A program made the position numbers and the translations under genes. Positions 1-64,000 of a stretch of 64,000 nucleotides of DNA are shown here, piece after piece; positions within the stretch are counted from its first letter, which is position 1; each line of letters begins with the position of its first letter. Below the pieces are notes generated by a model. It was not told the DNA's origin, made no database searches, and saw only the letters and a list, made by a program, of their open reading frames with translations. The DNA comes from a candidate division FCPU426 bacterium (lineage in GTDB: Bacteria > Oederibacteriota > Muellerivitia > Muellerivitales > Muellerivitaceae). The stretch is from positions 141,508 through 205,507 of the forward strand of contig CAVYSE010000011.1 of NCBI GenBank assembly GCA_963771075.1, read 5' to 3'.

Positions 1-1
1 A

Positions 2-424
2 CGGCTTGGGATCGTCCACGTGCAGGCCCATATGGGGCCCGGTGGAAAAATGGACTTCGTGAGGGAACTCCAGTCGCTGGGACTGAAAGTCGCCATGGTC
101 GGGGATGGTTTCAACGACGCGGCGGCCTTGACCGCCTCCGATCTGGGGATCGCCATGGGAACGGGCACGGATGTGGCGAAAGAGTCCGGTGACATGGTTC
201 TGGTGAAAAGCGACCTGCGGAAGGTGGTGGAAGCGATCCAAATTTCCAGGGCCACCTTCCGGGTGATCCGACAAAACCTAATCTGGGCCTTTGGCTATAA
301 CCTGCTGGCCCTTCCCTTGGCGGTATTCGGTTCCGTCCCCCCCTCCTGGGCGGCGCTGGCCATGTCCTTCTCCTCCCTTTCGGTGGTGCTGAACGCCATG
401 AGGCTTTACCGGAAGAAGTTCTAA
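2..424 (+). CDS. P-type cation/heavy-metal translocating ATPase, C-terminal fragment (5' end lies outside the window)
   Basis: The translation contains the hinge motif VGDGFNDAAAL and the terminal TM helices typical of P1B-type ATPases. The ORF is open to the window edge. Confidence 0.8.
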   Translation, partial: RLGIVHVQAHMGPGGKMDFVRELQSLGLKVAMVGDGFNDAAALTASDLGIAMGTGTDVAKESGDMVLVKSDLRKVVEAIQISRATFRVIRQNLIWAFGYNLLALPLAVFGSVPPSWAALAMSFSSLSVVLNAMRLYRKKF

Positions 425-590
425 TCAATAAGCTTTTAGCCGTTAGCGGGTTGCTCTTGGCTAAAAGCTAAAATCCAAAAGTCGAAAACTGGACACGAAC
501 CGAGATGATTCCACCCCTTTTTCGCATTCTTGACGACCCCAGGCATCTTGCCTATCCTACAGCGCAATTCATGTCCGGAAGGAGTTGTCC

Positions 591-1718
591 ATGCGCCGTC
601 TATCCCTTCTTTTGTTGCTGCCTCTTCTTTTGACCCTTTCCTGCGGTCCCAAGTTGAACCCCAACGAGATCCGCATCGGCGAATTCGCCTCCCTGACCGG
701 ATCCCAGGCCACCTTCGGCCAATCCAACCATGAGGGACTGTTGCTGGCTGTTTCCGAGATCAACGCCGCCGGCGGGATCAACGGCAAGAAGCTGGTGGTG
801 ACCACCGTGGATGACCAGGGAAAACCCGAGGAAGCGGCGGTGGCAGTCACCAAACTCGTGAACCAGGATTCTTCCCAGGTCATTGTCGGTGAAGTGGCCA
901 GCTCCCTTTCCCTGGCGGCGGCGCCCATCTGCCAGAACAATAAGATCCCCATGATCTCCCCCTCCTCCACCAATCCCAAGGTGACCCAGGTCGGTGACTA
1001 TATTTTCCGGGTTTGCTTCATCGACCCCTTCCAGGGCCAGGTAATGGCCGATTTCGCCTTCGACAAGCTCAAGGCCAAAACGGCCGCGGTATTCCGCGAC
1101 CAAAAGAGCGATTACAGCATGGGATTGGCGGATTTCTTTATCGCCCGCTTCAAGGCCAAGGGCGGAACCATCGTGACGGACCAGAGCTACGTGCAGGGTG
1201 ACATCGATTTTAAATCCCAGCTCACCGGAATCCGTTCCGCCCAACCGGACGTGATCTTCGTCCCCGGCTATTACACCGAGGTGGGCCTGATCGCCCGGCA
1301 GGCCCGGGAATTGGGACTCAAACAACCGCTTTTGGGGGGCGACGGGTGGGACTCCCCCAAGCTTTTCGAGATCGGCGGGGCCGCGCTGGACGGCTGCTAC
1401 CACTCGGACCATTTCACGGCCCAATCGAACGACCCCATGGTGCAGGCCTACGTCAACAAATACAAAACCGCTTATGGTCACGTGCCGGACGCCCTGGCCA
1501 CCCTGGCCTATGACGCGGCGGGGGTTTTGGCCCAGGCTTTGAAGAATACCAAGAGCCTGAAGGGCGAAGACATCCGCGACGCCATTGTTTCCGTGAAAAA
1601 CTACCAAGGCGTGACCGGGTCCATCAGCCTCGGCGCCGACCGCAACGCGGTCAAACCCGCCGTGGTTTTGGAGATCGCGGGCGGCAAGGAAGTTTACGTG
1701 GCGACGGTGAATCCCTAA
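591..1718 (+). CDS. Branched-chain amino-acid ABC transporter substrate-binding lipoprotein (LivK/LivJ family)
   Basis: Signal peptide with lipobox LTLSCG. Periplasmic binding protein type I motifs are present (SLTGSQATFG, VDDQGKPEEA). RBS GGAAGGAG lies 5 nt before ATG 591; the TTG at 585 is in frame just upstream. Confidence 0.8.
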   Translation: MRRLSLLLLLPLLLTLSCGPKLNPNEIRIGEFASLTGSQATFGQSNHEGLLLAVSEINAAGGINGKKLVVTTVDDQGKPEEAAVAVTKLVNQDSSQVIVGEVASSLSLAAAPICQNNKIPMISPSSTNPKVTQVGDYIFRVCFIDPFQGQVMADFAFDKLKAKTAAVFRDQKSDYSMGLADFFIARFKAKGGTIVTDQSYVQGDIDFKSQLTGIRSAQPDVIFVPGYYTEVGLIARQARELGLKQPLLGGDGWDSPKLFEIGGAALDGCYHSDHFTAQSNDPMVQAYVNKYKTAYGHVPDALATLAYDAAGVLAQALKNTKSLKGEDIRDAIVSVKNYQGVTGSISLGADRNAVKPAVVLEIAGGKEVYVATVNP

Positions 1719-1939
1719 ACCTGTCATGGATCATCTTCGGGAATAAAGAACTGACAAAAACCGGGCCATTTTTATTTTTGGGCCGAATCGGAGGACCGGG
1801 CGCGGGAATATCGGAAAGAGATTGTGCAGTTTAGAATAATTTACATAGTATTCAACTCAACCGATTGCTTGTTTCCCCATTCCAAGGTTAACTTAATCTT
1901 CCCCCTCCACTTTTCAACTTTTGGGGAAGGAGTTTTCTC

Positions 1940-3214
1940 ATGGGATCAACCCTCGCCAGCAAGGCCGAACCCGCGAATTTCGATTTAAAGGAAATCTTGG
2001 CGGGTGAAAGGGTGGAAGCCCACTTCCAGCCCTTGGTTTCCCTGAAGCGCCAGTGCGTGGTGGGCCTGGAGGGCCTTTCCCGGGGGATCTTGCCCGGGAG
2101 CCGGGCCCTGATCCCCCCCTACGAGCTTTTCCGCCAGGCCGCCCTCCAGAATTTGGAAATCGAGCTCGACCTGCTTTGCCGCAAAAAAATCCTGGATTCC
2201 TTCCGGAACTTGCACGCCCAGCACCCCGATTACATACTTTCCCTTAACCTGGACGAGTCCGTCCTGGAAATGGGGTTGATCGGATCGGGCCAGCTGAGGC
2301 AGGAAGTTTCCGAAATGGGGTTGAAGCCCTCCAACGTCGCCATCGAGATCGTGGAATACCGGGTGGAGGATCTCAAGGAGCTCCAGCATTTCGTCGAAAA
2401 ACTCAGGGATTTTGGCTTCCTGATCGCCCTGGACGACGTGGGAGCGGGGCATTCCAACCTCAACCGCATCCCCCTCATCAAGCCCGATATCCTGAAGATC
2501 GACCGTTACCTGGTGGAAAACCTCCAGGACGATTTTTATAAAAAGGAGATCATCAAATCCATGGTTCGCATGGGACGCCGCCTTGGGACGGTCATCATCG
2601 CCGAGGGGGTGGAAACCGCCGAGGAAGCCCAAGTGCTCATGGAAATGGACGTGGATATGATCCAGGGCTTTTATTTTTCCAGGCCCCAAAGGCCCGCCGA
2701 CCTGAACGAGTCAGGGACCCTGGATAAAGTGAAGGAGGTCGTGCGGGACCATAAAACGCGGTCCCTGGAGCATATGGGGGTCAAACGGCGCAACATGAGC
2801 CGGTTCCACTCGATCCTCCTGGAAATCCAGGTGGAGCTTTCCGGCCTGGGGGAGGATCGGTTCGGCCCCAAGCTCCAGGAAATGGCGCACCGTTTTCCCC
2901 AGGTGGAGTGTTTTTATGTCCTGGATCACGCGGGCTTCCAGCTCACCGAAAGCGTCCTCAACATGATTCCGGGGGAAAAACGCAATCCCCGGTTATTCCA
3001 TCCCTCCCCCCGGGGAACGGATCATACCGCCCGGGATTACTGCTATTACCTGACGGAGGCGGGAACGAACAAGACCAGCTTCCTCACGGAGCCCTACCTT
3101 TCCATGACCTCGGGCAACAGCTGCGTCACCCTTTCCTCCCTTTTCAAGACGGGGGAGGGGACGCCCTTCATCCTTTGCTTGGATATCGATACCCAGGCGC
3201 TTCGGCAGTCCTGA
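1940..3214 (+). CDS. EAL-domain c-di-GMP phosphodiesterase with a C-terminal cytoplasmic Cache/PAS-like sensor domain
   Basis: EAL signatures are present: EGLSR (EAL-loop variant), DDVGAGHSNL, KIDRYLV, EGVET, QGFYFSRP. The C-terminal ~170 aa show the Cache-type motif DHTARDYCYY...TEPYLSMTSGNSCVTLS. No TM helices are apparent. Confidence 0.8.
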   Translation: MGSTLASKAEPANFDLKEILAGERVEAHFQPLVSLKRQCVVGLEGLSRGILPGSRALIPPYELFRQAALQNLEIELDLLCRKKILDSFRNLHAQHPDYILSLNLDESVLEMGLIGSGQLRQEVSEMGLKPSNVAIEIVEYRVEDLKELQHFVEKLRDFGFLIALDDVGAGHSNLNRIPLIKPDILKIDRYLVENLQDDFYKKEIIKSMVRMGRRLGTVIIAEGVETAEEAQVLMEMDVDMIQGFYFSRPQRPADLNESGTLDKVKEVVRDHKTRSLEHMGVKRRNMSRFHSILLEIQVELSGLGEDRFGPKLQEMAHRFPQVECFYVLDHAGFQLTESVLNMIPGEKRNPRLFHPSPRGTDHTARDYCYYLTEAGTNKTSFLTEPYLSMTSGNSCVTLSSLFKTGEGTPFILCLDIDTQALRQS

Positions 3215-3225
3215 AAATTCGGTGG

Positions 3226-4491
3226 TCAGGTTTCCGGTACCAGCTCAATCAGGGTGATCTCCGGGGAAAGGCCGAAACGCACGGGCATTCCCCAATAGCC
3301 CGTGCCCGTGGAAACGTAAAGCTGGCTTGGGCCCTGCCGGAACAAACCCATGTCGTATTTCAAAAAAAGCTTGGCCAAGGACCATTTCAGGAACTTGAAA
3401 CCCAACTGGCCCCCGTGGGTGTGGCCGCTTAAGGTCAATTCCACCCTCCGCCGGACCGATTCCTTGAATAGTTGGGGATTGTGGGCCAGAAGCACCGTGG
3501 GGATGCCGGGGGGTTTATTCCCCAGGGCCTTTTCGAAATCGGGGGCGAACTCACCGATCATTCCCATCCTTCGGCCGCCCGGGTCGCCAATCCCCGCCAA
3601 CCAGAAACTTTCCCCTCCCCGTTTTATTTCCACACCCTCATTTACCAGCATCCGAATCTTGCTGTCCTTCAAGGCCCTCAGGGTCTTCGCAGGGTTGGCG
3701 TAAATGTCATGGTTTCCCAGGATGCCGTATTGGGGCAGGGTTTCGGGAAAAGCGGAGAATCCTTCCAGGAATTTGGGGATATAAAAGGGATCGTCGTCGG
3801 AAATATCCCCGCAAACGGTGAAGAGATCGGGGTTCTCCCGAAGGATGGCTCGGGAGAACCGCCTCAAGCGGGATAAACGGGTAAGGAGTCCGACATGGGT
3901 GTCGGAGACCATGGCGATTTTATAACCCTTAAACACGCTCCCCAAGCCTGGGATAACGACCCGAACCCTTTCAACGCGGACCATGAAAAGGGTTTGGAAG
4001 AAACCGAAAACGGTGATGAACCCGAGGGTTCCCAAAAAAAGGTTGAAGGGGACCTGGGCAAAGGCCCAGAAGGGATGTCCCCCCCAATGGAAAATGAGAA
4101 GCCACAGAATGGCCAGGACCAGCAAGAAGAGGGTAGAAAGCAAACTGAGGAAGGTCCAAAAAATGAAAAAAGGAGCAAGTAAAGTCTTCGCCCATCGGAA
4201 TAAAGGGGAGGAATGGCCCCGCAAGATCAGGGGTAAGAGAAGCCAAAGCAGGTTGCCCAGGATGGCGCCCAGCAAGACGATCAGCCAATGCTTGGGATAA
4301 AGGGTATAACCCGCCAAAATGGCGACCGCATTGAGAAGGAAAAAGACGCTGAGTACCAGGTTCCAGATGAGAACGGTGCGGCGTTTGGCCAAAAGGACCC
4401 TCCGGGAGGTTGAAGAGGCATCATATTCGGGTGGGGGTCGGCCCAAGTCAAGACGGAGAAAACCAACATCCACCACGAAGCCACCCGCCAT
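3226..4491 (-). CDS. Membrane-anchored calcineurin-like metallophosphoesterase (YkuE-like)
   Basis: N-terminal polytopic TM region followed by phosphoesterase motifs GDISDD, GNHD and GHTHGGQ. Convergent with the EAL gene. Confidence 0.8.
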   Translation of the reverse strand: MAGGFVVDVGFLRLDLGRPPPEYDASSTSRRVLLAKRRTVLIWNLVLSVFFLLNAVAILAGYTLYPKHWLIVLLGAILGNLLWLLLPLILRGHSSPLFRWAKTLLAPFFIFWTFLSLLSTLFLLVLAILWLLIFHWGGHPFWAFAQVPFNLFLGTLGFITVFGFFQTLFMVRVERVRVVIPGLGSVFKGYKIAMVSDTHVGLLTRLSRLRRFSRAILRENPDLFTVCGDISDDDPFYIPKFLEGFSAFPETLPQYGILGNHDIYANPAKTLRALKDSKIRMLVNEGVEIKRGGESFWLAGIGDPGGRRMGMIGEFAPDFEKALGNKPPGIPTVLLAHNPQLFKESVRRRVELTLSGHTHGGQLGFKFLKWSLAKLFLKYDMGLFRQGPSQLYVSTGTGYWGMPVRFGLSPEITLIELVPET

Positions 4492-4584
4492 AAATGCTTA
4501 ATGGAAGGTGGCATGTGTTGGATGTGTCTTTTCGGCGCCGGGACCATTAAAATTCAAAGCATCCTTGGATAATTTAAGGAAGGT

Positions 4585-5487
4585 ATGGAAAGTTTTTTCC
4601 AGCTTTTATTGAACGGATTGGCCCTGGGTTCGATTTATTCCCTCATCGCCCTGGGTTACACGCTCGTTTATGGAATCCTGCGGCTCATCAATTTCGCCCA
4701 CGGGGATATCGTGATGGTGGGAGCCTATGCCGGGTTGTTTACCGCCACAGCCTTGAACGCCGGGGACCATCCCAGTTTGGTTAAATTTCTTCTCATCCTT
4801 CTCGCGTCCATGATCGTTTCGGGTTTGCTGGGCTATTGGATCGAGCGCCTGGCCTACCGGCCCTTAAGGAACGTGCCAAGATTGAACCTGCTCATCACCG
4901 CCGTGGGGGTCTCCCTCCTTTTGGAAAATCTGGGGCAGGTGATCTTTGGCGCCACGCCGAGGGTTTTCCCCGACATTATGCCGGAAACTTCCATCTTTCA
5001 ATTCGGCCCCATCTCCATCACCAACCACCAAATGACCGTCTTCGGCACGGCCTTAGTTTTAATGATCGTGCTGGAATGGATCGTCCTGAAAACCAAACTG
5101 GGACGGGCCATGAGGGCCGTTTCCCATTCCCACGAGGTAGCCTCATTGGTCGGCATCCCGACGGATAAAATAATATCCTTCACCTTCATCATCGGTTCGG
5201 TCCTGGCGGCGGCGGCCGGCATCCTGGTAGGAGTTTCCTATCCACGGGTGGACCCCCTGATGGGGGTCATGATCGGCATCAAGGCCTTCGTGGCGGCGGT
5301 ATTGGGGGGCATCGGCAGCATCCGAGGTGCGGTCGTGGGAGGGTTCGTGATGGGCGTGGCCGAATCGATGGTAGCGGGTTACGGGGGTTCCACTTACCGG
5401 GATGCCCTGGCATTCGCCATTTTGATTCTCATCCTGGTGTTCAAGCCCGCCGGATTGTTCGGCAAGTACCAGCCGGAGAAAGTGTGA
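4585..5487 (+). CDS. livH: Branched-chain amino-acid ABC transporter permease LivH
   Basis: N-terminus LLNGLALGSIYSLIALGYTLVYGILRLINFAHGD is typical of LivH. About 8 TM helices. Confidence 0.85.
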   Translation: MESFFQLLLNGLALGSIYSLIALGYTLVYGILRLINFAHGDIVMVGAYAGLFTATALNAGDHPSLVKFLLILLASMIVSGLLGYWIERLAYRPLRNVPRLNLLITAVGVSLLLENLGQVIFGATPRVFPDIMPETSIFQFGPISITNHQMTVFGTALVLMIVLEWIVLKTKLGRAMRAVSHSHEVASLVGIPTDKIISFTFIIGSVLAAAAGILVGVSYPRVDPLMGVMIGIKAFVAAVLGGIGSIRGAVVGGFVMGVAESMVAGYGGSTYRDALAFAILILILVFKPAGLFGKYQPEKV

Positions 5488-5499
5488 GAGGAATCGAAC

Positions 5500-5805
5500 A
5501 TGCCCTTTGAAAGATGCGTCGGGCTGGAAATCGGGAACGAGGAACTCTACAAACAATACCGTGAGGCCATAGCCCCTATCCTCGCCCGCTACGGCGGGGC
5601 GTTCCGTTATGACTTTAAGGTGTGCGAGGTTTTGAAATCCGAAACCCCCGCACCCATTAATCGGGTGTTTTTTCTCACCTTCAAGGACCGGGAAACCCAC
5701 GACGGTTTCTTCGCGGACCCGGAGTACAAGCAAATCCGGGAAAAGTTTTTCAAACCATCCGTTCTTAATTCAACTTTACTAGGCGGTTATGAACGAAATG
5801 CTTGA
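5500..5805 (+). CDS. DUF1330 family protein
   Basis: About 100 aa with a DUF1330-like pattern (YREAIAPILARYGG...FKDRETHDGFFADPEYKQ). Inserted between livH and livM. Confidence 0.65.
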   Translation: MPFERCVGLEIGNEELYKQYREAIAPILARYGGAFRYDFKVCEVLKSETPAPINRVFFLTFKDRETHDGFFADPEYKQIREKFFKPSVLNSTLLGGYERNA

Positions 5806-5823
5806 TATACCCAATATCCTCTC

Positions 5824-5921
5824 TCCTTCTCCCCTTGAGGGAGAAGGTTTGGATGAGGGGGATATTTCTCTCGCAAGGCACCCCTCACCCTATCCCTCTC
5901 CCTCAAGGGGCGAGGGAAGCT
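5824..5921. repeat. Pair of GC-rich hairpin-forming repeats (CCTTCTCCC-cttga-GGGAGAAGG and a related CTCCCTC...GAGGGAAG unit)
   Basis: A perfect 9-bp stem lies at 5825-5847. A second imperfect copy lies at about 5894-5919. Both are intergenic between DUF1330 and livM. Confidence 0.4.
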
Positions 5922-5940
5922 GGAAAGAATCAGGCAATAA

Positions 5941-6897
5941 ATGAAATCAAACCTAATGGGGATATTGATCCTTCTATCGGCCGCCGTGGTGGCGCAGGGT
6001 CTGGCCTATTTACTTCCCCCCTATTTCGCCGAACTTTTCATCTTCGCTCTCATTAACGCCATATTGGCGGTTTCCCTGAACCTGGTGAACGGCCTTTCAG
6101 GCCAATTTTCCTTAGGGCACGCAGGCTTCATGGCGGTAGGGGCATACACAGCCGCTTCGGTTAATGTTTTCCTATTAGGCTCGATGCACGGAACATTTGT
6201 GGGGGATCAATTTTCATTGATTCTCTCATTGTTGGCCGCGGCTGTGGCGAGCGCCATGGCGGGCTATTTGGTAGGGTTGCCTTCCTTAAGACTGAGGGGA
6301 GATTACCTGGCCATCGCTACCTTGGGATTCGGGGAAATTATCCGCGTGGTGATCCTGAATATTCAGGCCGTCGGTGGGGCCAGGGGTTTTATCGGCATTC
6401 CCGGAACGACCACCGCATTCTTGACGGCTTTGATTCTGGCCGCCTGCGTGGTGGCCACCCATCGTTTCGTGCTTTCGACCCACGGACGGGCTTTGTTAGC
6501 CATTCGGGAAAATGAGATCGCGGCAGAGGCAATGGGGGTCAATACCACACGCTTTAAAGTCCAGGCTTTTGTGGTTTCCTCGGCGGTGGCGGGTGTGGCA
6601 GGGGGGCTATTCGCCCATTACCTTTCCTTTATCAATCCCAGTTCCTTTGATTTCATGAAATCGGTGGAGATCGTGATCATGGTGGTCTTGGGGGGAATGG
6701 GCTCGGTTTCGGGCTCCATCCTGGCGGCCTTCATCATCACCTTTTTGCCCGAAGCTTTGCGGCCCCTTCAGCAAGTGACAGGAGTGGATTTGAGGATGGT
6801 GATCTATTCGCTCAGCTTGATTTTGATGATGCTTTTACGGCCCAAAGGCATGTTTGGCCGCAAGGAGCTGTGGCAGATGTTTCAAAGAAAGACTTAA
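5941..6897 (+). CDS. livM: Branched-chain amino-acid ABC transporter permease LivM
   Basis: Motifs GQFSLGHAGFMAVGAYTAA and GDYLAIATLGFGEIIR are typical of LivM. Polytopic membrane protein. Confidence 0.85.
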   Translation: MKSNLMGILILLSAAVVAQGLAYLLPPYFAELFIFALINAILAVSLNLVNGLSGQFSLGHAGFMAVGAYTAASVNVFLLGSMHGTFVGDQFSLILSLLAAAVASAMAGYLVGLPSLRLRGDYLAIATLGFGEIIRVVILNIQAVGGARGFIGIPGTTTAFLTALILAACVVATHRFVLSTHGRALLAIRENEIAAEAMGVNTTRFKVQAFVVSSAVAGVAGGLFAHYLSFINPSSFDFMKSVEIVIMVVLGGMGSVSGSILAAFIITFLPEALRPLQQVTGVDLRMVIYSLSLILMMLLRPKGMFGRKELWQMFQRKT

Positions 6898-7092
6898 TCA
6901 AAGGCTTTTATTCCTAGTTTAAAAATTAAGTTGTATCAATCCCTCCGCAAGAAATACCCTTCCATCCAGCCGGGCTATCACATGAACAAGCGGCATTGGA
7001 ATACGGTGGTATTGGATGGGTCCCTGCCCCCTAGCTTGATCCGTAAGATGGTGGAGTTGTCCTATGTGCTTGTATCACCTGAAAAATATTGA
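6898..7092 (+). pseudogene. 5'-truncated remnant of a YjbR/MmcQ-family gene (C-terminal ~60 codons only)
   Basis: The in-frame translation ...LRKKYPSIQPGYHMNKRHWNTVVLDGSLPPSLIRKMVELSYVLV matches the conserved C-terminal PGYHMNKKHW...LDG core of YjbR/MmcQ proteins. The frame is open right up to the livM stop, so the N-terminal half is missing. Confidence 0.5.
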
Positions 7093-7096
7093 AAAT

Positions 7097-7363
7097 TTAT
7101 TCGTAATGAGTCCACATACGGATGACTTTTACGGTTTTGATGTCCTTTAAGACCTGATAAACCAACCGGTGATGGATATTGATCCTTCGGGAATAGGCTC
7201 CTTCAAGGTCGCCAACCAATTTCTCGAAAGGAGGAGGATTCCGGTAGGGATCTTCGGCCAGGATACCCAACAGGTATTCGACTTTATCCCTTAAACCCGA
7301 CGATGAAATCTTTTTGGCATCCTTCAATGACTGCTTCGTATATAGAAGCCGCCAGTTCACCAT
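7097..7363 (-). CDS. yoeB: YoeB/Txe-family toxin (type II TA, mRNA interferase)
   Basis: 88 aa. The sequence ...GAYSRRINIHHRLVYQV... resembles the YoeB RNase fold signature. Overlaps the upstream antitoxin by a few nt. Confidence 0.8.
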   Translation of the reverse strand: MVNWRLLYTKQSLKDAKKISSSGLRDKVEYLLGILAEDPYRNPPPFEKLVGDLEGAYSRRINIHHRLVYQVLKDIKTVKVIRMWTHYE

Positions 7364-7599
7364 TTAATCTTTGGGGAGAGTTTTGAAATAGGTGTTGCTA
7401 ATCCTTTGCGGATGGATTCGCGCATGCCGGGAATGGAAATCAGGTAGAGGGTTTCCTGAATGGCCCGCCAATCCTCCTCGGAAACGAGCACGCCATTCGC
7501 CCTTTTGCCGGTGATTTGAATGGGCACATGGTTTTTCGCCGTCTCGTCCAAAAGCTTGTATAAATTGGCCCGTACCCGGCTGGCAGTCATAGTGGTCAT
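7357..7599 (-). CDS. yefM: YefM/Phd-family antitoxin
   Basis: MTASRVRANLYKLLDETAKNHVPIQITGKRANGVLVSEEDWRAIQETLYL is a typical Phd/YefM. RBS AAGGAGG lies 5 nt upstream of ATG 7599. The longer ORF back to 7644 is probably not used. Confidence 0.8.
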   Translation of the reverse strand: MTTMTASRVRANLYKLLDETAKNHVPIQITGKRANGVLVSEEDWRAIQETLYLISIPGMRESIRKGLATPISKLSPKIKW

Positions 7600-7616
7600 A
7601 GGAACCTCCTTTGATA

Positions 7617-7640
7617 ACGTACCATATTGCGTACGTTTTG
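7617..7640. promoter_or_regulatory. Perfect 7-bp inverted repeat AACGTAC-N8-GTACGTT immediately upstream of yefM; candidate TA operator
   Basis: The palindrome overlaps the likely promoter of the yefM-yoeB operon. YefM-YoeB complexes are known to autorepress via palindromes upstream of the operon. Confidence 0.4.
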
Positions 7641-7660
7641 TCATGTTCCCAAGAATAGGT

Positions 7661-9973
7661 TTATTTGAGATTGATCTTTTTTAAAATTTTCCTCAGTTGT
7701 TCATCCCCGAATTTACCCACCGAGAAACCCCCAATCCGGCTGAGGGGCATCTCATTAATAAAGGCCATCAAGGCTTTGGTGGCCTTCTCAATATCGGCTT
7801 TTTCACGGGCGGAAAGCTTCTTGCTTCTAGAATCCCTCCCAATCGCACCGGCCAAACCGGTCGCCTTCAACAAAAGTTCATAATAGGTTTTACCCTTGGA
7901 ATGCCGGGCCACATCTTTCATCATGGATTCGGTGGTTAAAGTCTGAACAAATGTTTTATTCCCCGTGATCTTTATTGATTTCTTTAGGGGCAGGTCACGG
8001 GAGGAAGACCCCACCAGAATGTCATAAATGCCAGGGTTTACCCTTCGCCGGTGCAGGGTCGAGTCCCAATAACCCAATGAGCTTTCAGGGATGTTGAAGG
8101 CCACCTTTTTGGATTGGGCAGGGTTCAAAAGGACTTTCGAAAAGGCCTTGAGTTCCTTGTTGGGTCTCGCGACCTCGGGATTTTGTTCCCGGGTGTAAAG
8201 CTGGACCACTTCCTTACCCGGCCTTTTTCCGGTGTTCTTGATAGTGGCTTCCACATGAATCATCCGGGCCTTGTATGAAACCCTGAGGCGGGAATAGGTG
8301 AAGGTGGTGTAACAAAGCCCGAATCCGAAGGGGAAGAGGGGCTCGATCTTGCGAATGTCATAGTGACGGTATCCCACAAAGATTCCCTCGCCGTAATTGG
8401 CTTGGCATCCTAAACCCGGGAACTCAGGATAGGCCGGAGTGTCCTCCAGTCTTTGGGGAAAGGTTTCAGCCAGTTTGCCGCAGGGATTTGCCCTTCCAAG
8501 GAGGATGTCGGCGATGGCCCCGCCACCCGCCTGGCCTCCCAACCAAGCTTCCAAAACGGCCTTTGACTTCGAGATCCAGGGCATGGAAACCGCCGAACCA
8601 TTCATCAAAACCACGACTAGATTGGGTTGGGACTTGGCGATTTCCTCGATCAGCTTTTGATGTCCGGGGGGGAGATCGAGAGTTTTCCGGTCAAAACCTT
8701 CTGATTCGTAGCTGTCCGGTAAGCCCACAAAGAGCAGGGCGATATCGCTTTGTTCCGCCATGCGGCGGGCTTGGGAAAGGAGGACAGGCGTAATCTCTCC
8801 CTCTGGTTTGTATCCCGGTGCGAAAGAGAACTCGATCTTGTCTCCGGCCATTTTGACCAACTCCTCATATGCGCAGTCCAATTTCGTGGCGTTCACTTGT
8901 GAACTGCCAGCACCCTGGAAGCGGGGTTCCTGGGCGAAGGCTCCGATGACGGCTATTTTTAAATTTTTGTTTGGATTAAGGGGAAGCAGTCCGCCCTCAT
9001 TCTTGAGCAAGACCATGCTTTCGGCGGCGGCGATCCTGGCCAATTGATGGTGAGAGTTTTTGTTATAGGAAGCGTTCATTTTGCGACCTTCGGAGGCTTT
9101 GAGGACCACGGCCAGCAATTGCGTGGCGGCTTCATTCAATTTTTCGGTTTGGAGGCCGCCCTTTTGAACCGCCCTGATGATCTTGTCCCGGTTGTAGGGC
9201 CCGCTGCCCGGCATTTCCAAGTTCAGCCCGGCCTGGATACCCTTGATTCGGTCTTTCACCGCTCCCCAATCGGAAACCACAAAGCCCTGGAAGCCCCATT
9301 CTTTTCTCAAGACCTGGTTCATCAACCATGCGTCTTCCGAAACCTGGACTTCGTTGAGCCTGTTATAGGAGCACATGACGGCATAGGGCTGAGCTTCCCT
9401 GATGGGAATCTCGAAGGCCCGCAGGTAAATCTCACGCAGGGTCCGCTCGTCGATATTGGAGCTGGAGGTCATGCGTTCGTATTCCTGATTGTTGGCGGCA
9501 TAATGTTTAAGGGTGGCTCCCACCCCTTCGCTTTGGACTCCCCGAACGTGGGCGGCGGCCATCTTGCCGGCCAAGAGCGGGTCCTCGGAAAAATACTCGA
9601 AGTTGCGCCCGCCCAAAGGCGACCTTTTCAGGTTGTTGCCGGGTCCGAGCAAAAGCTGGACATCATTGGCCTGGCACTCCCTCCCTAAGGCCGCGCCCAC
9701 TTGTCCCAGTAGGTCCGGGTCCCAGGAGGAAGCCAGGCAGGAGGCGGTGGGGAAGCAGGTGGCGGGCACGCTGGAGGTGATATCCGCGCCTGTTGCCTTG
9801 CGAAGGCCGTGGGGCCCGTCTGTCATAAAGATGGAGGGAATACCCAACCGATCGAAGGCGCAGGTCTTCCACCAGCCATCGCCGGTGAGGAAGGTGGCTT
9901 TTTCCTTGAGAGTCATCCGTCTTACCCGTTTTTTCGCTTTCGACACGTATGGATTATTTTTGGGAAGGTGCAA
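7661..9973 (-). CDS. Glycoside hydrolase family 3 beta-glucosidase (BglX-like) with an extended C-terminal tail
   Basis: GH3 N- and C-domains are present (GFVVSDWGAV, KHYAANNQE). About 110 extra C-terminal residues are rich in K/E. The start may be TTG 9973 or ATG 9916. Confidence 0.85.
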   Translation of the reverse strand: MHLPKNNPYVSKAKKRVRRMTLKEKATFLTGDGWWKTCAFDRLGIPSIFMTDGPHGLRKATGADITSSVPATCFPTASCLASSWDPDLLGQVGAALGRECQANDVQLLLGPGNNLKRSPLGGRNFEYFSEDPLLAGKMAAAHVRGVQSEGVGATLKHYAANNQEYERMTSSSNIDERTLREIYLRAFEIPIREAQPYAVMCSYNRLNEVQVSEDAWLMNQVLRKEWGFQGFVVSDWGAVKDRIKGIQAGLNLEMPGSGPYNRDKIIRAVQKGGLQTEKLNEAATQLLAVVLKASEGRKMNASYNKNSHHQLARIAAAESMVLLKNEGGLLPLNPNKNLKIAVIGAFAQEPRFQGAGSSQVNATKLDCAYEELVKMAGDKIEFSFAPGYKPEGEITPVLLSQARRMAEQSDIALLFVGLPDSYESEGFDRKTLDLPPGHQKLIEEIAKSQPNLVVVLMNGSAVSMPWISKSKAVLEAWLGGQAGGGAIADILLGRANPCGKLAETFPQRLEDTPAYPEFPGLGCQANYGEGIFVGYRHYDIRKIEPLFPFGFGLCYTTFTYSRLRVSYKARMIHVEATIKNTGKRPGKEVVQLYTREQNPEVARPNKELKAFSKVLLNPAQSKKVAFNIPESSLGYWDSTLHRRRVNPGIYDILVGSSSRDLPLKKSIKITGNKTFVQTLTTESMMKDVARHSKGKTYYELLLKATGLAGAIGRDSRSKKLSAREKADIEKATKALMAFINEMPLSRIGGFSVGKFGDEQLRKILKKINLK

Positions 9974-10086
9974 TTTTTATTCCTTGAGTAAGTTGAGTTG
10001 GGAAATTAAGCCGATATTTTACACGGAAGAGAGGAAGGGGCCAGCCACAACCCAGGATACGGATGCCTTTATTAGGTGGTACGGGG

Positions 10087-11757
10087 TTAATGGATCAATA
10101 TAACTTTTTTGATCTCACGGTCATTGGGAACGGTTAAGTAAATAATGTAAATGCCGCTGGCGCAAGGGTTATTGGCGTAGTTCGTACCGTCCCAAGGGGG
10201 GCCGGGATAGGTGATGGGCTTAGAGGCGATTTGATCGGGAACCAGGGCTTTCACGAACTCTCCGGCGGAGTTGTAAATCTTTAAGGAATAGGGCCCTGGG
10301 AAGAGGCTGTATCCCACGAGGATGGAAAGGGGGCCTTGGGAGGGTTTAAAGACATTTTGGCTCACGTAAAAGCGGTCGGTATAGGGAATGGTCGCGGTGG
10401 GGGACAATGTGATCGTGGGTGTTAGGGTAATAGTCGGGGTCAAGGTGATGGTGGGCGTTAGGGTGATGGTGGGAGTTGAAGTATGGGTCGGGGTTAAGGT
10501 TTGGGTGGGGGTGTAGGTGGGAGTGGAGGTTTGAGTGGGGGTAAAGGTGTAGGTGGGAGTGGGTGTGACCGTAAGGGTAAGGGTGACCGTGGGCGAAAGG
10601 GTGATGGTAGGAGTCGGAGTGACGGTGAAGGTGTAGGTGAGGGTGGGTGTAAAGGTGGGCGTGGGCGTGATCGTCTGGGTGTTGGTTGGAACGCAATTGC
10701 CCGAAACGGGCAGGGCCACGGTGACAGGTGCGGAATTTGAACTGCCCCAACTTACCCCGGCGGCATTGAAGATGGAGCAGGGTGAGCCTTGAACCGTATT
10801 TAAATCGGCCAGGTAGTCCATCACAGTGACGCAAGCGCCATTGCCGCCGAAACCGAGCGGAAATTCGAAATCCATCGAGGATCCAATTTGCTGGGTGGAA
10901 TACATTTGGGAGGGCGGGCTGTAGCTGAGCCATGGCCCTTGGTACCCGCCAGTGGAAGCCAAGTTCTGGTCCCAAACCGTGACGGGGCCGTTGACGGGCG
11001 CTCCGCTGTTGCACACCACGAGGGTATAGGGCTCATTAGGGGTGTCGTTGGATTGGGGATAGGAAGAAAACCCCGGGATCAACTGGACGGAAAAGGTGGG
11101 AGGCGTGTAGGGGACCGGATTTAAATTAAAGGTCCCCAGGTAATAAAGATTTTGAAGGGCATTGGTGGCGGTTCCCGATGAGTTGAGGGAAGAGTCGGGC
11201 TGGATTTGGCCCGTCTCAGGGTTGTACATGGGTTGCAACCATGGGTCGTCCCCTGCGGCCACGGTGACTGGCAGGGTCGTGAAATATTCGGCGCTGACCG
11301 CGGCGGAATAATTGGGTGAATACCAGGGGTTGCCCGACCCATCCAGGGTGGGTGGGGCCGAGGCGGAAACGTCGTTGTACATCATGTAGCCCGGGTCGGT
11401 ATTGGAAAAATAAGCGTGGGAACCGCTGGCGCAGGCGACGTCAATGACCCAGGCGGCCTGTAGTGAAATCAGGGACGTGTTAAGGTTCTCAACGGCGACC
11501 GTATTGGAACCCGTGTTGAAATAACCTGCAGGGATGGGGAAAGTGGGAGGGACCCCGGGAGCGGTGACGAAGGTGACGGGCCCGATCGGGCCGTTCCCAT
11601 TGACCCAAACATCCATGATGTCATCGGCGGAGCCGTAGAGGGTGGCGGCGGAGGGGGAACAGGTTTGTGCCCAAGCGCTTACCGAGAAGCCCAAAAGGGA
11701 CCAAGCGATGAGCAGGATCGGTAAGGCTTTCTTAAGGGAGTTTGAAATCTTGTTCAA
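10087..11757 (-). CDS. Secreted Cys-containing protein with a long Thr-Pro-rich linker and a C-terminal por-secretion-type (TIGR04183/FlgD-Ig-like) sorting domain
   Basis: Signal peptide, then about 100 aa of TPTxT repeats. The C-terminus FYVSQNVFKPSQGPLSILVGYSL...LKIYNSAGEFVKAL...GIYIIYLTV...KKVILI matches the por_Secre_tail pattern. Starts at TTG. Confidence 0.7.
   Translation of the reverse strand: MNKISNSLKKALPILLIAWSLLGFSVSAWAQTCSPSAATLYGSADDIMDVWVNGNGPIGPVTFVTAPGVPPTFPIPAGYFNTGSNTVAVENLNTSLISLQAAWVIDVACASGSHAYFSNTDPGYMMYNDVSASAPPTLDGSGNPWYSPNYSAAVSAEYFTTLPVTVAAGDDPWLQPMYNPETGQIQPDSSLNSSGTATNALQNLYYLGTFNLNPVPYTPPTFSVQLIPGFSSYPQSNDTPNEPYTLVVCNSGAPVNGPVTVWDQNLASTGGYQGPWLSYSPPSQMYSTQQIGSSMDFEFPLGFGGNGACVTVMDYLADLNTVQGSPCSIFNAAGVSWGSSNSAPVTVALPVSGNCVPTNTQTITPTPTFTPTLTYTFTVTPTPTITLSPTVTLTLTVTPTPTYTFTPTQTSTPTYTPTQTLTPTHTSTPTITLTPTITLTPTITLTPTITLSPTATIPYTDRFYVSQNVFKPSQGPLSILVGYSLFPGPYSLKIYNSAGEFVKALVPDQIASKPITYPGPPWDGTNYANNPCASGIYIIYLTVPNDREIKKVILIH
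10395..10700. repeat. Degenerate tandem 9/18-nt repeats (GGT-rich on plus strand) encoding the TPTITL-type linker
   Basis: Repeated GGTGATGGTGGG / GGTGTAGGTGGGAGT units are visible. The alternative-frame His-rich ORF (10346-11014) is an artefact of this repeat. Confidence 0.7.
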
Positions 11758-11925
11758 TCGGGTCTTCCCTTCGACATTGAATGATTCGATCGGCCGGGCG
11801 CTTTGTAAAAATACACCCTTATCCCGAAAGAGTTAAGGGAGATAGGGTATTTTTTAGGGAGGGAAATGAAAGCCCTTTTCTGGGAATGGACCCGGAGTTT
11901 GGCTTGGATTGAGCGGGACTCGGGG

Positions 11926-12388
11926 TTATTCCCTAGGCTTGGCCCAGCCAAGGTGGTTGGCCATGTGAAGGGCGGTCAAGGTGGTCCATTGCTCCTTGTT
12001 CATCTTTCCGAAGAAGGGATGTTCGGCCCAGGGTCCCTTGTGTTTTTCAAACGCGTCGAGGGTTTTTCGTAGGGCCGCCAAGGCCGTCATTTCGTCCCCT
12101 TCGATTTTTTCGGCCTTTAAGCTTTTATCCGACGAACCTACTCTCGGGGGAATAAAACCTTGGCGAAATACTTTTTTTAAACCGATGGGACCGATCAAGC
12201 GGCGCATCCACCAGGCCCCCAAGGAAGGGAAGGAAGTCATGCATGGATTGGGAACCCTTGTTGAGGTGGGTGAGGATTTGGTAATAGGACCAGTTTCCGA
12301 TCGTGACGACTGGCACTTTTTCCAGCCGGTCCAGTTCGGCCCGCGCCTCGTTCAATGTCTTGAACCTCAATTCGCGCCTCACGCCCAT
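11926..12388 (-). pseudogene. DUF1569 family paralog disrupted by a frameshift (two overlapping ORFs, 12125-12388 and 11926-12240)
   Basis: The N-terminal half (MGVRRELRFKTLNEARAELDRLEK...GNWSYYQILTHL) and the C-terminal half (...ALHMANHLGWAKP) each align to the intact neighbour at 12400-12867 but lie in different frames. The shift is near 12230-12250. Confidence 0.6.
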
Positions 12389-12399
12389 GTTGGGTCTCC

Positions 12400-12867
12400 T
12401 TATTTAATTACGGTCGGTTCGGACTGGTTCGTCGGCCTGACCCAACCGAGGTGGTTGGCCATGTGAAAGGAATGGAACAGACACCATTTCTTCTTGTCAA
12501 AGGTGCCTAAGCGGGGGTGGTCACTGAAGGGGCCTTGGTGGTTCTCAAAGTCATCAAGAGCTTTGAGCAATTGGGTCAGGGCGGCCTTTTCATCCCCCTC
12601 CACCCGTTCGATTTTGGGCCCTTGGATCCCCGCCTGGATATAGCCTTTCAATACCGTATCCCAATAACCGATGGGCCCATAAACATGTCTTTTCCACCAT
12701 GGCATTTCCCGTCTGATTCCCTTCATGGATCCCTCGGTCGCCCTCGCCAGGTGATTCAGGATTTGAAAATATGACCAGTTGCCGAAAGTTTCCACCGGGC
12801 CCTTCTCCAGGCGGGATAGTTCGGCCCGGGCGTCATCTATATTTTTAAACCTCAATTCACGCCTCAT
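12400..12867 (-). CDS. DUF1569 family protein (DinB_2-like four-helix bundle)
   Basis: MRRELRFKNIDDARAELSRLEK...GNWSYFQILNHLA...FHMANHLGW is the DUF1569 signature. Overlaps the rsm-like gene end by 11 nt, which is operon-like. Confidence 0.7.
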   Translation of the reverse strand: MRRELRFKNIDDARAELSRLEKGPVETFGNWSYFQILNHLARATEGSMKGIRREMPWWKRHVYGPIGYWDTVLKGYIQAGIQGPKIERVEGDEKAALTQLLKALDDFENHQGPFSDHPRLGTFDKKKWCLFHSFHMANHLGWVRPTNQSEPTVIK

Positions 12868-13876
12868 GGGGACCTTCCTTATTTTGTTTGCCGCCGCTCC
12901 AAGGTTCCGGAGTGGGTATCGAAGCCGTCTTTTTGAGCTTGGCCGCGTAAAATCCTTCCACGTCAGGGGTGGGAAGGATGCGGACGGAATTTACCACCTG
13001 GGGGAAGAATTTCAAATCCCCCCAACCCGGCAATCCTTGGGTATGTAAAGGCAGGGGGTTGGGGATCTTTTCCACTTTCAGCGATTCTCCATAAGTATCC
13101 AAGGCCCATTGAAGGACTCCCTCGTTTTCCTCGGGCGAGAAGGTACAGGTGGAATAGACCAGGGTCCCGCCGACCTTCAGGGAAAGTACCGCCGATTTAA
13201 ATAGCCGCCTTTGGAGTTTGGCCATCTTTCGGTTTGTGTCTTCCTTCCAATAGCCGTAGGTGGAGGGAATGTCAACGCGGAACCGTCCCTCCGAACTGCA
13301 GGGCGCGTCCAACAGAACCCGGTCGTAAGCCTCAAAATGATTTTTCCAAACCAAGCCGCCATCTCCAGGGGGCAGCAGGTCCACGTTCAAGGCGCCCTGT
13401 CGATCCAGGTTGGCCCTTAATTTCTCGAGGCGAATGGGGTTTTCGTCGTTGGCGGTTACGACTCCCTCGTTTTTCATCAGGCATGAGAGCTGGGTGGTTT
13501 TGCTTCCAGGGGCGGCGGCTAAATCGAGGACCTTCTCACCAGGCTGGGGATCGAGTATCAAGGAAGGGATCATGCTTGAAAGGCCCTGGATGTAGATCAT
13601 TCCCTTTTTATAAAGAACGGTTTTTTCCAGGTCTTTTTGGGCCCCTTTACGAAGGATAAAGGCGTCCGGATACCACATGACGTTTTCCACCTTGAAGCCC
13701 TCCGGCTCCAACTGTTCCTTCAGTTCGCGGGAAAAACCTTTGAGGCTATTCACCCGGAAGGTGCAGGGTTTCTCCTGTGAAAAGGTCTTGAGAACCTTAT
13801 CCCAACTGGGGATGGGGACGATTTTCCGCAGTTTCTCAATGAAGAGATCAGGCAATTTGCGGGGAGAGTTGCCCAT
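12857..13876 (-). CDS. RsmB/RsmF (NOL1/NOP2/Sun) family rRNA cytosine-C5 methyltransferase
   Basis: SAM-binding motif VLDLAAAPGSKTTQL, catalytic DAPCSSEG and the TC motif YSTCTFSPEENE are present. Confidence 0.8.
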   Translation of the reverse strand: MGNSPRKLPDLFIEKLRKIVPIPSWDKVLKTFSQEKPCTFRVNSLKGFSRELKEQLEPEGFKVENVMWYPDAFILRKGAQKDLEKTVLYKKGMIYIQGLSSMIPSLILDPQPGEKVLDLAAAPGSKTTQLSCLMKNEGVVTANDENPIRLEKLRANLDRQGALNVDLLPPGDGGLVWKNHFEAYDRVLLDAPCSSEGRFRVDIPSTYGYWKEDTNRKMAKLQRRLFKSAVLSLKVGGTLVYSTCTFSPEENEGVLQWALDTYGESLKVEKIPNPLPLHTQGLPGWGDLKFFPQVVNSVRILPTPDVEGFYAAKLKKTASIPTPEPWSGGKQNKEGPHEA

Positions 13877-13917
13877 TGTTTTCTTAAATTCCGATCAGGG
13901 ATTTGAAACGCAGGCGT

Positions 13918-14622
13918 TTACCAGGGAAGGTTCAAAGCGTCCGAAAGAAAACGCATCAGAGGAGAGGCGGCCACGCAGCTTTCGACGAAATTCTCAAGAA
14001 AATGCGGCGACCCGGCCTGTTTCTCATCGAATTGGGTGAAGAAGGTGAAATCCTTGTATTTCAAATAACTGATCAATTCATGGTTGGGATCATAGCCCTT
14101 GGGTGGGCGTTTAAGCTGCTCGCCTTCAAAATGGCAAAGCTTCTTGAATTTCTTGTCGGCCATCACCGCCTTCCATTTCGAGGGATGGTGGGCGATGGAA
14201 TCGCGGATTTGGCTGAGCACCGGGGCTTCGGGGCGCCAGATGCCGCCGCCGCTGAAGACCTCTCCTGGCTGGAGTTGAATGTAGTATCCGGGAGTATGGA
14301 CGTCCTTGTTCCTTGTGGTTGGGAAATGAGCGGCCGCGTGAGTTTTGTAGGGCGTCTTGTCTTTCGAGAACCGCGTGTCCCGGTAGATCCGGAACATGGA
14401 ACCGCCGGTGGGGCTGTTATCCGCGATGATTCCCGGGCTGATCTTGCGCAGGCTGGGGCCGACATCGCCTATGAAGTCCAACAGGGGATTACGAACCAGG
14501 GTTTCCCAGCGTTCTTTGTTGGCCTGAAACCAGTGTCTTTCGTTGTGGGCCTTGAGATCCCTCAAGAACTTGAAAAAGGAAGGAGGGAAGTAGACGCGGG
14601 GCGCGGGGTTAATGGGTGCCAT
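13918..14622 (-). CDS. DUF2461 (TIGR02453) family protein
   Basis: The conserved block IYRDTRFSKDKTPYKTH is present, and the overall length is about 230 aa. Confidence 0.7.
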   Translation of the reverse strand: MAPINPAPRVYFPPSFFKFLRDLKAHNERHWFQANKERWETLVRNPLLDFIGDVGPSLRKISPGIIADNSPTGGSMFRIYRDTRFSKDKTPYKTHAAAHFPTTRNKDVHTPGYYIQLQPGEVFSGGGIWRPEAPVLSQIRDSIAHHPSKWKAVMADKKFKKLCHFEGEQLKRPPKGYDPNHELISYLKYKDFTFFTQFDEKQAGSPHFLENFVESCVAASPLMRFLSDALNLPW

Positions 14623-14643
14623 AGTTTCTTGAGAAATGTTCGG

Positions 14644-14859
14644 TCAGGGTGATTGCATCATTTTTTTGGGGCGGACCCAGAGGGCGATTTCGTCCACGGC
14701 CCAGATCTCATCCGGCATGTCGTTCTTGATAAAGACCCGGACATATTTTTTGGGATGGGACAAGGAAGAGCCTATTTCCTTAACGTTAAGTACGGTTCCA
14801 ACTTTGCGGGTCAAAAGGTTGAATACCTCGTCATTGGCTTCGAAATCGGTTACGGCCAT
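14644..14859 (-). CDS. Small hypothetical protein (71 aa)
   Basis: RBS AGGAGA lies 4 nt before ATG 14859. The ORF tiles exactly into the gap upstream of DUF2461. No family recognised. Confidence 0.45.
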   Translation of the reverse strand: MAVTDFEANDEVFNLLTRKVGTVLNVKEIGSSLSHPKKYVRVFIKNDMPDEIWAVDEIALWVRPKKMMQSP

Positions 14860-14920
14860 GGCATCTCCTGTTCACTCACCCGCGATTATTGTACAGGGCG
14901 AAGGACGGATGGATGAAAAT

Positions 14921-14965
14921 AAAAAAGGCCGGGGGTTGAGGACCCCGACCTTTCTTTACGATCGT
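14921..14965 (-). terminator. Rho-independent terminator downstream of the yceI-like gene
   Basis: On the minus strand: GGTCGGGG-loop-CCCCCGGCC stem followed by TTTTTTATTTT. Confidence 0.5.
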
Positions 14966-14970
14966 TCCGG

Positions 14971-15612
14971 TTAATTTTTAGGAGCATCCTTGGGCTTGGG
15001 GGCGTTTTTCATCATTTCCGCCGCCTTGGTCTTGTCCAACCCCGTGATGTCCAGTTGGATGGTCACGTCATTACCGACCATGAGGTTACCCCCGGCCGTG
15101 ACCTTGTCCTTGCCCCAAACCAGGCCGAAATCCCGGCGGTCGATCTTGGTGGTCGCGGAGAAAGCCACAATGGGCGTCCCCATCATCTCATCCGAACCCA
15201 GGTAGTCCACGTCCAGGGTGACCGATTTGGTCACGCCGTGGAGGGTCAAATCGCCCACCACTGAATATTTTTGATCTCCGGCGGCGGATACTTTTTTTCC
15301 CACGAAAGTGATCGTTGGATTTTTGGCCACATCGAAAAAGTCGGGGGATTTCAAATGGCCGTCCCTTTTGTCAATTCCCGTATTGATGCTGTCAACCTGG
15401 ATGGTCACGTTGACCTTGGATTTCTCGGGGTTCTTCACGTCAAAAGAGAAACCGCCGTCGTAATCCTTAAATTCCCCAGGAACTTTCCCCAGGATATGGG
15501 AAACGGAGAAACCGACGTGGGAATGGGCCTTATCAAAGATATACTCGGTGGCTCTTAAGGGGGTTAAAGCCAGCAAACTTAGCGTCAGAACGGCTAAAAA
15601 CAGCTTTTTCAT
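14971..15612 (-). CDS. YceI-family periplasmic polyisoprenoid-binding protein
   Basis: Signal peptide followed by YceI-like beta-barrel motifs (HSHVGFSVSH..., INTGIDKRDGHLKSPDFFD). Confidence 0.8.
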   Translation of the reverse strand: MKKLFLAVLTLSLLALTPLRATEYIFDKAHSHVGFSVSHILGKVPGEFKDYDGGFSFDVKNPEKSKVNVTIQVDSINTGIDKRDGHLKSPDFFDVAKNPTITFVGKKVSAAGDQKYSVVGDLTLHGVTKSVTLDVDYLGSDEMMGTPIVAFSATTKIDRRDFGLVWGKDKVTAGGNLMVGNDVTIQLDITGLDKTKAAEMMKNAPKPKDAPKN

Positions 15613-15769
15613 TTTTAATCTCCTTGGTTGATTTGAACTTGAAGTGGTTTTAATATAAGAAAAGCATTACTAAAAGAAAGTAGGTTCCTGACGGAAACTA
15701 AAGGGTTTTTGATTTGTCAGGGCCGATATTTTCATTGTTTTTAATGATAATTTCAAGGGAGGGGGCCCC

Positions 15770-16215
15770 ATGATTCGACATAGAGCCAATAAATCCGGGC
15801 CCGCACCCCAAAGTTGCCCCTTGGAGGCCAGTTTGAAGCTTTTGGCCGGGGCCTGGACCCCTAAAATTCTATGGTATTTAAGGTCCGAACCCCGCCGTTT
15901 CGGGGATTTAAAACGAGATTTGGGGAGTATTTCAGCCAAGGTTTTGACGACTCGGCTCCGTGAATTGGAAAAAAGGGGGGTTTTGACCCGGACGGTCATG
16001 CCTACCTCCCCCCCACCGTGGAATATGCCCTCACCGCATTGGGGCACAAGATGGGCCCAGTATTGGATTCAATCGCGGATGTCGGTAAAGAGATCTCCAA
16101 AGAAAAACCTGTAACCGAAAACGACAAGACTCAAGCGCAAAGGAAAGAAACTTTTATTAAGGTTAGCGATATTGGTTGGGATGTGGCCAAAACCAGGGAA
16201 ATGCCGATCGTTTAA
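15770..16215 (+). pseudogene. HxlR-family transcriptional regulator interrupted by a frameshift at a C7 homopolymer (16005-16011)
   Basis: The N-terminal part (CPLEASLKLLAGAWTPKILWYL...FGDLKRDLGSISAKVLTTRLRELEKRGVLTRTV) is HxlR-like. The expected continuation VEYALTALGHKMGPVLD lies in the +1 frame (ORF 16018-16215). Adding one C in the C7 run restores a single ~147-aa protein. Confidence 0.65.
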
Positions 16216-16235
16216 ATAGTGTTTCAAGCCGTATA

Positions 16236-16268
16236 AGCCGGCATCCTTTAAAGGGTGCCGACTTTTTT
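16236..16268 (+). terminator. Candidate terminator after the hxlR-like gene
   Basis: GGCATCC-tttaaa-GGGTGCC imperfect stem followed by GACTTTTTTTTATG. Confidence 0.4.
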
Positions 16269-17486
16269 TTATGGGTCATGCTGAAAAACGACCGGTTTGG
16301 AGGGTTTGTCGATGACTTGAATGGCCCAAGGCGTAGTAATAACCTGAAAGTGATACGAAGATAATTCTTCGATTTGGTAATGGACGATCAAGCGGTCGGT
16401 TCTGTCCTCCAACTTTAAAAGCCGAATGCGATATGCGCCATTCGGGGTTTGACCGTCTCCTAAAAGCACTACCGCTTGTTTTGAAAAATCTACTGGGGGC
16501 AGATCTTTTCCAGGCTGAAGTTTCATCCAATAATTCTTAAATGTTTCTTCGTCCGATAAAAGGATGGATTCGCCGCTCCCGCCGTCACTACCGCTCCAAC
16601 TTTGGGAAGGGAAGCCACCTGAAGTCGTTAAGGGAGCAAATTCGGATGGGGCGGGAGGGACGCCGGATTGAATCGCGCCGACAATGTTGTTCGCTGGAAC
16701 GGAAGCGGCCATGACCGTTGAAGCAACGCCCTTCTTCATCGCGAGTCTTGATCGGTTTTGATCATTCATTTCGAAAAGAGTTTCATCCGAAAGTGATTGC
16801 GCCGATTCGCGGGAGGGAGATGCCTCTAATCTTGAACCTGCCAGCGAGGAAAGGTCTTGGGTTTTGGAAGTTGCCCCCGTGGATCCGTTTCCCCCAAAGG
16901 GCTTTGCGGCGGGAACATTGGCCTGGGCCAACATTTTATTTGCCCCTAGGTTCATTCCGACCGATTGCTGTTGGATGGGTGTGTTCTGAATCGAGATATC
17001 TTTAGCTGGATTGGATTCGACTTTATACCTATTCGCGGATTTCGTTCCAAGACGGGGTTCCGAAGGGGAGGACTCTATTTTTTTAAAGGCAGCCTGGTCC
17101 GTAGGTTTGTCATAAATAGATGATGAAAAAGAAGTCTTTTCATTTGGCCTCATCACGTCCGGGTATTGAATTAGGAAAAAGAGGGTCAGGCAGGCCGCGA
17201 TTGCCAACCCAATAGCAGGGAATCGCCATTGAGATTTCTTCGCCGTTAAACCGAGGGAATTCTCATGAAGCCGTGTCATGATCCTTTCATGCAAATCCCT
17301 GGGAGGTTGGGGTTCGGGCGGGGAAGACATAGATTTGTGTAATTGATCATAAGCTTCTAGCTCGCCCTGGGCTTCGGCGCAAGTTTTCAGGTGGGTTTCG
17401 ACTTGTTTTTGTTGCGCGGGGGTTAAACCTTTTTCCCGGTAGAGCGCCAAAAGCGGATGAATTTTCCCGCAGTTCTTCATAACCAA
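16269..17486 (-). CDS. Anti-sigma factor (zf-HC2-like N-terminus, single TM, S/P-rich linker, uncharacterised C-terminal domain)
   Basis: The N-terminus CGKIHPLLALY...HLKTCAEAQ resembles zf-HC2 anti-sigma factors. One TM helix (AIGLAIAACLTLFFLI). Its start overlaps the stop of the ECF sigma gene. Confidence 0.6.
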   Translation of the reverse strand: MVMKNCGKIHPLLALYREKGLTPAQQKQVETHLKTCAEAQGELEAYDQLHKSMSSPPEPQPPRDLHERIMTRLHENSLGLTAKKSQWRFPAIGLAIAACLTLFFLIQYPDVMRPNEKTSFSSSIYDKPTDQAAFKKIESSPSEPRLGTKSANRYKVESNPAKDISIQNTPIQQQSVGMNLGANKMLAQANVPAAKPFGGNGSTGATSKTQDLSSLAGSRLEASPSRESAQSLSDETLFEMNDQNRSRLAMKKGVASTVMAASVPANNIVGAIQSGVPPAPSEFAPLTTSGGFPSQSWSGSDGGSGESILLSDEETFKNYWMKLQPGKDLPPVDFSKQAVVLLGDGQTPNGAYRIRLLKLEDRTDRLIVHYQIEELSSYHFQVITTPWAIQVIDKPSKPVVFQHDP

Positions 17487-18175
17487 TCCTTCAGTAGATT
17501 CTTCAGTATGGAGCGGCCCCTGGAAATGCGGGATTTCACCGTGCCAATTCCGATTTTCATGACCTGGGCGATTTGTTCATATTCCAAACCTTCGAAATCC
17601 CTTAGAACGACCGCTTCCTTGTATTCCAAAGGGAGGGTTTGAACTGCTCTTTGAATCGCCCCTTTCAATTCATCGCTTTCAACATTTCGTAATGCCGTGG
17701 GTGATTTCATATCTTCCGCATTTTCTATGGGGTCTCGGCCTTGTTCACCTTTTTCCATGGGCGTGAAGACCTGGAATTTGGAACGGGCGGTTCGGGAACG
17801 CAAAAGATTACGGGATGTATTGGCGGTGATGGCGTAAATCCATGTTTTCAAAGAGCTTTCCCCTCGAAATCGGGGTAGGGCATTGTGTATTTTTAAAAAA
17901 ACTTCCTGGGCGACATCGCTTGCGTCCGCCTCATGGTTTAGAAAGCGATAAGCGACCCGATAAACCATGTTTTCGAAATTTTTCACGAGTTTTTCAAACC
18001 CGTCATCTCCCGACAGGGCGGCTTGAATGAGAGCCAGATCCTCATCGTGGGAAATTCCGTTTGAGGAGCCGGTTGAGGAAAAGAACCATGCATGAAGATA
18101 TCTCAATAGAAGGTTTGACATGGGAAAGGGTGAAAAGTTCCCCAAAAAAGTGGAAAACTGGACTTGGGAAAACAT
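17477..18175 (-). CDS. ECF-subfamily RNA polymerase sigma-70 factor
   Basis: Region 2 (FEKLVKNFENMVYRVAYRFL...DASDVAQEVFLKI) and region 4 (LEYEQIAQVMKIGIGTVKSRISRGR) are present. The true start may lie internal, at about 18121. Confidence 0.8.
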   Translation of the reverse strand: MFSQVQFSTFLGNFSPFPMSNLLLRYLHAWFFSSTGSSNGISHDEDLALIQAALSGDDGFEKLVKNFENMVYRVAYRFLNHEADASDVAQEVFLKIHNALPRFRGESSLKTWIYAITANTSRNLLRSRTARSKFQVFTPMEKGEQGRDPIENAEDMKSPTALRNVESDELKGAIQRAVQTLPLEYKEAVVLRDFEGLEYEQIAQVMKIGIGTVKSRISRGRSILKNLLKDWL

Positions 18176-18428
18176 AATTTAGTTTAACATATGAAATAAT
18201 AAAGCTTGGATGGTTAGAGGAGTGACACTTTGAATAGGTTAGGAACAATGAAGGGGCCTTCAAAGGAGTCCACCTTTTAGTTCTTTTTTCATTTCCAAAG
18301 GGATTTCTAAGACCTTCGAAATAAAAATCTTGAAAAAAAGGAAATTAAACCTGAGATAAGTCATAGGACGTCTATATCGCTAAAGCTACATTCAAAGTCA
18401 TATAATGAAGGTCGTAAGGAGAGAATCC

Positions 18429-18608
18429 ATGCCAAGGAAAAAAGCCACAGAAGAGACCGTGAAGAAGCCGCGTTCATCCCAAAAGAAGGTGACCAAGGAA
18501 GAAATTGAAACCTTGGCCTATTATAAGTGGTTGGAAAGGGGATGCCCTCAAGATGATCCGAATATTGATTGGCTCGCCGCAGAAAAAGAATTGAATTCCA
18601 AATCTTGA
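18429..18608 (+). CDS. DUF2934 family small protein
   Basis: The C-terminal EEIETLAYYKWLERGCPQDDPNIDWLAAEKEL matches the DUF2934 consensus (EEIAxRAYELWexRG...DWLeAErEL). RBS AAGGAGAG precedes ATG 18429. Confidence 0.6.
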   Translation: MPRKKATEETVKKPRSSQKKVTKEEIETLAYYKWLERGCPQDDPNIDWLAAEKELNSKS

Positions 18609-18895
18609 TGGCAAAAAAGAATTGAGTTTGATTTTCAACGCTTGCGACAAAATCATTGTATGTTTTTAAGGCAATAAATTTTTTTAACTGATTTAAATCA
18701 TATTCCGAAGCAACTTAGAGTCGTATATTCACACTCGGTAGGTGGTTCTTGAAATGGCACCAATGAGGTGCCAACGGGGTCAAACCCGGCGTGGTAAGAA
18801 AAGAACCTCCTCCAAGACCCTGGGTGGCTCCCCTACCTGGGGTTTTTTATTTTCCGGGACTTTTTACGTTGGCTAGGTGCGAAATTAAAATGGAA

Positions 18896-19996
18896 TCAGG
18901 CGGGCTGGTAAGCGCAAAAGGGGTCCGCTCCCATGATGTCGCCCGTTAATGCATAGGCTCTTGCTCTCGACCCGCCGCAATGGTACCGGTATTCACACCG
19001 GCCGCATTTCCCTTTCAAAGAATCCGAATCTCTCAAGGTTTTAAACATCTCGTTTTCTTGGTAGATCTTGGAGAGGGGTTCAGTTTTGACGTTCCCTCCG
19101 GGTATCGGAAGAAATCCGCTTGGGCAAATCTCGCCAATATGGGAGATAAACACGAAGCCGCGGCCATCATTTACGCCCAAGGCAGCCCGGATCAGCCCAG
19201 GGCTTGTTCCGGCTTTCATTGCCTTTTCGAGTTCCTCCGGTTTCACCCCGGACCGTTGCAAAATGATGCGGCGGAAATGATGGGCTTCCGTTGTTTTAAT
19301 ATCAAACCAACCTTCCTTCAAAATGTCATAAAGCTGGTTCAAAACAACCTCGGATTCGCCCGCCGTGAGGGCCTGTTTTTTATCAGCTCGGCCTGTGGGG
19401 ACGAGAAAGAAGACGGACCAACGCTCAATGGCATAATCGCGGATGACCTTGGCGATTTCCCAAATCTGGTCCTGATTATGCCGGGAGACGGTGGTGTTTA
19501 CCTGAAGCTTGATTCCCAAGTCCTTAAGCCAGCCCATGGTTTCAACGCATCGGGCGAAAGTTCCCGGTATTCCGCGGAAGGTGTCGTGGGTGTTAGCGTC
19601 CGACCCGTCAATTGAGATGGAAACCCGGTTCAGGCCGGCTTTCTGCAACTCTTTCAATTTTTCAAGCGTAAGCAAGGGGGTGACCGAAGGTGCCAGCGCG
19701 AAGGTTAACTCCCGTTTCGAGCATTCCTGTATAAGCAAGGGAAGGTCATCCCTTTTTAGTGGGTCCCCGCCCGTGATCACAAAAAGGGGGATTTTCCATT
19801 CGGCGATTTGTCGGATGAGATCGAGGGCTTGGGGGGTGTCCAATTCCCCGGGGTAGGGTTTGGATTCGGCGCTGGCGCGGCAATGGACGCAGGCAAGGTC
19901 GCAGGCCCGGGTGGCCTCCCAAATGGCGATGAATGGTTTTTCCGAGTAACGATGGTTGGGTTTAGGACTAATGCCAACGTTAGGATGGTTATTCAT
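18896..19996 (-). CDS. Radical SAM enzyme with a C-terminal SPASM domain (peptide/cofactor maturase-like)
   Basis: CX3CX2C motif (TRACDLACVHC) near the N-terminus. The C-terminal SPASM-like cysteine cluster is GKCGRCEYRYHCGGSRARAY...FCAYQP. Confidence 0.8.
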   Translation of the reverse strand: MNNHPNVGISPKPNHRYSEKPFIAIWEATRACDLACVHCRASAESKPYPGELDTPQALDLIRQIAEWKIPLFVITGGDPLKRDDLPLLIQECSKRELTFALAPSVTPLLTLEKLKELQKAGLNRVSISIDGSDANTHDTFRGIPGTFARCVETMGWLKDLGIKLQVNTTVSRHNQDQIWEIAKVIRDYAIERWSVFFLVPTGRADKKQALTAGESEVVLNQLYDILKEGWFDIKTTEAHHFRRIILQRSGVKPEELEKAMKAGTSPGLIRAALGVNDGRGFVFISHIGEICPSGFLPIPGGNVKTEPLSKIYQENEMFKTLRDSDSLKGKCGRCEYRYHCGGSRARAYALTGDIMGADPFCAYQPA

Positions 19997-20269
19997 TTTC
20001 TCCCCTTAAAATTGTTCAAGACCAGTTTGGTTGAATTCATCAGGCGAAAAACAAGGAAGACACCTACCAGAATTACTCGACCTTTACGCTATTGTATAGC
20101 CGTAATTGAATAGGGGTTATGACAAGGGCCATCTTTCCTGGCACCTGCACGATAATTCCGTTTATTTTATAACTTCCACACTGGAACTCAATCGATGTTT
20201 GAGGTTATATCTATTCCTGGGTCTCCTTTACTCAAATGAAGTTGTGTTTCAGGTATTGCCGAAATGCGA

Positions 20270-20287
20270 TTATGACACCTCTCATAA
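20270..20287. promoter_or_regulatory. Palindromic motif site TTATGAC-acct-CTCATAA (~85 nt upstream of the hemerythrin gene)
   Basis: One mismatch to the 7-4-7 consensus TTATGAC-N4-GTCATAA. A weaker copy lies at 20117-20134. Confidence 0.45.
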
Positions 20288-20370
20288 CCGGGGTTTGATT
20301 TCTTGAATAATATCAGTCGTGGGCAGGCGGTAGGCCACAAATGGATGGAATTTAAAATCTAAGGGGAAAA

Positions 20371-20781
20371 ATGAGTTTGATCGATTGGAAGGACAATTAC
20401 AGTGTTGAGATCGTTGAAATAGACCATCAACATCAGGGTTTTTTCCGACTGATCAACGGTCTTTATGACGCCCTGATCGAGGAAAAAGAAAAGGATTCTT
20501 TAGGGGCGATCATCCTTGAGTTGGAAGCCTACGCGAAAAATCACTTCAAAACCGAAGAAGACTACTTTATCGAATGGGATTTTCCCGGTGCGGAAAAACA
20601 CCGGTTGGAGCATGAGACCTTTACTCGAAACTTGGCCCGGTTTAAAGCCGGGTTCGAGTCGGGTGTCCAAATCGGCATTTCGGTTCAGTTATTGAGTTTT
20701 CTCAGTGCCTGGTTGAAAAACCATATTTTGGTCAGCGACCATCAATACGCCGATTTTATAAAGCAAAAAGCCGTGAAATAA
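20371..20781 (+). CDS. Bacteriohemerythrin (hemerythrin HHE cation-binding domain)
   Basis: The sequence ...W.DNYSVEIVEIDHQHQGFF...HF..EE..F...DFPGAEKHRLEHE shows the typical His/Glu diiron ligands. Confidence 0.8.
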   Translation: MSLIDWKDNYSVEIVEIDHQHQGFFRLINGLYDALIEEKEKDSLGAIILELEAYAKNHFKTEEDYFIEWDFPGAEKHRLEHETFTRNLARFKAGFESGVQIGISVQLLSFLSAWLKNHILVSDHQYADFIKQKAVK

Positions 20782-20854
20782 ACCGGACCATTTATTTCAC
20801 TGAATTTCCATTGATTCCAGCGCGTAAATCCTCGCCATCGGCTTTAATGTTTTT

Positions 20855-21529
20855 ATGAACAGTCCCTCTGAATCACCCCTTTTGAATGTCCTTTTCGAGA
20901 ATGAGGATCTCATTGCCGTCGATAAACCCGTCGGGCAAACGGTAATCCCGGCGCGGAATCAAAAGGATATCCTTCCTCCCCTTGTGGAAATGGTCTCAAA
21001 AAAAATAGGAAAAAAAGCCAATGTGGTTCACCGGTTGGACCAAGACACCAGCGGAATCGTGGTATTCGGGAAGAACGCCCAAACCCATCGGGAACTCTGC
21101 CTTCTCTGGGAAAAAAGAGAAGTCGTTAAGTTATATAAGGCCCTAGTTTGGGGAAAGGTTTCTTCCGGGGAAGGAATAATCGATCATCCTTTGCGACCTT
21201 TTGGTTCGGGCCGTATGGGGGTCGATCCAAACGGAAAGAAAAGTCAAACCCGATATCGGTTACTTCAAAGGGGGACAGGGTCTTCCTTATTGGAGGTGGA
21301 GCCCTGGACCGGGCGACGACATCAAATAAGGGTCCATTTTTATCACTTAGGGTTCCCTGTGATGGGGGATCCGCTTTACGGTCAGGAAAGGCCGGTGGGA
21401 GGTGTGTCCCGGCTTATGCTTCATGCCTATCAGTTGGTCATCCCCCTTCGGGGCCAGACATTGACGATCAATTGCGAGCCAGGAAAAGATTTTGTCAAAA
21501 TCTTAAATGAAAACACAGAAATGAAATAA
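20855..21529 (+). CDS. RluA-family pseudouridine synthase
   Basis: Catalytic motif VVHRLDQDTSGIVVFGKN and RRHQIRVH are present. Confidence 0.85.
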   Translation: MNSPSESPLLNVLFENEDLIAVDKPVGQTVIPARNQKDILPPLVEMVSKKIGKKANVVHRLDQDTSGIVVFGKNAQTHRELCLLWEKREVVKLYKALVWGKVSSGEGIIDHPLRPFGSGRMGVDPNGKKSQTRYRLLQRGTGSSLLEVEPWTGRRHQIRVHFYHLGFPVMGDPLYGQERPVGGVSRLMLHAYQLVIPLRGQTLTINCEPGKDFVKILNENTEMK

Positions 21530-21619
21530 GCCTCCCCTTTTTATAATCAACCCCTTTGTAATCGAAAACCCTTGGTCAAACATACAAGAAGATCTGCGGA
21601 TGAACTATAAAAAGGGCCG

Positions 21620-21637
21620 TTATGACTTAAGTCATGA
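21620..21637. promoter_or_regulatory. Palindromic motif site TTATGAC-ttaa-GTCATGA (~85 nt upstream of the RIC/ytfE-like gene)
   Basis: The core ATGACTTAAGTCAT is a perfect palindrome. Confidence 0.5.
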
Positions 21638-21722
21638 ATCTTTGTGAGGCGACCCCCTACCCTAAAGTGTGTAAGGATCAGAACCGGACGGTTTGGGAAC
21701 AGTCCCATCCCTAGGAGAATGA

Positions 21723-22460
21723 ATGAAAATCAGTCCCGATTGGACGGTTCGGGAAGTCGCTTCGCAAATCCAAGCTTCCATTCCGCTTTTTGAATCGCTT
21801 CATATTGACTATTGTTGCAATGGCCAACAAACATTGAAAGAGGCCTGTGTTACTTTGGAAATCCCCGTGGAAAAAGTCTTGGATTCGCTAGAGCGCATGG
21901 TGAACAAAACCCCCTCCAATCCAGATGCGCCCAACCCATGGGCTAAAAAAAGTATTCCGGAGCTTATTGACCATATCCTGGAAATCCATCACCCATTCAC
22001 GCGAGTCCAGCTCAATCGATTGATGAAATTGTCCGAAAAGGTTTCGCGCCTACATGCGGTCCGCCATCCCGAATTGATCCAATTGAACGGTTTGTTGGTC
22101 AAAATGGCCGAGGAGTTGGAAAGCCACATGGTGAAGGAAGAAGAAGTGGTTTTCCCCTGCCTCCGGAAACTTTGGGATTCGAGGCGAAAGAGAAAAAAAT
22201 TGGAAAATCCTTTTTTCCAAGGGGGGCAGGAAGATCCGGTCCATGTACTCGTCTGGGAACATGGAATGACAGGGGAGGAATGGCAAGAAATCCACCGTTT
22301 AACCAAAGATTACACCACGCCCGCGGATGCTTGCGTGTCCTATCGGTCCCTGTACCAGGGGTTGAAAGAGCTGGAGGATGATTTGCACCGGCACATTCAC
22401 CTGGAAAATAACATCCTATTTTACCGTCTCCAGCAATTGGGACTTTTGGGCTCCCTTTGA
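21723..22460 (+). CDS. Iron-sulfur cluster repair di-iron protein (RIC / YtfE / ScdA family)
   Basis: N-terminal ScdA_N motif (LHIDYCCNGQQTL) followed by hemerythrin-like His/Glu repeats. Confidence 0.8.
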   Translation: MKISPDWTVREVASQIQASIPLFESLHIDYCCNGQQTLKEACVTLEIPVEKVLDSLERMVNKTPSNPDAPNPWAKKSIPELIDHILEIHHPFTRVQLNRLMKLSEKVSRLHAVRHPELIQLNGLLVKMAEELESHMVKEEEVVFPCLRKLWDSRRKRKKLENPFFQGGQEDPVHVLVWEHGMTGEEWQEIHRLTKDYTTPADACVSYRSLYQGLKELEDDLHRHIHLENNILFYRLQQLGLLGSL

Positions 22461-22500
22461 TTCATCCGAAGCGACAACTCAAGAAAGGCTGCTTTTTCAA

Positions 22501-23280
22501 ATGATGACCATGAATCAAATGGACCTAAGGGGGATTGCCCACGGCTGGGAGCAAAAAATCCTTTCCGCTTTTGATGGTTTGAACGAGGGACAAGCGTTGG
22601 AAATCCTCGTGGATTGGGACCCAACCCCACTACATTTCCTGTTATTGAAGGAAAGAACCAGGCTTTTCCGATGGGAAAACCGGGAAAAAAAACCGGATCA
22701 TTGGAAGATCCGCCTCCTGCGAGTGGCGCATGGATTGGGGGAAGCCCCGGCCTCGGAACCGCCGGTTTTGACTCCCCGGCCTAACATCAGCCCGCGACCC
22801 GCCTGGATTGACGATTTGAACCCTTCCTGTGGACTTTTTTTGGACATTCGACCCCTTACTGAGAAAGGGCTGGACCCCTTTCAAATGATTGTCCAATCGG
22901 CGAAAGAGTTAAAACCCGGCCAACACCTGCACTTGGTCCAAAATGAGCAGCCGGAGTCTTTTATTTGTGCCCTGGGTCGGTTAGGGTATGAGGGGTTTGC
23001 CGAAATGAAAGGCGGGGTTTGGAACGCCTATTTCCGAAAGGGTAAGATTCCGCCCACCGGCCAACCGGTAATGGAACTGGATGTGAGACGGTTGACGCCG
23101 CCCCTTCCACTATTGAAGGTGCTGGAATCCCTTCCCTTGATCTCATCGGAAGGCGTTTTGAAGGTATTCTTCCCAAATCGCCCGGATAGTTTGATCGAGA
23201 AACTCCAGGCGCATGGTTTTGAGGTGAAGTGGGAAGCTTCCGAGGGTGGGGCGTTTGTACTTTGGATATGGAAAAAATAA
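22501..23280 (+). CDS. Protein composed of three tandem DUF2249-like modules
   Basis: Three repeats of the pattern LD[LIV]R.L.P..P...[IV]......L..G..L.[VL].....P: LDLRGIAHGWEQKIL..., LDIRPLTEKGLDPFQMIV..., LDVRRLTPPLPLLKVL.... The ORF in the track extends upstream (22378) in overlap with ytfE. ATG 22501 is the first start after the ytfE stop. Confidence 0.6.
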   Translation: MMTMNQMDLRGIAHGWEQKILSAFDGLNEGQALEILVDWDPTPLHFLLLKERTRLFRWENREKKPDHWKIRLLRVAHGLGEAPASEPPVLTPRPNISPRPAWIDDLNPSCGLFLDIRPLTEKGLDPFQMIVQSAKELKPGQHLHLVQNEQPESFICALGRLGYEGFAEMKGGVWNAYFRKGKIPPTGQPVMELDVRRLTPPLPLLKVLESLPLISSEGVLKVFFPNRPDSLIEKLQAHGFEVKWEASEGGAFVLWIWKK

Positions 23281-23379
23281 TCCAAAACCAGCGAAAGCTG
23301 AGTACCGATGTATGCCGGCGTGAATCGACGGGCCATGAACGGTCCTTGGATTCATGAACAATGTTGATTGGGAGCGACG

Positions 23380-24819
23380 ATGACAGAACCGATGATTATT
23401 CAGGGAGGAATGGGCGCCGGGGTTTCCAATTGGGTCTTGGCCCGCGCGGTTTCCCAGACAGGCCAGATGGGGGTGGTTTCCGGAACCGCTTTGGATTCGA
23501 TTATGGTCCGCCGGTTGCAAACCGGCGATATGGATGGAGCCATGCGACGGGCCCTGGTCGCCTTTCCCGACCCTGCCGTGGCCAAGCGCATTTTGGACCG
23601 TTATTTCATTCCCGGCGGCAAAAAAGATCATGAGCCTTTTCGATTGATCCCCATGTTCACCCTTACTCCGCCGAAAGAACTGGTGGAACTCAATGTGGCC
23701 GCCAATTTCGCGGAAGTTTGGCTCGCGAAGGAAGGGCACTCGGGCAAGGTCGGCATCAATTTCCTTGAAAAGATTCAAATGCCCCTCCTTTCCTGCATCT
23801 ATGGGGCCCTGTTGGCGAACGTGGATTATGTCCTCGTGGGCGCGGGCATTCCCCGGGCCATTCCGGCGATCCTCGATAAGTTGTCCCAGCATGAGGATGC
23901 CTCCATGAAGATCTATGTCCAGGGTGCCTCCGCTGAGGAGGAAAGCATCATGACCTTTCGCCCCCGGGATATCCTGTCGGAGATAGGCGAGGCGCTCAAG
24001 CGGCCCCGGTTTCTGGCCATCATCGCCTCGGAGGTCTTGGCCCTAACGCTTGCCAAGAAGTCCACGGGCAAGGTGGACGGCTTCGTAGTGGAAGGCCCCA
24101 CGGCCGGGGGGCATAACGCCCCGCCTCGCGGGCCCCTCCAGCTCAATGACAGGGGAGAACCGCTTTATGGGGTCAAGGATGAGGTGGACCTGCAGAAGAT
24201 CAAGGCCATCGGCCTTCCCTTTTGGGTGGCGGGTTCCATGGCCGACCCGGCTAAGCTCAACGCGGCTTTGGAAGCCGGTGCGGCGGGCCTGCAGGTGGGG
24301 TCCGTGTTCGCTTATTGCGAGGAATCAGGCCTCGCCGACTGGATCAAAAAAAAGGTGATCGAGGGTTTGCGGGCGGGATGGGTGCATGTTTTTACCGACC
24401 CCAAGGCCTCCCCAACGGGTTTTCCCTTCAAGGTGGTGAATGTCCCTGGGACCAATTCCGAATTAGGGGATTATCAAAAGCGAAAACGTATCTGCGACCT
24501 GGGATACTTGCGGAGCCTTTATAAGCGGAAAGACGGAACTCCGGGTTACCGTTGCGCCAGCGAACCCCACGAAGCCTATCTGCAAAAGCAGGGTGAAATG
24601 GCCAACACGGAGGGTCGCAAATGCCTTTGCAACGGTTTAATGTCCAATATCGACTTGTCCCAATCCCAGAAGGATGGGAGCGTAGAACGGGCGCTCGTTA
24701 CTTCCGGTGACGATGTGGGCAGGATCCTGAATTTCCTCAAGGGCGGCAAGGAATCCTATTCGGCCATCGAGGTGGTCGAGTATCTCCTGGGTTCCCGGAT
24801 TCCCGCGGCGGCGGTTTAA
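23380..24819 (+). CDS. Nitronate monooxygenase / 2-nitropropane dioxygenase (NMO, FabK-like) family FMN oxidoreductase, long form
   Basis: The N-terminal motif MIIQGGMGAGVSNWVLARAVSQTGQMGVVSG is typical of NMO. RBS GGGAG precedes ATG 23380. The overlapping minus ORF 23143-23892 is judged spurious. Confidence 0.75.
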   Translation: MTEPMIIQGGMGAGVSNWVLARAVSQTGQMGVVSGTALDSIMVRRLQTGDMDGAMRRALVAFPDPAVAKRILDRYFIPGGKKDHEPFRLIPMFTLTPPKELVELNVAANFAEVWLAKEGHSGKVGINFLEKIQMPLLSCIYGALLANVDYVLVGAGIPRAIPAILDKLSQHEDASMKIYVQGASAEEESIMTFRPRDILSEIGEALKRPRFLAIIASEVLALTLAKKSTGKVDGFVVEGPTAGGHNAPPRGPLQLNDRGEPLYGVKDEVDLQKIKAIGLPFWVAGSMADPAKLNAALEAGAAGLQVGSVFAYCEESGLADWIKKKVIEGLRAGWVHVFTDPKASPTGFPFKVVNVPGTNSELGDYQKRKRICDLGYLRSLYKRKDGTPGYRCASEPHEAYLQKQGEMANTEGRKCLCNGLMSNIDLSQSQKDGSVERALVTSGDDVGRILNFLKGGKESYSAIEVVEYLLGSRIPAAAV

Positions 24820-24855
24820 TCGGCCTTCTCCATGAGGGACTCAAAAGTGACTTAA

Positions 24856-24873
24856 TTATGACAGGGGTCATGT
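24856..24873. promoter_or_regulatory. Palindromic motif site TTATGAC-aggg-GTCATGT (upstream of the phosphoribosyltransferase gene)
   Basis: Matches the recurring 7-4-7 palindrome. Intergenic between the NMO gene and the PRTase gene. Confidence 0.5.
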
Positions 24874-25002
24874 GGCGCCCCGGTACCGGGGACCATAATC
24901 AAATCCAACTTCGCCGATTGGTTTTTGTAAGTTGAAGTTTTGCCCCGCGTCGAAACAATTTGGGGGGAACCTTTTAAGTCGCGTGTTGGGGATCAAACGA
25001 AC

Positions 25003-25704
25003 ATGAAACTCAAATTAAAATCCAAGTTTCCCTTTCGGGACCGAGACCAAGCCGCCCGGATGCTTTGCGAGAAACTTTTCCATTATCGAGGGCTGAACCC
25101 GCTGGTCCTCGGCCTTTCTCCCGCGTCCGTGCCCATGGCCTGTCTCTTGGCCCGTTACCTGAAGGGTGAGGCGGATATTTTATTGGTCGAGAAGATTTAT
25201 TCTCCCGAAAACCCCCATTTGGCGTTGGGAGTACTGGCGGAAGGCGGCGCTTTTACGCTCGCGCCCGGGGGAGGCCAAATGTGGGTTCCGCCCCATTTTC
25301 TGGAAGAAGAAATGCGCAAACTGTCCCACGGCCTTCAGGAACGCCGGAAATTATATACCCCCCAAAGGGCGCTCCTCTCCTGCGCGAACCGCGTCGTGAT
25401 CCTGATCGACGATCTCGCCAAAACGGGGGTAAGCCTTTGGGCCGCCTATCGGGAGGTGGATGGCCGGCATCCCGCCCAGGTGGTGGTAACGGTCCCGGTG
25501 GCGACTCCCGCGGCCTTGGAACTGTTGCGACGGGAAACGGAAGAAGCCTTTGCCCTCTGGTCCGGCGATCAATGGTCTACCCCGTCGGAGATTTACGAAA
25601 TCAACGTGAAGATCAGCGAAGAGGATGCCGCGGAATTCCTGCATCCCGTCGATCCGGACCTGTTGGTTTCCCGTGGACGAGCCCACTCGATTCCCGCCAA
25701 CTAA
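25003..25704 (+). CDS. Type I phosphoribosyltransferase-fold protein
   Basis: PRPP-binding motif VVILIDDLAKTGVSLWAA. ATG 24940 is an alternative start. Confidence 0.65.
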   Translation: MKLKLKSKFPFRDRDQAARMLCEKLFHYRGLNPLVLGLSPASVPMACLLARYLKGEADILLVEKIYSPENPHLALGVLAEGGAFTLAPGGGQMWVPPHFLEEEMRKLSHGLQERRKLYTPQRALLSCANRVVILIDDLAKTGVSLWAAYREVDGRHPAQVVVTVPVATPAALELLRRETEEAFALWSGDQWSTPSEIYEINVKISEEDAAEFLHPVDPDLLVSRGRAHSIPAN

Positions 25705-25754
25705 ACTCCTTGTGCCTATTTGGAAGCGCGCCCCTATAATGAGCCTTTCTTAAA

Positions 25755-26519
25755 TTGATAGGAGTGGTATCCCTTTTGTCCCCCTTCGTTTGGATGCTCC
25801 TGAGCGTGATCGTGGTAAGCCTCCTATCCCTGATCGGGATATCCCTTTTCGCGCTCAGCCATAAAACTTTCCATGCCCTTGTCTTCGTCCTGGTGGCCTT
25901 GGCCGTGGGGGCCCTCTTTGGGGACGCCTTTATCCATCTTTTGCCCGAGGCCATGAGGGAATCCTCCCAAGCCCTGGACGCCTCCCTGACGGTCATCGGC
26001 GGCATCCTCCTCTTTTTCATTCTCGAGAATTTCCTCCACTGGCGCCATCAGCACTCGGACGAGCATGAGGAAATCCAACCTTACGGTTATTTAAACCTGA
26101 CGGCGGACATGGCCCACAATTTTATCGATGGCCTCTTGATCGGGGGTTCCTACTTGGCGGGCATGAAGCTGGGAATGGCCTCAGCCCTGGCGGTGCTATT
26201 GCACGAGCTACCACACGAATTCAGCAATTTCGGAATCCTGGTGAAATCGGGGTTCTCCAAACAAAAGGCGATCTTTTTGAATTTCCTCACCGCCCTTACG
26301 GCCATCCTGGGCGGGCTGGCGGCCTGGTGGCTTGGGGGATCGGTGGCGGGATTTCTACGGGTCCTTTTGCCCCTGACCGCGGGGAGTTTTATCTATATCG
26401 CAGGAAGTGACCTGGTGCCCCAACTCCACAAGGACGTTAAAAGCGCCCGGGCCCTGGTCCAGTTCGTCGCCATCCTGACGGGCGTGGGGCTGATGCTCCT
26501 TATCAAGTTGTTGGAATAA
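25755..26519 (+). CDS. zupT: ZIP-family divalent metal transporter (ZupT-like)
   Basis: HNFIDGLLIGGSY...HELPHEFSNFGIL is the ZIP signature with conserved His residues in TM4/5. Start codon uncertain (TTG 25755 or ATG 25794). Confidence 0.8.
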   Translation: MIGVVSLLSPFVWMLLSVIVVSLLSLIGISLFALSHKTFHALVFVLVALAVGALFGDAFIHLLPEAMRESSQALDASLTVIGGILLFFILENFLHWRHQHSDEHEEIQPYGYLNLTADMAHNFIDGLLIGGSYLAGMKLGMASALAVLLHELPHEFSNFGILVKSGFSKQKAIFLNFLTALTAILGGLAAWWLGGSVAGFLRVLLPLTAGSFIYIAGSDLVPQLHKDVKSARALVQFVAILTGVGLMLLIKLLE

Positions 26520-26814
26520 ACCTGCCATTCCTCTTAATTTTCCATTCCATTTGGAAGGATCACTTGTGACGAAGTTACAAGTGGATTCAATCAACTCAGG
26601 AGTAAATATTGACTAAATATGTGACCCTGCTTATGGCGTTTGGCGGGGGGCTCTCGGATAATTAATGGAATCAATTCCCGTTCTAAATTCACATGAACGG
26701 GTCTTGGTTGTAGTTGGTTAACCAAAAACAGGTTCACTATTCTGTGAGCCGTTTCAATTTAATTTTCTTATCATGATTGTTTTACAAGGAAGCTATAGGG
26801 AATCTAATATCTCA

Positions 26815-28926
26815 TTAGTGTTTTTTAAGAATCTCGACAGCACAGACTTTAGCGTTTTGGACCTTCGTCTTAAATACGATACGGATATTTCCCAGGCCTT
26901 CGGGACGAATATGATCAAAGGTCTTCTCAATCCCGTGGTTCATAGTCCCTGCTTCCTTGAGGATGTCGAAATCCTTTAATACAATGTTACCGTTGATCTG
27001 GACGTCGAAGATCCTTTCACCCGGCTTTTTCACATAGGCCTCGGCGAATAAAAGGCGCACCTGGTATTCACCCGGCTGAACGGGCAAGACATAGCTGAAA
27101 TCCGATCCCCAGCGTTCGGTCTGGTAAAGCTGGGAGTCTTTGTCGGCCGTCACCTGCGGTTCTGCCTCGACAGTTGTTCCGTCGAAAAAGCCTTGGTCCT
27201 TCGCCCAGTGATTTCCTGACGAATCCGTGAAATCCGTTCCTCCCGCCCGGATTCGCCATACCTCCTGGGCCGGCATGGGCGTGGGGGTGGGTCGGGGCGA
27301 CAAGACGAGGGGAGCCGGAGCTTCGCCCGGTTTCATCTCGAACCATTCGTAATCCGCCCAATTTTGCGATTCTTTTCCGTTCGCGGTTGCATAAAGGCCG
27401 ATAACCGTTCCCGTGAAACCGCCCGCCCTTTCCTTCGTCAGGTCCGCTGAGTCTGAGGCCGCCAAGGTTTCCCAGGTCTTTCCGTCGCTGGACCAAGCGA
27501 ACTGATACTGGCTTTCCTGCCCGGAGATTTCCAGGTACACCTTGCCCCCTGCGAAGGGTTTGCGAATGACTATCGCGCTGTAGGCCTTGACCCTGTTTCT
27601 CACGATGATTTCTGACTCCCCATCCTGGCGACTCACGGCGATCTCGTAATGGTTGTCGTCGTTCGAGCGCACTATCAGGCCCGCTTCCTCCCCATCCTGG
27701 CTTGGCATGAATTCCATCGAACAACGGGCGGTGACCTTGAAATCGGGCTGTCTTTGGCCCGTAAAGGCGGGTTCATTCATTTTGTCGTCGAGGGAGGCTA
27801 TCCCGGCGTGGAGGCTCAAGCAACCCTTGCGGCGGGTAAGGGAAATGTCCCGGGGGTCGATGTTTCGAACGTGTATCCATTCGGGCCCGAGTTTGTCCTT
27901 GACGAACAAGGTCCTTGCCGGAAGTACGGGGAATGGGTGGGGTTTCAGGTTCGGGGCGGGCATCTCCAGCTTCACATGGTGATCGCCGTTCACCACCGGC
28001 CAGCCATCCTTCCAAATGACGGGGGCCAAGAAGGTTTCCCTTCCCAGGACGGAAATACCGGTTTGCGGTCTTACACCCAGGAAAACCGCCCACCAAGATC
28101 CGTCGGACGCTTCCACTAAGTCGGCGTGGCCCGTGCATTGGATGGGGCTAGAGGGCTCGTCCCTTTCGGTCAGAATGGGGTTGTAGGGGCAGGGTTCAAA
28201 GGGGCCCCATGGGGATGAAGACCTTCCGATCATTTCCATATGTTGGTTCCCGGTGCCGCCTTCGGCCAGCATGAGGTAGTACTTGCCTTTGATCTTGTAG
28301 AGGTGGGGGCCTTCGTTCCAGGATTCGGACAGGTCGTTGTAAATTTCCTTTTTGGGCAAGGCCAGCTTGCCGGTTTGGGGATCGAACTCGGACTGCTTGA
28401 TCCCCGCCTTCTCGCCACCGCCTTGCTGGGTGAAATAGGCCTTCCCATCGTCGTCGAAAAACATGGAACCGTCGATATCGTGGTCGTCCATCCAGAGGGG
28501 TTCCGACCAGGGACCGGCTGGGTCCTTGGCCGTAACGATGAAATTGCCGTCCCCGCTCACATTGGTGCAGGCCAGGTAGAAAGTCCCTTTCCAGAAACGG
28601 ATGGTGGGGGCGTAAAGACCACCGTAATCCGTGGCGCCCTTCAGGGGCAATTGGCTGGGGCGGTTAAGGGCATTGCCGATGAGATCCCAATGGACCAAGT
28701 CCCGGCTGTGGTAGATAGGAAGGCCGGGAAAATACTCGAAGGTGGAATTCACAAGGTAGAAGTCTTTGCCGTTCCGGCAGATGCTGGGGTCGGGATGAAA
28801 GCCCGTCAAAACGGGATTGCGATAGTAATCCATTGGTTTCTCCGCGTTGGAAGGTGAGATCCCCGCCCCGAATGTTAGGGCGGCCACGACTAGAATAAGG
28901 CCATAACGAAGAGCGGGTTGGGTCAT
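26815..28926 (-). CDS. Secreted glycoside hydrolase family 43 (beta-xylosidase/arabinofuranosidase-like) with a C-terminal beta-sandwich and a malectin-like (CBM57) module
   Basis: Signal peptide, then GH43 five-bladed propeller motifs (GFHPDPSI..., catalytic D/E positions). The C-terminal LYQTERWGSDFSYVLPVQPGEYQVRLLFAEAYV...GERIFDVQINGNIVLKDFDILKEAG...VCAVEI matches the malectin pattern. Confidence 0.8.
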   Translation of the reverse strand: MTQPALRYGLILVVAALTFGAGISPSNAEKPMDYYRNPVLTGFHPDPSICRNGKDFYLVNSTFEYFPGLPIYHSRDLVHWDLIGNALNRPSQLPLKGATDYGGLYAPTIRFWKGTFYLACTNVSGDGNFIVTAKDPAGPWSEPLWMDDHDIDGSMFFDDDGKAYFTQQGGGEKAGIKQSEFDPQTGKLALPKKEIYNDLSESWNEGPHLYKIKGKYYLMLAEGGTGNQHMEMIGRSSSPWGPFEPCPYNPILTERDEPSSPIQCTGHADLVEASDGSWWAVFLGVRPQTGISVLGRETFLAPVIWKDGWPVVNGDHHVKLEMPAPNLKPHPFPVLPARTLFVKDKLGPEWIHVRNIDPRDISLTRRKGCLSLHAGIASLDDKMNEPAFTGQRQPDFKVTARCSMEFMPSQDGEEAGLIVRSNDDNHYEIAVSRQDGESEIIVRNRVKAYSAIVIRKPFAGGKVYLEISGQESQYQFAWSSDGKTWETLAASDSADLTKERAGGFTGTVIGLYATANGKESQNWADYEWFEMKPGEAPAPLVLSPRPTPTPMPAQEVWRIRAGGTDFTDSSGNHWAKDQGFFDGTTVEAEPQVTADKDSQLYQTERWGSDFSYVLPVQPGEYQVRLLFAEAYVKKPGERIFDVQINGNIVLKDFDILKEAGTMNHGIEKTFDHIRPEGLGNIRIVFKTKVQNAKVCAVEILKKH

Positions 28927-29192
28927 TTATTGCTCCTTTTGGTTCATCATAACAAATAAGGAGAAGACTCGAATCCGCTTTAGCATGACTGAATTTTTCA
29001 TGTCACCTAACAAACCGGTGCAAGGATGATTCCTGCGGATAATACGAAATGAAAAGGTAAAACGGGAAACCGAAAAGACATTGGAAAACTAGAGCAAAAA
29101 AATCACCTGCCGTTAATAATGTCCGGGATAAATTTGGGGAAGTTTTTCAAGCGGGGAGAAAATCCGATATTTTTTCGCACGGGAGATTTTGG

Positions 29193-29741
29193 GTGAGAAA
29201 AACATTTTTGGTTTTGGGCTTATCGGCGCTTTTATTGACACCCCTGCTTTTTGTTAATTCAAGGATTTGCTTAGAAAAGAAGGGGATCAACACGAGTTTT
29301 GCTGACTCCGGCCTCTCATGTGGGTTCACTCCGGTACCCGTGAAACCTTCGCCCGGGTCGCTTCCTTCCTATACGAATCCGGCCAACCAAGCCTTGCTGA
29401 CCTCCGCGACGCCCCAAGCACAATCCGCTTTCAAACCCGGGCCCTTCATGGGAGAAACCCGAGCCTTGCGGACCATCGGAGACTGGCGCCTTTACTATTT
29501 CAATGAAATCCCACCGGTCGATTTTGATAACTACATGGTCCTGCAGGCCTACCTGCCGGTGGCTTGCCCGCCCTCCTTGTCCGTCACGGCCATTTGCGAG
29601 GGTCAGGACACCATTCAAGTTTCGTTGGTCGCAACCCTGCAAAGGGGAAACGATTGTCAGGATATTCGATACGATTGGGTTTCGGAGGCGGTGACGCTTT
29701 CCGACAAACCGGTCACCTGGCAGATCGTGGCGACCCGGTAG
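29193..29741 (+). CDS. Hypothetical secreted protein (signal peptide, several Cys)
   Basis: N-terminal MRKTFLVLGLSALLLTPLLFV signal. No recognisable family. Confidence 0.45.
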   Translation: MRKTFLVLGLSALLLTPLLFVNSRICLEKKGINTSFADSGLSCGFTPVPVKPSPGSLPSYTNPANQALLTSATPQAQSAFKPGPFMGETRALRTIGDWRLYYFNEIPPVDFDNYMVLQAYLPVACPPSLSVTAICEGQDTIQVSLVATLQRGNDCQDIRYDWVSEAVTLSDKPVTWQIVATR

Positions 29742-29765
29742 GTTCTACGATCGGTGGTTTTGAAA

Positions 29766-30809
29766 TCAGGGTTGCCGCTGGTTCTCCGACGATTCCTTCC
29801 ATAATTGCGCCAAGGCGCTGAAAAGACTCTTTCGGGTCGCTAACGGGTATATATTCCCCTCTGGCAATTCCTTCATGAGCTTTCTGTGGGCGGTACCAAG
29901 GTTGTGATAGGGCATGCCGGGGAAAAGATGATGGGTGGCGTGGAAGCGCAGGCCCACCGGGGCCCACAGGGGCGTAGTGAAAAAATTTCCAGGGATGTCA
30001 ATGGAATCCAAAAACTGCTCCGAGAATTTCATTTCGCGATCCGGCTGGTTGCGGTAGCAATGGGCCACCAGGGTGCGCAGACCGTTGGTAAATAGGATAA
30101 AGACCGCCGCCAGGTACCAAAGCAACAAAACTTTCCAGGGCCAAATTCCCGCGATCATGAGCGCCAACCCTGTCGCGGCGTAAGCGAAGGTCATGAATTC
30201 CTGGGCCCACCAGATATATTTTTCTCGGCCCACGGGTGGAGGACGCTTATAACCCAGGTCCACCGCCAGGGAAGAAGCCAGCTCCCAAAGGGGTTTTCGA
30301 AGGGGCTGAATGACATAGGAAAGGGGGGTGAAGATGGAAAAGCGGATTAAGAAGAGCGCCGGGGCCAGGGTCATGGTGAACAAAAAGAGCGGGATTCGGT
30401 AGGGTTTGGAGATGGCGAAGGGGAAGTATTCCTTGTCGTTGCGAGTGCCGTAATAGCTTTGCTTGTGGTGGTCGATATGGACTCCCATATAAAGTTCGGA
30501 AGGCACCATTAGGGGAAAACCGCATAAAAGGTTCCAAACGGTATGAAAAGCCTGGAAGGTCCCTTTCTTAAGGTGGGTTAGCTCGTGAACGAAAATGACC
30601 GCTCGGTAGAGGGAAATTCCCGCCAGTAATAGGGCCCCGATTTGTAGTGGAGAAAAGTTGGGTTGACGCACGGCGAAAATAAAAGATACCCACCCCAAGA
30701 GGTCGTTGAATAGAAAGTCGGTCCAATAGATCACCGGGTTGGCGTCGAATAGGTCCTTACAAATTTTCTTGGCCTCGGCCATCGGAAACTCAGCGTTATA
30801 GGGTTTCAT
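29766..30809 (-). CDS. Membrane fatty-acid desaturase family protein
   Basis: Three His boxes (HELTH, HIDHH, HATHHLFP) and TM helices. RBS AAGAGGTG lies 4 nt before ATG 30809. The track ORF extends to 30896. Confidence 0.8.
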   Translation of the reverse strand: MKPYNAEFPMAEAKKICKDLFDANPVIYWTDFLFNDLLGWVSFIFAVRQPNFSPLQIGALLLAGISLYRAVIFVHELTHLKKGTFQAFHTVWNLLCGFPLMVPSELYMGVHIDHHKQSYYGTRNDKEYFPFAISKPYRIPLFLFTMTLAPALFLIRFSIFTPLSYVIQPLRKPLWELASSLAVDLGYKRPPPVGREKYIWWAQEFMTFAYAATGLALMIAGIWPWKVLLLWYLAAVFILFTNGLRTLVAHCYRNQPDREMKFSEQFLDSIDIPGNFFTTPLWAPVGLRFHATHHLFPGMPYHNLGTAHRKLMKELPEGNIYPLATRKSLFSALAQLWKESSENQRQP

Positions 30810-30943
30810 GAAACACCTCTTTTTGGGGTGACGAATTTTTACATTCCCGGGATTAAAAATCCAATGCGACTGCTCGAATTTTTGAATAGTTTCCAAAAGT
30901 ATCTGGAAGAGCGATTGTCGAGGAAATTATATTTTTTACGCAT

Positions 30944-30970
30944 TGAATTCCCAAGTATGGGTCTATAATC
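30944..30970 (+). promoter_or_regulatory. Candidate sigma-70 promoter for the cox operon (TTGAAT-N15-TATAAT)
   Basis: Consensus-like -35 and -10 hexamers lie 83 nt upstream of coxB. The spacer is short (15-16 nt). Confidence 0.3.
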
Positions 30971-31052
30971 TACAGCCAACTTTACCAGACCGGCGGAAAA
31001 GTCTTTATTTAGGACTTATTTCGCAAGTTATTTAGGGGAGGGCTTCCGCCGT

Positions 31053-31841
31053 ATGGGCTTGTTTCCAAGATTGTTTTTGATTTCTCTCTTCTGTGCCAAT
31101 CGGGTATTTGCCGATACTGCTCCCTGGTTTCCCAAAAACATATCAGCGGATGGGGACCGGATCGACAACCTGGTCATATTCTCCTTTTGGGTGACCGGAA
31201 CCTTCTTTGCCATTGTCGTTCTAGCCTTGATCCTCTTTCCTCTTTTCTACCGGTCCCGTCCCGGGCACAAGGCTTTTTATACCCACGGTACGGGATTGTT
31301 CGAACGGATTGTCACCTTCGCCCTGGCTGCGACCGTTTTCGGCGTGATCGACCTGAACGTGATCCACCGTTCCAACGAGGATTACGACGTTCTTTACGGT
31401 AAGCAATACGACCGGGCACAGGCCTTGCGCGTGGAGGTTCAGGGCCGCCAGTTCGAGTGGCGCATCCGTTATTCCATCGACAACAAAACCTTCGGGACAG
31501 TCCAGGACATCACCACCTTAAACCAACTCCATATCCCGGTAAACCGGCCGGTGTTCGTACAGGTCACGTCCGGAGATGTCATCCATAGCTTTTACCTTCC
31601 GAACCTCCGTATCCGACAAGACGCCATGCCGGGCCTAGTGACCCAGGTGGCCTTTGAGGCCAAGGAAAAAGGCCAGTTCACCCTCGCCTGTTCCGAGCTT
31701 TGCGGCCTGGGCCATTACCGGATGAAGGGTTACTTGACAGTGGAGGATGAGGCGGATTTTGATAAGTTTTTAGCCGATGCCGCCAAGGACCGGGACCCCG
31801 ATCCCGCCAACAATTGGGGTTGGGCATGGGAGGAGAGATAA
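31053..31841 (+). CDS. coxB: Cytochrome c oxidase subunit II (CuA-binding)
   Basis: Two N-terminal TM helices. CuA ligands are present in DVIHSF...CSELCGLGHYRM. Confidence 0.85.
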   Translation: MGLFPRLFLISLFCANRVFADTAPWFPKNISADGDRIDNLVIFSFWVTGTFFAIVVLALILFPLFYRSRPGHKAFYTHGTGLFERIVTFALAATVFGVIDLNVIHRSNEDYDVLYGKQYDRAQALRVEVQGRQFEWRIRYSIDNKTFGTVQDITTLNQLHIPVNRPVFVQVTSGDVIHSFYLPNLRIRQDAMPGLVTQVAFEAKEKGQFTLACSELCGLGHYRMKGYLTVEDEADFDKFLADAAKDRDPDPANNWGWAWEER

Positions 31842-31842
31842 C

Positions 31843-33564
31843 ATGAGCGATCACGCGCATTCCGAACCGACTTCCTTTTGGACGAAGTATATTTTCTCGC
31901 TGGACCACAAGGTCATTGGCCGGCAGTTCCTTTTTTACGGGTTGTTCTTCCTCCTGACCGGCGGCATTATGGCCTACCTGATCCGTTGGCAAGTCGCCAA
32001 CCCCTGGACCCCCGCGCCGGTCTTCGGACCGCTGCTGTTCCCCAACTCGGGCGGGGCGGCTACTCCCGAGATCTACACCACCCTGATCACCCTGCACGGG
32101 ACCATCATGATCTTCTTCGCCATCACTCCGATCGCCATCGGGGCACTGGGCAATTTTCTGATCCCGCTCCAGATCGGGGCGAGGGATATGGCCTTCCCCA
32201 TCCTCAACATGCTTTCCTTTTGGCTGATGCCCATCGCCGGCGTACTTTTGATGATGTCCTACTTCGGTGAACAGACGGCCTCCGCCGGCTGGACGGGCTA
32301 TCCCCCTTTGAGTTCCGCCACCTATACGCCCGGCGCCGGTGAAACCCTCTGGGCCCTGGCGGTGGTGATCCTGGGAACTTCCTCCATCATGGGGGGGATC
32401 AATTACGTCACCACTTGCATTAATTTAAGGGCGAAGGGGATGACGATCTGGAAACTTCCCCTTTCGGTCTGGGGGCTCTTCCTCACCGCCGTCCTTAACC
32501 TGGCCTTCGTACCGGTCATCGCGGTGGGTTTGATCATGTTGATCTTCGACCGTACCTGCGGCACCCACTTTTTCACCGGGGTGGCCATCAATCCGGCCCA
32601 AGCCGGCCAGCCTCTTTTATACCAGCATATTTTCTGGGCCTTCGGGCATCCCGAAGTTTACATCCTGATCCTTCCCATCTGGGGCGTGGTGTCGGACGTT
32701 TTGGCGGTGTTCGCGCGAAAGCCGGCTTTCGGTTACAAGCTAACGGCCCTCTCCATGTTCGTCATCACCTGCCTAAGCACGGTGGTCTGGGGCCATCACA
32801 TGTTCATATCCGGCATGAGCCCGGCCATGGGCAAAGCCTTCCAGTCCCTAACCATGCTGATTTCGATCCCCTCTTCCATTTTCTTCTTCAATTGGCTCGC
32901 GACCCTCTGGCGGGGAAACCTGCAATTCAAAACACCCATGCTTTTCGCGATGGGGGTCATTTTCGTATTCGCAATCGGCGGGTTAACAGGGATCCTTTTG
33001 GCTTCCCGCACCATGGATATTTATTTCCACGGGACCTATTTCGTGGTGGCCCACTTCCACTACACGATGGCCATGTCGGTATTCCTGGGTTCCTTCTGCG
33101 CCATCTATTTCTGGTTCCCGAAAATGTTCGGGAGGATGATGAACGAGATTTTGGGGAAATTGCATTTCTGGATCACTTTTGTTTCGGTCAATGTGGTGTT
33201 CCTGGTTATGTTCCGGGTCGGGATGGCGGGCCTGATGCGACGGGTGGCGGACCCCTATGCCTACGAAGTGTTCAAACCCCTGCAGCCCTTGAACCAGATC
33301 ATCACCTACGGGGTCATGGTGATGGGTACGGCCCAATTGATCTTTATTTTCAATTTCTTTTTCAGCATGTTCTTCGGCAAGAAGGCCGAGGATAACCCCT
33401 GGCATGCCGCCACATTGGAATGGACGGTCCCGTCGCCGCCCCCCCACGCGAATTTCGGGGAGGAACTGCCTGTCGTGATCAATGGACCCCATGAGTACGG
33501 CAACCCAGCCGTGAAAGGAAAGGATTTCCTGCTGCAAACAGAACCCGTGCCCGACGCGGGCTAA
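31843..33564 (+). CDS. coxA: Cytochrome c oxidase subunit I (heme-copper oxidase catalytic subunit)
   Basis: 12-TM heme-copper oxidase with conserved His ligands (WAFGHPEVYILILP, HHMF..., VVAHFHY). RBS GGGAGGAGAG precedes ATG 31843, right after the coxB stop. Confidence 0.9.
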   Translation: MSDHAHSEPTSFWTKYIFSLDHKVIGRQFLFYGLFFLLTGGIMAYLIRWQVANPWTPAPVFGPLLFPNSGGAATPEIYTTLITLHGTIMIFFAITPIAIGALGNFLIPLQIGARDMAFPILNMLSFWLMPIAGVLLMMSYFGEQTASAGWTGYPPLSSATYTPGAGETLWALAVVILGTSSIMGGINYVTTCINLRAKGMTIWKLPLSVWGLFLTAVLNLAFVPVIAVGLIMLIFDRTCGTHFFTGVAINPAQAGQPLLYQHIFWAFGHPEVYILILPIWGVVSDVLAVFARKPAFGYKLTALSMFVITCLSTVVWGHHMFISGMSPAMGKAFQSLTMLISIPSSIFFFNWLATLWRGNLQFKTPMLFAMGVIFVFAIGGLTGILLASRTMDIYFHGTYFVVAHFHYTMAMSVFLGSFCAIYFWFPKMFGRMMNEILGKLHFWITFVSVNVVFLVMFRVGMAGLMRRVADPYAYEVFKPLQPLNQIITYGVMVMGTAQLIFIFNFFFSMFFGKKAEDNPWHAATLEWTVPSPPPHANFGEELPVVINGPHEYGNPAVKGKDFLLQTEPVPDAG

Positions 33565-33579
33565 AGACAAAGGCTTTTT

Positions 33580-33664
33580 CCACGAAGTTCACAACGGGCA
33601 CAAAGTAAAAAAATTATTTTGATAAAGCCAAGCATTTACTTTGTGGTCTTTGTGTACTTCGTGG
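33580..33664. repeat. Long imperfect inverted repeat (30-nt arms, 26/30 complementary, 25-nt loop) between coxA and coxC
   Basis: The left arm CCACGAAGTTCACAACGGGCACAAAGTAAA (33580-33609) is complementary to TTTACTTTGTGGTCTTTGTGTACTTCGTGG (33635-33664). Confidence 0.6.
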
Positions 33665-33690
33665 TGAGAAATGTTTTTTAAGGAGAAACA

Positions 33691-34275
33691 ATGAGTTCTG
33701 AAGCAATAAACGAAGAATCCTACACCGGATTTCCCACCGCCCGCATGGGCATGCTGATCTTTTTGATCTCTGAAAGCATGATGTTCGTAACGCTCATCTC
33801 GGGGTATCTGGTGCTTCGCGCCAGTCAAACCGCTTGGCCTCCTGCCAACCAACCCCATTTGAACGTGCTCTTGACCGGCATCAACACTTTTTTCCTGATC
33901 TCCTCCAGCGTAACCTTCCATTTTGCCGAGGTTTATTTTCGCAAAAGCCAAAAAGGAAAGTTCCTGGCCTGGCTTGGAGCGACCATCCTTCTGGGAACGA
34001 CCTTCCTGACCATCCAGGCCTTCGAGTACAGCCGGCTCATGTTCGGGACTTTGAGCCTTTCTTCCTCTACCTACGGTTCGGTTTTCTTCTCCCTGACGGG
34101 GTTTCACGGGCTTCACGTGTTCGTCGGAATATGCCTCCTCAGCCTTATTTTTTGGCGTTTGTCAGCGAACAAGCTTTCCAAAACGGACCACCACTTGGTG
34201 GATAACATCGGGCTTTACTGGCACTTCGTGGACGGGGTATGGATCGTTCTCTTTTCCGTGCTTTACCTTTGGTGA
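33691..34275 (+). CDS. coxC: Cytochrome c oxidase subunit III
   Basis: Conserved ...GFHGLHVFVGICLL...LYWHFVDGVWIVLF motifs and 5 TM helices. RBS AGGAG lies 5 nt upstream. Confidence 0.85.
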   Translation: MSSEAINEESYTGFPTARMGMLIFLISESMMFVTLISGYLVLRASQTAWPPANQPHLNVLLTGINTFFLISSSVTFHFAEVYFRKSQKGKFLAWLGATILLGTTFLTIQAFEYSRLMFGTLSLSSSTYGSVFFSLTGFHGLHVFVGICLLSLIFWRLSANKLSKTDHHLVDNIGLYWHFVDGVWIVLFSVLYLW

Positions 34276-34309
34276 GAAGCTTTTCCATGGATAGGGTTAT
34301 AATTTAAAG

Positions 34310-34603
34310 ATGATCACCAATCGAAAACATCCGAACCTTTTTTTTGATCATCCTCGAAAACTCAAGGGTTTAATCCTTATTCCATTTTGGGTCTGTTTAG
34401 TCCTGGCTTCGCCGTCGGCCCTTCAAGCTTGTCCTTTTTGCGCGGAAGCGGTCCGAAGGATTAACAACGGCCAACTGTTGGACAGCTATGTGGTGGCGTA
34501 CGTGATATTGGCTTTTATGCCGCTGGTCCTCATCGGCCTCTTTGCTTTGACCCTTTTCCGGTTCCACCGCCGGAAAATCGCAGGACAAACCCCTCGCCAT
34601 TAA
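34310..34603 (+). CDS. Small membrane protein with a CPFC motif (possible oxidase-associated subunit or assembly factor)
   Basis: Signal/TM segment, then ALQACPFCAEAV, then a second TM helix. Lies immediately downstream of coxC. Confidence 0.4.
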   Translation: MITNRKHPNLFFDHPRKLKGLILIPFWVCLVLASPSALQACPFCAEAVRRINNGQLLDSYVVAYVILAFMPLVLIGLFALTLFRFHRRKIAGQTPRH

Positions 34604-35127
34604 TCTTGTGGCGGGTGGAGGGTTCCGTCCTCGACCTCATGGAAATCTTCGAGTGTAAAGGTCAACAACCGGGTAAGTTGTTCCTTTTCTTTTTCACCCA
34701 ACACCCTTTCCACCTCGGGGTAGAAGATTCGGTCTTCCCGGATTGAATGGTGTTCCAAATATTTCTTGAAATGGGCCTCATCGTCAAAGAGAGAAATGAT
34801 TTCCTTCCAATTGGAGTCGCTTCGGCTCAGGCGGGACGCCCGAAGGTTTATCCGGTTAAGCCACTCCGTGATCTTTAAATGTTCCCCCGAGAAAATTTCC
34901 GCGTCTCCACCCCGGATTTGGGCGGCCCTTTGGCGGTAAAGGGGTAGCAAGATCTCATCCTCCTCTTTCATATGTTGCAAGAGTGCTTTTTCAAAAGACA
35001 TCAGCATGCTCCGGGAACGGGTAAAATCTCCCTTCAACATGGCGACTTGGTGCTCGAAAAAGAGCTGGTCCAATTCATGATGAAGCTTGTTCATGTCCTG
35101 GATGGATTTGGCGGGGTGGATTGGCAT
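34600..35127 (-). CDS. Hemerythrin HHE-domain protein
   Basis: His/Glu-rich helical repeats are present (HHELDQLFFEH..., HMKEEDEILLPLY, EHLKITEWL, YLEHHSIREDRIFYPE). ATG 35127 has AAGGA upstream. The track ORF extends to 35217. Confidence 0.6.
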   Translation of the reverse strand: MPIHPAKSIQDMNKLHHELDQLFFEHQVAMLKGDFTRSRSMLMSFEKALLQHMKEEDEILLPLYRQRAAQIRGGDAEIFSGEHLKITEWLNRINLRASRLSRSDSNWKEIISLFDDEAHFKKYLEHHSIREDRIFYPEVERVLGEKEKEQLTRLLTFTLEDFHEVEDGTLHPPQD

Positions 35128-35131
35128 GTAT

Positions 35132-35410
35132 TTAGTCCTTGCGGGTCCGATGACGGGCCTTAATCCCAGTGGCTTTTTGTTTTTTTCTCGGGCTGGCAGC
35201 GGGAACAGCCTTGCCATGTTTTATAGGCCGACTGGAAATTTCTAAGGGCTTGGATTTCTCCAGTAAAACAGACTCGGAGTAAGCGAAGACGACTTTCCCG
35301 CGCAGGATGCATCCCTTCATACCGGGATGGCATGTGGTTTTCACTCTTTGGCATTGGTAATCCCCCGTTTGATGGGGACAGGACCAACCGGACATGAGGA
35401 ATCCTTTCAC
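35132..35410 (-). CDS. Hypothetical small Cys-rich protein (C-x9-C-x6-C-x6-C)
   Basis: The ORF fits exactly between the hemerythrin-like and VIT1 genes on the same strand. No homology recognised. Confidence 0.3.
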   Translation of the reverse strand: MKGFLMSGWSCPHQTGDYQCQRVKTTCHPGMKGCILRGKVVFAYSESVLLEKSKPLEISSRPIKHGKAVPAASPRKKQKATGIKARHRTRKD

Positions 35411-35461
35411 TTTATTCAGGAGAATTGTAGATTTAACTGCGAAAGGGAAGTATGAGCCAGC

Positions 35462-36172
35462 TCAACCCTTGACGAGGTGGGCCAAAGTAAAGGCTGCAAG
35501 GGCGGCCAAAAGACCCGTCAGGGTCACCGTGAAGGCACCCCGTAATGGCGGTTGGCTTGTCAAACGGGCTTTCCAATAACCGAAAAGTAGCAGACAAACC
35601 ACGGTAAGGAGGAAGGAATAGGCGAGCCCCTGGAGGGGGGTCGAGGTAAAAAGATAGGCTGAGAGAGGAACCAATCCGCCCACCGCATAGGAAAGTCCGA
35701 TCCTCAAGGCGCTGGCATAGGCCTGTTTTGGGTCGGGTTTTTCCAGCCCCAATTCGAAGCGCATCATGAAGTCTACCCAAAGGTCCGGATTCTTGGAAAG
35801 GTCCAAGGCCACCTGATCCTGGGTTTCGCGGGTGATGCCGTAGTGACCCAGCAACTGCCTAATTTCCTCTTTTTCTTCCTGAGGAATTTCCCGGATTTCC
35901 ATCTCCTCCCGCTTTAATTCCCCCTCGTAATGCTCGATTTCGGTTTTACCCGCTAAAAACCCTCCCAGTCCCATGGAAATGGTTCCGGCGATGATTTCCA
36001 CGACGCCCGCTAAAAGGATAAGGGAATTATAAGTGGCAAAACCAGATAAGCCCGCGGCCAGGGCGAATGGTACGGTCAAGCCGTCTGACAATCCAACGAC
36101 CAGGTCTCGGAGAGCCTGGCTGGAACCGGAGTGTGTTTCATGATGGCCGTGATGGGGAATGGGTGTGGGCAT
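35462..36172 (-). CDS. VIT1/CCC1-family iron/manganese transporter
   Basis: Conserved DGLTVPFALAAGLSG and the EIEHY.GELKREEMEIRE.P..E..E cytoplasmic metal-binding helix, plus C-terminal TM helices. ATG 36172 (MPTPIPHH...) is preferred over the upstream TTG. Confidence 0.75.
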   Translation of the reverse strand: MPTPIPHHGHHETHSGSSQALRDLVVGLSDGLTVPFALAAGLSGFATYNSLILLAGVVEIIAGTISMGLGGFLAGKTEIEHYEGELKREEMEIREIPQEEKEEIRQLLGHYGITRETQDQVALDLSKNPDLWVDFMMRFELGLEKPDPKQAYASALRIGLSYAVGGLVPLSAYLFTSTPLQGLAYSFLLTVVCLLLFGYWKARLTSQPPLRGAFTVTLTGLLAALAAFTLAHLVKG

Positions 36173-36289
36173 ATGGTTTATTTCGCTGGGTGGGAGTCTA
36201 ATGGGTCGTGCAAAGAGGAGCAAGTCAGGGGATTATTTTTTAGGCTTTTTCCGCCCTTGGCGCTAAACTTTCATGGAAATAGGCGTAAA

Positions 36290-36307
36290 TTATGACAAGT
36301 GTCATAA
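36290..36307. promoter_or_regulatory. Palindromic motif site TTATGAC-aagt-GTCATAA (perfect) with an extra half-site TTGTCATAA at 36316-36324
   Basis: Lies in the divergent region between VIT1 (minus) and the histidine kinase (plus). Confidence 0.55.
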
Positions 36308-36393
36308 CGCGAGAATTGTCATAAGCGTTATACAACTTCAAAGCATTCGACAGATATTAAAACACAATCTAAAAACGGGGAGAACGATTCTTA

Positions 36394-37740
36394 ATGAATA
36401 ATGATTTTTCCGCCCAACGCTTACAGTGGTTCATTCATCTTCGATGGGCGGCGGTTTTCGGGGGAGGGCTGATCGTGGGAGTCGGGACTCGTGTGGGTCC
36501 CCTCCATTTTTCCCTTCTGACTCTGCTGGGCTCTCTCGCTTTTCTGGGTTTGTTGAACGCCGGATATCAATTTCTTTGGAGCCAATGGTGCAAAGATAAC
36601 GCCAACCCGGAAAATCTGGAAAACCGAATCCGCAAGTTATTTCACATTCAAATGGTATTGGATTTCGCCGTTTTGACCTTCATGCTGGCGGTCAGTGGTG
36701 GGATTCAAAATCCTTTTTTTTTATTTTACCTTTTCCATTTGGCCATCAGCACGATCCTTTTTACCGTTTGGGAAAGCTTGGGATACGCGGTCGTAGCGGC
36801 CTTACTGCCCTGGCTCATCTTTTTGATGCAATCTCAATTACCCCAAATGAATTTGGAAGGAAATTCGGGTTTCGGGCTTTCCAGCGGAGGGGAACTTTGG
36901 CCGGTTCTGACCGGGTATACGGTCACCGTCGCTGGCTTGTGGTTTTTCCTCACCCGGCTTGCTTCCGATCTTAGATCGAAGCAGAGATCTTTGGAAGAAA
37001 TGGGCCAAAAGCTGTCCACGGCCAATGAAAATCTCAAAGAAGTGGACGTTTACAAGAATCAATTCCTTCGGCAAGTGGTTTTTCAATTGAAAGGCCCGGC
37101 AATCGATATGGATTTTGATCTTTCCGCGATCGAGCAATCCATGCCGAAGGCGACCGAAAAAACTGAAACGGCGATTAAAACGGCAAAAAAAAGAGTTTGG
37201 TCTTTGCTGGAACTCATTGATGATTTGGTTTGGTTATCGAAAACAAACGTGGAAGAAATGCCGTTCAAGAAAGAAAAAGTGGATGTTTATGAAGTGCTTT
37301 TGAAAAGGGTGCAACATCATGAGGCGGAAGCCCGACAAAAGGGTTTGGAACTCCAACTACATGGAGACCCTCAAATTCACCTAGAAGCGGATCGGGAGGC
37401 TCTGGACCGTGTGGTAGAAAATCTTTTATCCAATTCTCTGAAATATAGCGAGGAAGGGAAAAGCCCTATTTTGGTTGAGTTCAAACGGAATGGAGAATGG
37501 ATGGTCCTGACCGTGGAGGATAAGGGGATCGGGATCCCGGCCAAACAGCAAAAACGCCTGTTCGAGCAATTTTTCCGGGCTACCAACGCTAAAAGCCGGG
37601 AAAAATTTGGCACTGGACTGGGATTGTCCATCGTTCGGGAAATCATTCAATGGCATGGCGGGAAGGTGTCGGTGGAAAGCGAACCCAAGAAGGGAACCCG
37701 CATTGAGACCTGGTGGCCCCTATTGCCGGATAAAAATTAA
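36394..37740 (+). CDS. Membrane sensor histidine kinase (polytopic N-terminus, HisKA, HATPase_c)
   Basis: About 6 TM helices. H-box region LSKTNVEEMP...; N/G boxes NLLSNSLKYS, GTGLGLSIVREI. Confidence 0.8.
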   Translation: MNNDFSAQRLQWFIHLRWAAVFGGGLIVGVGTRVGPLHFSLLTLLGSLAFLGLLNAGYQFLWSQWCKDNANPENLENRIRKLFHIQMVLDFAVLTFMLAVSGGIQNPFFLFYLFHLAISTILFTVWESLGYAVVAALLPWLIFLMQSQLPQMNLEGNSGFGLSSGGELWPVLTGYTVTVAGLWFFLTRLASDLRSKQRSLEEMGQKLSTANENLKEVDVYKNQFLRQVVFQLKGPAIDMDFDLSAIEQSMPKATEKTETAIKTAKKRVWSLLELIDDLVWLSKTNVEEMPFKKEKVDVYEVLLKRVQHHEAEARQKGLELQLHGDPQIHLEADREALDRVVENLLSNSLKYSEEGKSPILVEFKRNGEWMVLTVEDKGIGIPAKQQKRLFEQFFRATNAKSREKFGTGLGLSIVREIIQWHGGKVSVESEPKKGTRIETWWPLLPDKN

Positions 37741-37761
37741 TCCGATCAGGTCGACGGCCCG

Positions 37762-38244
37762 CTAATGTTCGATGGCCTTAACTTCGATAGGTTGGGAAAG
37801 ATGGGCGGTTAAATATCGGGTGGAAATCAAGCCCAATTTTGTCCCGTTCGCACCGAAGGCGAAAAGCTGGCAACGTCCCCCCTTCGCCGGGCTGAATTCC
37901 ACGGTGGCATTGGCCTTGGCAGTCGGAGTCTCACGGGTCGCGAACTGTCCCAACTTCATGTTTTCCAAAATCAACCGGAACCCTTGAAGGTCCTTGAGTG
38001 GATATATTTCCAGATCTTGTTGGGCAAGAAATTGCCGAGCTTCAAGGCAAAAGTTCCTCGAGAAGAGCCAAAGACTGTCCCATTCAGTGACTTTTCCTTC
38101 TTCTTCCAGGGATTGAGAAATGAAGATGTCTTCGATGTCTTCGTGCAAAAGACGCGAGGCCACCGAAAGGATTCCGGTCAATCGTTCCATTCCTTGAAAG
38201 TCTAAACCCATGAATTGCGCATACTCCATAAATGTTTCACGCAT
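37762..38244 (-). CDS. Hypothetical protein (160 aa)
   Basis: RBS GGAAGGAAAG lies upstream of ATG 38244. No confident family; there is a weak resemblance to V4R-type small-molecule binding domains in the C-terminus. Confidence 0.5.
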   Translation of the reverse strand: MRETFMEYAQFMGLDFQGMERLTGILSVASRLLHEDIEDIFISQSLEEEGKVTEWDSLWLFSRNFCLEARQFLAQQDLEIYPLKDLQGFRLILENMKLGQFATRETPTAKANATVEFSPAKGGRCQLFAFGANGTKLGLISTRYLTAHLSQPIEVKAIEH

Positions 38245-38305
38245 ATAACTTTCCTTCCGTGTAAGAACATGGTGAAATCATATAAATCGCCGGAGAAAGG
38301 GGAAG

Positions 38306-38323
38306 GTATGACCCTTGTCATAA
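38306..38323. promoter_or_regulatory. Palindromic motif site GTATGAC-cctt-GTCATAA
   Basis: Lies 62 nt upstream of the 37762-38244 gene and about 320 nt upstream of acs. The core TATGAC/GTCATA is perfect. Confidence 0.5.
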
Positions 38324-38645
38324 CCACTCAAGGGATCTTCTCCACCCCCGAGTGGAGGGTTTCCTGGTAATTTTTTATCTTGCTATTTAAAGGAGAAATA
38401 CCTTTTCCACTGGTTTTGTTGAAAAAGCGTTATTCGAAAATTTGAAGAGAATTGATCCGGAATAGAACCGTTGAACAATGAGGGGTTTAAAAGAGTCGAT
38501 AAGGTTGCAGGCCATTTGTCGTGGCAATCATTTTCCTTTGGCGCATCGTTTGTCGAAGAAAATTTGGATGACCAACGTCATAGACAAAGGATTGGGTAGG
38601 CGACAAACTACCACGAATTTATTTTTTTATTTCCAGGGAGGAAAT

Positions 38646-40628
38646 ATGGCACCCGAAAAGCAATCCATCACTTCTTTGCAGAAGGATTCCGCAGTGACAT
38701 TCCCGCCTCCGGCCTCGGTGGCCTCCAAGGCATTTATCGGATCCTTCCAAAAGTACCAGGAAATGTATGACCGCTCCGTGAAGGATTCCCACAAGTTTTG
38801 GCTTGAACAAGCCACGAATGAACTGGTTTGGTTCAAGAAACCCACGAAAACACTGGAGTGGACTTGGGACACCTCCAAAAGGAAAATTCAGCATTCCTGG
38901 TTTTCGGATGGCGAGTTGAATTTATCGGTGAACTGTTTGGACCGTCACCTAGCCAAGAACGGAAATAAGATCGCTATCCTTTGGCAGGGCGAAAAGGATG
39001 AGGAAGTCCGTAAAATCACCTATTCTCAATTGCATGAGATGGTTTGTCGGTTCGCCAACGTGCTGCTTGCTAAGGGGGTCAAGAAAGGGGATCGGATCTG
39101 TGTTTATATGCCGATGATCCCCGAGGCGGCGGTGGCCTTGCTCGCTTGCGCCCGAATCGGTGCCATCCACTCCTTCGTTTTCGGCGGTTTTAGCGCGGAG
39201 GCGTTGAAAACCCGCATTCAGGATTCCCAAAATGTGTTGGCCATCACCACGGACGTGAGCTACCGATCTGGAAAAGCAATCGGATTGAAGAATATTCTTG
39301 ATGAGGCCCTCAAGGAATGCCCTACCATCAAGAACGTCATTGTCTACAAGAGGGGTGACGGAAAGGTCAACATGCAGGCCGGCCGGGACAGCTGGTGGGA
39401 TGAGGAGACCCAAAAGGCCAGTCCCAAGCATGAGGCCCAGCCGATGAACGCGGAAGACCCGCTTTTTATCCTGTATACCTCTGGATCCACTGGAAAACCG
39501 AAAGGGGTCCTTCACACGACCGGCGGTTATATCTTACACGCCGCCCTGAGCCACCGCCTCATTTTCGACTGCCATCCCGAGGACACCTATTGGTGCACTG
39601 CCGACATCGGTTGGGTCACGGGCCACAGTTACATCGTCTATGGCCCCCTGGCCAACGGCGTCACATCGATCATGTTTGAGGGAGTACCCACCTACCCAGA
39701 TTCTGGTAGGTTCTGGCAAGTGATCGCCAAACATAAAGTCACCATCTTTTATACCGCGCCCACCGCGATCCGTTCCCTGATGCGAGAAGGGGAAGAATGG
39801 CCGAAAAAGCACGACTTGAGCTCCTTGCGCATCCTGGGCTCGGTCGGTGAACCAATCAATCCCGAGGCATGGTTGTGGTATCACAGGAACATTGGCCAAA
39901 GCCGCTGTCCTATCGTCGATACCTGGTGGCAGACGGAAACGGGTGGTATTTTGATCACCCCACTTCCGGGTGCCCATACTTTAAAACCTGGGAGCGCCTC
40001 TCTTCCCTTTTTCGGGGTGGAGCCCATCGTAGTGGATAATGACGGGAAAGAATGCGCCAGAAACGAAGGCGGAAAACTGTGCATTAAGAAGCCCTGGCCG
40101 GGCATGGCCCGCACCATGTGGGGGGATCACGAACGTTTCATCGACACCTATTTCACCGCTTTCCCCAACCTTTATTACACAGGGGACGGTTGCCGCGTCG
40201 ATCAGGACGGAGATTACTGGCTCATGGGCCGGGTGGATGATGTGGTGAACATCTCTGGACACCGTATCGGGACGGCGGAAGTGGAAAGCGCGCTTGTTTC
40301 CCATCCCAAGGTTTCGGAAGCGGCGGTGGTGGGCTATCCCCACGACATCAAAGGATCGGCCCTTTACGCTTACGTGACCGTGAAGGAGGGCGTGACGCCG
40401 TCAGATGAGCTGAAGAAAGAACTGGTTCAGCATGTGCGCAAGGAAATCGGTCCCATTGCCCAACCGGACAAGATCCAGTTCGCGGAGGCGATGCCCAAGA
40501 CCCGCAGCGGCAAAATCATGCGCCGGATCTTGAGGAAAATAGCAGAGAATGAAACGGGTAATCTGGGCGATATTTCCACCCTGGCCGACCCGTCCGTCGT
40601 GGAAAGGCTGATCCAAGGAAAGCAATAA
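38646..40628 (+). CDS. acs: Acetyl-CoA synthetase (AMP-forming)
   Basis: The N-terminus ...[16 protein letters not shown]..., AMP-binding motif [11 protein letters not shown] and C-terminal ...[17 protein letters not shown] (acetylatable Lys motif) are present. RBS GGGAGG precedes ATG 38646. Confidence 0.9.
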
Positions 40629-40654
40629 ACACTATTTAGGAAGTTGTCAGAAAA

Positions 40655-40697
40655 TAAAAAAAGCAGGCTGGTTTAAAAACCAGCCTGCTTTTTTTGA
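40655..40697. terminator. Bidirectional rho-independent terminator between acs and the convergent DRTGG gene
   Basis: Perfect 11-bp stem GCAGGCTGGTT-taaaa-AACCAGCCTGC, flanked by an A-run upstream and a T-run downstream. Confidence 0.85.
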
Positions 40698-40704
40698 CTA
40701 AACC

Positions 40705-41739
40705 CTACTTGAACTTGGCCATGTCCAGATGGGACTGCACAAACTGGGTGATCATCGCGACCTTGCCCGGGTCCTGGTGGGTCAAGAGGGGTTCCAAACC
40801 GTCCAGTTGCTTGGCGGTATGGAAAGTATCGGTGGAAACCAATAAAAGCGGTATATTGCGCTGGTTGGCCAAGGAAAGCACATCCGGCGAGGGAAGGATA
40901 TTGTTCGTTAGGATCACTCCGGAGGTGCCTCCCTCCAGGGCGGCCAGGATCATATCGCTCCGGTCCCCGCTGGTAACGACCAATTTTTTATCCTTATTGA
41001 AGAGGGTAAGCCTCCTGGCGCTGTCCACGGACATGGCTCCAATAATGATGTGGCCCACCTCATTGCCCAATCCTCCTTCTCCGGCGAGGGTTTTCGAGAA
41101 AAGCACCTCGGACAGGTAGGCCATAGTGAAATGGTTCAGTTCGGGTTTCAAAGGCAAGATCCCCAGGATGGGAATACCCAACTGGTTGATCTGGGGCAAA
41201 TAGGTCGTTTTGAAATCCTCCAGGTCGTGCACCTTGTTGAGGATGACGCCCTTAAAACGAACGTCCTGGATCGGCAGGCATTTTTTGATGCAGACCAGGT
41301 CGTCCGCGATGGAACCCTCCGAACCGCTCACCACGAGGATCAACTCCCCGCCGAGGGCTTTGGCGACGGAGACGGCGTCCAGGTGCACGGACATTCCGTA
41401 ATTCAAGTGCATGCCGCCTTCCACGAAAAGTAGTTCCTTCCCGGCCCCGGCGTGGGTGGCCACCTCGCGCAGTTTTTCAGTGGTGGTCGCCGCGTCGTAT
41501 TTGTATTTCAACTTGGCGTGCTCGAAGCCGATGGAGATGTCTTCCGGGTTTTCATGAAGGTTCCAGAGGTGGGTCAGCAGGGCGGAATCGTAGTCCCAAA
41601 GGCGTTTTTTGTGATAGATCAACCGGTCGCCGAAGGGTTTCATGTAACCGGACTGTTGTCCTAGCGCGGCGGCAAGGCCGATGATCACTCCCGTTTTGCC
41701 GGAACTTTTGCTGCTTGATCCAATGACGAGTGTTTTCAT
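40705..41739 (-). CDS. Standalone BioD-like (AAA_26) plus DRTGG domain protein, homologous to the N-terminal regulatory domain of long phosphotransacetylases
   Basis: N-terminal P-loop-like MKTLVIGSSSKSSGKTGVIIGLAAAL. C-terminal DRTGG-type segment VVTSGDRSDMILAALEGGTSGVILTN. No PTA catalytic domain. The stop overlaps the start of the downstream ACD gene. Confidence 0.75.
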   Translation of the reverse strand: MKTLVIGSSSKSSGKTGVIIGLAAALGQQSGYMKPFGDRLIYHKKRLWDYDSALLTHLWNLHENPEDISIGFEHAKLKYKYDAATTTEKLREVATHAGAGKELLFVEGGMHLNYGMSVHLDAVSVAKALGGELILVVSGSEGSIADDLVCIKKCLPIQDVRFKGVILNKVHDLEDFKTTYLPQINQLGIPILGILPLKPELNHFTMAYLSEVLFSKTLAGEGGLGNEVGHIIIGAMSVDSARRLTLFNKDKKLVVTSGDRSDMILAALEGGTSGVILTNNILPSPDVLSLANQRNIPLLLVSTDTFHTAKQLDGLEPLLTHQDPGKVAMITQFVQSHLDMAKFK

Positions 41740-44340
41740 TTCTTTTGGGCCCTTTCCGAGAGCAAAACTCTCACATCCAAAGCTTTAACACCTTTTCCCT
41801 GTTCGTAAACAACCAGGGGATTGATCTCAATGTCGGAAATTTTCTCGCATTTCCGAACCAACGAACCGAGTTTGATGATGGCGTCCACGACGCCATCCAT
41901 GTCTTTTTTGTCCTCTCCCCGAACCCCAAGGAGCAGGGGATAGATCTTGGTTTCTTTGATCATGGCCAGGACATCCGATTTGGAGAAGGGAACGGACCGG
42001 AAGGAAACGTCTTTCATTACCTCGACGTAAACCCCGCCCATGCCGCACATCACGATGGGGCCGAAAGAACGGTCCCGCCGGGCACCCACGATGGTTTCCG
42101 TACCTTTTTTCACCATCTCGTTGACTTCAACGCCTTCGATCACCGCGTTGGGATTGTGTTTTCGGCAGTTAAAGAGGATGGCTTCGTAGGCATCCATCAC
42201 CTCTTGCTGGTTTTCCAGGTCCAAGGCGACGCCGCCGACGTCGCTTTTATGAAGGATATCCCGGGAAACCACCTTCATGACCACCGGGTATCCGATTTTT
42301 TCAGCCGATTTAACCGCTTCTTCCAGGGTGCGGGCAATCGAGTTTTTGGGCATGGGAACCCCGCAAAGTTCCATGATCTTCTGTCCCTCGTGGGCCAATA
42401 AAAAAGACCGGCCGTCCGCGGCCGCCTTGTCCAATACGGCATTGACCGCGTCCACCGGGATGTCGTGCTCCACGGGAAAGCCAGGGGGAGACAGGTTATG
42501 CCGGTACTGGGTCATTAAGGCCCCCAAGCAGGAAACGGCCGAATAGGTATCCTCAAAAACGGGCGCATTATCCTGCCGCAGTGAGAGAATGGCCCGCTCG
42601 GTGGGTTCGCCCCCGAAAAGAGAGAACACGATCGGCTTCCCGCCATCGCGGTAACGGACCGTATTCTCGCGGATCATGGTGGCCAGGTTGTCCACGTCAA
42701 AAACCGCCGTCTCACAATAGAGGGCAATGACAGCGTGGATGTTTTCCAGCCTCAAGGCCGCGGCCAAGGCGCCGTCGTAGTCGGAGGACCGGGCCTGACC
42801 CGTCAGGTCGATGGGATTCTTGATGGACCCAAATTCCGGAACTTCCTTGGCGAAGGCTTTTTTCATCAGTTCCACGTCGTCGTAAAGCGGGACCTGGTAT
42901 TTTTCGCAGGCGTCGGTGGCCATGACCCCGATACCGCCTCCGTTTGTGATGATGACCGTATTCTCGCCCCGGGGCGCGGAACTGGACGTGAAACTTTTGC
43001 ACCAGTTAAAGGCATCCTGGAAATTCTCAGCCCTCAAGACCCCGCATTGCTTGACAATGTTATCGAGGATCTCGTCCGAACCGGCCAGGGCGCCGGTGTG
43101 CGAGGCGGCCGCCATGGCGCCCCTTTTGGAACGTCCGGATTTGATCATGATGACGGGCTTCTTCCGGGTCACCCGGTTAATGGTGGAGATCATCCGCTCC
43201 CCGTCCTTGATGCCCTCGGTATAAAGCATGATGACCTTGGTCTGGGGATCGTCCACCAAATATTCCAAAAGATCGGCCTCGGTGATATCCGCCTTGTTGC
43301 CCACGGAAGACATGGTAGAAAGCCCGATGTGGGCCACCGCCGTCTTGCCGATCATGCCGATACCCAGCGCGCCGCTCTGGGTGATGATGGCCACGTGGCC
43401 TTTCTGGATCTGGGGTCCAAAGGTGGCGTTCAGGTCGGCGTTGGCCGAGTAGATACCGAAGATGTTGGGCCCCATGACCCGCATGCCATGATCCAGGGCG
43501 AAGGACACCAGGGCTTTTTCTTCGGCCACGTTGCCCGTCTCGGAAAAACCGGAGGTGATGACGGGCAGGAACTTGACGCCGTTGGCCGCGCATTCCTTGA
43601 CCGAATCCATGACGAACTTGGCCGGGACCGAGATGCAGGCCAGTCGATGGGCTCCTCTATCTCCGCGAAGGCTTTTCGCCATGGTCAGTCCCAAGCACCT
43701 CCCCGCCCTTGGGGTTGATGGGATACACCTTGCCCTTGATAGCCGCCGGAAAAATATTCTCCACGATCTTGTAACCCACCTTGTCGGGGCTGGCGGAAGC
43801 GCCCACCACGGCCACCGAGCGGGGCTCGAATAGGTATTTGATGTCAGGTCGATTAGGTTGTTCAACGGTTCCTCCGCGGAAGGTCATTTTCAGCTCAACC
43901 ACATTCGTGTTCGTGCGCTTCTGCAAGTCAAATCCTTGATTCTCGAAAAGATGCAGCATGGCGGTGTTTTCCTGAAGGACCTCGGCGGTGAACCCGAAGA
44001 GCCCCTGCTTCTTCGCCAACATGGTCAGGTAGGAAAGAAGCTCCGTTCCGACCCCCTTGTTATGATAATCGTCCTTCACGACGAAGGCGACTTCGGCGGA
44101 ATGCTGGTTTTCCTGGATGCCGTATTGCCCCACCCCGATGATCTCCTCCCGCCCCTGGTCCTCCGCGAAAGCCAGGATGACCATTTCCTTGCTATAGTCG
44201 ATCACGACGAATTCCTGAAGCCTTTCGTGGGGCATGTCCTTACGCACCGACATGAATCGTCGGGACATGCTCTGGTCGGACAGGGAATAGAAAAAATCCT
44301 TAAGGCCGGGTTCGTCATTGATCTTGACGGGGCGCATCAA
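41736..44340 (-). pseudogene. Pat-like protein lysine acetyltransferase (N-terminal GNAT fused to an NDP/ADP-forming acyl-CoA synthetase), reading frame broken near 43690
   Basis: ORF 43657-44340 encodes a GNAT domain (...AEVAFVVKDDYHNKGVGTELL...) followed by the start of the CoA-binding domain (RSVAVVGASASPDKVGYKIVENI...KVYPINPKGGEVLG). ORF 41736-43865 carries the remaining CoA-binding, CoA-ligase and ATP-grasp domains; its first ~55 codons are off-frame. The junction lies in a CCCCAAGGGCGGGGAGG tract. Confidence 0.65.
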
Positions 44341-45739
44341 AAGCCGCAGGCCGGATTCGGTCGTCCGGCGGGTCTCCAGGGACTCCGGGTACTCTCCGCG
44401 TTTTCCAGGGAATAAAGGCCTGGTCCTTGTAAATCAAATGGTTCTTCTTCGCTTCCTCCAGCAACCAGGGCCGGAACTTTGGGTGGGCGATAGAAATGAT
44501 GTCCATTGCCCTTTCTCGCAGGTTCTTTCCGTGAAGATAGGCGATCCCATATTCGGTCACCAGGTAATGAATGTCGCCTCGGGTAAGGGAAATACCGGCC
44601 CCTTCATGGAGGAAAGGCACAATCCTGGAAACCTGTTCGTTATCCGCAGTGGATTGCAGGGTCAGGATGGTTTTCCCTCCTGGCGCGAGCACGGCGCCCC
44701 GCATGAAATCCGCCTGGCCCCCGATTCCACTGAAAAACAAGTGGTCCAGGGATTCGGCGGTAGATTGGCCGGTCAAATCGACCGACAGGGCGCTGTTAAT
44801 GGCGGTCATATTGTGATTGCTCGCGATGATCAGTGGATTGTTGGTGTAATCAATGGGCCGGAATTCGACGGAAGGATTGTCATGGATGAATTCGTAGGTT
44901 TCCTGGGTTCCCATGCAAAAGCTGGCGATGGTCTTGCCGGGGTTAAGGTTTTTCCTGGAGTTGTCGATCACGCCTTCCTTCATCAGTGCCACGATTCCGT
45001 CCGAGAGCAGCTCGGTATGCACTCCCAAGTGCTTTTTATGCCTTAAATTAGCCAAGATGGCGTTGGGGATACTGCCGTAACCCACCTGCAGGGTATCTCC
45101 GTCCTGAACGAAACGGGCGATATATTTCCCGATACGGTTGGCGATCTCGTCGGAAACTTTCGGTTCGTACTCCAGCAGCGGCTCGTCGTGGTGGACAATG
45201 AAATCCACGTCATCGGCGTGAAGGAAGGTGTCGCCATGCACACGAGGCATATGGCTGTTCGCCTGGGCGATCACGATACGGGCGTTGGCTACCGCCGCCT
45301 TAGTGATATCGACGCTGACCCCCAGGCTCATGTAGCCATGCTGGTCCGGCATGCTGGTTTGGATCAGAGCCACATCCACTGGTACCAACTTCCGGTTGAA
45401 TAGATCGGGCACTTGGGAAAGAAACAGGGGCGAATAGTCGGCCAGACCCTGGTTGACCGCCTCCCGGGTGTTATCGCCTATGAAAAAAGAATTGTGGCGG
45501 AAGTTTTGCTTGAATTTCTTGTCGGTGTAGGGTGCGAGGCCTAAGGTCCAGACGTGGATGACTTCGGTGTCAAAAAAGGCCTTGGGATGGTCTTCGATAT
45601 ATTTGATCAGGGCCCCGACCAGGTACTGGGGTTCGCCACAGCCGGTGCCGATATAGATCCGGTCGCCGGGATGGATATGACTGAAAACCTCGTATTCAGT
45701 GGCAAATTTGGAAGGATAATTTTTTCTTAACGATTCCAT
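44315..45739 (-). CDS. Acetyl-CoA hydrolase/transferase family protein (Ach1/ScpC/Cat1-like CoA-transferase)
   Basis: N- and C-terminal AcetylCoA_hydro domains are present (GDRIYIGTGCGEP..., ...VTEYGIAYLHGKNLRERA). ATG 45739 is the probable start. The track ORF extends to 45811. Confidence 0.8.
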   Translation of the reverse strand: MESLRKNYPSKFATEYEVFSHIHPGDRIYIGTGCGEPQYLVGALIKYIEDHPKAFFDTEVIHVWTLGLAPYTDKKFKQNFRHNSFFIGDNTREAVNQGLADYSPLFLSQVPDLFNRKLVPVDVALIQTSMPDQHGYMSLGVSVDITKAAVANARIVIAQANSHMPRVHGDTFLHADDVDFIVHHDEPLLEYEPKVSDEIANRIGKYIARFVQDGDTLQVGYGSIPNAILANLRHKKHLGVHTELLSDGIVALMKEGVIDNSRKNLNPGKTIASFCMGTQETYEFIHDNPSVEFRPIDYTNNPLIIASNHNMTAINSALSVDLTGQSTAESLDHLFFSGIGGQADFMRGAVLAPGGKTILTLQSTADNEQVSRIVPFLHEGAGISLTRGDIHYLVTEYGIAYLHGKNLRERAMDIISIAHPKFRPWLLEEAKKNHLIYKDQAFIPWKTRRVPGVPGDPPDDRIRPAAFDAPRQDQ

Positions 45740-45886
45740 TTGGTTTTCATTCCATTCGCAAAACCGGGCGCTTACCGGGCTTTGGAGAACCATCCGCCGG
45801 CCAAGAATCACCGAAGAGAAAGTAGGGCCGGAGACCGCTTAACCCTTTCAAGGACGCGTTGATTATAAGTTAATGACCCTTTCATG

Positions 45887-45904
45887 CTATGACTCAAGTC
45901 ATAT
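45887..45904. promoter_or_regulatory. Palindromic motif site CTATGAC-tcaa-GTCATAT, with an overlapping degenerate copy at 45871-45888
   Basis: Lies in the divergent region between the CoA-transferase/pat operon (minus) and the deacetylase gene (plus). Confidence 0.5.
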
Positions 45905-46090
45905 CATGAAGGGGCGGGGTTAATTTTTTCCCAAAGGACGAAATTATTAACAACACTCATTTCATTATTGGATAATTGTCCGGACAAAAACAATTGAACT
46001 TGGTGAAATTACCTTAACTTGACTTAGCCAAAGGACAAAATTAACATGCATTATTATTTTCATTTTTTTTAGTTTTTTAAAAGGCCAAGA

Positions 46091-47044
46091 GTGAACGGAT
46101 CCAAGCCTTCCCTCGGAATTGTGTATGACGAGCTTTGCCTGAAGCATCTGCAGGATGCTGACCATCCCGAATCCCCTCGCCGGCTTCTCGCTATTCAAAA
46201 CGCTTTGGATCAAGCGGGACTTTTGAAACGAGCCCTGGCGATTCCATGCCGTAGAGCGACCGATGAAGAATTGAACTTGGTCCACCGGGCTGAATACATT
46301 GAAAAAGTCAAATCGATTTGCAGGAACGCCCCGGCCCAATTGGGTCCGGATGTTTTTATTTCCACCCCCGAAAGCCTGGATGCGGCGCTTCTCTCGGCGG
46401 GCGGCGGGTTTGAGGCGGTCGACGCGATCATGAACCAAAAGGTGACCCGGGTGTTCTGCAATACCCGTCCTCCAGGCCACCATGCCTTGCCCAACCAGGC
46501 CATGGGATTTTGTGTTTTCAATAATATCGCGCTCTGCGCCCGGTATGCCCAAACAAGGCATAAACTCAATAAAATCCTCATTGTCGATTGGGATGTGCAT
46601 CACGGGAACGGAACGCAGGATATTTTTTACGAGGATCCGGACGTATTTTATTTCAGCAGCCACCGGTTCCCCTTTTATCCCGGGACAGGGGCCCGTATCG
46701 AGACGGGAGAGTGGCCAGGGAAGGGCTCGACCCTGAATGTTCCATTTCCGCCGGAGTCGGGGGACGAGGAATATCTGGGGAGTTATAAAAGACTGCTATT
46801 GCCTGCGGCCCTTGAATTTAAACCGGACCTGATCCTGATCAGCTGCGGTTTTGACGCCCATGGCCGTGATCCTTTGGGGGGGATGAACCTCACCGAAAAA
46901 GCATACGCCCACTTGACCGATCTGGTGGTTGGAATCGCTAACCAAACTTGCGGAGGAAAGATCGTTTCCTTCCTCGAGGGCGGTTACGATCTGGAAGCCC
47001 TTGGGTTGTGCGCGGTGGAGCATGTTCGCCAGTTGATGGCGTGA
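46091..47044 (+). CDS. Histone deacetylase-family (class II HDAC / AcuC-like) protein deacetylase
   Basis: Motifs RPPGHHA, DWDVHHGNGTQ and the EGGY loop are present. GTG start at 46091. The overlapping minus ORF 45965-46663 is judged spurious. Confidence 0.8.
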   Translation: MNGSKPSLGIVYDELCLKHLQDADHPESPRRLLAIQNALDQAGLLKRALAIPCRRATDEELNLVHRAEYIEKVKSICRNAPAQLGPDVFISTPESLDAALLSAGGGFEAVDAIMNQKVTRVFCNTRPPGHHALPNQAMGFCVFNNIALCARYAQTRHKLNKILIVDWDVHHGNGTQDIFYEDPDVFYFSSHRFPFYPGTGARIETGEWPGKGSTLNVPFPPESGDEEYLGSYKRLLLPAALEFKPDLILISCGFDAHGRDPLGGMNLTEKAYAHLTDLVVGIANQTCGGKIVSFLEGGYDLEALGLCAVEHVRQLMA

Positions 47045-47186
47045 TTCAATTTTTGGTTTTCACTTTGCAGAAATAGAAGCGCCTTTCTCTTTTCCATGAC
47101 TGTCTCCTAAATTTCCATTTTAAATGTTTTTGTCCTCCTGTTTATTTACGCTGTGACTTTGAATGATTTATTGTCACAAATGTTTA

Positions 47187-47204
47187 ACATGACAACTGTC
47201 ATAA
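47187..47204. promoter_or_regulatory. Palindromic motif site ACATGAC-aact-GTCATAA (~120 nt upstream of the beta-barrel gene)
   Basis: Matches the 7-4-7 consensus with one flank mismatch. Confidence 0.5.
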
Positions 47205-47325
47205 TAACTTCACCCCGCTGGTCCTAAAATCGCTTCTCGTTGATTCTTTTCCCACGACAATCAATTGACCTCCCGGATTTTGTCGGTTCGCGAGAGCGAA
47301 AAAAACTTTCAAGGAGAAAGAAAAT

Positions 47326-48558
47326 ATGAAAAGGTTTTTGTTTTTTTCGATTTTGACTTCCCTGTTTCTGGCGGGATGGGGTACTAAGGTTTTCGCCCAA
47401 GCTACCGAAGTTAAGAATCAGGGAACCCCGGCGGTGACTCCTGAGGCGACGATGGCCGTACCCGCCTCTCCGGTTATAACGGTGGGTGGCTTGGTGGATG
47501 CGTACTATACCTACAACTTCACCAACTCCAGCAAAAACATGAACGGCCACGGAAACGTTGGATACAGCTATGACAACCTTAACGCCGTAGGTTTGAACAA
47601 CGTCGACGATGTTTTCTCCCTGGGCGTGGCGGAATTGATCGTGAAGATGAAGCAGGGCGACGTCAGCGGGATCGTGGCGATATGGACACAGATGGAAGCG
47701 GGCAACTCCGTTATGAACATCTTGGTGGCCAACGCGACCTACTCCCCCGGGCAATTCGCCTTCATGGCCGGCCGTTTCGGTGATTTTATGGGGAACGAGG
47801 CGTTCGATACCAACATGAACTGGAACTACAGCCATTCGCTCATGTACAACGATACCCTGCCCTTGTGGCTTCAGGGTGTTAGCGCCGCCTATATGCCTTC
47901 CGATTCCTTCAAGGTCACGGCTTACGCGACGGAAGGATGGATCAACGACCCGGGTAATATGAACGATTATGGGAAAACCTACGGGTTGGCGATTAACATC
48001 AAACCCGATGAGGTTTGGGGCGTGAAGTTGAACGGAATTGCCGGGCCGAACGAAGGGTATTACTCGAGCGTCACGAATCCGGGGGACTCCCTTTACGTGG
48101 GCGAACTCATCCTCAAGTGCACGGCGACCCAAGACTTTTCATGGGCCCTGGATGCCGAGTATGGCGGGTTGGACCCTGTGGCCGAGGATCATTTGGCCAG
48201 CTTGAGCAGTGAGACCTTCTGGGGCGCGGCCCTTTACGGCAGATACAACATCGCGGCGGACTGGAACATTGGACTTCGTCTGGAAGAATTGGAATCGAGC
48301 AATAGCTGGCTTTATAACGGCATGATTCCTTCGGTCACACCTTATGTGGAAACCCGAGAAGCCACTTTGACGCTATCCAACCAAGTCACGAAAAACCTGT
48401 TGCTCCGCCTGGAAGGCCGTTACGACATGGCCTTGACCGGCGGAACGATGGATGCGGCCGAGACCACCTCTCCCACGGGCGGGGTTTACGTTGGGCCTTA
48501 CGCGGGCGGGTCCGGCGATCAATTGACGACCACCGCCAGCGCGGTGTTGAGCTTCTAA
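47326..48558 (+). CDS. Outer-membrane beta-barrel protein (putative porin)
   Basis: Signal peptide, then alternating amphipathic beta-strands rich in Y/N/G and a C-terminal ...AVLSF ending in an aromatic residue, which is an OMP signature. Confidence 0.6.
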   Translation: MKRFLFFSILTSLFLAGWGTKVFAQATEVKNQGTPAVTPEATMAVPASPVITVGGLVDAYYTYNFTNSSKNMNGHGNVGYSYDNLNAVGLNNVDDVFSLGVAELIVKMKQGDVSGIVAIWTQMEAGNSVMNILVANATYSPGQFAFMAGRFGDFMGNEAFDTNMNWNYSHSLMYNDTLPLWLQGVSAAYMPSDSFKVTAYATEGWINDPGNMNDYGKTYGLAINIKPDEVWGVKLNGIAGPNEGYYSSVTNPGDSLYVGELILKCTATQDFSWALDAEYGGLDPVAEDHLASLSSETFWGAALYGRYNIAADWNIGLRLEELESSNSWLYNGMIPSVTPYVETREATLTLSNQVTKNLLLRLEGRYDMALTGGTMDAAETTSPTGGVYVGPYAGGSGDQLTTTASAVLSF

Positions 48559-48582
48559 TCGAGCCTTAAGGGAACATTTTTC

Positions 48583-48650
48583 CAAAGGCTGAAACCTCTA
48601 TTTGACGCCGTGTTTTAATTTCTCTGAGGTTTCAGCCTTTTATTTTTTGA
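48583..48650 (+). terminator. Candidate terminator after the beta-barrel gene (13-bp stem AGGCTGAAACCTC...GAGGTTTCAGCCT with a long loop, then a T-run)
   Basis: Perfect 13-bp inverted repeat followed by TTTTATTTTTTG. Confidence 0.45.
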
Positions 48651-48702
48651 CGGTTGATCGGATGGGCTTGTGCGTATTCATCTAATAAAGGAGGCAGGAA
48701 CA

Positions 48703-49302
48703 ATGACGACTCAAAGTGAACCCATGAAGCTTGCGGACACTACTGCTAATCCGGCACCCTTGGGCTTGTTGGGCTTCGGGATGACGACCGTGTTGTTAAA
48801 CTTCCACAACGCGGGGTTTTATGCTCTGGATTCGATGGTCTTGGCTATGGGCATTTTTTACGGCGGCTTAGCCCAGGTGATCGCAGGGGTCCAAGAATGG
48901 AAAAAGAACAACACCTTCGGCGCCACGGCCTTTACTTCCTACGGGATGTTCTGGCTGACCTTGGTGGCTCTGCTGACCCTGCCCAAGCTGACGTTCCTGG
49001 GTTGGGCTGGCCCGGATGCCAACTCCTTCTCGGTTTACCTGGCTCTCTGGGGTATCTTTACATTGGTTATGTTCGTGGGAACTTTAAAACTCAACCGCGC
49101 TCTACAGGTTGTTTTCGGATCGCTCGTTATTCTTTTCTTCATGCTTTCCGCCGGCAAGGCAATGGGAAGCGAGGATATCATCCACATCGCCGGGTATGAG
49201 GGTATATTCTGCGGGGCATCGGCGATCTATACCGGGCTGGCCCAGGTCCTCAACGAGGTTTACGGAAAAGTGGTTTGGCCGCTGGGACCCGTGAAGAAAT
49301 AG
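48703..49302 (+). CDS. satP: Succinate-acetate/proton symporter (GPR1/FUN34/YaaH family, SatP)
   Basis: Hallmark N-terminal NPAPLGLLGFGMTT and a 6-TM profile. RBS AAGGAGG lies 8 nt before ATG 48703. Confidence 0.85.
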   Translation: MTTQSEPMKLADTTANPAPLGLLGFGMTTVLLNFHNAGFYALDSMVLAMGIFYGGLAQVIAGVQEWKKNNTFGATAFTSYGMFWLTLVALLTLPKLTFLGWAGPDANSFSVYLALWGIFTLVMFVGTLKLNRALQVVFGSLVILFFMLSAGKAMGSEDIIHIAGYEGIFCGASAIYTGLAQVLNEVYGKVVWPLGPVKK

Positions 49303-49361
49303 TCGGACAAAGTTAAACGGCTATTAGGACTCATTTTAAATTATTTTAGTTTTATGTTTAT

Positions 49362-49392
49362 GAAACCCGCCCCAATGGGCGGGTTTTTTGTT
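49362..49392 (+). terminator. Rho-independent terminator after satP
   Basis: CCCGCCC-caat-GGGCGGG stem followed by TTTTTTG. Confidence 0.75.
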
Positions 49393-49597
49393 AATTACCA
49401 TGAAAAGATTATAGAAATAAGCCAAATTTCTTCTTTTTACTCTTTGGAAATCCTCTTTATTTTCATGACTGAAATCATAGAAATAACGGGCTCGATTTTT
49501 GTCGTAATCCATTATGTTTCTTCGGCCCTATACCTTGCCCTTTAGTTGGCATGTCGTTACAATTTATAAAAGGAGTTGAAAAGGGGAGGAATGCGCA

Positions 49598-50296
49598 ATG
49601 CTTCATTCACAAACATCGCCCGGCAAACAACCTAACATGGTTGGCCGCTCCTTTATTTCCTCCCTGGAAGTTTTCAAAAAGATCCCATCTTCCCACCTGC
49701 TTGAACTCGAAAAGAAAATGGTTGAGCGCAAGTATGCCAAGGGTGAATCCCTTTTCCTCGAAGGCGACCCGGCAGAATACGTCTGGTTTGTCAAGGAAGG
49801 CCATGTCAAGGCCGTTATCCATACCGCCAATGGGCGGGATTTGACCCTCTGTATGGTGGGGGCGAATAGTCTTTTCGGGACCTGCTGCTGTTTCGGAGGG
49901 GGAGAATATCCCTGTCACAGCGTGGCGGAAACTGAAACCACAGTCGTGGCCCTTCCCATGCAGGAGTTCATCAATCTTTTGGATAAATACCCGGAAGTTG
50001 GTAAGTCCATCGTTTTCCACCTTTCCAAACGCTTACGCCAGGCCAAAGATATGCAGACCTTTGACCAGGAAAGCGTGGAAAAACGGATTCTTCACCTTCT
50101 CGTGAACCTTGTGGCTGAATTCGGCAACACCATCCCCTTGACCCGGCGTGAGATCGCGGAAATGACTGGAACAACGGTGGAAACTTGTATCCGAACCTTT
50201 TCCAATCTTGAAAAGGAAGGGTTGGTTTCCAGCGCTAGGGGAAAGATTACAGTAAAAAGCGTACAAGATTTGATCGATCGGCAGGAGGAACTTTAA
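49598..50296 (+). CDS. CRP/FNR-family transcriptional regulator with a Cys cluster in the sensor domain
   Basis: cNMP-binding-like beta-roll (KGESLFLEGDPAEYVWFVKEGHVK), then the HTH REIAEMTGTTVETCIRTFSNLEKEGLV, whose recognition helix is FNR-like (E..R conserved). Unusual TCCCFGGGEYPC cysteine cluster. Confidence 0.8.
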   Translation: MLHSQTSPGKQPNMVGRSFISSLEVFKKIPSSHLLELEKKMVERKYAKGESLFLEGDPAEYVWFVKEGHVKAVIHTANGRDLTLCMVGANSLFGTCCCFGGGEYPCHSVAETETTVVALPMQEFINLLDKYPEVGKSIVFHLSKRLRQAKDMQTFDQESVEKRILHLLVNLVAEFGNTIPLTRREIAEMTGTTVETCIRTFSNLEKEGLVSSARGKITVKSVQDLIDRQEEL

Positions 50297-50330
50297 AAAT
50301 ATTGTATTGAAGCAATATTCCTTAAAAAAA

Positions 50331-50357
50331 ACCGCCCCTGAAGGAGCGGTTTTTTTG
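50331..50357 (+). terminator. Terminator after the CRP/FNR-family gene
   Basis: ACCGCCCC-tgaa-GGAGCGGT stem followed by TTTTTTT. Confidence 0.6.
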
Positions 50358-50385
50358 TTTTTGAACGATTTTGAGCTTAGAACAA

Positions 50386-50727
50386 CTACCGATTGGAAGT
50401 TGCTTTCATCGAATCGGTTTTGCGTGAAAGAATTAGCAAATGGATTTCGTGGTCTCGGGTTCCCTCCAGAATGACCTGAACCGATTCCATTGAGGACCAA
50501 GGGGCGAAATAAAGCTTGTTTTCACCTTCCTTATCCCGCGGAATTTCCCTTAACGAGATCGTATCTACCTTTTCCAGAAAAAAACGGCCCCAAAGCCAGA
50601 GACCGGTATCGTCTTTCTGAGAAACCTGGCCGCGAAAAATGGTGTTCTCCGACTTATTTCCGGTTTTGGTGAATGCGTCTTTCCACAAAATCCGAACATG
50701 ATGACCGGCGAGTTGATATTCATCCAT
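50386..50727 (-). CDS. Hypothetical protein (113 aa)
   Basis: ORF with a weak RBS. No family recognised. Confidence 0.35.
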   Translation of the reverse strand: MDEYQLAGHHVRILWKDAFTKTGNKSENTIFRGQVSQKDDTGLWLWGRFFLEKVDTISLREIPRDKEGENKLYFAPWSSMESVQVILEGTRDHEIHLLILSRKTDSMKATSNR

Positions 50728-50931
50728 GGTGTTGTTTCATCCGGTTATTAGTTGATTTAGACCCGAGTCCAAACGGTCTATGGGTAAATTATGCCACGAG
50801 GTTAGGTTTTTGGGCCGATGTTTCTTTTGAAATTGTTGAATGGTAGTGAGGCGCGAATAGTTGACGAATTTCTATTTGATGTAACGCTCAAACTTGAAAA
50901 CCCCAGCCCTTAACGAAACAATGTAACCGTT

Positions 50932-51783
50932 TCAACTTAATTTCCCAGTCTGGTAGTCCATGAAAGCCTGCTTCAGTTCCCCCATTGTGTTCATGACGAA
51001 GGGCCCCCCACGGACGATTGGTTCTTCGATCTTCTGCGCGCTGGCGAAGAGGAAATGAACTGCATTCTTGGTGGCGGATTGAACTTGCACCCAGGTTCCC
51101 GGCCCGAAAATTCCAAGATGGGCTTTTGGAACGGACTGGTTGTTTTTTTGACCGCCCGTTTGTGCCTGACCCTCAATGACGTATAAAAAGGCATTTTGAT
51201 TTTCGGGAATTGGAAGGGAAAAGACCGAACCTGGCTCCAGTTTGATATCCAAATAAGTAAAAGGGATGAAGGATTGGGCTGGACTTTTAAACCCGCCGTA
51301 TTCACCGGCCAAGACCTTGACCCTTACCCCATTTCCGTCAACCATCGGCAATAACTCTTTACCGATGTCCTGGTAGCGCGGGTTTGTCATTTTCTGTTTG
51401 GCGGGAAGGTTCAGCCACAACTGAAATCCCCAAGCCAAACCATCGGTTTGTTCAGGCATTTCGCTATGAATTAGGCCGCGGCCGGCGGTCATCCATTGGA
51501 TAGAACCGGCGGTTAAATGGCCTTCGTGCCCCTTGGAGTCGCGGTGCGTGAAGGCCCCCGCCATCATATAGGTGACGGTCTCGAACCCACGGTGGGGGTG
51601 GTTGGGAAATCCAGCTCTGTAATCATCCGGATTGTCATTCTTGAATTCATCCAGCAAGAGAAAAGGGTCCAAATGGTCCAATTCTCGGGTGCCGATGATG
51701 CGCTTTAGCTTGACCCCGGCGCCATCCGAGGTGGGGATTCCTGCGTGGATTTGAACAATGTCTCGAATTAGAGTTTCTTTCAT
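50932..51783 (-). CDS. Pirin-family cupin protein
   Basis: Pirin N-terminal motif FPNHPHRGFETVTYMMAG...H.DS.G is present, followed by a C-terminal cupin domain. Confidence 0.85.
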   Translation of the reverse strand: MKETLIRDIVQIHAGIPTSDGAGVKLKRIIGTRELDHLDPFLLLDEFKNDNPDDYRAGFPNHPHRGFETVTYMMAGAFTHRDSKGHEGHLTAGSIQWMTAGRGLIHSEMPEQTDGLAWGFQLWLNLPAKQKMTNPRYQDIGKELLPMVDGNGVRVKVLAGEYGGFKSPAQSFIPFTYLDIKLEPGSVFSLPIPENQNAFLYVIEGQAQTGGQKNNQSVPKAHLGIFGPGTWVQVQSATKNAVHFLFASAQKIEEPIVRGGPFVMNTMGELKQAFMDYQTGKLS

Positions 51784-51972
51784 TCGTTAGCTCCCTTGGA
51801 CCACAACATTAGGAAAAGAAAATAAATAAAGCCAGTAGTTACCGGTTGACCACTTGTTCGAAGGAGGGAAAGGGTAAATAGTACCCAATGGATTTATAAG
51901 ACCCGGTATGAAACCCAAATTTGAAGCTGTGGATCCATATTTCCTTCTTATTTTAGGGCATATGGGATTGGC

Positions 51973-53790
51973 ATGGCGGTTGCTGTGGTAATGGATATGA
52001 ACAGCGGTGCCCTTATTGCCCATCCTAAGCCGCTCCTAGAACACTTCGCGTGGTTGCGGTATTTCCGTTTGCCTTCTTTAAATTCCAAAAACACCAAAAA
52101 GGACGCCTTGGTCAGTTTGAGGGCCCTCTTTTTATTAGTGATGCTGGTCCTGCTGTTCTTTAGCCCGAACCCGAGGTTAGGTTCAAACGAACTCGCTTTA
52201 GAAATCTATCTCGGTCTTTTTGGTTTATCGGTATTTGGAATGTTTTTTGTCAAAAAAGAATGGCTGGAACTTAAATTCACCCTTCCCGCCATTTTTTTGA
52301 TGGATACCTTTTTTATAACAATCGGGTTGTATTTGGTGGGGTTGGCCGATAGCGACCTATTTTTGGTCTTTTTCACCACTGTTTTCATCTCAGCCCTCTC
52401 CCAGGATGTGAAAAGCGTTTGCTTGGTGGCCGGTGTTTCCTGCCTGCTTTATGGTTTCCTTGAGTTCCGTGAAACGGGTAATTTTTGGATCAGCGACACG
52501 AATTTCCTGGTTCGTTTTCCTTTTTTGATCGTGGCGGCGACGATGAGCGGTTTTTTGGCCATGGATACCAAGCGCCATAAGGAAGAAACTTCCCGTCTCC
52601 AAGTCATGAACCGGTTTCTCGCGGAACAGGCGGATGTTTCCACCCTGAAACTCTTTGAGACGAACCAAAAGATGAAAAGTTTGCTCGAGTATCACCATTG
52701 TGTACTCTTCTCAATTAAGACGGGGATTATCGTGGTCCAGAAAGATGGGAGGGTGCGAACCTTTAATTCGGGGGCCCGCCAGATCACGGGATGCGTTGAG
52801 GCCGAAATGGCCGATATTTGTCTGGACCAATTTCCTGAGAATTTGAAGCCGGTTTCCCGAGCCCTTCAAAGAACCTTGATCGAAGAAAAGTCGTTTGTCA
52901 TGGAAAACCTGGATCTCAAAAGTACCCGGTCCGAAATCGTGCCCGTGAACCTGGAGACCTCGCTTCTGCGGGATGGGACGGGTCAAATTATAGGCGCCAT
53001 CGCGACCCTCAAGGATATATCCCTTCTGAACCAACTGGAAAGGCAGTTGGTTCGAAGCGAACGGTTTTCGGCATTGGGTGAGATGGCGGCGGGCATGGCC
53101 CATGAGATCAAAAACCCCCTTAATTCAGTCCAGGGTTTTTCAAAACGCCTCTCCGCCAAGATCTCCGATCCCAGTCTGAAGAAATACGCGGATATCATCG
53201 CGGAAGAAGTGGGCCGGATGGACAACATCGTAAACGAAATATTGGATTTCAGCCGCACCGATACGCTTCACCGATCCTGGGTGGATTTACATCAGATGAT
53301 GCGCGAAACGGTGGCGTTTTTAGGGGAAAAAATCGAAAAGGCCAATGTGGTCGTCAAAGAGGAATTTCTTCAAGACCTACCCCAGGTGGAAGCGGACCTG
53401 CCCAAAATCAGGCAAGTGGTCTTGAATTTGATCCTGAACGCCGTTCAAGCCATGCCCCAAGGCGGAACCCTGACCTTAAAAACGAAATTTTTGGATGGGT
53501 TCATTCCCAAAGGCGAGGTGAAAGTGAGTAAAGATTTGGCTTATCAACAGTTGTTTTTACAGGAAAAAATGGTGGTTCTAACGGTCCAAGACACGGGTTG
53601 CGGCATACCCGCTGAGAATTTAGCCAAAGTTTTCCAACCCTTTTTTACCACCAAGATCACGGGTACCGGATTGGGATTGAGCGTGTGCCATAAGCTTGTC
53701 GCGGCGCATGGAGGGACGTTGGACGTAGAAAGCACGGTAGGGGTGGGGACGTCGTTTTCAATTTATTTGCCGGTTCATCAGGAGGAGTAA
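51973..53790 (+). CDS. Sensor histidine kinase with multi-TM N-terminus, PAS domain, HisKA and HATPase_c
   Basis: About 6 TM helices. H-box HEIKNPLNSV, N-box LNLILNAVQAM and G-boxes DTGCGI, GTGLGLSVCHKLV are present. Confidence 0.8.
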   Translation: MAVAVVMDMNSGALIAHPKPLLEHFAWLRYFRLPSLNSKNTKKDALVSLRALFLLVMLVLLFFSPNPRLGSNELALEIYLGLFGLSVFGMFFVKKEWLELKFTLPAIFLMDTFFITIGLYLVGLADSDLFLVFFTTVFISALSQDVKSVCLVAGVSCLLYGFLEFRETGNFWISDTNFLVRFPFLIVAATMSGFLAMDTKRHKEETSRLQVMNRFLAEQADVSTLKLFETNQKMKSLLEYHHCVLFSIKTGIIVVQKDGRVRTFNSGARQITGCVEAEMADICLDQFPENLKPVSRALQRTLIEEKSFVMENLDLKSTRSEIVPVNLETSLLRDGTGQIIGAIATLKDISLLNQLERQLVRSERFSALGEMAAGMAHEIKNPLNSVQGFSKRLSAKISDPSLKKYADIIAEEVGRMDNIVNEILDFSRTDTLHRSWVDLHQMMRETVAFLGEKIEKANVVVKEEFLQDLPQVEADLPKIRQVVLNLILNAVQAMPQGGTLTLKTKFLDGFIPKGEVKVSKDLAYQQLFLQEKMVVLTVQDTGCGIPAENLAKVFQPFFTTKITGTGLGLSVCHKLVAAHGGTLDVESTVGVGTSFSIYLPVHQEE

Positions 53791-53793
53791 GCC

Positions 53794-54186
53794 ATGGATA
53801 AAAGACAAATATCAATATTGGTGGCCGAGGATGAAGACAACGCCCGTTTGCTTTATTTTGACGAACTCTCGGATGAGGGATACCGCGTCTACCCCGCCAT
53901 GAATGGCCTTCAAGCCTTGGGCCTGCTGGAAGATAACAAGATCGATTTGGTCGTCACCGATATCAAAATGCCGGACATGCATGCCTTGGAGATGATCCCC
54001 TGGATCCGGGCTGAATACCCCGGATTGCCGGTCATCGTGGTTTCGGCTTTCAAGGGCATGGAAAATGACTTCAATTTGAAAGAAAATTTCATCGATGGCT
54101 TTTTCGCAAAACCAGTGAATATGGAAGCGCTGAAAAGGAAAATAGAAGAAATCTTGACCAGCCGTTTGGCGCACCATGCCGCGTAA
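53794..54186 (+). CDS. Single-domain response regulator (CheY-like receiver)
   Basis: The sequence ILVAEDEDNARL...DLVVTDIKMPDM...VIVVSAF contains the phospho-acceptor Asp. RBS GGAGGAG precedes the start, 4 nt after the kinase stop. Confidence 0.8.
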   Translation: MDKRQISILVAEDEDNARLLYFDELSDEGYRVYPAMNGLQALGLLEDNKIDLVVTDIKMPDMHALEMIPWIRAEYPGLPVIVVSAFKGMENDFNLKENFIDGFFAKPVNMEALKRKIEEILTSRLAHHAA

Positions 54187-54467
54187 ATGAACCTTCATAA
54201 ATGGTTTCAACCTGGGTTGGGGCATGATTGCATGAGTTCTGTTTTATTGATGTCCTCCATCATCTGAAATTGTGCGGCAGTCCTTCCATTTTGTGGTCCT
54301 ACTCAAAGATGTTTTTTCCATTTGAGAATTATTTACACAGCTCCTCCGAACCTTTTTAATAGGATCAACACATTTTCTTTTGCAGCCAAAGGGAGTGTTA
54401 GAATAGGAAAACCCAATACGCTCCGATTGGGACCGGCGACCCAGCGGCTCAAGAAAAGGCGTATACG

Positions 54468-57400
54468 ATGAAACCCGTCCCTGGCGACTCCAACCCAGAT
54501 TCCGAAGAGAAACGATTGCTTCTCATTTGCCATGAGGATCTAATCGCCTCGCGTATCCTTAAAATCCTTGAAAAGATTTCTGTGGAGCCATACGCCGTTG
54601 AGCGAGCGATGATTTTCGGACAGGTTTTCAAGGCGGTGGCAAACCCAAGTTTCCACATTTGTTTGATCGTGGAAAGCACCGACCCGAATCAAGCCCTTAG
54701 TTTTTTGCATACCTCCCTGTTGAAACAACGCGACATTCCAATAATCCTCCTGAGCCATATGGACCCGGACGCGGGGACGGTGGAAGCGTTCCGACTCGGG
54801 GCCGCCGATTTCATTTCGTTGAATCAATTAGACGCGACGGTTTTGGAGCGCTCCCTCCGCTACGCCCTCGAACGCAAAAGGGCGAGAGATGCCGTCCGTG
54901 AGAGTGAGGATTTTTTTCGCGTCGTCATCGAGAATAATCAAGACGGCATCTCGGTCATCGACCCGAATGGAAAAGTCCGCTATACCAGTTCTTCCTTGTC
55001 GAGGATATTGGGTTATAGCCCCGAGGAAAGGATCGGTAAATATACGTTCGATGTTTTGCACCCCGATGACATGAATTGGATCCAAGAAGCGTTCAAGGGG
55101 TTGTTGCAAAATCCGGGAAGTGTTCAAAAGGGACAAGTTCGCGCGCGACACAAAGACGGCGCTTGGCGTTATTTGGACTTGGCCGCGAAAAGCCATTATT
55201 TTTCCCAGTATTCCTCCCTCGCCGTGGTTTTGAATTACCGGGATGTGACCGACCGGGTCAAAGCCCAACAGGTCACGGAACGGCTGGCCTCTATTGTCGA
55301 TTCCTCCCATGACGCCATTTATACCCTTTCCCGGGAAGGCGTCATATTCAGCTGGAATCCGAGGGCCCGGGAAATCTATGGATTTCCGCCCGAGGAAATC
55401 AGCGGCCGGCATTTTTCGCTCATCATGGATCAGGATGAAAGCAACCGTTTTCAAACAACGCTGGAAGAAGTTTTTGAAGGCCGGGGACCGAATTCTTTTC
55501 AAACAACCCACCGCTCAAAGGTCGGGAAACTCATTTCTGTTTCCTTGGTCCTTTCCCCGATTAGGGATTCCAAGGGACAAATTAACCGGGTTTCAGTTAT
55601 CGCACGGGATATTTCACCCGAATACAAGTTAATGGAAATCGGGAAACGGCTTTCCAGCCTTCTCGAGAACGCGCCCACCGCCATTTACAGCGGGGACAAA
55701 GAAGGCGTTATCACGATGTGGAGCCGGGGAGCGGAGAAAATATTCGGTTATAAAGCGGAGGAAATGATCGGCCAAAAAACCGATATTTTGGAAGTGCCCG
55801 AAAATCCGGGCGAGATTGCGAAGTTACGAAAAGAAGTGAACGATGGAAAGGCTCATATCCATTATGAGACCGTACGCCGTCGTAAAGACGGAAGCCGGGT
55901 CAACATGATATTCCAGATATTCCCGGCTTTGGATGCCAATGGAAAAAATGTCGGAGTAACCGCGATTGGGGAGGACGTTACTTCCCGAATGATAGCGGAA
56001 CGGGCTTTAAATGAAAGCGAGGCCCGTCTTCGTGATATTTTTGAAAAGAGCCCCTTGGGAATGGCCTTGACGACCACCAGCGGTCTATTGAGGATCGTCA
56101 ACCCGAAGTTTTGCCAGATGCTTGGATATGAACCTTCCGAATTGATCGATCGGCCCATTATGGAGATCAGTTACCCCCAAGACCTGCCGAGAGAAGTGGA
56201 GGGGATGAGAAATTTAATCCAAGGAAAAATCGGTTACTTGGAATTGGATAAAAGATACCTCCATAAAAGGGGGCATTGGATATGGACCCATCTGGTCGCT
56301 TCCATGTTAACCCCCGAAAAAAGCGAGGATAACCTGGTATTGGGAATGGTGGAGGATATCACGGACCGGGTCTTCGCGAAGAGGGCTTTGGAGGAAAGCG
56401 AGGCCCGATTCAAGCAGATATTTCATGAAAGCCCCATTGGTATGGGTTTGGTGCGGCAGGACGGCATCGTTTTGATGATCAATCCGAAGTTCTGCCAGCT
56501 TCTGGGATATAACGAGTCCGAATTGATCGGCCGAAATTATTTTGAGTTCATTTCGCCGGACGAACTAAAAGAAGCCAAGGATAACCTGGCGGCCATGTAC
56601 CGGGGAGACCGGCATTCCTATTCGGTTGAACGGCGGTACCGCCGCAGGGATGGCCAATGGTTTTGGGGCCATATGGAAGTGACCAGGATGAAAACAGCCG
56701 AAGGCGCCCCGCTTTTGGCTTTCGGAATGTTGGAAGACATCAGCGAACGCAAGAAATCGCAGGAAACAAGGGAGTTCCTGGTCAATGTACTCGAAAACAC
56801 CGGGGAAGCCGTCATCACCGCCGACTTGAACGGGACCTTGCTTAGCTGGAACAAGGCAGCGGAAACCCTTTACGGATTCACGGCGGCGGAGGCGATAGGC
56901 AAAAAAGCCCGGGATCTCATGCCGGAAGGAAAAGCGCGGGAAATTCAAGCGTTAATGGATCGGTTCATTCAGGGGGAGAAAATTAAGAACCATGAAATGA
57001 TCCGCTTAAAGAATAACGGGGAGCCTTTTTACGCCTCCATCACCTTTTCATTGTTAAAGGACGAAAGGGGCGCCAAAAAGGGCATTACCATGGTCATCCG
57101 GGACGTCAGTGAAATGAAAAAGGCCCGTAAGTCCCAAGACCGATTGGCGAACATCCTTGAACATTCCTATGACGCCATCCTTGGCATCGATATGGAAGGC
57201 GTGATCACCCATTGGAATATAGGCGCCGAGACAATGTTCGGATACACCGCCTCGGAAGCGCACGGCCAAAACATCCAATTGCTGGTCCCGGAGGAATATC
57301 GGTCGGAAACACGTTATTTGATGGAAAAAGCGGTCAAGGGGGAGTCGGTCGGAAATTTCGAGACCGTGCGGAGAAGAAAAAACGGTTCCCTGATCGACGT

Positions 57401-59018
57401 GTCCCTCAATGTCTCGCCTTTCAAAGATGACTCAGGGAAGGTCACGGCGGTTTCGGCGATATTACGGGACATCACGGAAACGAAAAAGGCGCGGGAAACG
57501 CGGGAGCGTTTGGCGGATATTTTGGAAAACAGCCCCATTGCCATCACCACGACCAATCTGGAAAGGAAGTTCATTCAATTCAACCATGCGGCTGAAAACC
57601 TTTATGGGTATAAAGCGGAGGAGATGTTGGGGAAAACCCATCGGACCCTGGTGCCGGAGGATCATTGGCAGCAACATTTAGAGGTCCGGGAAAATGTGCT
57701 CCAAGGGCAATCCGTCGTTCATTTTGAGTCGGTCCGGCGGAGAAAGGACGGGCAACCGATCGCGGTTTCAAGCACCCTTATTCCCTACCGGGATAGTGAA
57801 GGGAAAATCATGGGAGTCACGGCGATGTCGGTCGACATCACGGAACAAAAAAAAGCCGCGGAGACGCTGAATCGAAAGGAAGAGCAGATCAAACTGGCCC
57901 AGAAAATGGAAGCCATCGGCCGATTGGCGGGGGGAGTCGCCCATGACTTCAACAACCTATTGAGCATTATCGGGGGTAACGCCAACTTTGTCCTGGATGA
58001 CCCTGCCTTTGAAGGACCCCACCGGGAAGAATTGGAAGAAATCAAGAAAGCCGTCCAGCAGGGGTCCGATTTAACCCGCCAACTGCTCTTGTTGGGGCAA
58101 AAGCAAATCTCCCAGGCCCAACCTATCCAACTCAACGATCTTTGCCGGGAAATGATGAAAATGTCCAAGCGGTTAGTGGACGCGTCCATCGAAATCACAC
58201 TCGACCTGGAAAAGGACCTGCACCCCATCTTCGCGGACCTGATCCAGATCCAGCAGGTGATCCTAAACCTGGTGTTGAACGCCCGGGACGCCATGCCGCG
58301 GGGCGGGAACCTGAGGATCCAAACCCGAAACGAGGTTTCGGAAGGCCAGCCATTTCTTTCGGAATACGCCTCCTGGGTCAAGTTGACCGTCACGGACACG
58401 GGAGTCGGGATGGATGCCCAGGTTCAAAAACATATCTTTGAACCCTTTTATACCACGAAGGGTGCGAAAGGAACCGGGTTGGGATTGACGACTGTTTATG
58501 GAATCGTGAAGCAATGGAAGGGACAGGTTCAAATCGAAAGCGCGGTGGGCCAGGGAACTTCTTTTTTCATATATTTCCCGGCTCATGAATCCGTGGAGAA
58601 ACAACCGGGTTTATCCCGACAGGTTTCCCTGATACCGAATGGTTCCGAAACCATCCTGGTGGTCGAGGACGAGCCCTCGGTCCGTCAGATCGTGGTCAAG
58701 AGTCTTCGAAAATGGGGATATAAGGTTCTGGAAGCGGAAAATGGGGTGGACGCAGTTCGGGAAAGTTGGAATTATAAAGGGGAAATCCACCTGCTTTTAA
58801 CCGATACCGTCATGCCTAAAATGGACGGGTTTCAGCTCGCGGAAGAATTAAGAAACACCAGGCCGCGGATGAAGGTGCTTTTCATGTCGGGATACCCGCG
58901 GGATATCCTTTCCAGCAAAGGGATATTGAACCCGGACATCTTTTTAGTGAGAAAACCATTCGCGAAAGATGAGCTTGCCCAACAAATACGGCAATTGTTG
59001 GACCAAAAGAAAAAATAA
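54468..59018 (+). CDS. Giant hybrid sensor histidine kinase (N-terminal receiver-like domain, about 8 PAS/PAC domains, HisKA, HATPase_c, C-terminal receiver)
   Basis: Repeated PAS cores are present (e.g. ...NPKFCQMLGYEPSELIDRP..., ...NPKFCQLLGYNESELIGRN...). H-box LAGGVAHDFNNLL; G-box GTGLGLTTVYGIV; C-terminal REC (LVVEDEPSVRQ...LLLTDTVMPKMDG). Confidence 0.85.
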   Translation: MKPVPGDSNPDSEEKRLLLICHEDLIASRILKILEKISVEPYAVERAMIFGQVFKAVANPSFHICLIVESTDPNQALSFLHTSLLKQRDIPIILLSHMDPDAGTVEAFRLGAADFISLNQLDATVLERSLRYALERKRARDAVRESEDFFRVVIENNQDGISVIDPNGKVRYTSSSLSRILGYSPEERIGKYTFDVLHPDDMNWIQEAFKGLLQNPGSVQKGQVRARHKDGAWRYLDLAAKSHYFSQYSSLAVVLNYRDVTDRVKAQQVTERLASIVDSSHDAIYTLSREGVIFSWNPRAREIYGFPPEEISGRHFSLIMDQDESNRFQTTLEEVFEGRGPNSFQTTHRSKVGKLISVSLVLSPIRDSKGQINRVSVIARDISPEYKLMEIGKRLSSLLENAPTAIYSGDKEGVITMWSRGAEKIFGYKAEEMIGQKTDILEVPENPGEIAKLRKEVNDGKAHIHYETVRRRKDGSRVNMIFQIFPALDANGKNVGVTAIGEDVTSRMIAERALNESEARLRDIFEKSPLGMALTTTSGLLRIVNPKFCQMLGYEPSELIDRPIMEISYPQDLPREVEGMRNLIQGKIGYLELDKRYLHKRGHWIWTHLVASMLTPEKSEDNLVLGMVEDITDRVFAKRALEESEARFKQIFHESPIGMGLVRQDGIVLMINPKFCQLLGYNESELIGRNYFEFISPDELKEAKDNLAAMYRGDRHSYSVERRYRRRDGQWFWGHMEVTRMKTAEGAPLLAFGMLEDISERKKSQETREFLVNVLENTGEAVITADLNGTLLSWNKAAETLYGFTAAEAIGKKARDLMPEGKAREIQALMDRFIQGEKIKNHEMIRLKNNGEPFYASITFSLLKDERGAKKGITMVIRDVSEMKKARKSQDRLANILEHSYDAILGIDMEGVITHWNIGAETMFGYTASEAHGQNIQLLVPEEYRSETRYLMEKAVKGESVGNFETVRRRKNGSLIDVSLNVSPFKDDSGKVTAVSAILRDITETKKARETRERLADILENSPIAITTTNLERKFIQFNHAAENLYGYKAEEMLGKTHRTLVPEDHWQQHLEVRENVLQGQSVVHFESVRRRKDGQPIAVSSTLIPYRDSEGKIMGVTAMSVDITEQKKAAETLNRKEEQIKLAQKMEAIGRLAGGVAHDFNNLLSIIGGNANFVLDDPAFEGPHREELEEIKKAVQQGSDLTRQLLLLGQKQISQAQPIQLNDLCREMMKMSKRLVDASIEITLDLEKDLHPIFADLIQIQQVILNLVLNARDAMPRGGNLRIQTRNEVSEGQPFLSEYASWVKLTVTDTGVGMDAQVQKHIFEPFYTTKGAKGTGLGLTTVYGIVKQWKGQVQIESAVGQGTSFFIYFPAHESVEKQPGLSRQVSLIPNGSETILVVEDEPSVRQIVVKSLRKWGYKVLEAENGVDAVRESWNYKGEIHLLLTDTVMPKMDGFQLAEELRNTRPRMKVLFMSGYPRDILSSKGILNPDIFLVRKPFAKDELAQQIRQLLDQKKK

Positions 59019-59043
59019 ATAAAGCTCCCGAATTCCCTGTGAA

Positions 59044-60396
59044 TTAAACCTGGTCTTTCTTCAAACCGTAACGTTTCAACTGGTTAAAGAGGGTTTTACG
59101 GGTAATGCCCAGTAAATCGGCGGCCTTGGATTTATTCCCCTTGGTCATGGTCAGGGCCCGTTGAATATTCAAAATATCCGATTCCTTCTGTTTCAACACG
59201 GGTTTATCCAAGGAGGGGAAGGGTTTTACCTCCCGAACTTCTTTCGGCAAGTCTCTCAGGGTCAAGCCGCCTCCCTTGGCCATTACCACCATGCGTTCAA
59301 TCAGGTGTTTGAGTTCACGAACGTTTCCGGGCCAGGAATAGGCTTGCAGGGCCGAAAGGATATCCTTGTTTAGGAGGCTTAGGTTTTTATTGAAGGCCCG
59401 GCAGGCCTCCTGGTGGAAAAATTGAGCCAATTGGGCGATATCTTCCGACCGGTTGCGCAGCGGGGGGATTTCCAAGGGAACCACATTCAAGCGATAAAAC
59501 AAATCGGCCCGGAACCGGCCTTCTTTGACCTCGTTCTCCAGGTTGCGGTGGGTCGCGGTAATGATGCGGACGTCAAAGGGGATTTCTTTCACGCCGCCTA
59601 GCCTGCGGGAGGTCTTTTGCTCCAATACCTTCAGTAATTTGGTCTGAACCGCCTGGGTGAGCTCACCAATTTCATCCAGGAAAAGACTGCCCCCGTTGGC
59701 GATCTCGAACAAACCCTGTTTCTGCCTGCGGGCATCGGTGAAAGCACCCTGCTCATAACCGAAAAGCTCGGATTCCAGAATCGTTTCCGGCAAGGCTCCG
59801 CAATGGATTTCCACAAAGGGCCTGGAGGCGCGGGAAGAAAAGGAATGGACCAACCGGGCCACATGCTCCTTTCCCGTTCCCGTCTCCCCCAGGATCAAAA
59901 CCGTAATTTGGTCCTGCTGGGCGACCTGCGTTATGGAGGTATAAAGTTTTTGCATTTCCGGGTTGGAGAGGAAAAGGTAATCCTTGCGGTACATTTCCAA
60001 CTGGTTTTTCTTGAGTCCCTCGATTTGGGTGATCAGGCCCCGCTTCTCGGCGATGTGTTTCGTGATGAGTTTGAGTTTTTGGTGATCGATGGGTTTCTCG
60101 AGATAATCCTCCGCGCCAAGCTTCATGGCCTGAACGGCCGAGTCCACCGTACCCCCTCCGGTGATGATGACGACGGAGCAAGCGCTATAGGCCTGGTTCA
60201 GCTTTTCCAACACTTCCATGCCGTTGACGTCGGGCAGGTGAATGTCCAAAAGAAGCATGTCAGGCTGGATGATCTTATGCTTTTCGATCCCCTCGGACGC
60301 GGTATAGGCGGGATAAACCTCGTGGCCTTCTTGGGTCAATATTTTGGAAAGGATTTTGACGAGGGATTCTTCATCGTCCAAGATCAGAATTTTCAA
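59044..60396 (-). CDS. NtrC-family sigma-54-dependent response regulator (REC, AAA+ sigma-54 activation domain, Fis-type HTH)
   Basis: REC (ILILDDEES...LLLDIHLPDVNG), Walker A GETGTGKE, GAFTDA motif, ESELFGYEQGAFT and C-terminal HTH. Confidence 0.85.
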   Translation of the reverse strand: MKILILDDEESLVKILSKILTQEGHEVYPAYTASEGIEKHKIIQPDMLLLDIHLPDVNGMEVLEKLNQAYSACSVVIITGGGTVDSAVQAMKLGAEDYLEKPIDHQKLKLITKHIAEKRGLITQIEGLKKNQLEMYRKDYLFLSNPEMQKLYTSITQVAQQDQITVLILGETGTGKEHVARLVHSFSSRASRPFVEIHCGALPETILESELFGYEQGAFTDARRQKQGLFEIANGGSLFLDEIGELTQAVQTKLLKVLEQKTSRRLGGVKEIPFDVRIITATHRNLENEVKEGRFRADLFYRLNVVPLEIPPLRNRSEDIAQLAQFFHQEACRAFNKNLSLLNKDILSALQAYSWPGNVRELKHLIERMVVMAKGGGLTLRDLPKEVREVKPFPSLDKPVLKQKESDILNIQRALTMTKGNKSKAADLLGITRKTLFNQLKRYGLKKDQV

Positions 60397-60592
60397 GGTT
60401 GAGCCTGCTTGTGTGAAATTGTGTTTATAGCTTATGCATAGTTTAACGTTGGATTATTTAGCAATAGATGAAAAATTTTAATTCGCGATTCGAGTGTCAT
60501 GGTCAATTGGGTAATAAATACTCACTCGGAAAAGGAATACCCTCCAATAAATCGGGTAGTGAAGAAATACCCTTTGAAACGGGGCCATCTAT

Positions 60593-60608
60593 TGGCATGC
60601 CCCATGCT
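60593..60608 (+). promoter_or_regulatory. Candidate sigma-54 (-24/-12) promoter TGGCAT-N5-ATGCT upstream of the 60677 gene
   Basis: The GG and GC dinucleotides are spaced as in the TGGCAC-N5-TTGCW consensus. It lies about 70 nt upstream of the ORF start, divergent from the NtrC-family activator. Confidence 0.45.
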
Positions 60609-60676
60609 TTATCTATGACGAAGGGTGGGAAACGGGACTCGCAGGAAAGGCGTTTCGCACGGCAAAGGGGGCTGAC

Positions 60677-61807
60677 ATGAAGAAAACGCGAAAATTAATT
60701 GAAGTGACCATCCTGATTCTCGTTTCGGCGATGGTTTCGGGAGCCCGTGCGGGCCAACCCCAATCCGGCGAGGAGTTCAAGGGACTCCTGCCCGCCAAAG
60801 CCATCCTGCTTACCCAAGCTTCTTATGACCTTCGCCAAACCGGGTCGGCGGACCACCTGGTCTATTACTTGGCCGGGAAAACCTGGGGAATGGCGGTCAT
60901 CAGCCGAGAGAATACACTCCTTTTTAAATATGAAAAAACCAATGTGGACCATTTGTATTTTCAGGGCAAACAGAATCCGGGAGTGGTTTTCCTGGACGAG
61001 GTCAGCAAGAAGCCATTTCTGGTCTATAACAATTACTCGGATGCCATCCACTCCGAATACCACATCTTTCGATGGGCGGGATCTTCCTTTGAGGAAGTGA
61101 ACCATCCACGGTGGGGGGACAATCCCCAAATCCAGGAGTTGGATAATCAAGTCGTGGTCGTCACCGATAATTTTGGAAATGGCGTACCCTCGGTTTACCA
61201 ATACCGGCAGGGAGGGGTCGTCGAGGCCAACCGGGATTTTCCGTTCTTTTTCGAAGCCGCAGTGAAAGAGGCTTGGAAGGCCCTGGAAGATCCGGTCCTG
61301 GGCATCTTGCCGGGAGCCATGGCGGCGAAAGCGGCCTATTTGCCCGCTTTCCTTTACTCGGGGAAAGAGTCGGACGGGCTCAGATACGCCGACCGGCTCC
61401 TTCAATCGGGGCCTTCCGAGTTGACCGCGTCGGTATTGGCCGGAATCCACATGGGCAAAGGGAACCTATGGATGGCGATGGGGAAGGAAGAAGAGGGGAT
61501 GAACGAATTCCAATTGGCGGACCGGTTGGAACATGGCGCTAAAAGCGCGGATGGCGCCGGAGCCTTTATCAAGATGGCCCTCTTTTTTGAATCCCAAGGC
61601 GATCTTCATCGCGAAGCGCTGGCCTATGAAAAGGCATTGAACCGTTTGGGCCAAAGGGATCGGGCGCAAGCGGAGCAATTAAGGGAAAAGGTGTCACGGT
61701 TGTTGGAAATAATGGACGCAAAAGGAGTGAAAGAAAGCCAAGGGACCCAGATTGATCTGGGCCACCCCTTGACGGTGACGACCTCCCGCAGGGGAGGAAT
61801 CCAATAG
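60677..61807 (+). CDS. Hypothetical secreted protein with C-terminal TPR-like helical repeats
   Basis: Signal peptide MKKTRKLIEVTILILVSAMVSGARA. The C-terminal alpha-helical repeat region is ...LFFESQGDLHREALAYEKAL.... Confidence 0.5.
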   Translation: MKKTRKLIEVTILILVSAMVSGARAGQPQSGEEFKGLLPAKAILLTQASYDLRQTGSADHLVYYLAGKTWGMAVISRENTLLFKYEKTNVDHLYFQGKQNPGVVFLDEVSKKPFLVYNNYSDAIHSEYHIFRWAGSSFEEVNHPRWGDNPQIQELDNQVVVVTDNFGNGVPSVYQYRQGGVVEANRDFPFFFEAAVKEAWKALEDPVLGILPGAMAAKAAYLPAFLYSGKESDGLRYADRLLQSGPSELTASVLAGIHMGKGNLWMAMGKEEEGMNEFQLADRLEHGAKSADGAGAFIKMALFFESQGDLHREALAYEKALNRLGQRDRAQAEQLREKVSRLLEIMDAKGVKESQGTQIDLGHPLTVTTSRRGGIQ

Positions 61808-61920
61808 ATCGATGGATTTAAAATTTCAGGAAGGGTAGAAGGAGGCGGGACGAAATCCCCCTCCTTTTTTATGTGGGTAGAAACATGGCGCGGGGGGAAG
61901 TTCAACCCGGTTTATCCTCT

Positions 61921-62268
61921 TTAAAGGATTTCCCTCAAACGGTCCGCGGGGCGGGCCAGGATGGCCTTCGCTCCCTTTTCCACAATGGGTCGTTGGATCA
62001 ATTCCGGATGTTTCTCCATGAGGTCCAGGTAATCCTCCTCGGAAAGTTCTTTTTTGGAAAGACCGAGGGTTTTGTAAATTTCCTCCTTCGTCCGAAGAAG
62101 CTCCCGGGCCGGTATTTCCATTTTTCTCAGAAGTTCCTTCAACTTGGTTTTGGGGATAGGCTCCAGGAAATAATTCACCGAATCGAAATCCACGCCGCTT
62201 TCCTGAAGTGCGTTATAGACCTGGCGGCAGGTGGTGCAGGTGGGTTTTTGATAAATCGTGATTTTCAT
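61921..62268 (-). CDS. ArsC/Spx-family protein (CxxC thioredoxin-like fold)
   Basis: The N-terminus MKITIYQKPTCTTCRQ is comparable to Spx/YusI LYTSPSCTSCRKA. About 115 aa. Confidence 0.75.
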   Translation of the reverse strand: MKITIYQKPTCTTCRQVYNALQESGVDFDSVNYFLEPIPKTKLKELLRKMEIPARELLRTKEEIYKTLGLSKKELSEEDYLDLMEKHPELIQRPIVEKGAKAILARPADRLREIL

Positions 62269-62314
62269 GGTTCCTTCCGGGTTCGGTGGATGGGCAAGGC
62301 CCTACAACGGGAGT

Positions 62315-63169
62315 TTAACGGGCCCAGCAAAACCAAATCAAGGAGGCAAGGGCTAGGCAGTAGATGCCGAAATAACTCCACTTTCCCTTTTCCAGCCAGC
62401 TGGAAAGCCAGCGGAGGGCCAAAAGCCCGGCTCCGAAACTGAAGATCAATCCCAAAACGTCCTGGGCCAGCAGATGGGATAGGCTTTCCGTTCCCGGGCC
62501 GGAAAGGGCGTGCGATTTAATGAGGCGCCATAACTCTTTCCCCAAGGCGAAGGGCGTGATGGCTACCGCCAGGGCGAAGCTGTACTCCTCGGCCTTGCGC
62601 CGGTTCAAGCCCAGCATGAACCCGGTGGAAATGGTGGCGCCGGAACGGGACAGGCCCCGGAAGGGCAGGCAGAGCCCCTGCACCAGGCCGATCCAAATCG
62701 ACTCCTTCGGACCCAGTTTTCCCCCTTCGCCCTCGGGCGGTACCCGCAGGGAAGCCGCGAGGATGAGAAGGCCCGCCGAGGCCAGCGCGGCGGAAACCAG
62801 CTTCAGGTTCCCGAAAAGCATTTCAATCTCGGCGCTTGGCGTGGACCGAAGCATCCACTTTTCAATGACCTTCATCAGGATAAAGCCCAGGACCAGGGTG
62901 ACACCCGTGGCGAGGAGAACCTGTTTGAAGAAGGCCGTTCTTTTTTCAGGGGAAAGGAAATAATGGATCCGCCAATCCTTCCAGAAATAAACCAGCACCG
63001 CGAACATGGTTCCCGTATGAAGCATGACCAGCAAAAGGGTCATGGCGGGACGGGCGGGGTCCAGGCCCAACAGCTTTTCCGCCAAAATGACATGGGCGGA
63101 GGAGGAAACGGGTAAAAGCTCCGTCAGGCCCTGGACAATGGCCAAGACGATGATCGCCAAAAAACTCAC
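62315..63169 (-). CDS. uppP: Undecaprenyl-diphosphate phosphatase
   Basis: BacA/UppP motifs ...GLTELLPVSSSAHVIL... and ...GLSRSGATISTG.... GTG start with RBS AAGGAG. Confidence 0.85.
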   Translation of the reverse strand: MSFLAIIVLAIVQGLTELLPVSSSAHVILAEKLLGLDPARPAMTLLLVMLHTGTMFAVLVYFWKDWRIHYFLSPEKRTAFFKQVLLATGVTLVLGFILMKVIEKWMLRSTPSAEIEMLFGNLKLVSAALASAGLLILAASLRVPPEGEGGKLGPKESIWIGLVQGLCLPFRGLSRSGATISTGFMLGLNRRKAEEYSFALAVAITPFALGKELWRLIKSHALSGPGTESLSHLLAQDVLGLIFSFGAGLLALRWLSSWLEKGKWSYFGIYCLALASLIWFCWAR

Positions 63170-63205
63170 GGAAAGACTCCTTTGTCCTGGAAAATGGGGC
63201 GGCTT

Positions 63206-63694
63206 TTACCGGGTGGGGGTCAACAAGGCTTCCTGTCGCCGCTGGGCGGTGGTATGGGGGAAGAGGGTGCCGGGAACGTTGTAACGGTCCAGGATCATGT
63301 AAGCGTCGTAAATTTTACCGGAACCATTTTGATTAAAGCATTGGATGGTGTATTGAATGCCGGGAATATAGTTGGGATCGTTCGGAGCCACCCCGCCTTG
63401 CGGGGGTTGGGTGCCCGTACTCTTGTTCGCCACCTTGGTGACTGAGAAATAACGGTAGGTGTGGCCATAACAAATTTCAGCGGCCCGGTAAAGCGCCGCG
63501 AATTTGACGAAATCCATCTGCCGCGATTGGGCCACAAAGACCACCTCGAAAACCCCGCCGCCCAAATCCTTATCCGAGTATCCGCCTCCGTAAATATTGG
63601 CCTTTTCATAATTGGTCATGGGAGCGACGCAGCCTGAAACCATCAGGACACCCAACAGGATAGAGAAGGGGTGGCGGATAATTTTGAAATTCAT
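63206..63694 (-). CDS. Hypothetical lipoprotein
   Basis: Lipobox LMVSGC after a signal peptide. RBS AAGGAG lies 6 nt before ATG 63694. Confidence 0.55.
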   Translation of the reverse strand: MNFKIIRHPFSILLGVLMVSGCVAPMTNYEKANIYGGGYSDKDLGGGVFEVVFVAQSRQMDFVKFAALYRAAEICYGHTYRYFSVTKVANKSTGTQPPQGGVAPNDPNYIPGIQYTIQCFNQNGSGKIYDAYMILDRYNVPGTLFPHTTAQRRQEALLTPTR

Positions 63695-64000
63695 GATTTT
63701 CTCCTTAAATAAAAGGGTAAGCATAAAGCCGAGTGTTGAAAAGGTTGGCCAAACGGGGCCTTTTCAAAAAAGGGGTTGGGACCCGCCAGGGATTATAAGG
63801 GGTTTCGATCTTTTTGGAATCAGGGGAAAGGGCTCTCCGTTGTTTTTCCAACCCTATTCCTCCTTATATTTCCAAAGGCGCAGTGAAACAATAAGACTTA
63901 CAATCCAATCCGTTTCTTGCGCTGGTTCGTCTAAACTCACATGCGGATGGTCAGGAGGGCGCTTTGAATCATGGGACTAAAATTTTCGCGCTTTTGTTTT

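Follow-up and report, generated by a model that had tools for sequence, protein, structure and literature searches.

An apparent frameshifted Pat-like gene corresponds to two overlapping genes in near-identical relatives and carries five indels in and just upstream of a divergent allele tract

A locus that an earlier note had described as one Pat-like gene split by a frameshift is natively two overlapping genes, one for an acetyl-CoA hydrolase/transferase fused to a GNAT domain and one for a separate protein of the ADP-forming acyl-CoA synthetase type (ACD). In the window, by which we mean the whole stretch of 64,000 nt that was analysed, this locus is interrupted by five indels of 1-2 nt, four of them at the 5' end of a tract in which the ACD gene diverges from its closest relatives. 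We consider a local consensus or assembly error in a strain-variable region to be the probable cause of these indels (probability of roughly 0.6). A real inactivation of the locus in this strain is a less probable explanation, and a Pat-like fusion or programmed frameshifting would be far less probable still.

Reading frames of the locus in the window

As it stands in the window, the locus is spread over several reading frames, and its parts are the following.

44315..45739, minus strand, acetyl-CoA hydrolase/transferase part of the first gene (PF02550 and PF13336, Pfam)
43854..44410, minus strand, linker and putative Pat-type GNAT domain of the first gene, with the native reading PGKRGEYPESLETRR...MRPVKINDEP...FRGGTVE
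43657..44340, minus strand, GNAT open reading frame (ORF) of 227 aa (GNAT PF00583, E 9e-13, Pfam)
43863..43865, minus strand, TTG start codon of the ACD, preceded at a distance of 5 nt by GGAGGA (43871-43876), the same in the window and in the relative L038
41736..43865, minus strand, ACD gene and ORF, reading through 709 codons from its native TTG (ORF and Pfam analysis)
40705..41739, minus strand, gene of an AAA_26 and DRTGG protein that is like the N-terminal region of Pta, with a 4-nt overlap with the ACD stop, intact and identical in five other contigs

The hydrolase/transferase part keeps its native frame to about 44412 and is then followed by 32 out-of-frame codons up to a stop at 44315, and the ORF that contains it (44315..45811) also switches frame just ahead of the GNAT domain. 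The GNAT ORF runs in frame into positions 1-44 of the CoA_binding_2 profile (...FEPRSVAVVGAS...KVYPINPKGGEVLG) and stops at 43657-59, 13 codons past this segment. The remainder of CoA_binding_2 is located in the ORF 41736..43865, followed by Succ_CoA_lig, Ligase_CoA_2 and ATP-grasp_5, so that this domain of the window ACD is divided between two ORFs. These ORF and Pfam results bear out what the earlier note had read, namely a GNAT ORF that enters the CoA-binding domain and then stops, and an ACD that resumes as ...CLGLTMAKSL...ISVPAKFV in another frame.

Three-frame translation of the window locus already made more than one shift visible, since the motif EIEEPID falls in the third frame, between ...LGLTMAKSL and LACISVPAKFV. 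Codons ~2-56 and 68-75 of the window ACD ORF are out of frame. A clean 709-aa ACD is recovered by four single-base edits whose net effect on length is 0, and 678 of its 709 residues are identical to the intact protein P0088.

Near-identical relatives carry two intact genes

Comparison loci were recruited through the AAA_26-DRTGG protein of 40705..41739, which is identical residue for residue on five contigs of other assemblies; these contigs are 98.1-99.9% identical to the window (BLASTN, MAFFT). The loci L038 (Logan ERR10755947), L039 (NCBI GCA_052915985.1) and L040 (ENA ERZ25039528) are 98.1-99.4% identical to the window over 7-11 kb, and all three are without the five indels. Two intact separate genes, with products of 627 aa and 708 aa, are present at the locus in both L038 and L039, and the 627-aa hydrolase/transferase-GNAT protein (P0091) is intact in L040 as well. 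The first gene terminates in the relatives at a TAA equivalent to window positions ~43854-56. The ACD gene of L038 and L039 has its own TTG start, with a GGAGGA Shine-Dalgarno (SD) sequence 5 nt before it, and, read in another frame, shares 11 nt with the end of the first gene. The native locus is two overlapping genes, a hydrolase/transferase-GNAT fusion and a separate ACD, and of the fusions considered only hydrolase-GNAT is native. A hydrolase-GNAT-ACD triple fusion was also considered as the ancestral state and was ruled out by the stop and the separate start in L038 and L039.

More distant sequences were compared for both genes. The distant ACD orthologues L001 and L002 (59% identity) are stand-alone genes of 716 aa with no GNAT upstream and with the same AAA_26-DRTGG gene downstream of them; a scan of genome contigs found no conspecific genome, its best match having 59% identity. 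[quoted passage not shown] The family is labelled 'acyl-CoA hydrolase/GNAT superfamily N-acetyltransferase' in the source records and has many uncharacterised members.

Around the intact locus we observed a set of genes that all belong to known families: the hydrolase/transferase-GNAT, the catalytic ACD, the AAA_26-DRTGG protein, an AcuC-like deacetylase, Acs and an acetate channel. A survey of the window for further broken genes found a DUF1569 paralogue only, which is split by a T insertion at 12243 and intact in L043; domain matches were full-length in the remaining genes of the survey.

Five indels within 770 nt

Alignment of the window with L038, L039 and L040 (MAFFT) identified five indel events in 770 nt and a divergent tract.

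Indel 1, 44411..44412, minus strand, extra T (ATT CCC TGG against ATC CCT GG in the relatives)
Indel 2, 43857..43860, minus strand, at the junction of the two genes, window GTTGAACAACCTAATCG against GTTGAGCCCTAATCG in L038, with ACAA for GC
Indel 3, 43694..43699 (~43696), minus strand, one additional base, GAGGTGCTTGGG against GAGGTCTTGGG, within GTGCTTGGG
Indel 4, 43660..43668, minus strand, one additional base somewhere in CTTCGCGGAGATAG
Indel 5, 43643..43644, minus strand, one base lost, ATCGA/CTGG against ATCGATCTGG
Divergent tract, 43367..43862, minus strand, ~500 nt with a divergent allele, in the CoA-binding domain of the ACD

Indel 1 cuts the hydrolase/transferase domain from its GNAT domain, at a point that the homologues P0002-P0004 read through as ...AFIPGK(K/R)GEYPE(S/E)LET... 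(AFIPGKKGEYPEELET). Indel 2 can be parsed as +2, or as one additional codon plus the loss of one C. It puts the GNAT stop out of frame, so that the GNAT ORF continues into the native frame of the ACD and the window acquires its apparent GNAT-first, PatA-like fusion. Indel 3 is the frame change that had been noticed earlier, and it puts the TTG-initiated ORF back in the native ACD frame. Past indel 4 the native reading (A)EIEEPID falls in the third frame; indels 4 and 5 are mutually compensating and leave 8 residues scrambled. The four ACD indels can be parsed as -1, +1, +1 and -1, with a net change of 0, and compensate in pairs.

The single frameshift in a homopolymer-rich tract that had been proposed for 43600-43760 is not what the alignment contains: three indels are located there (~43696, 43660-43668 and 43643/43644) and two more upstream (43857-43860 and 44412), and their contexts (GGTGCTTGG, CTTCGCGGAGATAG, CGA/CTGG, AACAACCT and TATTCCC) are not homopolymer-rich. 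None of the five lies in a long homopolymer, and several consist of an inserted base unlike its neighbours. A first in-silico repair, in which two 1-nt deletions gave ...GGEVLGTDHGEKAFAEIEEPIDLACI, was dropped, as the alignment with L038 contains three indels there and the native reading is GGEVLGLTMAKSL(A)EIEEPIDLACI.

Such a density of indels is exceptional in the window. Elsewhere, one indel was found in the ~24 kb of window compared, against which five in 770 nt have a Poisson P of ~3e-10, and in the remaining 13.7 kb there is no further indel between the window and L038 or L039.

A divergent allele tract in the 5' end of the ACD gene

Four of the five indels lie within the first 220 nt of the tract, at its 5' end. 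The tract carries ~70 substitutions (~12%) relative to L038, L039 and L040, and its flanks are essentially identical to theirs. Outside it, the two genes (~3.3 kb) differ from the relatives by ~5 substitutions and contain no nonsense codon. The codon differences of the tract in the native frame comprise 32 synonymous and 29 nonsynonymous changes, the latter mostly conservative. The tract thus has the appearance of a functional alternative allele under purifying selection, and this pattern suggests that the allele evolved as a working gene and that the indels are far more recent than its divergence.

We considered whether the tract could derive from a paralogue within the window, through gene conversion or misassembly, and ruled this out, as the window has no second copy. 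No other copy of the tract allele, intact or broken, was found by protein and exact-DNA searches. With the repaired N-terminus as query, the best protein match had 65% identity; this is a weak negative, since the search also missed a known cluster of 88-100% identity. Exact-DNA scans of JGI metagenomes returned 0 matches, and the organism is thus absent from that collection.

The broken form is recorded from one contig only. Its frameshift product P0089 (MAKSLRGDRG..., 648 aa) is on record from this contig of 548,928 bp, and a look-up of shift-specific products in other assemblies found none, as was also the case for two other window proteins. The intact proteins are on record from several sources, one form from NCBI and Logan and the other from NCBI, Logan and ENA.

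Assembly error or real inactivation

Over its first ~500 nt the ACD gene of this contig has a divergent but functional-looking allele, which would come from a coexisting strain or from a recombination tract. According to the assembly-error explanation, which we favour, the five indels in this tract and just ahead of it would be consensus or polishing errors of the long contig. The organism would then make the normal two proteins, with neither frameshifting nor a Pat-like fusion.

Several observations argue for such an error. The broken form is on one contig, and L038, L039 and L040 are without the indels; the indels coincide with the strain-variable tract; and their net-zero compensation in pairs is expected when identical flanks anchor the consensus. 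They also lie outside homopolymer runs, and mononucleotide runs are where most genuine 1-nt indels arise. The few substitutions outside the tract give no sign of prolonged decay. An analogous case was observed in L040, where a separate divergent tract, located in acs, is bordered by an indel, and the isolated insertion at 12243, in a DUF1569 gene that is intact in L043, points the same way. On the other side, the window is otherwise very accurate, with positions 1-7253 being 100% identical to L045 (7,253 nt); a generally error-prone assembly is thus not the cause, and a special local cause must be assumed. Two broken loci in ~55 genes are a normal pseudogene load for a wild bacterium, an undamaged version of the divergent allele was not found in any other sequence searched, and neither indel 1 (44412) nor the DUF1569 insertion is located in a divergent tract.

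These last points bear on the main alternative, a real strain-specific inactivation, which we regard as possible though somewhat doubtful. An allele of the CoA-binding domain would have been gained by recombination and five small indels would have followed, leaving the ACD dead in this strain, with the GNAT domain uncoupled from the hydrolase/transferase and the ACD N-terminus, including the CoA-binding Rossmann motif, scrambled. The indels are present in the deposited sequence, and both the accuracy of the rest of the window and the ordinary frequency of pseudogenes are in keeping with such an event. The pairwise compensation keeps the 709-codon ORF open (the stop-free out-of-frame run of 56 codons alone has a chance of ~0.19), and the open ORF could reflect selection for translation into the DRTGG gene that overlaps it by 4 nt. 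However, with 55 residues of the CoA-binding fold still scrambled, such compensation would not bring function back, and selection for it is hard to justify. Inactivation also has to accommodate five indels in 770 nt beside ~5 substitutions and no nonsense codon in the other ~3.3 kb, indels that are not in mononucleotide runs, and a broken form confined to one contig. The earlier caution that the split might be an assembly error or a genuine inactivation was well placed, given the uninterrupted genes in three other assemblies and the single contig with the broken product.

Identity of the ACD and the Pat/PatA-like reading

The complete domain series CoA_binding, Succ_CoA_lig, Ligase_CoA_2 and ATP-grasp_5 is present in the ACD (Pfam). 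Its best PDB match is 8wzu, a fused single-chain 4-hydroxybutyrate-CoA ligase [ADP-forming], which aligns end to end with E 4e-142; other solved relatives are the 3-hydroxypropionate-CoA ligase 9y43 and ckcACD1 (4xyl), and the ADP-forming ligases score E 4e-142 and 1e-117 against E 1e-77 for PatZ. The catalytic phosphohistidine is kept in the window and in P0088 as AAASHTGALAGS (SHTG motif), aligned to AAASHTGSIAGS of 4xyl_A. In PatZ the catalytic His of the ACD1 alpha subunit is replaced by Leu, L245 (PMC12184503). Judged from these motifs and matches, the ACD is a catalytically competent ADP-forming acyl-CoA synthetase, a real enzyme type rather than a Pat. As regards a defined substrate (acetate, 4-hydroxybutyrate or 3-hydroxypropionate), NCBIfam equivalog models scored 483-564 bits, far short of their cutoffs of 1200-1300.

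The locus had been taken for one Pat/PatA-like gene with the GNAT domain first, an ACD-like regulatory domain second and one +1/-1 homopolymer frameshift between them. The GNAT ORF of the window does run in frame into the CoA-binding domain, and natural fusions of GNAT and ACD exist, such as P0030 and P0083-P0087 in the ACD-GNAT order. Nevertheless, the 99%-identical relatives have a GNAT that ends in TAA and an ACD with its own SD and TTG in another frame, and the in-frame join results from the indel at 43857-60. The GNAT domain is part of a hydrolase/transferase-GNAT fusion conserved in many homologues, the distant ACD orthologues L001 and L002 stand alone, and the catalytic His is present, unlike in PatZ (PMC12184503). 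There are five indels rather than one, and none is in a homopolymer run. The gene arrangement of L038 and L039 refutes the Pat/PatA-like fusion, and we give this reading hardly any credence.

Programmed frameshifting

Programmed +1 frameshifting at GGGGAGG-UG-CUU-G (43705-43693) would join the GNAT ORF to the body of the ACD in a fusion like Pat type II. The site has an SD-like GGGGAGG 2 nt upstream of CUU G, the change needed is +1, and the arrangement is superficially reminiscent of the prfB site. Among the features of a prfB-like site (slippery CUU-U, a stop or slow codon, an SD-like element and a conserved shift), the SD-like string alone is present. The A site has neither an in-frame stop nor a hungry codon, and re-pairing from CUU to UUG would be poor. 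The SD-like string just encodes the conserved KGGEV and is in frame in the intact alleles too. The shift is missing from all relatives. Several shifts would also be needed. Even after this one, 8 residues would stay scrambled by the two indels located 36-52 nt further downstream, which it leaves uncorrected. No Rfam match was found at the shift site, and the downstream RNA fold was no better than that of shuffled sequence (z -0.66). Programmed frameshifting, which had been raised earlier as an option, is very unlikely and finds no support in the relatives, in Rfam or in RNA folding.

A combination of real indels, the junction fusion and a +1 shift at GGGGAGG-UG-CUU-G would yield a newborn Pat type II-like GNAT-ACD protein whose synthetase domain retains catalysis. 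Such a protein would capture the origin of Pat-type acetyltransferases from a neighbouring GNAT/ACD gene pair, but we consider this combination extremely improbable.

Implications

The locus is mainly a caution, as an apparent frameshifted Pat-like regulator vanishes on comparison with near-identical contigs. To annotate it as a fusion of the PatA type, as programmed frameshifting or as the loss of a regulator would be either incorrect or unproven. The case further illustrates that frame-breaking indels in metagenome contigs cluster where the alleles of coexisting strains diverge. Biologically, interest in the intact locus itself is modest.

Comparison with known systems

The window locus resembles indel errors known from contigs of mixed-strain metagenomes: ORFs that other assemblies of the same population have intact are broken by isolated 1-nt indels, and these are concentrated where alleles differ. 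L040 provides a second example. The window indels are not, however, homopolymer errors of the type seen in L040, such as its change from G7 to G6 at 43705.

The ACD shares its domain series and phosphohistidine motif with ckcACD1 (4xyl) and 8wzu. It differs from them in being paired with an AAA_26-DRTGG gene and, in the window copy, in the 75 N-terminal codons that are scrambled by four indels. In many members of the hydrolase/transferase-GNAT family the protein also includes Hist_deacetyl, 4Fe-4S or receiver domains; at this locus, by contrast, the deacetylase has a gene of its own in the neighbourhood.

Type I and type II class I-alpha lysine acetyltransferases (KATs) combine a GNAT domain and an NDP-forming synthetase domain in one chain (PMC6456759). 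GNAT and ACD are on separate polypeptides in the intact L038 and L039, and the ACD retains the His that would be expected to be lost from a non-catalytic ACD-like domain of the Pat/PatA kind. The mycobacterial Pat model NF058543 matched residues 461-614 of P0091 with E 8e-21 and 74 bits, against a cutoff of 460, and generic GNAT Pfam models passed their thresholds. The locus is like Pat/PatZ/YfiQ and the Streptomyces lividans PatA in that a putative Pat-type GNAT domain adjoins a module of ACD fold, in an acetate-metabolism setting with an AMP-forming Acs and a deacetylase homologue. It differs from them in that the two are encoded by separate genes and that the partner of the GNAT domain is an acetyl-CoA hydrolase/transferase instead of an ACD-like domain.

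The acetate/acetylation island

The genes for acetate metabolism and acetylation in the window were observed to be clustered as an island at 38478-50296, which comprises:

38478-40628, + strand: AMP-forming Acs
40705-41739, - strand: AAA_26-DRTGG gene
41736-43865, - strand: ADP-forming acyl-CoA synthetase gene (ACD)
43854-45739, - strand (6005-7888 in L038, a near-identical contig): hydrolase/transferase-GNAT fusion, natively PF02550 and PF13336 with a C-terminal Pat-type GNAT
46091-47044, + strand: Hist_deacetyl/AcuC-like gene
47326-48558, + strand: BBP2 porin
about 48703-49302, + strand: Gpr1/Fun34/YaaH acetate channel
49598-50296, + strand: Crp-type regulator

Divergent tracts in ACD and acs

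The divergent tract of the window (43367-43862) was found to run from codon 2 to about codon 166 of ACD, close to where the CoA_binding_2 match stops, and Succ_CoA_lig starts from about residue 155. These limits suggest domain-sized allelic exchange within the population. The Logan contig L041 terminates at 43105, near the tract boundary. A separate divergent tract was located in acs of contig L040 (ENA ERZ25039528), with about 50 substitutions over about 420 nt (window-equivalent 40150-40570), many of which lay at intervals that are multiples of 3 nt. L040 also had indels (window-equivalent positions 40145, 43705 and 39086), one at the edge of the acs tract and homopolymer-type ones elsewhere, and the gene calls of both ACD and acs were fragmented.

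Other genes in the window

Outside the fusion/ACD locus, another gene of the window, the first of the two DUF1569 paralogues below, is also frameshifted:

11926-12388, - strand: DUF1569 paralogue, frameshifted by an insertion at 12243
12400-12867: second DUF1569 paralogue, adjoining and intact
10087-11757, - strand: Thr/Pro-rich ORF, 556 aa, with a long repeat region (TPTPT...TLTPTITL...)
51973-54186, + strand: PAS histidine kinase
54468-59018, + strand: adjoining hybrid histidine kinase, 1516 aa, with about eight PAS domains and a receiver domain

One extra T (CCAATCCA[T]GCATGAC) splits the frameshifted paralogue into two ORFs covering Pfam profile positions 4-47 and 47-150, and contig L043 (ENA ERZ19046170) carries an unbroken 153-aa version. 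A Pfam search of the Thr/Pro-rich ORF gave zero matches. A single-domain response regulator also adjoins the hybrid kinase, and all three appear intact.

Domain architectures of the fusion and of the ACD pair

Homologues of the hydrolase/transferase-GNAT fusion were numerous, and a further domain (Hist_deacetyl, 4Fe-4S or receiver) was often present in them. For lysine acetyltransferases of bacteria, PMC6456759 lists ACT, cAMP and NADP+ as regulatory domains, and a CoA-transferase-fold partner is absent from that list. The fusion may represent an unstudied acetyl-CoA-sensing KAT architecture.

The AAA_26-DRTGG gene lies directly 3' of ACD with a 4-nt overlap (pair at 40705-43865, - strand), and the pair is also kept in the 59%-identical relatives L001 and L002 (Neomarinimicrobiota MAG). 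In a 1316-aa Poribacteria protein (P0001), the two are apparently joined, with no GNAT and with the CoA-binding domain missing its first half. The AAA_26-DRTGG product resembles the N-terminal region of Pta.

Follow-up and report, generated by a model that had tools for sequence, protein, structure and literature searches.

The window, as we call the whole 64-kb stretch of FCPU426 DNA analysed here, contains a single CRP/FNR gene, located at positions 49598..50296 of the plus strand. This ORF starts with ATG, is preceded by a GGAGG ribosome-binding site 8 nt 5′ of the start codon, and encodes a regulator of 232 aa, for which 244 homologues were found at E ≤ 1e-10. Two minus-strand ORFs that overlap the gene (49603-50020 and 50033-50500) were set aside as spurious, because the product of the plus strand has such strong homology. 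The SatP gene located 5′ of the regulator closes with a terminator at 49362-49387, which indicates that the regulator gene is a separate, monocistronic unit. A sigma-70-like promoter, TTGCCC-17-TACAAT, lies ahead of it (49535-49563), and the palindrome ATGACTGAAATCAT (49465..49478), centred at -126.5 from the ATG, is a candidate autoregulatory site.

The Pfam domains cNMP_binding (PF00027; residues 43-131, E 1e-19) and HTH_Crp_2 (PF13545; residues 163-226, E 2e-14) were identified in the product. The AlphaFold2 model, built with 52 homologues, presented a mean pLDDT of 82 and the canonical CRP/FNR architecture; the beta-roll, the long dimerisation helix and the C-terminal winged HTH of the superfamily were recognized by Pfam, AlphaFold2 and Foldseek. 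The best Foldseek match was cAMP-bound GlxR (4cyd, TM 0.81), and comparable scores were obtained with the CRP of M. tuberculosis (TM about 0.8) and with the A. fischeri holo-FNR variants 9qly, 8qto and 9qmc (TM 0.78). The domains and the profile and structure matches thus uphold the assignment of the protein to the CRP/FNR family made in the preliminary description. At the level of subfamilies, no NCBIfam equivalog reached its cutoff; even the best ones, NtcA, CRP, FtrB, FixK and Fnr, fell well short of it.

The nearest relatives, with up to 94% identity, belong to MAGs of candidate division FCPU426, an uncultured phylum from soil and peat, and a few to Firestonebacteria; to our knowledge, this phylum has neither a cultured member nor genetics. 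FCPU426 genomes encode 2-4 paralogues of the regulator each, with nearly the same recognition helices, TTVET[CS]IRT. Weaker relatives (32-40% identity) are found in Nitrospirota, Thermodesulfovibrionia and Deferribacteres.

The regulator has six cysteines, at positions 85, 96, 97, 98, 106 and 197. Five of them are encoded in a segment of the beta-roll (49850..49915, plus strand): C85 (49850-52), C96 (49883-85), C97 (49886-88), C98 (49889-91) and C106 (49913-15), the last four being part of TCCCFGGGEYPC, residues 95-106 (nt 49880-49915). The preliminary description had placed a CCC-x7-C cluster in the beta-roll and had made its reading depend on conservation among orthologues. The location stands and so does the conservation, but the motif has to be redrawn: Cys occupies positions 85, 96, 97 and 106 in 121/121 homologues (58-100% identity), which speaks against a chance feature, and C98, the third Cys of the triplet, is found in 90/121 only. 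The conserved signature is therefore C-x10-CC-x8-C (C85-x10-C96-C97-x8-C106), which gains C85 and drops C98.

This signature is rare. When 1.84 billion cluster representatives were searched, the complete set of four cysteines turned up in only about nine 50%-identity clusters, and it is retained in representatives that are 41%, 31% and 29% identical to the regulator. One distant representative of the signature (P0190) is almost a singleton, and its metagenomic locus contains a radical SAM gene and three tandem CRP-family genes. The four cysteines are absent from sister paralogues (41-58% identity) and from all Nitrospirota relatives, in which the loop keeps its length and the fold is retained, so they are not required for folding. 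Across the paralogues they were mostly lost jointly, which suggests one functional unit. They are also absent from the PDB matches obtained by profile search and Foldseek, which were generic CRP/FNR structures only.

The alignment to E. coli CRP (hhalign) indicates where these residues lie. C85 corresponds to S62, T95 to E72, C96/C97 to L73/G74, P105 to R82 and C106 to S83, and C96/C97 map to the start of the phosphate-binding-cassette helix. S62, E72, R82 and S83 of CRP are textbook cAMP contacts; across the homologues, E72 is replaced by T/S/A and R82 by P. By this mapping, the four cysteines line the effector pocket, from which the residues for the cyclic nucleotide are gone. In the AlphaFold2 model, DSSP assigned C96-C98 to a short helix (95-99) and C85 to a strand (81-87), with C106 directly ahead of the strand 107-110. 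Judging from the CRP alignment, C85, C96, C97 and C106 would cluster in space. The contents of this cavity across the family, as compiled in a structural review of 2026, are cAMP, 2-oxoglutarate, a chlorophenol, c-di-GMP, glutathione (nearby) and salt bridges, and a metal centre is not among them (PMC12937710). Our literature searches returned no description of this FCPU426 regulator subfamily, of its Cys signature or of its box.

The recognition helix TVETCIRTF comprises T193-F201 (50174..50200, plus strand), as defined by conservation and by the alignment to FNR, and the same helix is present in Nitrospirota relatives. Among the 121 homologues, V194, E195, R199 and T200 are invariant, I198 is present in 120/121, and residue 197 is C or S. 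In the hhalign alignment to E. coli FNR, TVETCIRTF falls on TVETISRLL, so that E195/R199 match E209/R213 and I198 replaces S212. In CRP and FNR, the Glu and Arg of this helix recognize the TGA/TCA core, and S212 of FNR reads the first T of TTGAT; Ile in its place fits the A at position 1 of the half-site ATGAC. The alignment thus bears out the earlier proposal of a helix that keeps the FNR-type E and R and alters the residues between them, and it agrees with a shifted half-site.

In the window, 11 copies of the palindrome ATGAC-N4-GTCAT with at most one mismatch were counted where 0.99 are expected, and 0/100 shuffles reached 11; for the 18-mer palindrome with at most three mismatches, 13 occurrences were counted against 1.27 expected. 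With the start of acs corrected to 38646, 10/11 palindromes are intergenic, in a window of which non-coding DNA makes up 11% (about 89% coding). The sites also have a fixed relation to putative promoters. In 226 site flanks, drawn from the window and 34 FCPU426 loci, TAnnnT begins exactly 22 nt past the site in 48, against a background of about 2.5; at the remaining offsets from 0 to 43, it was found in 0-9 flanks, typically 1-4. A -10 hexamer that begins 22 nt past a 14-bp site is what defines a class II arrangement, and with a start site 7 nt past the -10 the site centre falls at -41.5. By its spacing, the palindrome is at the predicted position of a class II activator, taking the place of the -35 element. 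The matrix derived from 68 promoters reads t-A-T-G-A-[C>T]-N4-G-T-C-A-T-A-a, and its promoter-proximal half is better conserved. The regulator's own site lacks TAnnnT at +22.

Of the sites in the window, the one at 20119..20132 faces a radical SAM/SPASM gene (18896-19996, minus strand), with TACAAT 22 nt downstream on the minus strand; the product matches TIGR04053 (AhbD-like) above the cutoff. The site at 20272..20285, with TAATAT 22 nt downstream, precedes a bacteriohemerythrin gene (20371-20781, plus strand; NCBIfam NF033749). The site at 21622..21635 (TACCCT at +22) is located 5′ of an operon for RIC/ScdA, a DUF2249/TusA protein and an NMO-like protein (21723-24819, plus strand), of which RIC matches TIGR03652 with 224 bits (cutoff 204.7). 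The site at 24858..24871 (CATAAT at +22) is located 5′ of genes for a phosphoribosyltransferase-like protein and a ZIP metal transporter (24940-26519, plus strand).

A perfect 18-bp palindrome, TTATGACAAGTGTCATAA, which spans 36290-36307 with the site at 36292..36305, occupies the gap between VIT1 (35462-36223, minus strand) and a histidine kinase gene (36394-37740, plus strand), a pair that is a recurrent target in other FCPU426 loci. The site at 38308..38321 (TTATAT at +22) precedes a gene of 160 aa with no family match (37762-38244, minus strand), and the site at 38568..38581 lies in the promoter of acs (38646-40628, plus strand), whose true start at 38646 is preceded by the ribosome-binding site GGGAGG and whose product matches TIGR02188, acetate--CoA ligase, with 1015 bits. 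An operon for an acetyl-CoA hydrolase/transferase, a GNAT/ADP-forming-ACS-like protein and a DRTGG protein (45811 to 40705, minus strand) has a site at 45889..45902, with TATAAT at +21/22; and genes for a porin (47326-48558, plus strand) and a SatP/YaaH acetate channel (48670-49302, plus strand) have one at 47189..47202, with TAAAAT at +22. An aa3-type oxidase and a fatty-acid desaturase are likewise encoded in the window, which indicates that the host meets and uses O2; the oxidase makes O2 physiologically relevant.

The sample for the regulon comprised the 64-kb window and the 10-kb flanks of regulator genes. The families met again downstream of sites in other FCPU426 genomes are the kinase (10), Pat-like (5), hemerythrin (5), VIT1 (4), YceI (4), Acs (3), CoA-transferase (3), cytochrome c (3) and ScdA (2). 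The predicted regulon mixes acetate scavenging with iron, Fe-S and O2 protection.

The regulator had been proposed as the candidate cognate factor of the palindrome, and the comparison of loci supports this. A site with at most one mismatch is found within 300 bp 5′ of the gene in 17/17 orthologues of the regulator (at least 68% identity), and it is kept although the neighbouring genes differ. Relatives with the same helix point in the same direction: in one Nitrospirota group, 10/11 loci have the same palindrome adjoining the regulator gene, again with TAnnnT at +22. The regulators of this group have the helix TTVETSIRT and no pocket cysteines, and the site faces a gene for a small membrane protein. 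These Cys-free proteins with the same helix and site suggest that the DNA-reading part is common to a wider clade and that the Cys pocket is a later innovation. The loci of a further set of Thermodesulfovibrionia/Nitrospirota relatives, group A, whose helix is TTVETCIRTM, lack ATGAC-N4-GTCAT and have practically no perfect palindrome of the form TGA-N6-TCA.

An exclusive assignment as the cognate factor is precluded by the 2-4 paralogues per genome. The regulator gene could itself be a target, if the main reader of the palindrome is a sister paralogue that shares the helix, with or without the cysteines, and if the regulator's own sites are partly different. The use of the same palindrome by Cys-free Nitrospirota relatives is compatible with this, and the upstream site is confined to the orthologue group of this gene (0/15 Cys-bearing sister paralogues have it), which is equally expected of a target gene. 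On the other hand, the regulator is the only CRP/FNR gene in a window dense in sites, autoregulation is common in the CRP/FNR family, and the identical contact residues predict that the regulator binds the same site regardless of its sisters. We consider reading by a sister improbable, and infer that this paralogue is the one that binds the sites.

The closest parallels are with FNR (E. coli; Aliivibrio fischeri, 5cvr and 5e44) and with ANR of Pseudomonas, which share the superfamily and the fold. As in FNR, a 14-bp palindrome of the TGA-N6-TCA type is located at -41.5, with the half-site ATGAC in place of TTGAT; of the FNR motif E--SR, E and R are kept and S212 is changed to Ile. As for FNR and ANR, the putative regulon joins respiration and carbon genes with genes for O2/NO protection, and as in FNR the four cysteines probably hold a labile cluster. 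However, the regulator has no N-terminal extension with counterparts of FNR C20, C23 and C29, since FNR is aligned only from its residue 50 onward, and FNR C122 aligns to a non-Cys residue; the lack of the N-terminal FNR Cys motif, noted earlier, is thereby confirmed. Proteobacterial FNR was rejected as a classification, because neither its Cys motif nor E--SR/TTGAT-N4-ATCAA is present and NF008365 scored 44.6 against a cutoff of 228.

In the textbook case of FNR-type oxygen sensing, two placements of the cluster are known: proteobacteria have it at the N-terminus and Bacillus at the C-terminus. The Fnr of the Bacillus subtilis type has a C-terminal [4Fe-4S] cluster held by three Cys plus Asp, whereas the cysteines of the regulator are in the pocket; it has no Cys past residue 197 and its C-terminus ends in ...SVQDLIDRQEEL, so the Bacillus type was also rejected. 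The Bacillus protein indicates that Fe-S sensing evolved more than once, in different places of the fold and with no dimer-monomer switch (PMC12937710).

The nearest published box is that predicted for HcpR1 of Geobacter, Desulfuromonas, Desulfotalea and cyanobacteria, wyTTGACnnnnGTCAArw (PMC1274295), which differs from tATGAC-N4-GTCATa solely at position 1 of the half-site. The motifs of HcpR2 (GTAAC-N4-GTTAC) and of Desulfovibrio HcpR (TGTGA-N6-TCACA) are others of this group (PMC1274295). Predicted HcpR1 regulons often hold hemerythrin-like and ferredoxin-like genes, with dnrN (RIC) in the same NO network, and HcpR is defined by its control of and linkage to hcp/frdX (PMC1274295). None of the large ORFs of the window yielded a Prismane/Hcp domain. 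At position 180 (CRP numbering), HcpR1 has Ser or Pro and the regulator has Val, and no pocket Cys set has been described for HcpR1. Given the lack of hcp in the window and the different box, membership of HcpR was rejected.

The best structural matches are E. coli CRP, Corynebacterium GlxR and M. tuberculosis CRP, which have the same topology of the effector pocket. The acetate targets, namely acs and the GNAT/ADP-forming-ACS-like protein that resembles the acetyltransferase Pat, recall the E. coli CRP regulon. In contrast to CRP, E72/R82 are replaced by T/P, S62/S83 by Cys and R180 by Val (V194). With the Glu and Arg lost and S62/S83 now Cys, cAMP binding is unlikely; a cAMP-dependent CRP was rejected, since Glu72/Arg82/Ser83 and the R-E--R helix are missing and NF008732 scored 61 against a cutoff of 266. 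NtcA (TIGR03697, 64 against 245) and YeiL (NF007707, 19.8 against 180) were rejected by their scores. The DNR structure 3dkw gave only a weak profile match (E 2e-11), and none of the nir, nor and coo genes that are targets of DNR/NnrR/CooA was seen in the window.

From these comparisons, we give roughly even chances to the proposal that the regulator is an FNR-like class II activator with an Fe-S cluster in the four-Cys former cAMP pocket, serving about ten promoters of the window. It probably senses oxygen, NO or iron via a bound metal cluster; we infer its cofactor, its signal and the sign with which it responds from the pocket and the targets. The dimeric regulator would read tATGAC-N4-GTCATa with the helix V-E-T-C-I-R, and the site at -41.5, replacing the -35 element, would lead to recruitment of RNA polymerase in a class II manner. 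About ten promoters of the window would be served in this way, probably including the regulator's own. The most likely cofactor would be an Fe-S cluster, [4Fe-4S] or [2Fe-2S], or another metal-thiolate, held by C85/C96/C97/C106, and the cluster would act as a built-in, destructible ligand in the former cAMP pocket. When intact (low O2, no NO, iron-replete), it may fix the phosphate-binding-cassette helix and the C-helix in the DNA-binding form, as bound cAMP does in CRP; the regulator would be turned off when O2 or NO attacks the cluster or when the cluster is lost. The regulon would then be an FNR/ANR-like low-oxygen programme, which comprises bacteriohemerythrin, RIC, AhbD-like radical SAM, VIT1, ZIP, and acetate uptake and activation.

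For this cluster-based proposal, we favour the holo form as the active one, because ANR-activated hemerythrin, O2-independent radical SAM enzymes and the handling of Fe(II) fit anoxia; hemerythrin is ANR-activated in Pseudomonas. The sign is less certain. The dnrN/RIC gene is controlled by DNR or NsrR, and RIC is usually induced upon cluster damage, which makes an oxidised-active or apo-active switch, like SoxR or apo-IscR, a real alternative. Two adjacent Cys on one cluster are uncommon, which counts against the Fe-S reading itself.

To the reading of the regulator as a metal-free thiol switch we assign a small probability. A C96-C97 vicinal or a C85-C106 disulfide would form, or C197 would be modified, by the action of oxidants, electrophiles or persulfides, and DNA binding would be altered as a result. 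Vicinal Cys pairs are redox-active, the regulon has an oxidative/nitrosative-stress flavour, C197 sits in the recognition helix, and L. casei FLP is a precedent; in the same family, FixK2 (Cys183) and CprK are further ones (PMC12937710). But four invariant cysteines exceed the needs of a disulfide, C197 is Cys in 83/121 homologues and Ser in the other 38/121, and the joint loss of the pocket cysteines in paralogues is as expected of one metal site.

A metal site could also hold Zn(II) or another metal outside Fe-S chemistry, which would fill and stabilise the cavity and leave the regulator constitutive or sensing the metal itself (Zn or Fe). A set of four cysteines is a classical Zn site, and ZIP and VIT1 are among the putative targets. 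Cavity filling has a parallel in non-allosteric members of the family, in which salt bridges occupy this space (PMC12937710). We nevertheless judge this reading to be quite unlikely, since the Cys-free paralogues keep the loop length and the fold, so a structural metal is not required, and since RIC, hemerythrin and the radical SAM protein indicate Fe-S/O2 biology instead of Zn. A heme-thiolate or other small-ligand sensor for NO/CO would be of the kind of CooA, DNR or P. gingivalis HcpR, and C106/H107 or a different Cys would serve as its axial ligand. Such a sensor would agree with the adjacent C106-H107 pair, with the NO-related targets RIC, DUF2249 and the NMO-like protein, and with the automated JGI name 'nitrogen oxide reductase regulator' on some homologues, but is very improbable, given that residue 107 is His in only 71/121 homologues (otherwise N or Q), that the four invariant cysteines are left unexplained, that the regulator is only weakly similar to P. 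gingivalis HcpR (9day, TM about 0.5), and that hcp, nor and nir were not found among the window ORFs scanned.

If the proposal of a cluster in the pocket is true, it would show how a nucleotide-gated switch can become metal-cluster-gated via the same allosteric path, and C-x10-CC-x8-C would be a new Cys signature in the cNMP-binding fold by which sensors of uncultured phyla can be annotated. The box, together with its fixed -41.5 geometry, provides a ready-made map of the FCPU426 regulon, which suggests that acetate use, iron handling and Fe-S repair are co-regulated in peat and soil. It is possible, at somewhat less than even chances, that this pocket cluster represents a third independent origin of an Fe-S sensor in the CRP/FNR family, in which destruction of the cluster by O2 or NO, or its lack under iron limitation, would have the effect of cAMP loss, and that the regulator is the master low-oxygen/iron regulator of FCPU426, which would couple the scavenging of acetate to hemerythrin, RIC and iron transport.

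The mechanical ORF call for acs, the acetyl-CoA synthetase gene, begins at window position 38478. The ribosome-binding sequence GGGAGG and the point at which the Acs profile begins indicate that the true start is almost certainly the ATG at 38646. Because of this start, the perfect ATGAC-N4-GTCAT palindrome at 38568 is a promoter site and not an intragenic one.

On the minus strand, an ORF with GNAT and CoA-binding domains (43657–44340) overlaps an ADP-forming-ACS-like ORF (41736–43865) by about 209 nt in a different frame, and a tblastn match changes frame from -2 to -3 near 43700. The two ORFs represent either a single GNAT-ACS fusion gene carrying a frameshift or an assembly error, or a truly split gene. 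GNAT comes first in this pair, whereas the 916-aa Pat-like protein adjoining the regulator in locus L001 has the reverse domain order.

The plus-strand ORF 54468–59018 encodes a hybrid histidine kinase of 1516 aa, with about seven to eight PAS domains and a receiver domain; it is flanked by a single-domain response regulator (53794–54186) and a sigma-54 activator (59044–60396, minus strand).

The region 29766–34275 includes an operon for a cytochrome c oxidase of the aa3 type (COX2, COX1 and COX3) and encodes an O2-dependent fatty-acid desaturase; oxygen respiration thus seems to be within the reach of this candidate division FCPU426 bacterium. A second hemerythrin-domain protein of 205 aa (34600–35217, minus strand) adjoins the oxidase operon. 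No strong palindrome was found near its gene, the closest match being one with three mismatches at 34515.

In Nitrospirota, the Cys-free relatives of the regulator are followed by a conserved membrane protein of 136–137 aa (L065:10752–11165 and L077:10790–11200, both on the minus strand). This protein matches heme-copper oxidase subunit I in part only (COX1 profile positions ~343–399), and the same palindrome lies upstream of its gene at the class II distance.

A metagenomic contig (L078:5302–8769) presents three tandem CRP/FNR-family genes, between which lie a radical SAM gene and an ORF of 70 aa. P0190, the product of the middle regulator gene, shares 31% identity with the query and has the same four-Cys signature. 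Further subfamilies of the broad clade, represented by P0135, P0136 and similar proteins, have other sets of cysteines in the pocket region that holds this signature, such as C85 plus 'FCC' immediately ahead of the phosphate-binding cassette helix, or only the equivalents of C97 and C106. The Cys content of the pocket appears to have evolved repeatedly.

Follow-up and report, generated by a model that had tools for sequence, protein, structure and literature searches.

The stretch of DNA analysed here (the window, 64,000 nt) comes from a candidate division FCPU426 bacterium (GCA_963771075.1, contig CAVYSE010000011.1, positions 141,508–205,507 of the forward strand) and carries a signalling hub between positions 51973 and 61807. 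For comparison we used related FCPU426 loci, labelled L001–L020. All of the open reading frames named in an initial annotation of the hub are present, and they include two kinases in total, a large hybrid enzyme among them, rather than the three that had been counted. The first gene (51997–53790, forward strand) encodes a membrane sensor histidine kinase, referred to here as HK1, in which Pfam detects a DUF4118/PilS-like region followed by PAS, HisKA and HATPase_c domains; the protein has a multi-pass membrane region, one PAS domain and the H-box HEIKNPL within HisKA. The best NCBIfam matches of HK1 are AtoS and ZraS, both under the cut-off, and the 6TM_PilS model scores 17.6 bits against a Pfam cut-off of 27. 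A single-domain response regulator (53794–54186, forward strand; Pfam Response_reg, 74 bits) begins 4 nt beyond the stop codon of HK1, and it consists, as had been claimed, of a receiver domain only, with its Asp, Ser and Lys positions intact. A homologous pairing of kinase and receiver also occurs in L003 and L019.

The second kinase, a cytoplasmic hybrid histidine kinase of 1516 amino acids (54468–59018, forward strand; identified with Pfam and NCBIfam), combines HisKA, HATPase_c and a receiver in a single polypeptide. At its N-terminus lies a pseudo-receiver (aa 16–136; 54513–54875) that reaches only E=0.11 with Pfam Response_reg, lacks an Asp at the phospho-acceptor position and has lost the conserved Lys. 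The degenerate receiver-like domain described earlier is nevertheless real: by BLASTP it shares 27% identity (E=7e-11) with the receiver found at the N-terminus of the homologue in L010, a domain that does pass Pfam. There follow eight back-to-back PAS units of ~122 aa each (aa 146–1132; 54903–57863), delimited as eight stretches by both Pfam PAS and TIGR00229, so that the earlier estimate of about eight becomes exactly eight; an HMM made from these units finds 8 in the window kinase, 7 in L001, 10 in L003 and 4 in L010. The duplicated segments to which the initial annotation drew attention, NPKFCQMLGYEPSELIDRP and NPKFCQLLGYNESELIGRN, are indeed present in the translation, in PAS units 4 and 5, but the duplication is old: overall identity between the two units is just 35%, and each is closer to its L003 orthologue (47% and 67%). 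The kinase core (57918–58583), recognized by Pfam and from the sequence itself, comprises HATPase_c and a HisKA domain that scores 25.8 bits, just below its cut-off of 26.9, and bears the H-box AHDFNNLL. Pfam bears out this core, and likewise the C-terminal receiver (58653–58988; Response_reg, 75 bits). No protein of the cluster matches Hpt (PF01627), and a classical His-Asp-His-Asp relay from the hybrid kinase is therefore without a visible middle step, although the genome may carry an Hpt gene at another place.

On the opposite strand, an NtrC-family sigma-54 enhancer-binding response regulator is encoded from a TTG start (59044–60396), and the divergent NtrC-type activator of the initial annotation is confirmed by its Pfam domains: receiver, Sigma54_activat, AAA_lid_14 and HTH_8. 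Five orthologues, with identities of 67–80%, were compared. Invariant among them are DD (7–8), D51, T79 and K101 of the receiver (Response_reg, 89 bits), together with Walker A (GETGTGKE), Walker B (LFLDEIGEL) and the sigma-54-contact loop, which reads GAFTDA and not GAFTGA, a variant listed with those that should remain active (PMC4641369). The AAA+ domain (PF00158, 225 bits) also contains RADLFYRL, with the arginine finger, and the Fis-type helix-turn-helix (HTH_8, 37 bits) contains an invariant LGITRKTLFN. Relatives in the PDB are NtrC4 and NtrC1 of Aquifex (E=1e-96 to 1e-91). The best NCBIfam matches are AtoC, which ranks first, NtrC and ZraR, and the protein falls under every cut-off for the equivalogs AtoC, NtrC, ZraR, GlrR, LuxO, FlgR and the PEP-CTERM regulator. 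Among 41 window open reading frames scanned (most of those >150 aa) there was no rpoN.

Divergent from the activator gene is that of an orphan protein of 376 aa (60677–61807, forward strand), predicted to be exported by virtue of a signal peptide (…VSGARA/GQ). It had been described as a secreted TPR-like protein; the signal peptide and a putatively TPR-like helical C-terminal half stand, but the N-terminal domain is beta-rich, and no Pfam or NCBIfam model, TPR profiles included, matches at E<=0.01. The order pirin, HK1 and receiver (where present), hybrid kinase, activator, target, ArsC, BacA is found in the window, L001 and L003, and L010 has a comparable core order, as does L011 over the part examined. 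The activator gene is divergently adjacent to the target in five lineages and convergent with hybrid-kinase orthologues in the window, L001, L003 and L010, with a 165-aa gene between the two in L010. The L001 cluster has neither HK1 nor the lone receiver beside it, and no -24/-12 element before the hybrid kinase.

The sigma-54-type -24/-12 element TGGCATGCCCCATGCT (60593–60608, forward strand), already suspected from its pattern, ends 68 nt before the ATG at 60677 and is confirmed by its position and its conservation. Against an expectation of 0.22, the 64 kb contain two matches to the strict pattern TGGCAY-N5-WTGCW, both intergenic and correctly oriented; 2 of 100 shuffles give a count of two. 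A looser consensus with two mismatches shows no enrichment in the window (7 found, 7.6 expected), and the weight of the evidence therefore lies in position and cross-genome conservation and not in window counts. In nine independent loci (the window, L001, L003, L005, L010, L011/L017, L014, L015 and L016) the element TGGCA[CT]-N5-NTGC is kept in the corresponding place before the 376-aa gene's orthologue, or before a two-gene operon that contains this orthologue, while the DNA that flanks the element is only ~59% identical; its absence upstream of orthologues had been named in advance as an observation that would count against the circuit. The L006/L013 lineage alone is degenerate (TGGCTT-N5-TTGCC, with the GG-N10-GC spacing retained), and there the target gene is present without an adjacent activator. 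On this comparative evidence the element is not a chance match. Transcription is predicted to start near 60619, which would give a 5' UTR of ~58 nt that includes GGGGG as its Shine-Dalgarno sequence.

Between the divergent genes lies the palindrome GGGTAATAAATACTC (60509–60523), one mismatch away from GGGTA-N5-TACCC and 84 nt upstream of the -24 T of the target promoter. Exact copies of GGGTA-N5-TACCC are found 84–86 nt upstream of the target -24 in L001, L003, L010, L011 and L014, and a copy with one mismatch in L016; across eight loci the spacing is 84–87 nt, and it holds even where the target protein shares only 34% identity with that of the window. The divergent NtrC-family activator is likely to bind this palindrome, which, at its fixed distance, is the predicted enhancer of the 376-aa gene, an element missing from the circuit as initially drawn. 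Additional TACCC/GGGTA half-sites (AAGGAATACCCT, GGGTA and AAGAAATACCCT; 60532–60573, direct repeat D1) are possible secondary activator sites, and the block GGAAAAGGAATACCC is kept in L001 and L003 at 65–66 nt upstream of the -24.

A second such arrangement precedes HK1. The -24/-12 element TGGCATGGCGGTTGCT (51969–51984, forward strand) has one mismatch to TGGCACG-N4-TTGCW, and 97 nt upstream of its -24 T is an exact GGGTA-N5-TACCC palindrome, GGGTAAATAGTACCC (51872–51886), the predicted enhancer of the kinase operon. Equivalent palindromes stand 81–96 nt upstream in L003, L018, L019 and L020, so that palindrome and -24/-12 element are kept as a pair in five loci with homologues of HK1; in at least two of these, L018 and L019, the kinase lies away from the activator cluster, and L020 is too short to tell. 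Both elements are of the TGGCAC-N5-TTGCW type, have GG and GC exactly 10 nt apart and precede a gene in the same orientation, and at both, across loci, the palindrome is placed 81–97 nt upstream of the -24, within the range of ~70–150 bp for an upstream activator site.

The comparison of related genomes supports the circuit of sensor, activator and sigma-54 promoter that had been proposed. We consider, with good confidence, that the hub is a multi-input NtrC/sigma-54-type two-component system of this FCPU426 bacterium, with activator palindromes and two promoters. Domain content, motif positions and conservation across genomes are the established part of this model; from these we infer the binding of the activator to the palindromes, the dependence on sigma-54, the start sites, the routes of phosphotransfer and the function of the target. 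Once the receiver Asp of the activator is phosphorylated, the protein would assemble on the GGGTA-N5-TACCC palindromes and, from ~85–95 bp upstream, would open sigma-54 RNA polymerase complexes at the two promoters by ATP hydrolysis. The promoter at 60593–60608 would serve the orphan exported protein, and that at 51969–51984 would serve HK1 and the single-domain receiver, possibly with read-through into the hybrid kinase. An HK1 operon driven by the activator would imply positive feedback on the sensory input.

Two candidate phosphodonors can be put forward for the activator: HK1, with an H-box of the AtoS/ZraS/NtrB type and a gene that bears the activator's enhancer, and the hybrid kinase, whose gene consistently adjoins that of the activator. 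Both the single-domain receiver and the one carried by the hybrid kinase would probably serve as phosphate sinks or branch points. Another explanation is that there are two insulated pathways, HK1 signalling to the lone receiver only and the hybrid kinase alone to the activator, and that the shared enhancer merely reflects regulation by the activator of the expression of another pathway. The translational coupling of HK1 and the lone receiver across their 4-nt gap would fit such a separation, as would the movement of the two genes as a module apart from the activator cluster (L019) and the persistence of the hybrid kinase beside the activator where HK1 is absent (L001). However, HEIKNPL and the matches to AtoS and ZraS place HK1 in a class that partners NtrC-family regulators, the very group to which the best matches of the activator (AtoC, NtrC and ZraR) belong, and the hybrid kinase has an H-box of the CckA type, a receiver of its own and no Hpt domain. 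We therefore regard complete insulation as unlikely, though it retains some weight, and prefer a system in which both kinases are inputs.

The start of HK1 had been placed at 51973, and it is revised here to the ATG at 51997 because the ATG at 51973 lies within the -24/-12 promoter. The promoter had been overlooked although it overlaps the coordinate then given for the start. From the revised start, six HK1 homologues share the N-terminal motif M-N-[ST]-x-x-x-x-x-P-[KR], and comparison of the window with L003 shows the frame ahead of this ATG to be broken by a 1-nt indel. The ATG is conserved and, in five genomes, stands 14–17 nt past the GC of the -12 element, with no Shine-Dalgarno sequence between the two; the prediction is therefore an HK1 message with either no leader or one of only 2–5 nt. 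It is possible that the promoter is real and the message is not leaderless, with translation beginning at a downstream start (e.g. the TTG at 52117) or with the main promoter further upstream. The gene call in L003 starts at a downstream ATG that corresponds to this TTG, and in both the window and L003 an AAGGA is found 10–13 nt before the downstream start. Such a reading would leave unexplained why the six homologues retain the shared motif at the upstream ATG and an open frame of more than 45 codons in phase with it despite divergence of the DNA, and why the spacing from -12 element to ATG is constant in the five loci, and we consider it improbable, to much the same degree as insulation of the pathways. 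A bolder reading is that, in this candidate phylum, a sigma-54 promoter is fused to the ATG of the sensor kinase, giving an mRNA that is leaderless or has a 2–5-nt leader, and that the same activator controls a phylum-restricted orphan exported protein; we advance this combined claim tentatively, with slightly less than even confidence. No report of a sigma-54 promoter combined with a leaderless message was found in the titles or abstracts of the literature searched.

It seems very improbable that the TGGCAT-N5-ATGCT sequence before the 376-aa gene matches by chance or represents a small hairpin or terminator, with the gene under a housekeeping sigma factor. The stretch 60594–60608 does score as a small hairpin, with a stem of 6 bp and T-rich sequence after it, and the loose consensus is, as given above, no more frequent than expected. 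But the nine loci all keep the GG-N10-GC core in an invariant position while the stem is not preserved (e.g. TGGCACGACAGTTGCC), a palindrome stands at a constant distance upstream, the adjoining gene encodes a sigma-54 activator, and the region has fewer sigma-70-like matches than chance would give (4 against 8.7 expected).

The regulator has the same build, a receiver, an AAA+ sigma-54 domain and a Fis-type helix-turn-helix, as those of AtoS/AtoC and ZraS/ZraR of E. coli and as NtrC1 and NtrC4 of Aquifex, and HK1 shares PAS, HisKA, HATPase_c and a HEIKNPL-type H-box with kinases of the AtoS/ZraS type, although the scores stay far below every equivalog cut-off (AtoC, 410.7 of 714 bits; AtoS, 311 of 646; ZraR, 332 of 760). 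These systems likewise have a palindromic enhancer ~80–100 bp upstream of the -24/-12 element and a regulator gene beside the target. Unlike them, the hub has a GAFTDA loop and an orphan exported target in place of a metabolic or metal-stress operon, and a further kinase is attached, the hybrid with its eight PAS units. The GAFTDA loop recurs in an enhancer-binding protein of Desulfovibrio vulgaris Hildenborough, DVU2106, which has assigned target operons (PMC4641369); DVU2106 is a single-component protein and not a response regulator, and the likeness is that of the loop. PilS/PilR also pairs a multi-pass membrane kinase that lacks a large periplasmic domain and continues into PAS, as HK1 does, with an NtrC-family partner and a sigma-54 promoter, but there is no pilin gene here and the activator reaches no PilR-specific model. 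The hybrid kinase resembles multi-PAS kinases of the CckA type in its AHDFNNLL H-box, C-terminal receiver and N-terminal PAS repeats, and NCBIfam CckA models match it at E=1e-80 to 1e-112 (375 and 270 bits against cut-offs of 1000 bits); unlike CckA, it has eight PAS units and an N-terminal pseudo-receiver, and no ChpT-like or Hpt partner is seen in the cluster.

As a whole, the circuit is thus a standard one of the NtrC type, a new member of an ordinary kind of bacterial signalling system, and it opens no new question. Its sole unusual point is the sigma-54-type promoter that abuts the start codon of a kinase; if true, the HK1 promoter would couple enhancer-dependent transcription to leaderless translation. 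Beyond the correction of one gene start, that of HK1, the analysis adds to the initial annotation the likely DNA site of the activator and a second promoter against the kinase start codon. For the uncultured phylum FCPU426 this provides a testable cis-regulatory prediction backed by phylogenetic footprinting, covering a small regulon as well as its activator, the palindromic site and the two promoters.

Five signalling genes lie side by side, together with one target gene, at 51.9-61.8 kb in the ORF listing of the window. On the forward strand are HK1 (51973-53790 as first called, with the start revised to 51997), a membrane sensor kinase in which Pfam finds a DUF4118/PilS-like multi-pass region, one PAS, HisKA and HATPase_c; a lone receiver gene (53794-54186) encoding a receiver domain only; and a 1516-aa hybrid kinase (54468-59018) with eight PAS stretches, HisKA, HATPase_c and a C-terminal receiver. 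The activator gene (59044-60396) is on the reverse strand and specifies receiver, Sigma54_activat, AAA_lid_14 and HTH_8 domains, and the forward-strand target gene (60677-61807) encodes a 376-aa protein. The initial annotation had counted two kinases in addition to the hybrid; Pfam gives two in total once the hybrid is included. The cluster is flanked by reverse-strand genes for pirin (50932-51783), an ArsC-family protein (61921-62268) and BacA (62315-63169), and an ORF at 61873-62442(+) was discarded as a shadow ORF of the opposite-strand ArsC gene. Among long related loci, the closest belong to MAGs with the label candidate division FCPU426, and an identical target gene is present on a 1.5-kb NCBI contig of assembly GCA_052916065.1. 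Peat and soil are the sample types from which the contigs were obtained. An Rfam scan of the entire window returned zero matches. Beyond bacA, a CC0125/CC1285-family lipoprotein gene (63206-63724(-); 49 bits in NCBIfam, where the cut-off is 40) is kept at the same position in the homologous loci L001 and L003. At the other edge, an invariant block, CCAGTAGTTACC, occupies the pirin-proximal end of the pirin/kinase intergenic region (51832-51845 and the L001/L003 equivalents) and may be a regulatory site of the pirin gene.

The activator is an NtrC-family response regulator that falls outside every named orthologous group. Its best NCBIfam matches (AtoC, the PEP-CTERM regulator, NtrC and ZraR) are all far under equivalog cut-offs, and membership of AtoSC or PilSR was rejected as the curated cut-offs were not reached; among solved structures, Aquifex NtrC4 and NtrC1 come closest. 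The receiver is intact (DD, D51, T79, K101), and the Walker A and Walker B motifs and the arginine finger are present, as is a Fis-type HTH. The sigma-54 contact loop of the activator reads GAFTDA, without variation among five orthologues at 67-80% identity to the window protein. One survey, of the enhancer-binding proteins in Desulfovibrio vulgaris, counts GAFTDA among the loop variants expected to keep activity; DVU2106 carries this same loop and has target operons assigned to it (PMC4641369). A scan of 41 ORFs, comprising most of the window ORFs >150 aa, found no rpoN.

A -24/-12 element, TGGCATGCCCCATGCT, is located at 60593-60608, its 3' end 68 nt before ATG 60677, which is preceded by the Shine-Dalgarno sequence GGGGG. 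The strict pattern TGGCAY-N5-WTGCW matches twice in the window against 0.22 expected; a scan of the window with a 2-mismatch consensus showed no enrichment (7 found, 7.6 expected), so within-window counts are weak evidence. Scanning the region for sigma-70 promoters and for terminators gave results at or below chance. The argument is carried instead by comparison of relatives, using the six target homologues in a 5.8-billion-protein collection and a few more from collection scans, and taking as the point of comparison the DNA upstream of the target orthologue or of the two-gene operon containing it. The core is kept at the equivalent position in the window, L001 (TGGCACGTCCTATGCC), L003 (TGGCACGTCCCATGCT), L005 (TGGCACATCCTTTGCG) and in L010, L011/L017, L014, L015 and L016, which all share TGGCACGACAGTTGCC; mean column identity of the surrounding intergenic DNA is 59%. 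Loss of the element upstream of orthologues had been named in the initial annotation as evidence that would count against the circuit, and since the core is present in all of these loci no such loss was seen. The only exception is the L006/L013 lineage, in which a degenerate TGGCTTCTTTCTTGCC retains the GG-N10-GC spacing and the target gene no longer adjoins an activator gene. The window element also scores as a short hairpin, and a hairpin or terminator reading of 60593-60608 was rejected because the stem is not kept in the orthologous elements. A further inverted repeat, GTGGGAAACG / CGTTTCGCAC with a 16-nt loop (60625-60660), falls within the predicted target-gene 5' UTR and has no obvious conservation in orthologous leaders.

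Upstream of the target-side elements, in eight loci, is a palindrome, GGGTA-N5-TACCC, that begins 84-87 nt before the T of TGGCA. It is exact in L001, L003, L010, L011 and L014, has one mismatch in the window (GGGTAATAAATACTC, 60509-60523) and in L016, and three in L005; the L015 contig ends before this position and is outside the count. A second block, GGAAAAGGAATACCC, follows 19 nt downstream of the palindrome in the window, L001 and L003, and the window has extra TACCC and GGGTA half-sites at 60532-60573. As the activator HTH is nearly invariant across the lineages compared, we infer that the palindrome is the best candidate for the activator binding site. It sits between the divergent activator and target genes, and the activator gene could therefore be autoregulated through it.

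The same arrangement precedes HK1. The other strict -24/-12 match in the window, TGGCATGGCGGTTGCT at 51969-51984, overlaps ATG 51973, and an exact palindrome, GGGTAAATAGTACCC (51872-51886), is positioned 97 nt upstream of this element. L003 has this pair before its HK1 homologue (palindrome at 468, -24/-12 element at 549), and a search with the HK1 membrane region recovered four more homologues. On their contigs, L018, L019 and L020, a palindrome with 0-2 mismatches, 92-96 nt upstream, is followed by TGGCACG-N4-TTG[CA] immediately ahead of the kinase gene, which in L018 and L019 is away from the activator cluster (the L020 contig is too short to judge). L001 is without HK1 and the lone receiver; its region upstream of the hybrid kinase (4316-4560) contains a 1-mismatch palindrome (GAGTAATTCTTACCC) and no -24/-12 element, and this palindrome may be a remnant after deletion of the kinase-receiver module.

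The predicted start of HK1 is ATG 51997 (MNSGALIAHPKP…). All six HK1 proteins open with M-(I)-N-[ST]-x-x-x-x-x-P-[KR], after which …K-x-x-L-x-x-x-R-x-L… runs into the first transmembrane helix, and a 1-nt indel between the window and L003 upstream of the conserved ATG places their upstream extensions in different frames; it is on these grounds that we assign the start. The start at 51973 in the initial annotation is thus a spurious extension within the promoter. The main alternative to initiation at 51997 is translation from a downstream start codon near 52117, which matches the start called in L003.

Initiation at ATG 51997 would have an unusual consequence for the HK1 message. From the C of the -12 GC to the A of the conserved ATG there are 14, 15, 15, 17 and 17 nt in five loci, and the intervening bases are unconserved and have no Shine-Dalgarno-like run; other genes of the cluster do carry such sequences (GAGGAG ahead of 53794, AAAGG ahead of 54468). 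By standard numbering, transcription from sigma-54 promoters begins about 12 nt past the C of the -12 GC, and with this spacing the ATG would therefore fall at about +3 to +6. The HK1 mRNA is thus predicted to be leaderless or to have a leader of 2-5 nt. We found no literature linking sigma-54 promoters with leaderless mRNAs in a search mainly of titles and abstracts, which is not proof of novelty. This conserved fusion of promoter and start codon is the one feature that might surprise a specialist.

The domain description of the hybrid kinase in the initial annotation holds by Pfam, TIGR00229 and an HMM built from its PAS units. The HMM resolves exactly eight contiguous units of about 122 aa each (residues 146-1132), and TIGR00229 likewise gives eight stretches. 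Both peptides quoted earlier as duplicated segments fall in units 4 and 5. A recent duplication is ruled out, as PAS4 and PAS5 are only 35% identical overall and each is closer to its orthologous unit in L003 (47% and 67%); the duplication is therefore older than the split of these species. The unit HMM counts 4 PAS units in the orthologue from L010, 7 in L001, where a three-unit block is internally duplicated, and 10 in L003. The N-terminal pseudo-receiver (residues 16-136) has a BLASTP match (E=7e-11) in the L010 homologue, to an N-terminal domain that is a Pfam-positive receiver (E=3.7e-10), whereas the window counterpart reaches only E=0.11 and lacks both the Asp at the acceptor position (…CLIVES…) and the conserved Lys. 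The H-box is AHDFNNLL, of CckA type, and Pfam found no Hpt domain in any protein of the cluster. The hybrid kinase gene is a conserved neighbour of the activator gene, as seen in the window and in L001, L003 and L010.

The target had been described as a secreted TPR-like protein. Export is supported by the basic n-region, hydrophobic stretch and small-x-small site with which all homologues open (MKKTRK…VSGARA|GQ in the window); the TPR likeness would concern the C-terminal half only, and the protein is fairly described as exported and as probably TPR-like in its C-terminal half. Pfam and NCBIfam returned no matches for the target or for the small associated ORFs of relatives. The operon itself varies. 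In L001 (11248-14562) and L003 (11156-15064) three further genes stand downstream of the target gene on its strand, for a receiver, a receiver-PAS histidine kinase and a second receiver, and the sigma-54 promoter probably serves them as well; the window is without these three genes, and the target runs directly into ArsC and BacA. In L010 (9508-9987), L011 (2626-3132) and L016 (2484-2951) an orphan gene of 159-168 aa, with no Pfam match, lies between promoter and target gene to give a two-gene operon. A third sigma-54 element, TGGCACCGCTCTTGCT, close to consensus, occurs in more distant relatives ahead of a gene for an orphan cytoplasmic protein of 163-165 aa beside the activator gene (L010 7225-7765; L011 365-892; L016 195-729; L005 198-689; all on the reverse strand). 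The L005 homologue is divergent from the target gene, and the window contains no homologue.

Elsewhere in the window, an acetate/acetyl-CoA gene block (38478-50296) lies just upstream of the signalling cluster and encodes an AMP-forming acetyl-CoA synthetase, a DRTGG/AAA_26 protein, an ADP-forming acyl-CoA synthetase-like protein and an acetyl-CoA hydrolase/transferase, with a BBP2 porin, a SatP/YaaH-family channel and a Crp/Fnr regulator; the Crp and pirin neighbours recur in L001. Genes for oxygen, nitric oxide and metal handling (21723-23280 and 31053-36223) specify ScdA/hemerythrin (RIC-like), DUF2249-TusA, cytochrome oxidase subunits II and I, a second hemerythrin and a VIT1 transporter, and a ZIP transporter gene (25755-26519) lies between the two stretches. 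In a secreted 556-aa protein without Pfam match (10087-11757(-)), a Thr/Pro-rich (TPTxT)n linker spans about 110 aa and is encoded by degenerate 18-54-nt tandem repeats, which account for a GC-skew spike (0.32) at 10-12 kb.

We propose a branched NtrC-type two-component system in which the phosphorylated activator would bind GGGTA-N5-TACCC sites and activate sigma-54 holoenzyme at two promoters. One would express the exported orphan protein; the other would express HK1 and the lone receiver, perhaps with read-through across a 281-nt gap into the hybrid kinase. HK1 expression driven by the activator would constitute positive feedback. HK1 is more likely than the hybrid kinase to be the direct phosphodonor of the activator, given its HEIKNPL H-box, its best family matches (AtoS and ZraS) and the predicted enhancer wherever its gene is found, and the hybrid kinase probably feeds in cytoplasmic signals, by transferring phosphate directly or by drawing it off, as a sink, with its own receiver. 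The initial observation is confirmed, and its interpretation as a sensor, activator and sigma-54 promoter is supported by the domains and the conserved promoter elements; we regard the general circuit as probable and offer the specific wiring as a tentative proposal. The system belongs to a very well-known kind, in a host phylum that is uncultured, and what is added here are phylogenetic footprints for both promoters, a candidate operator, a corrected gene start and a conserved fusion of promoter and start codon, from which a leaderless sigma-54 transcript is predicted.
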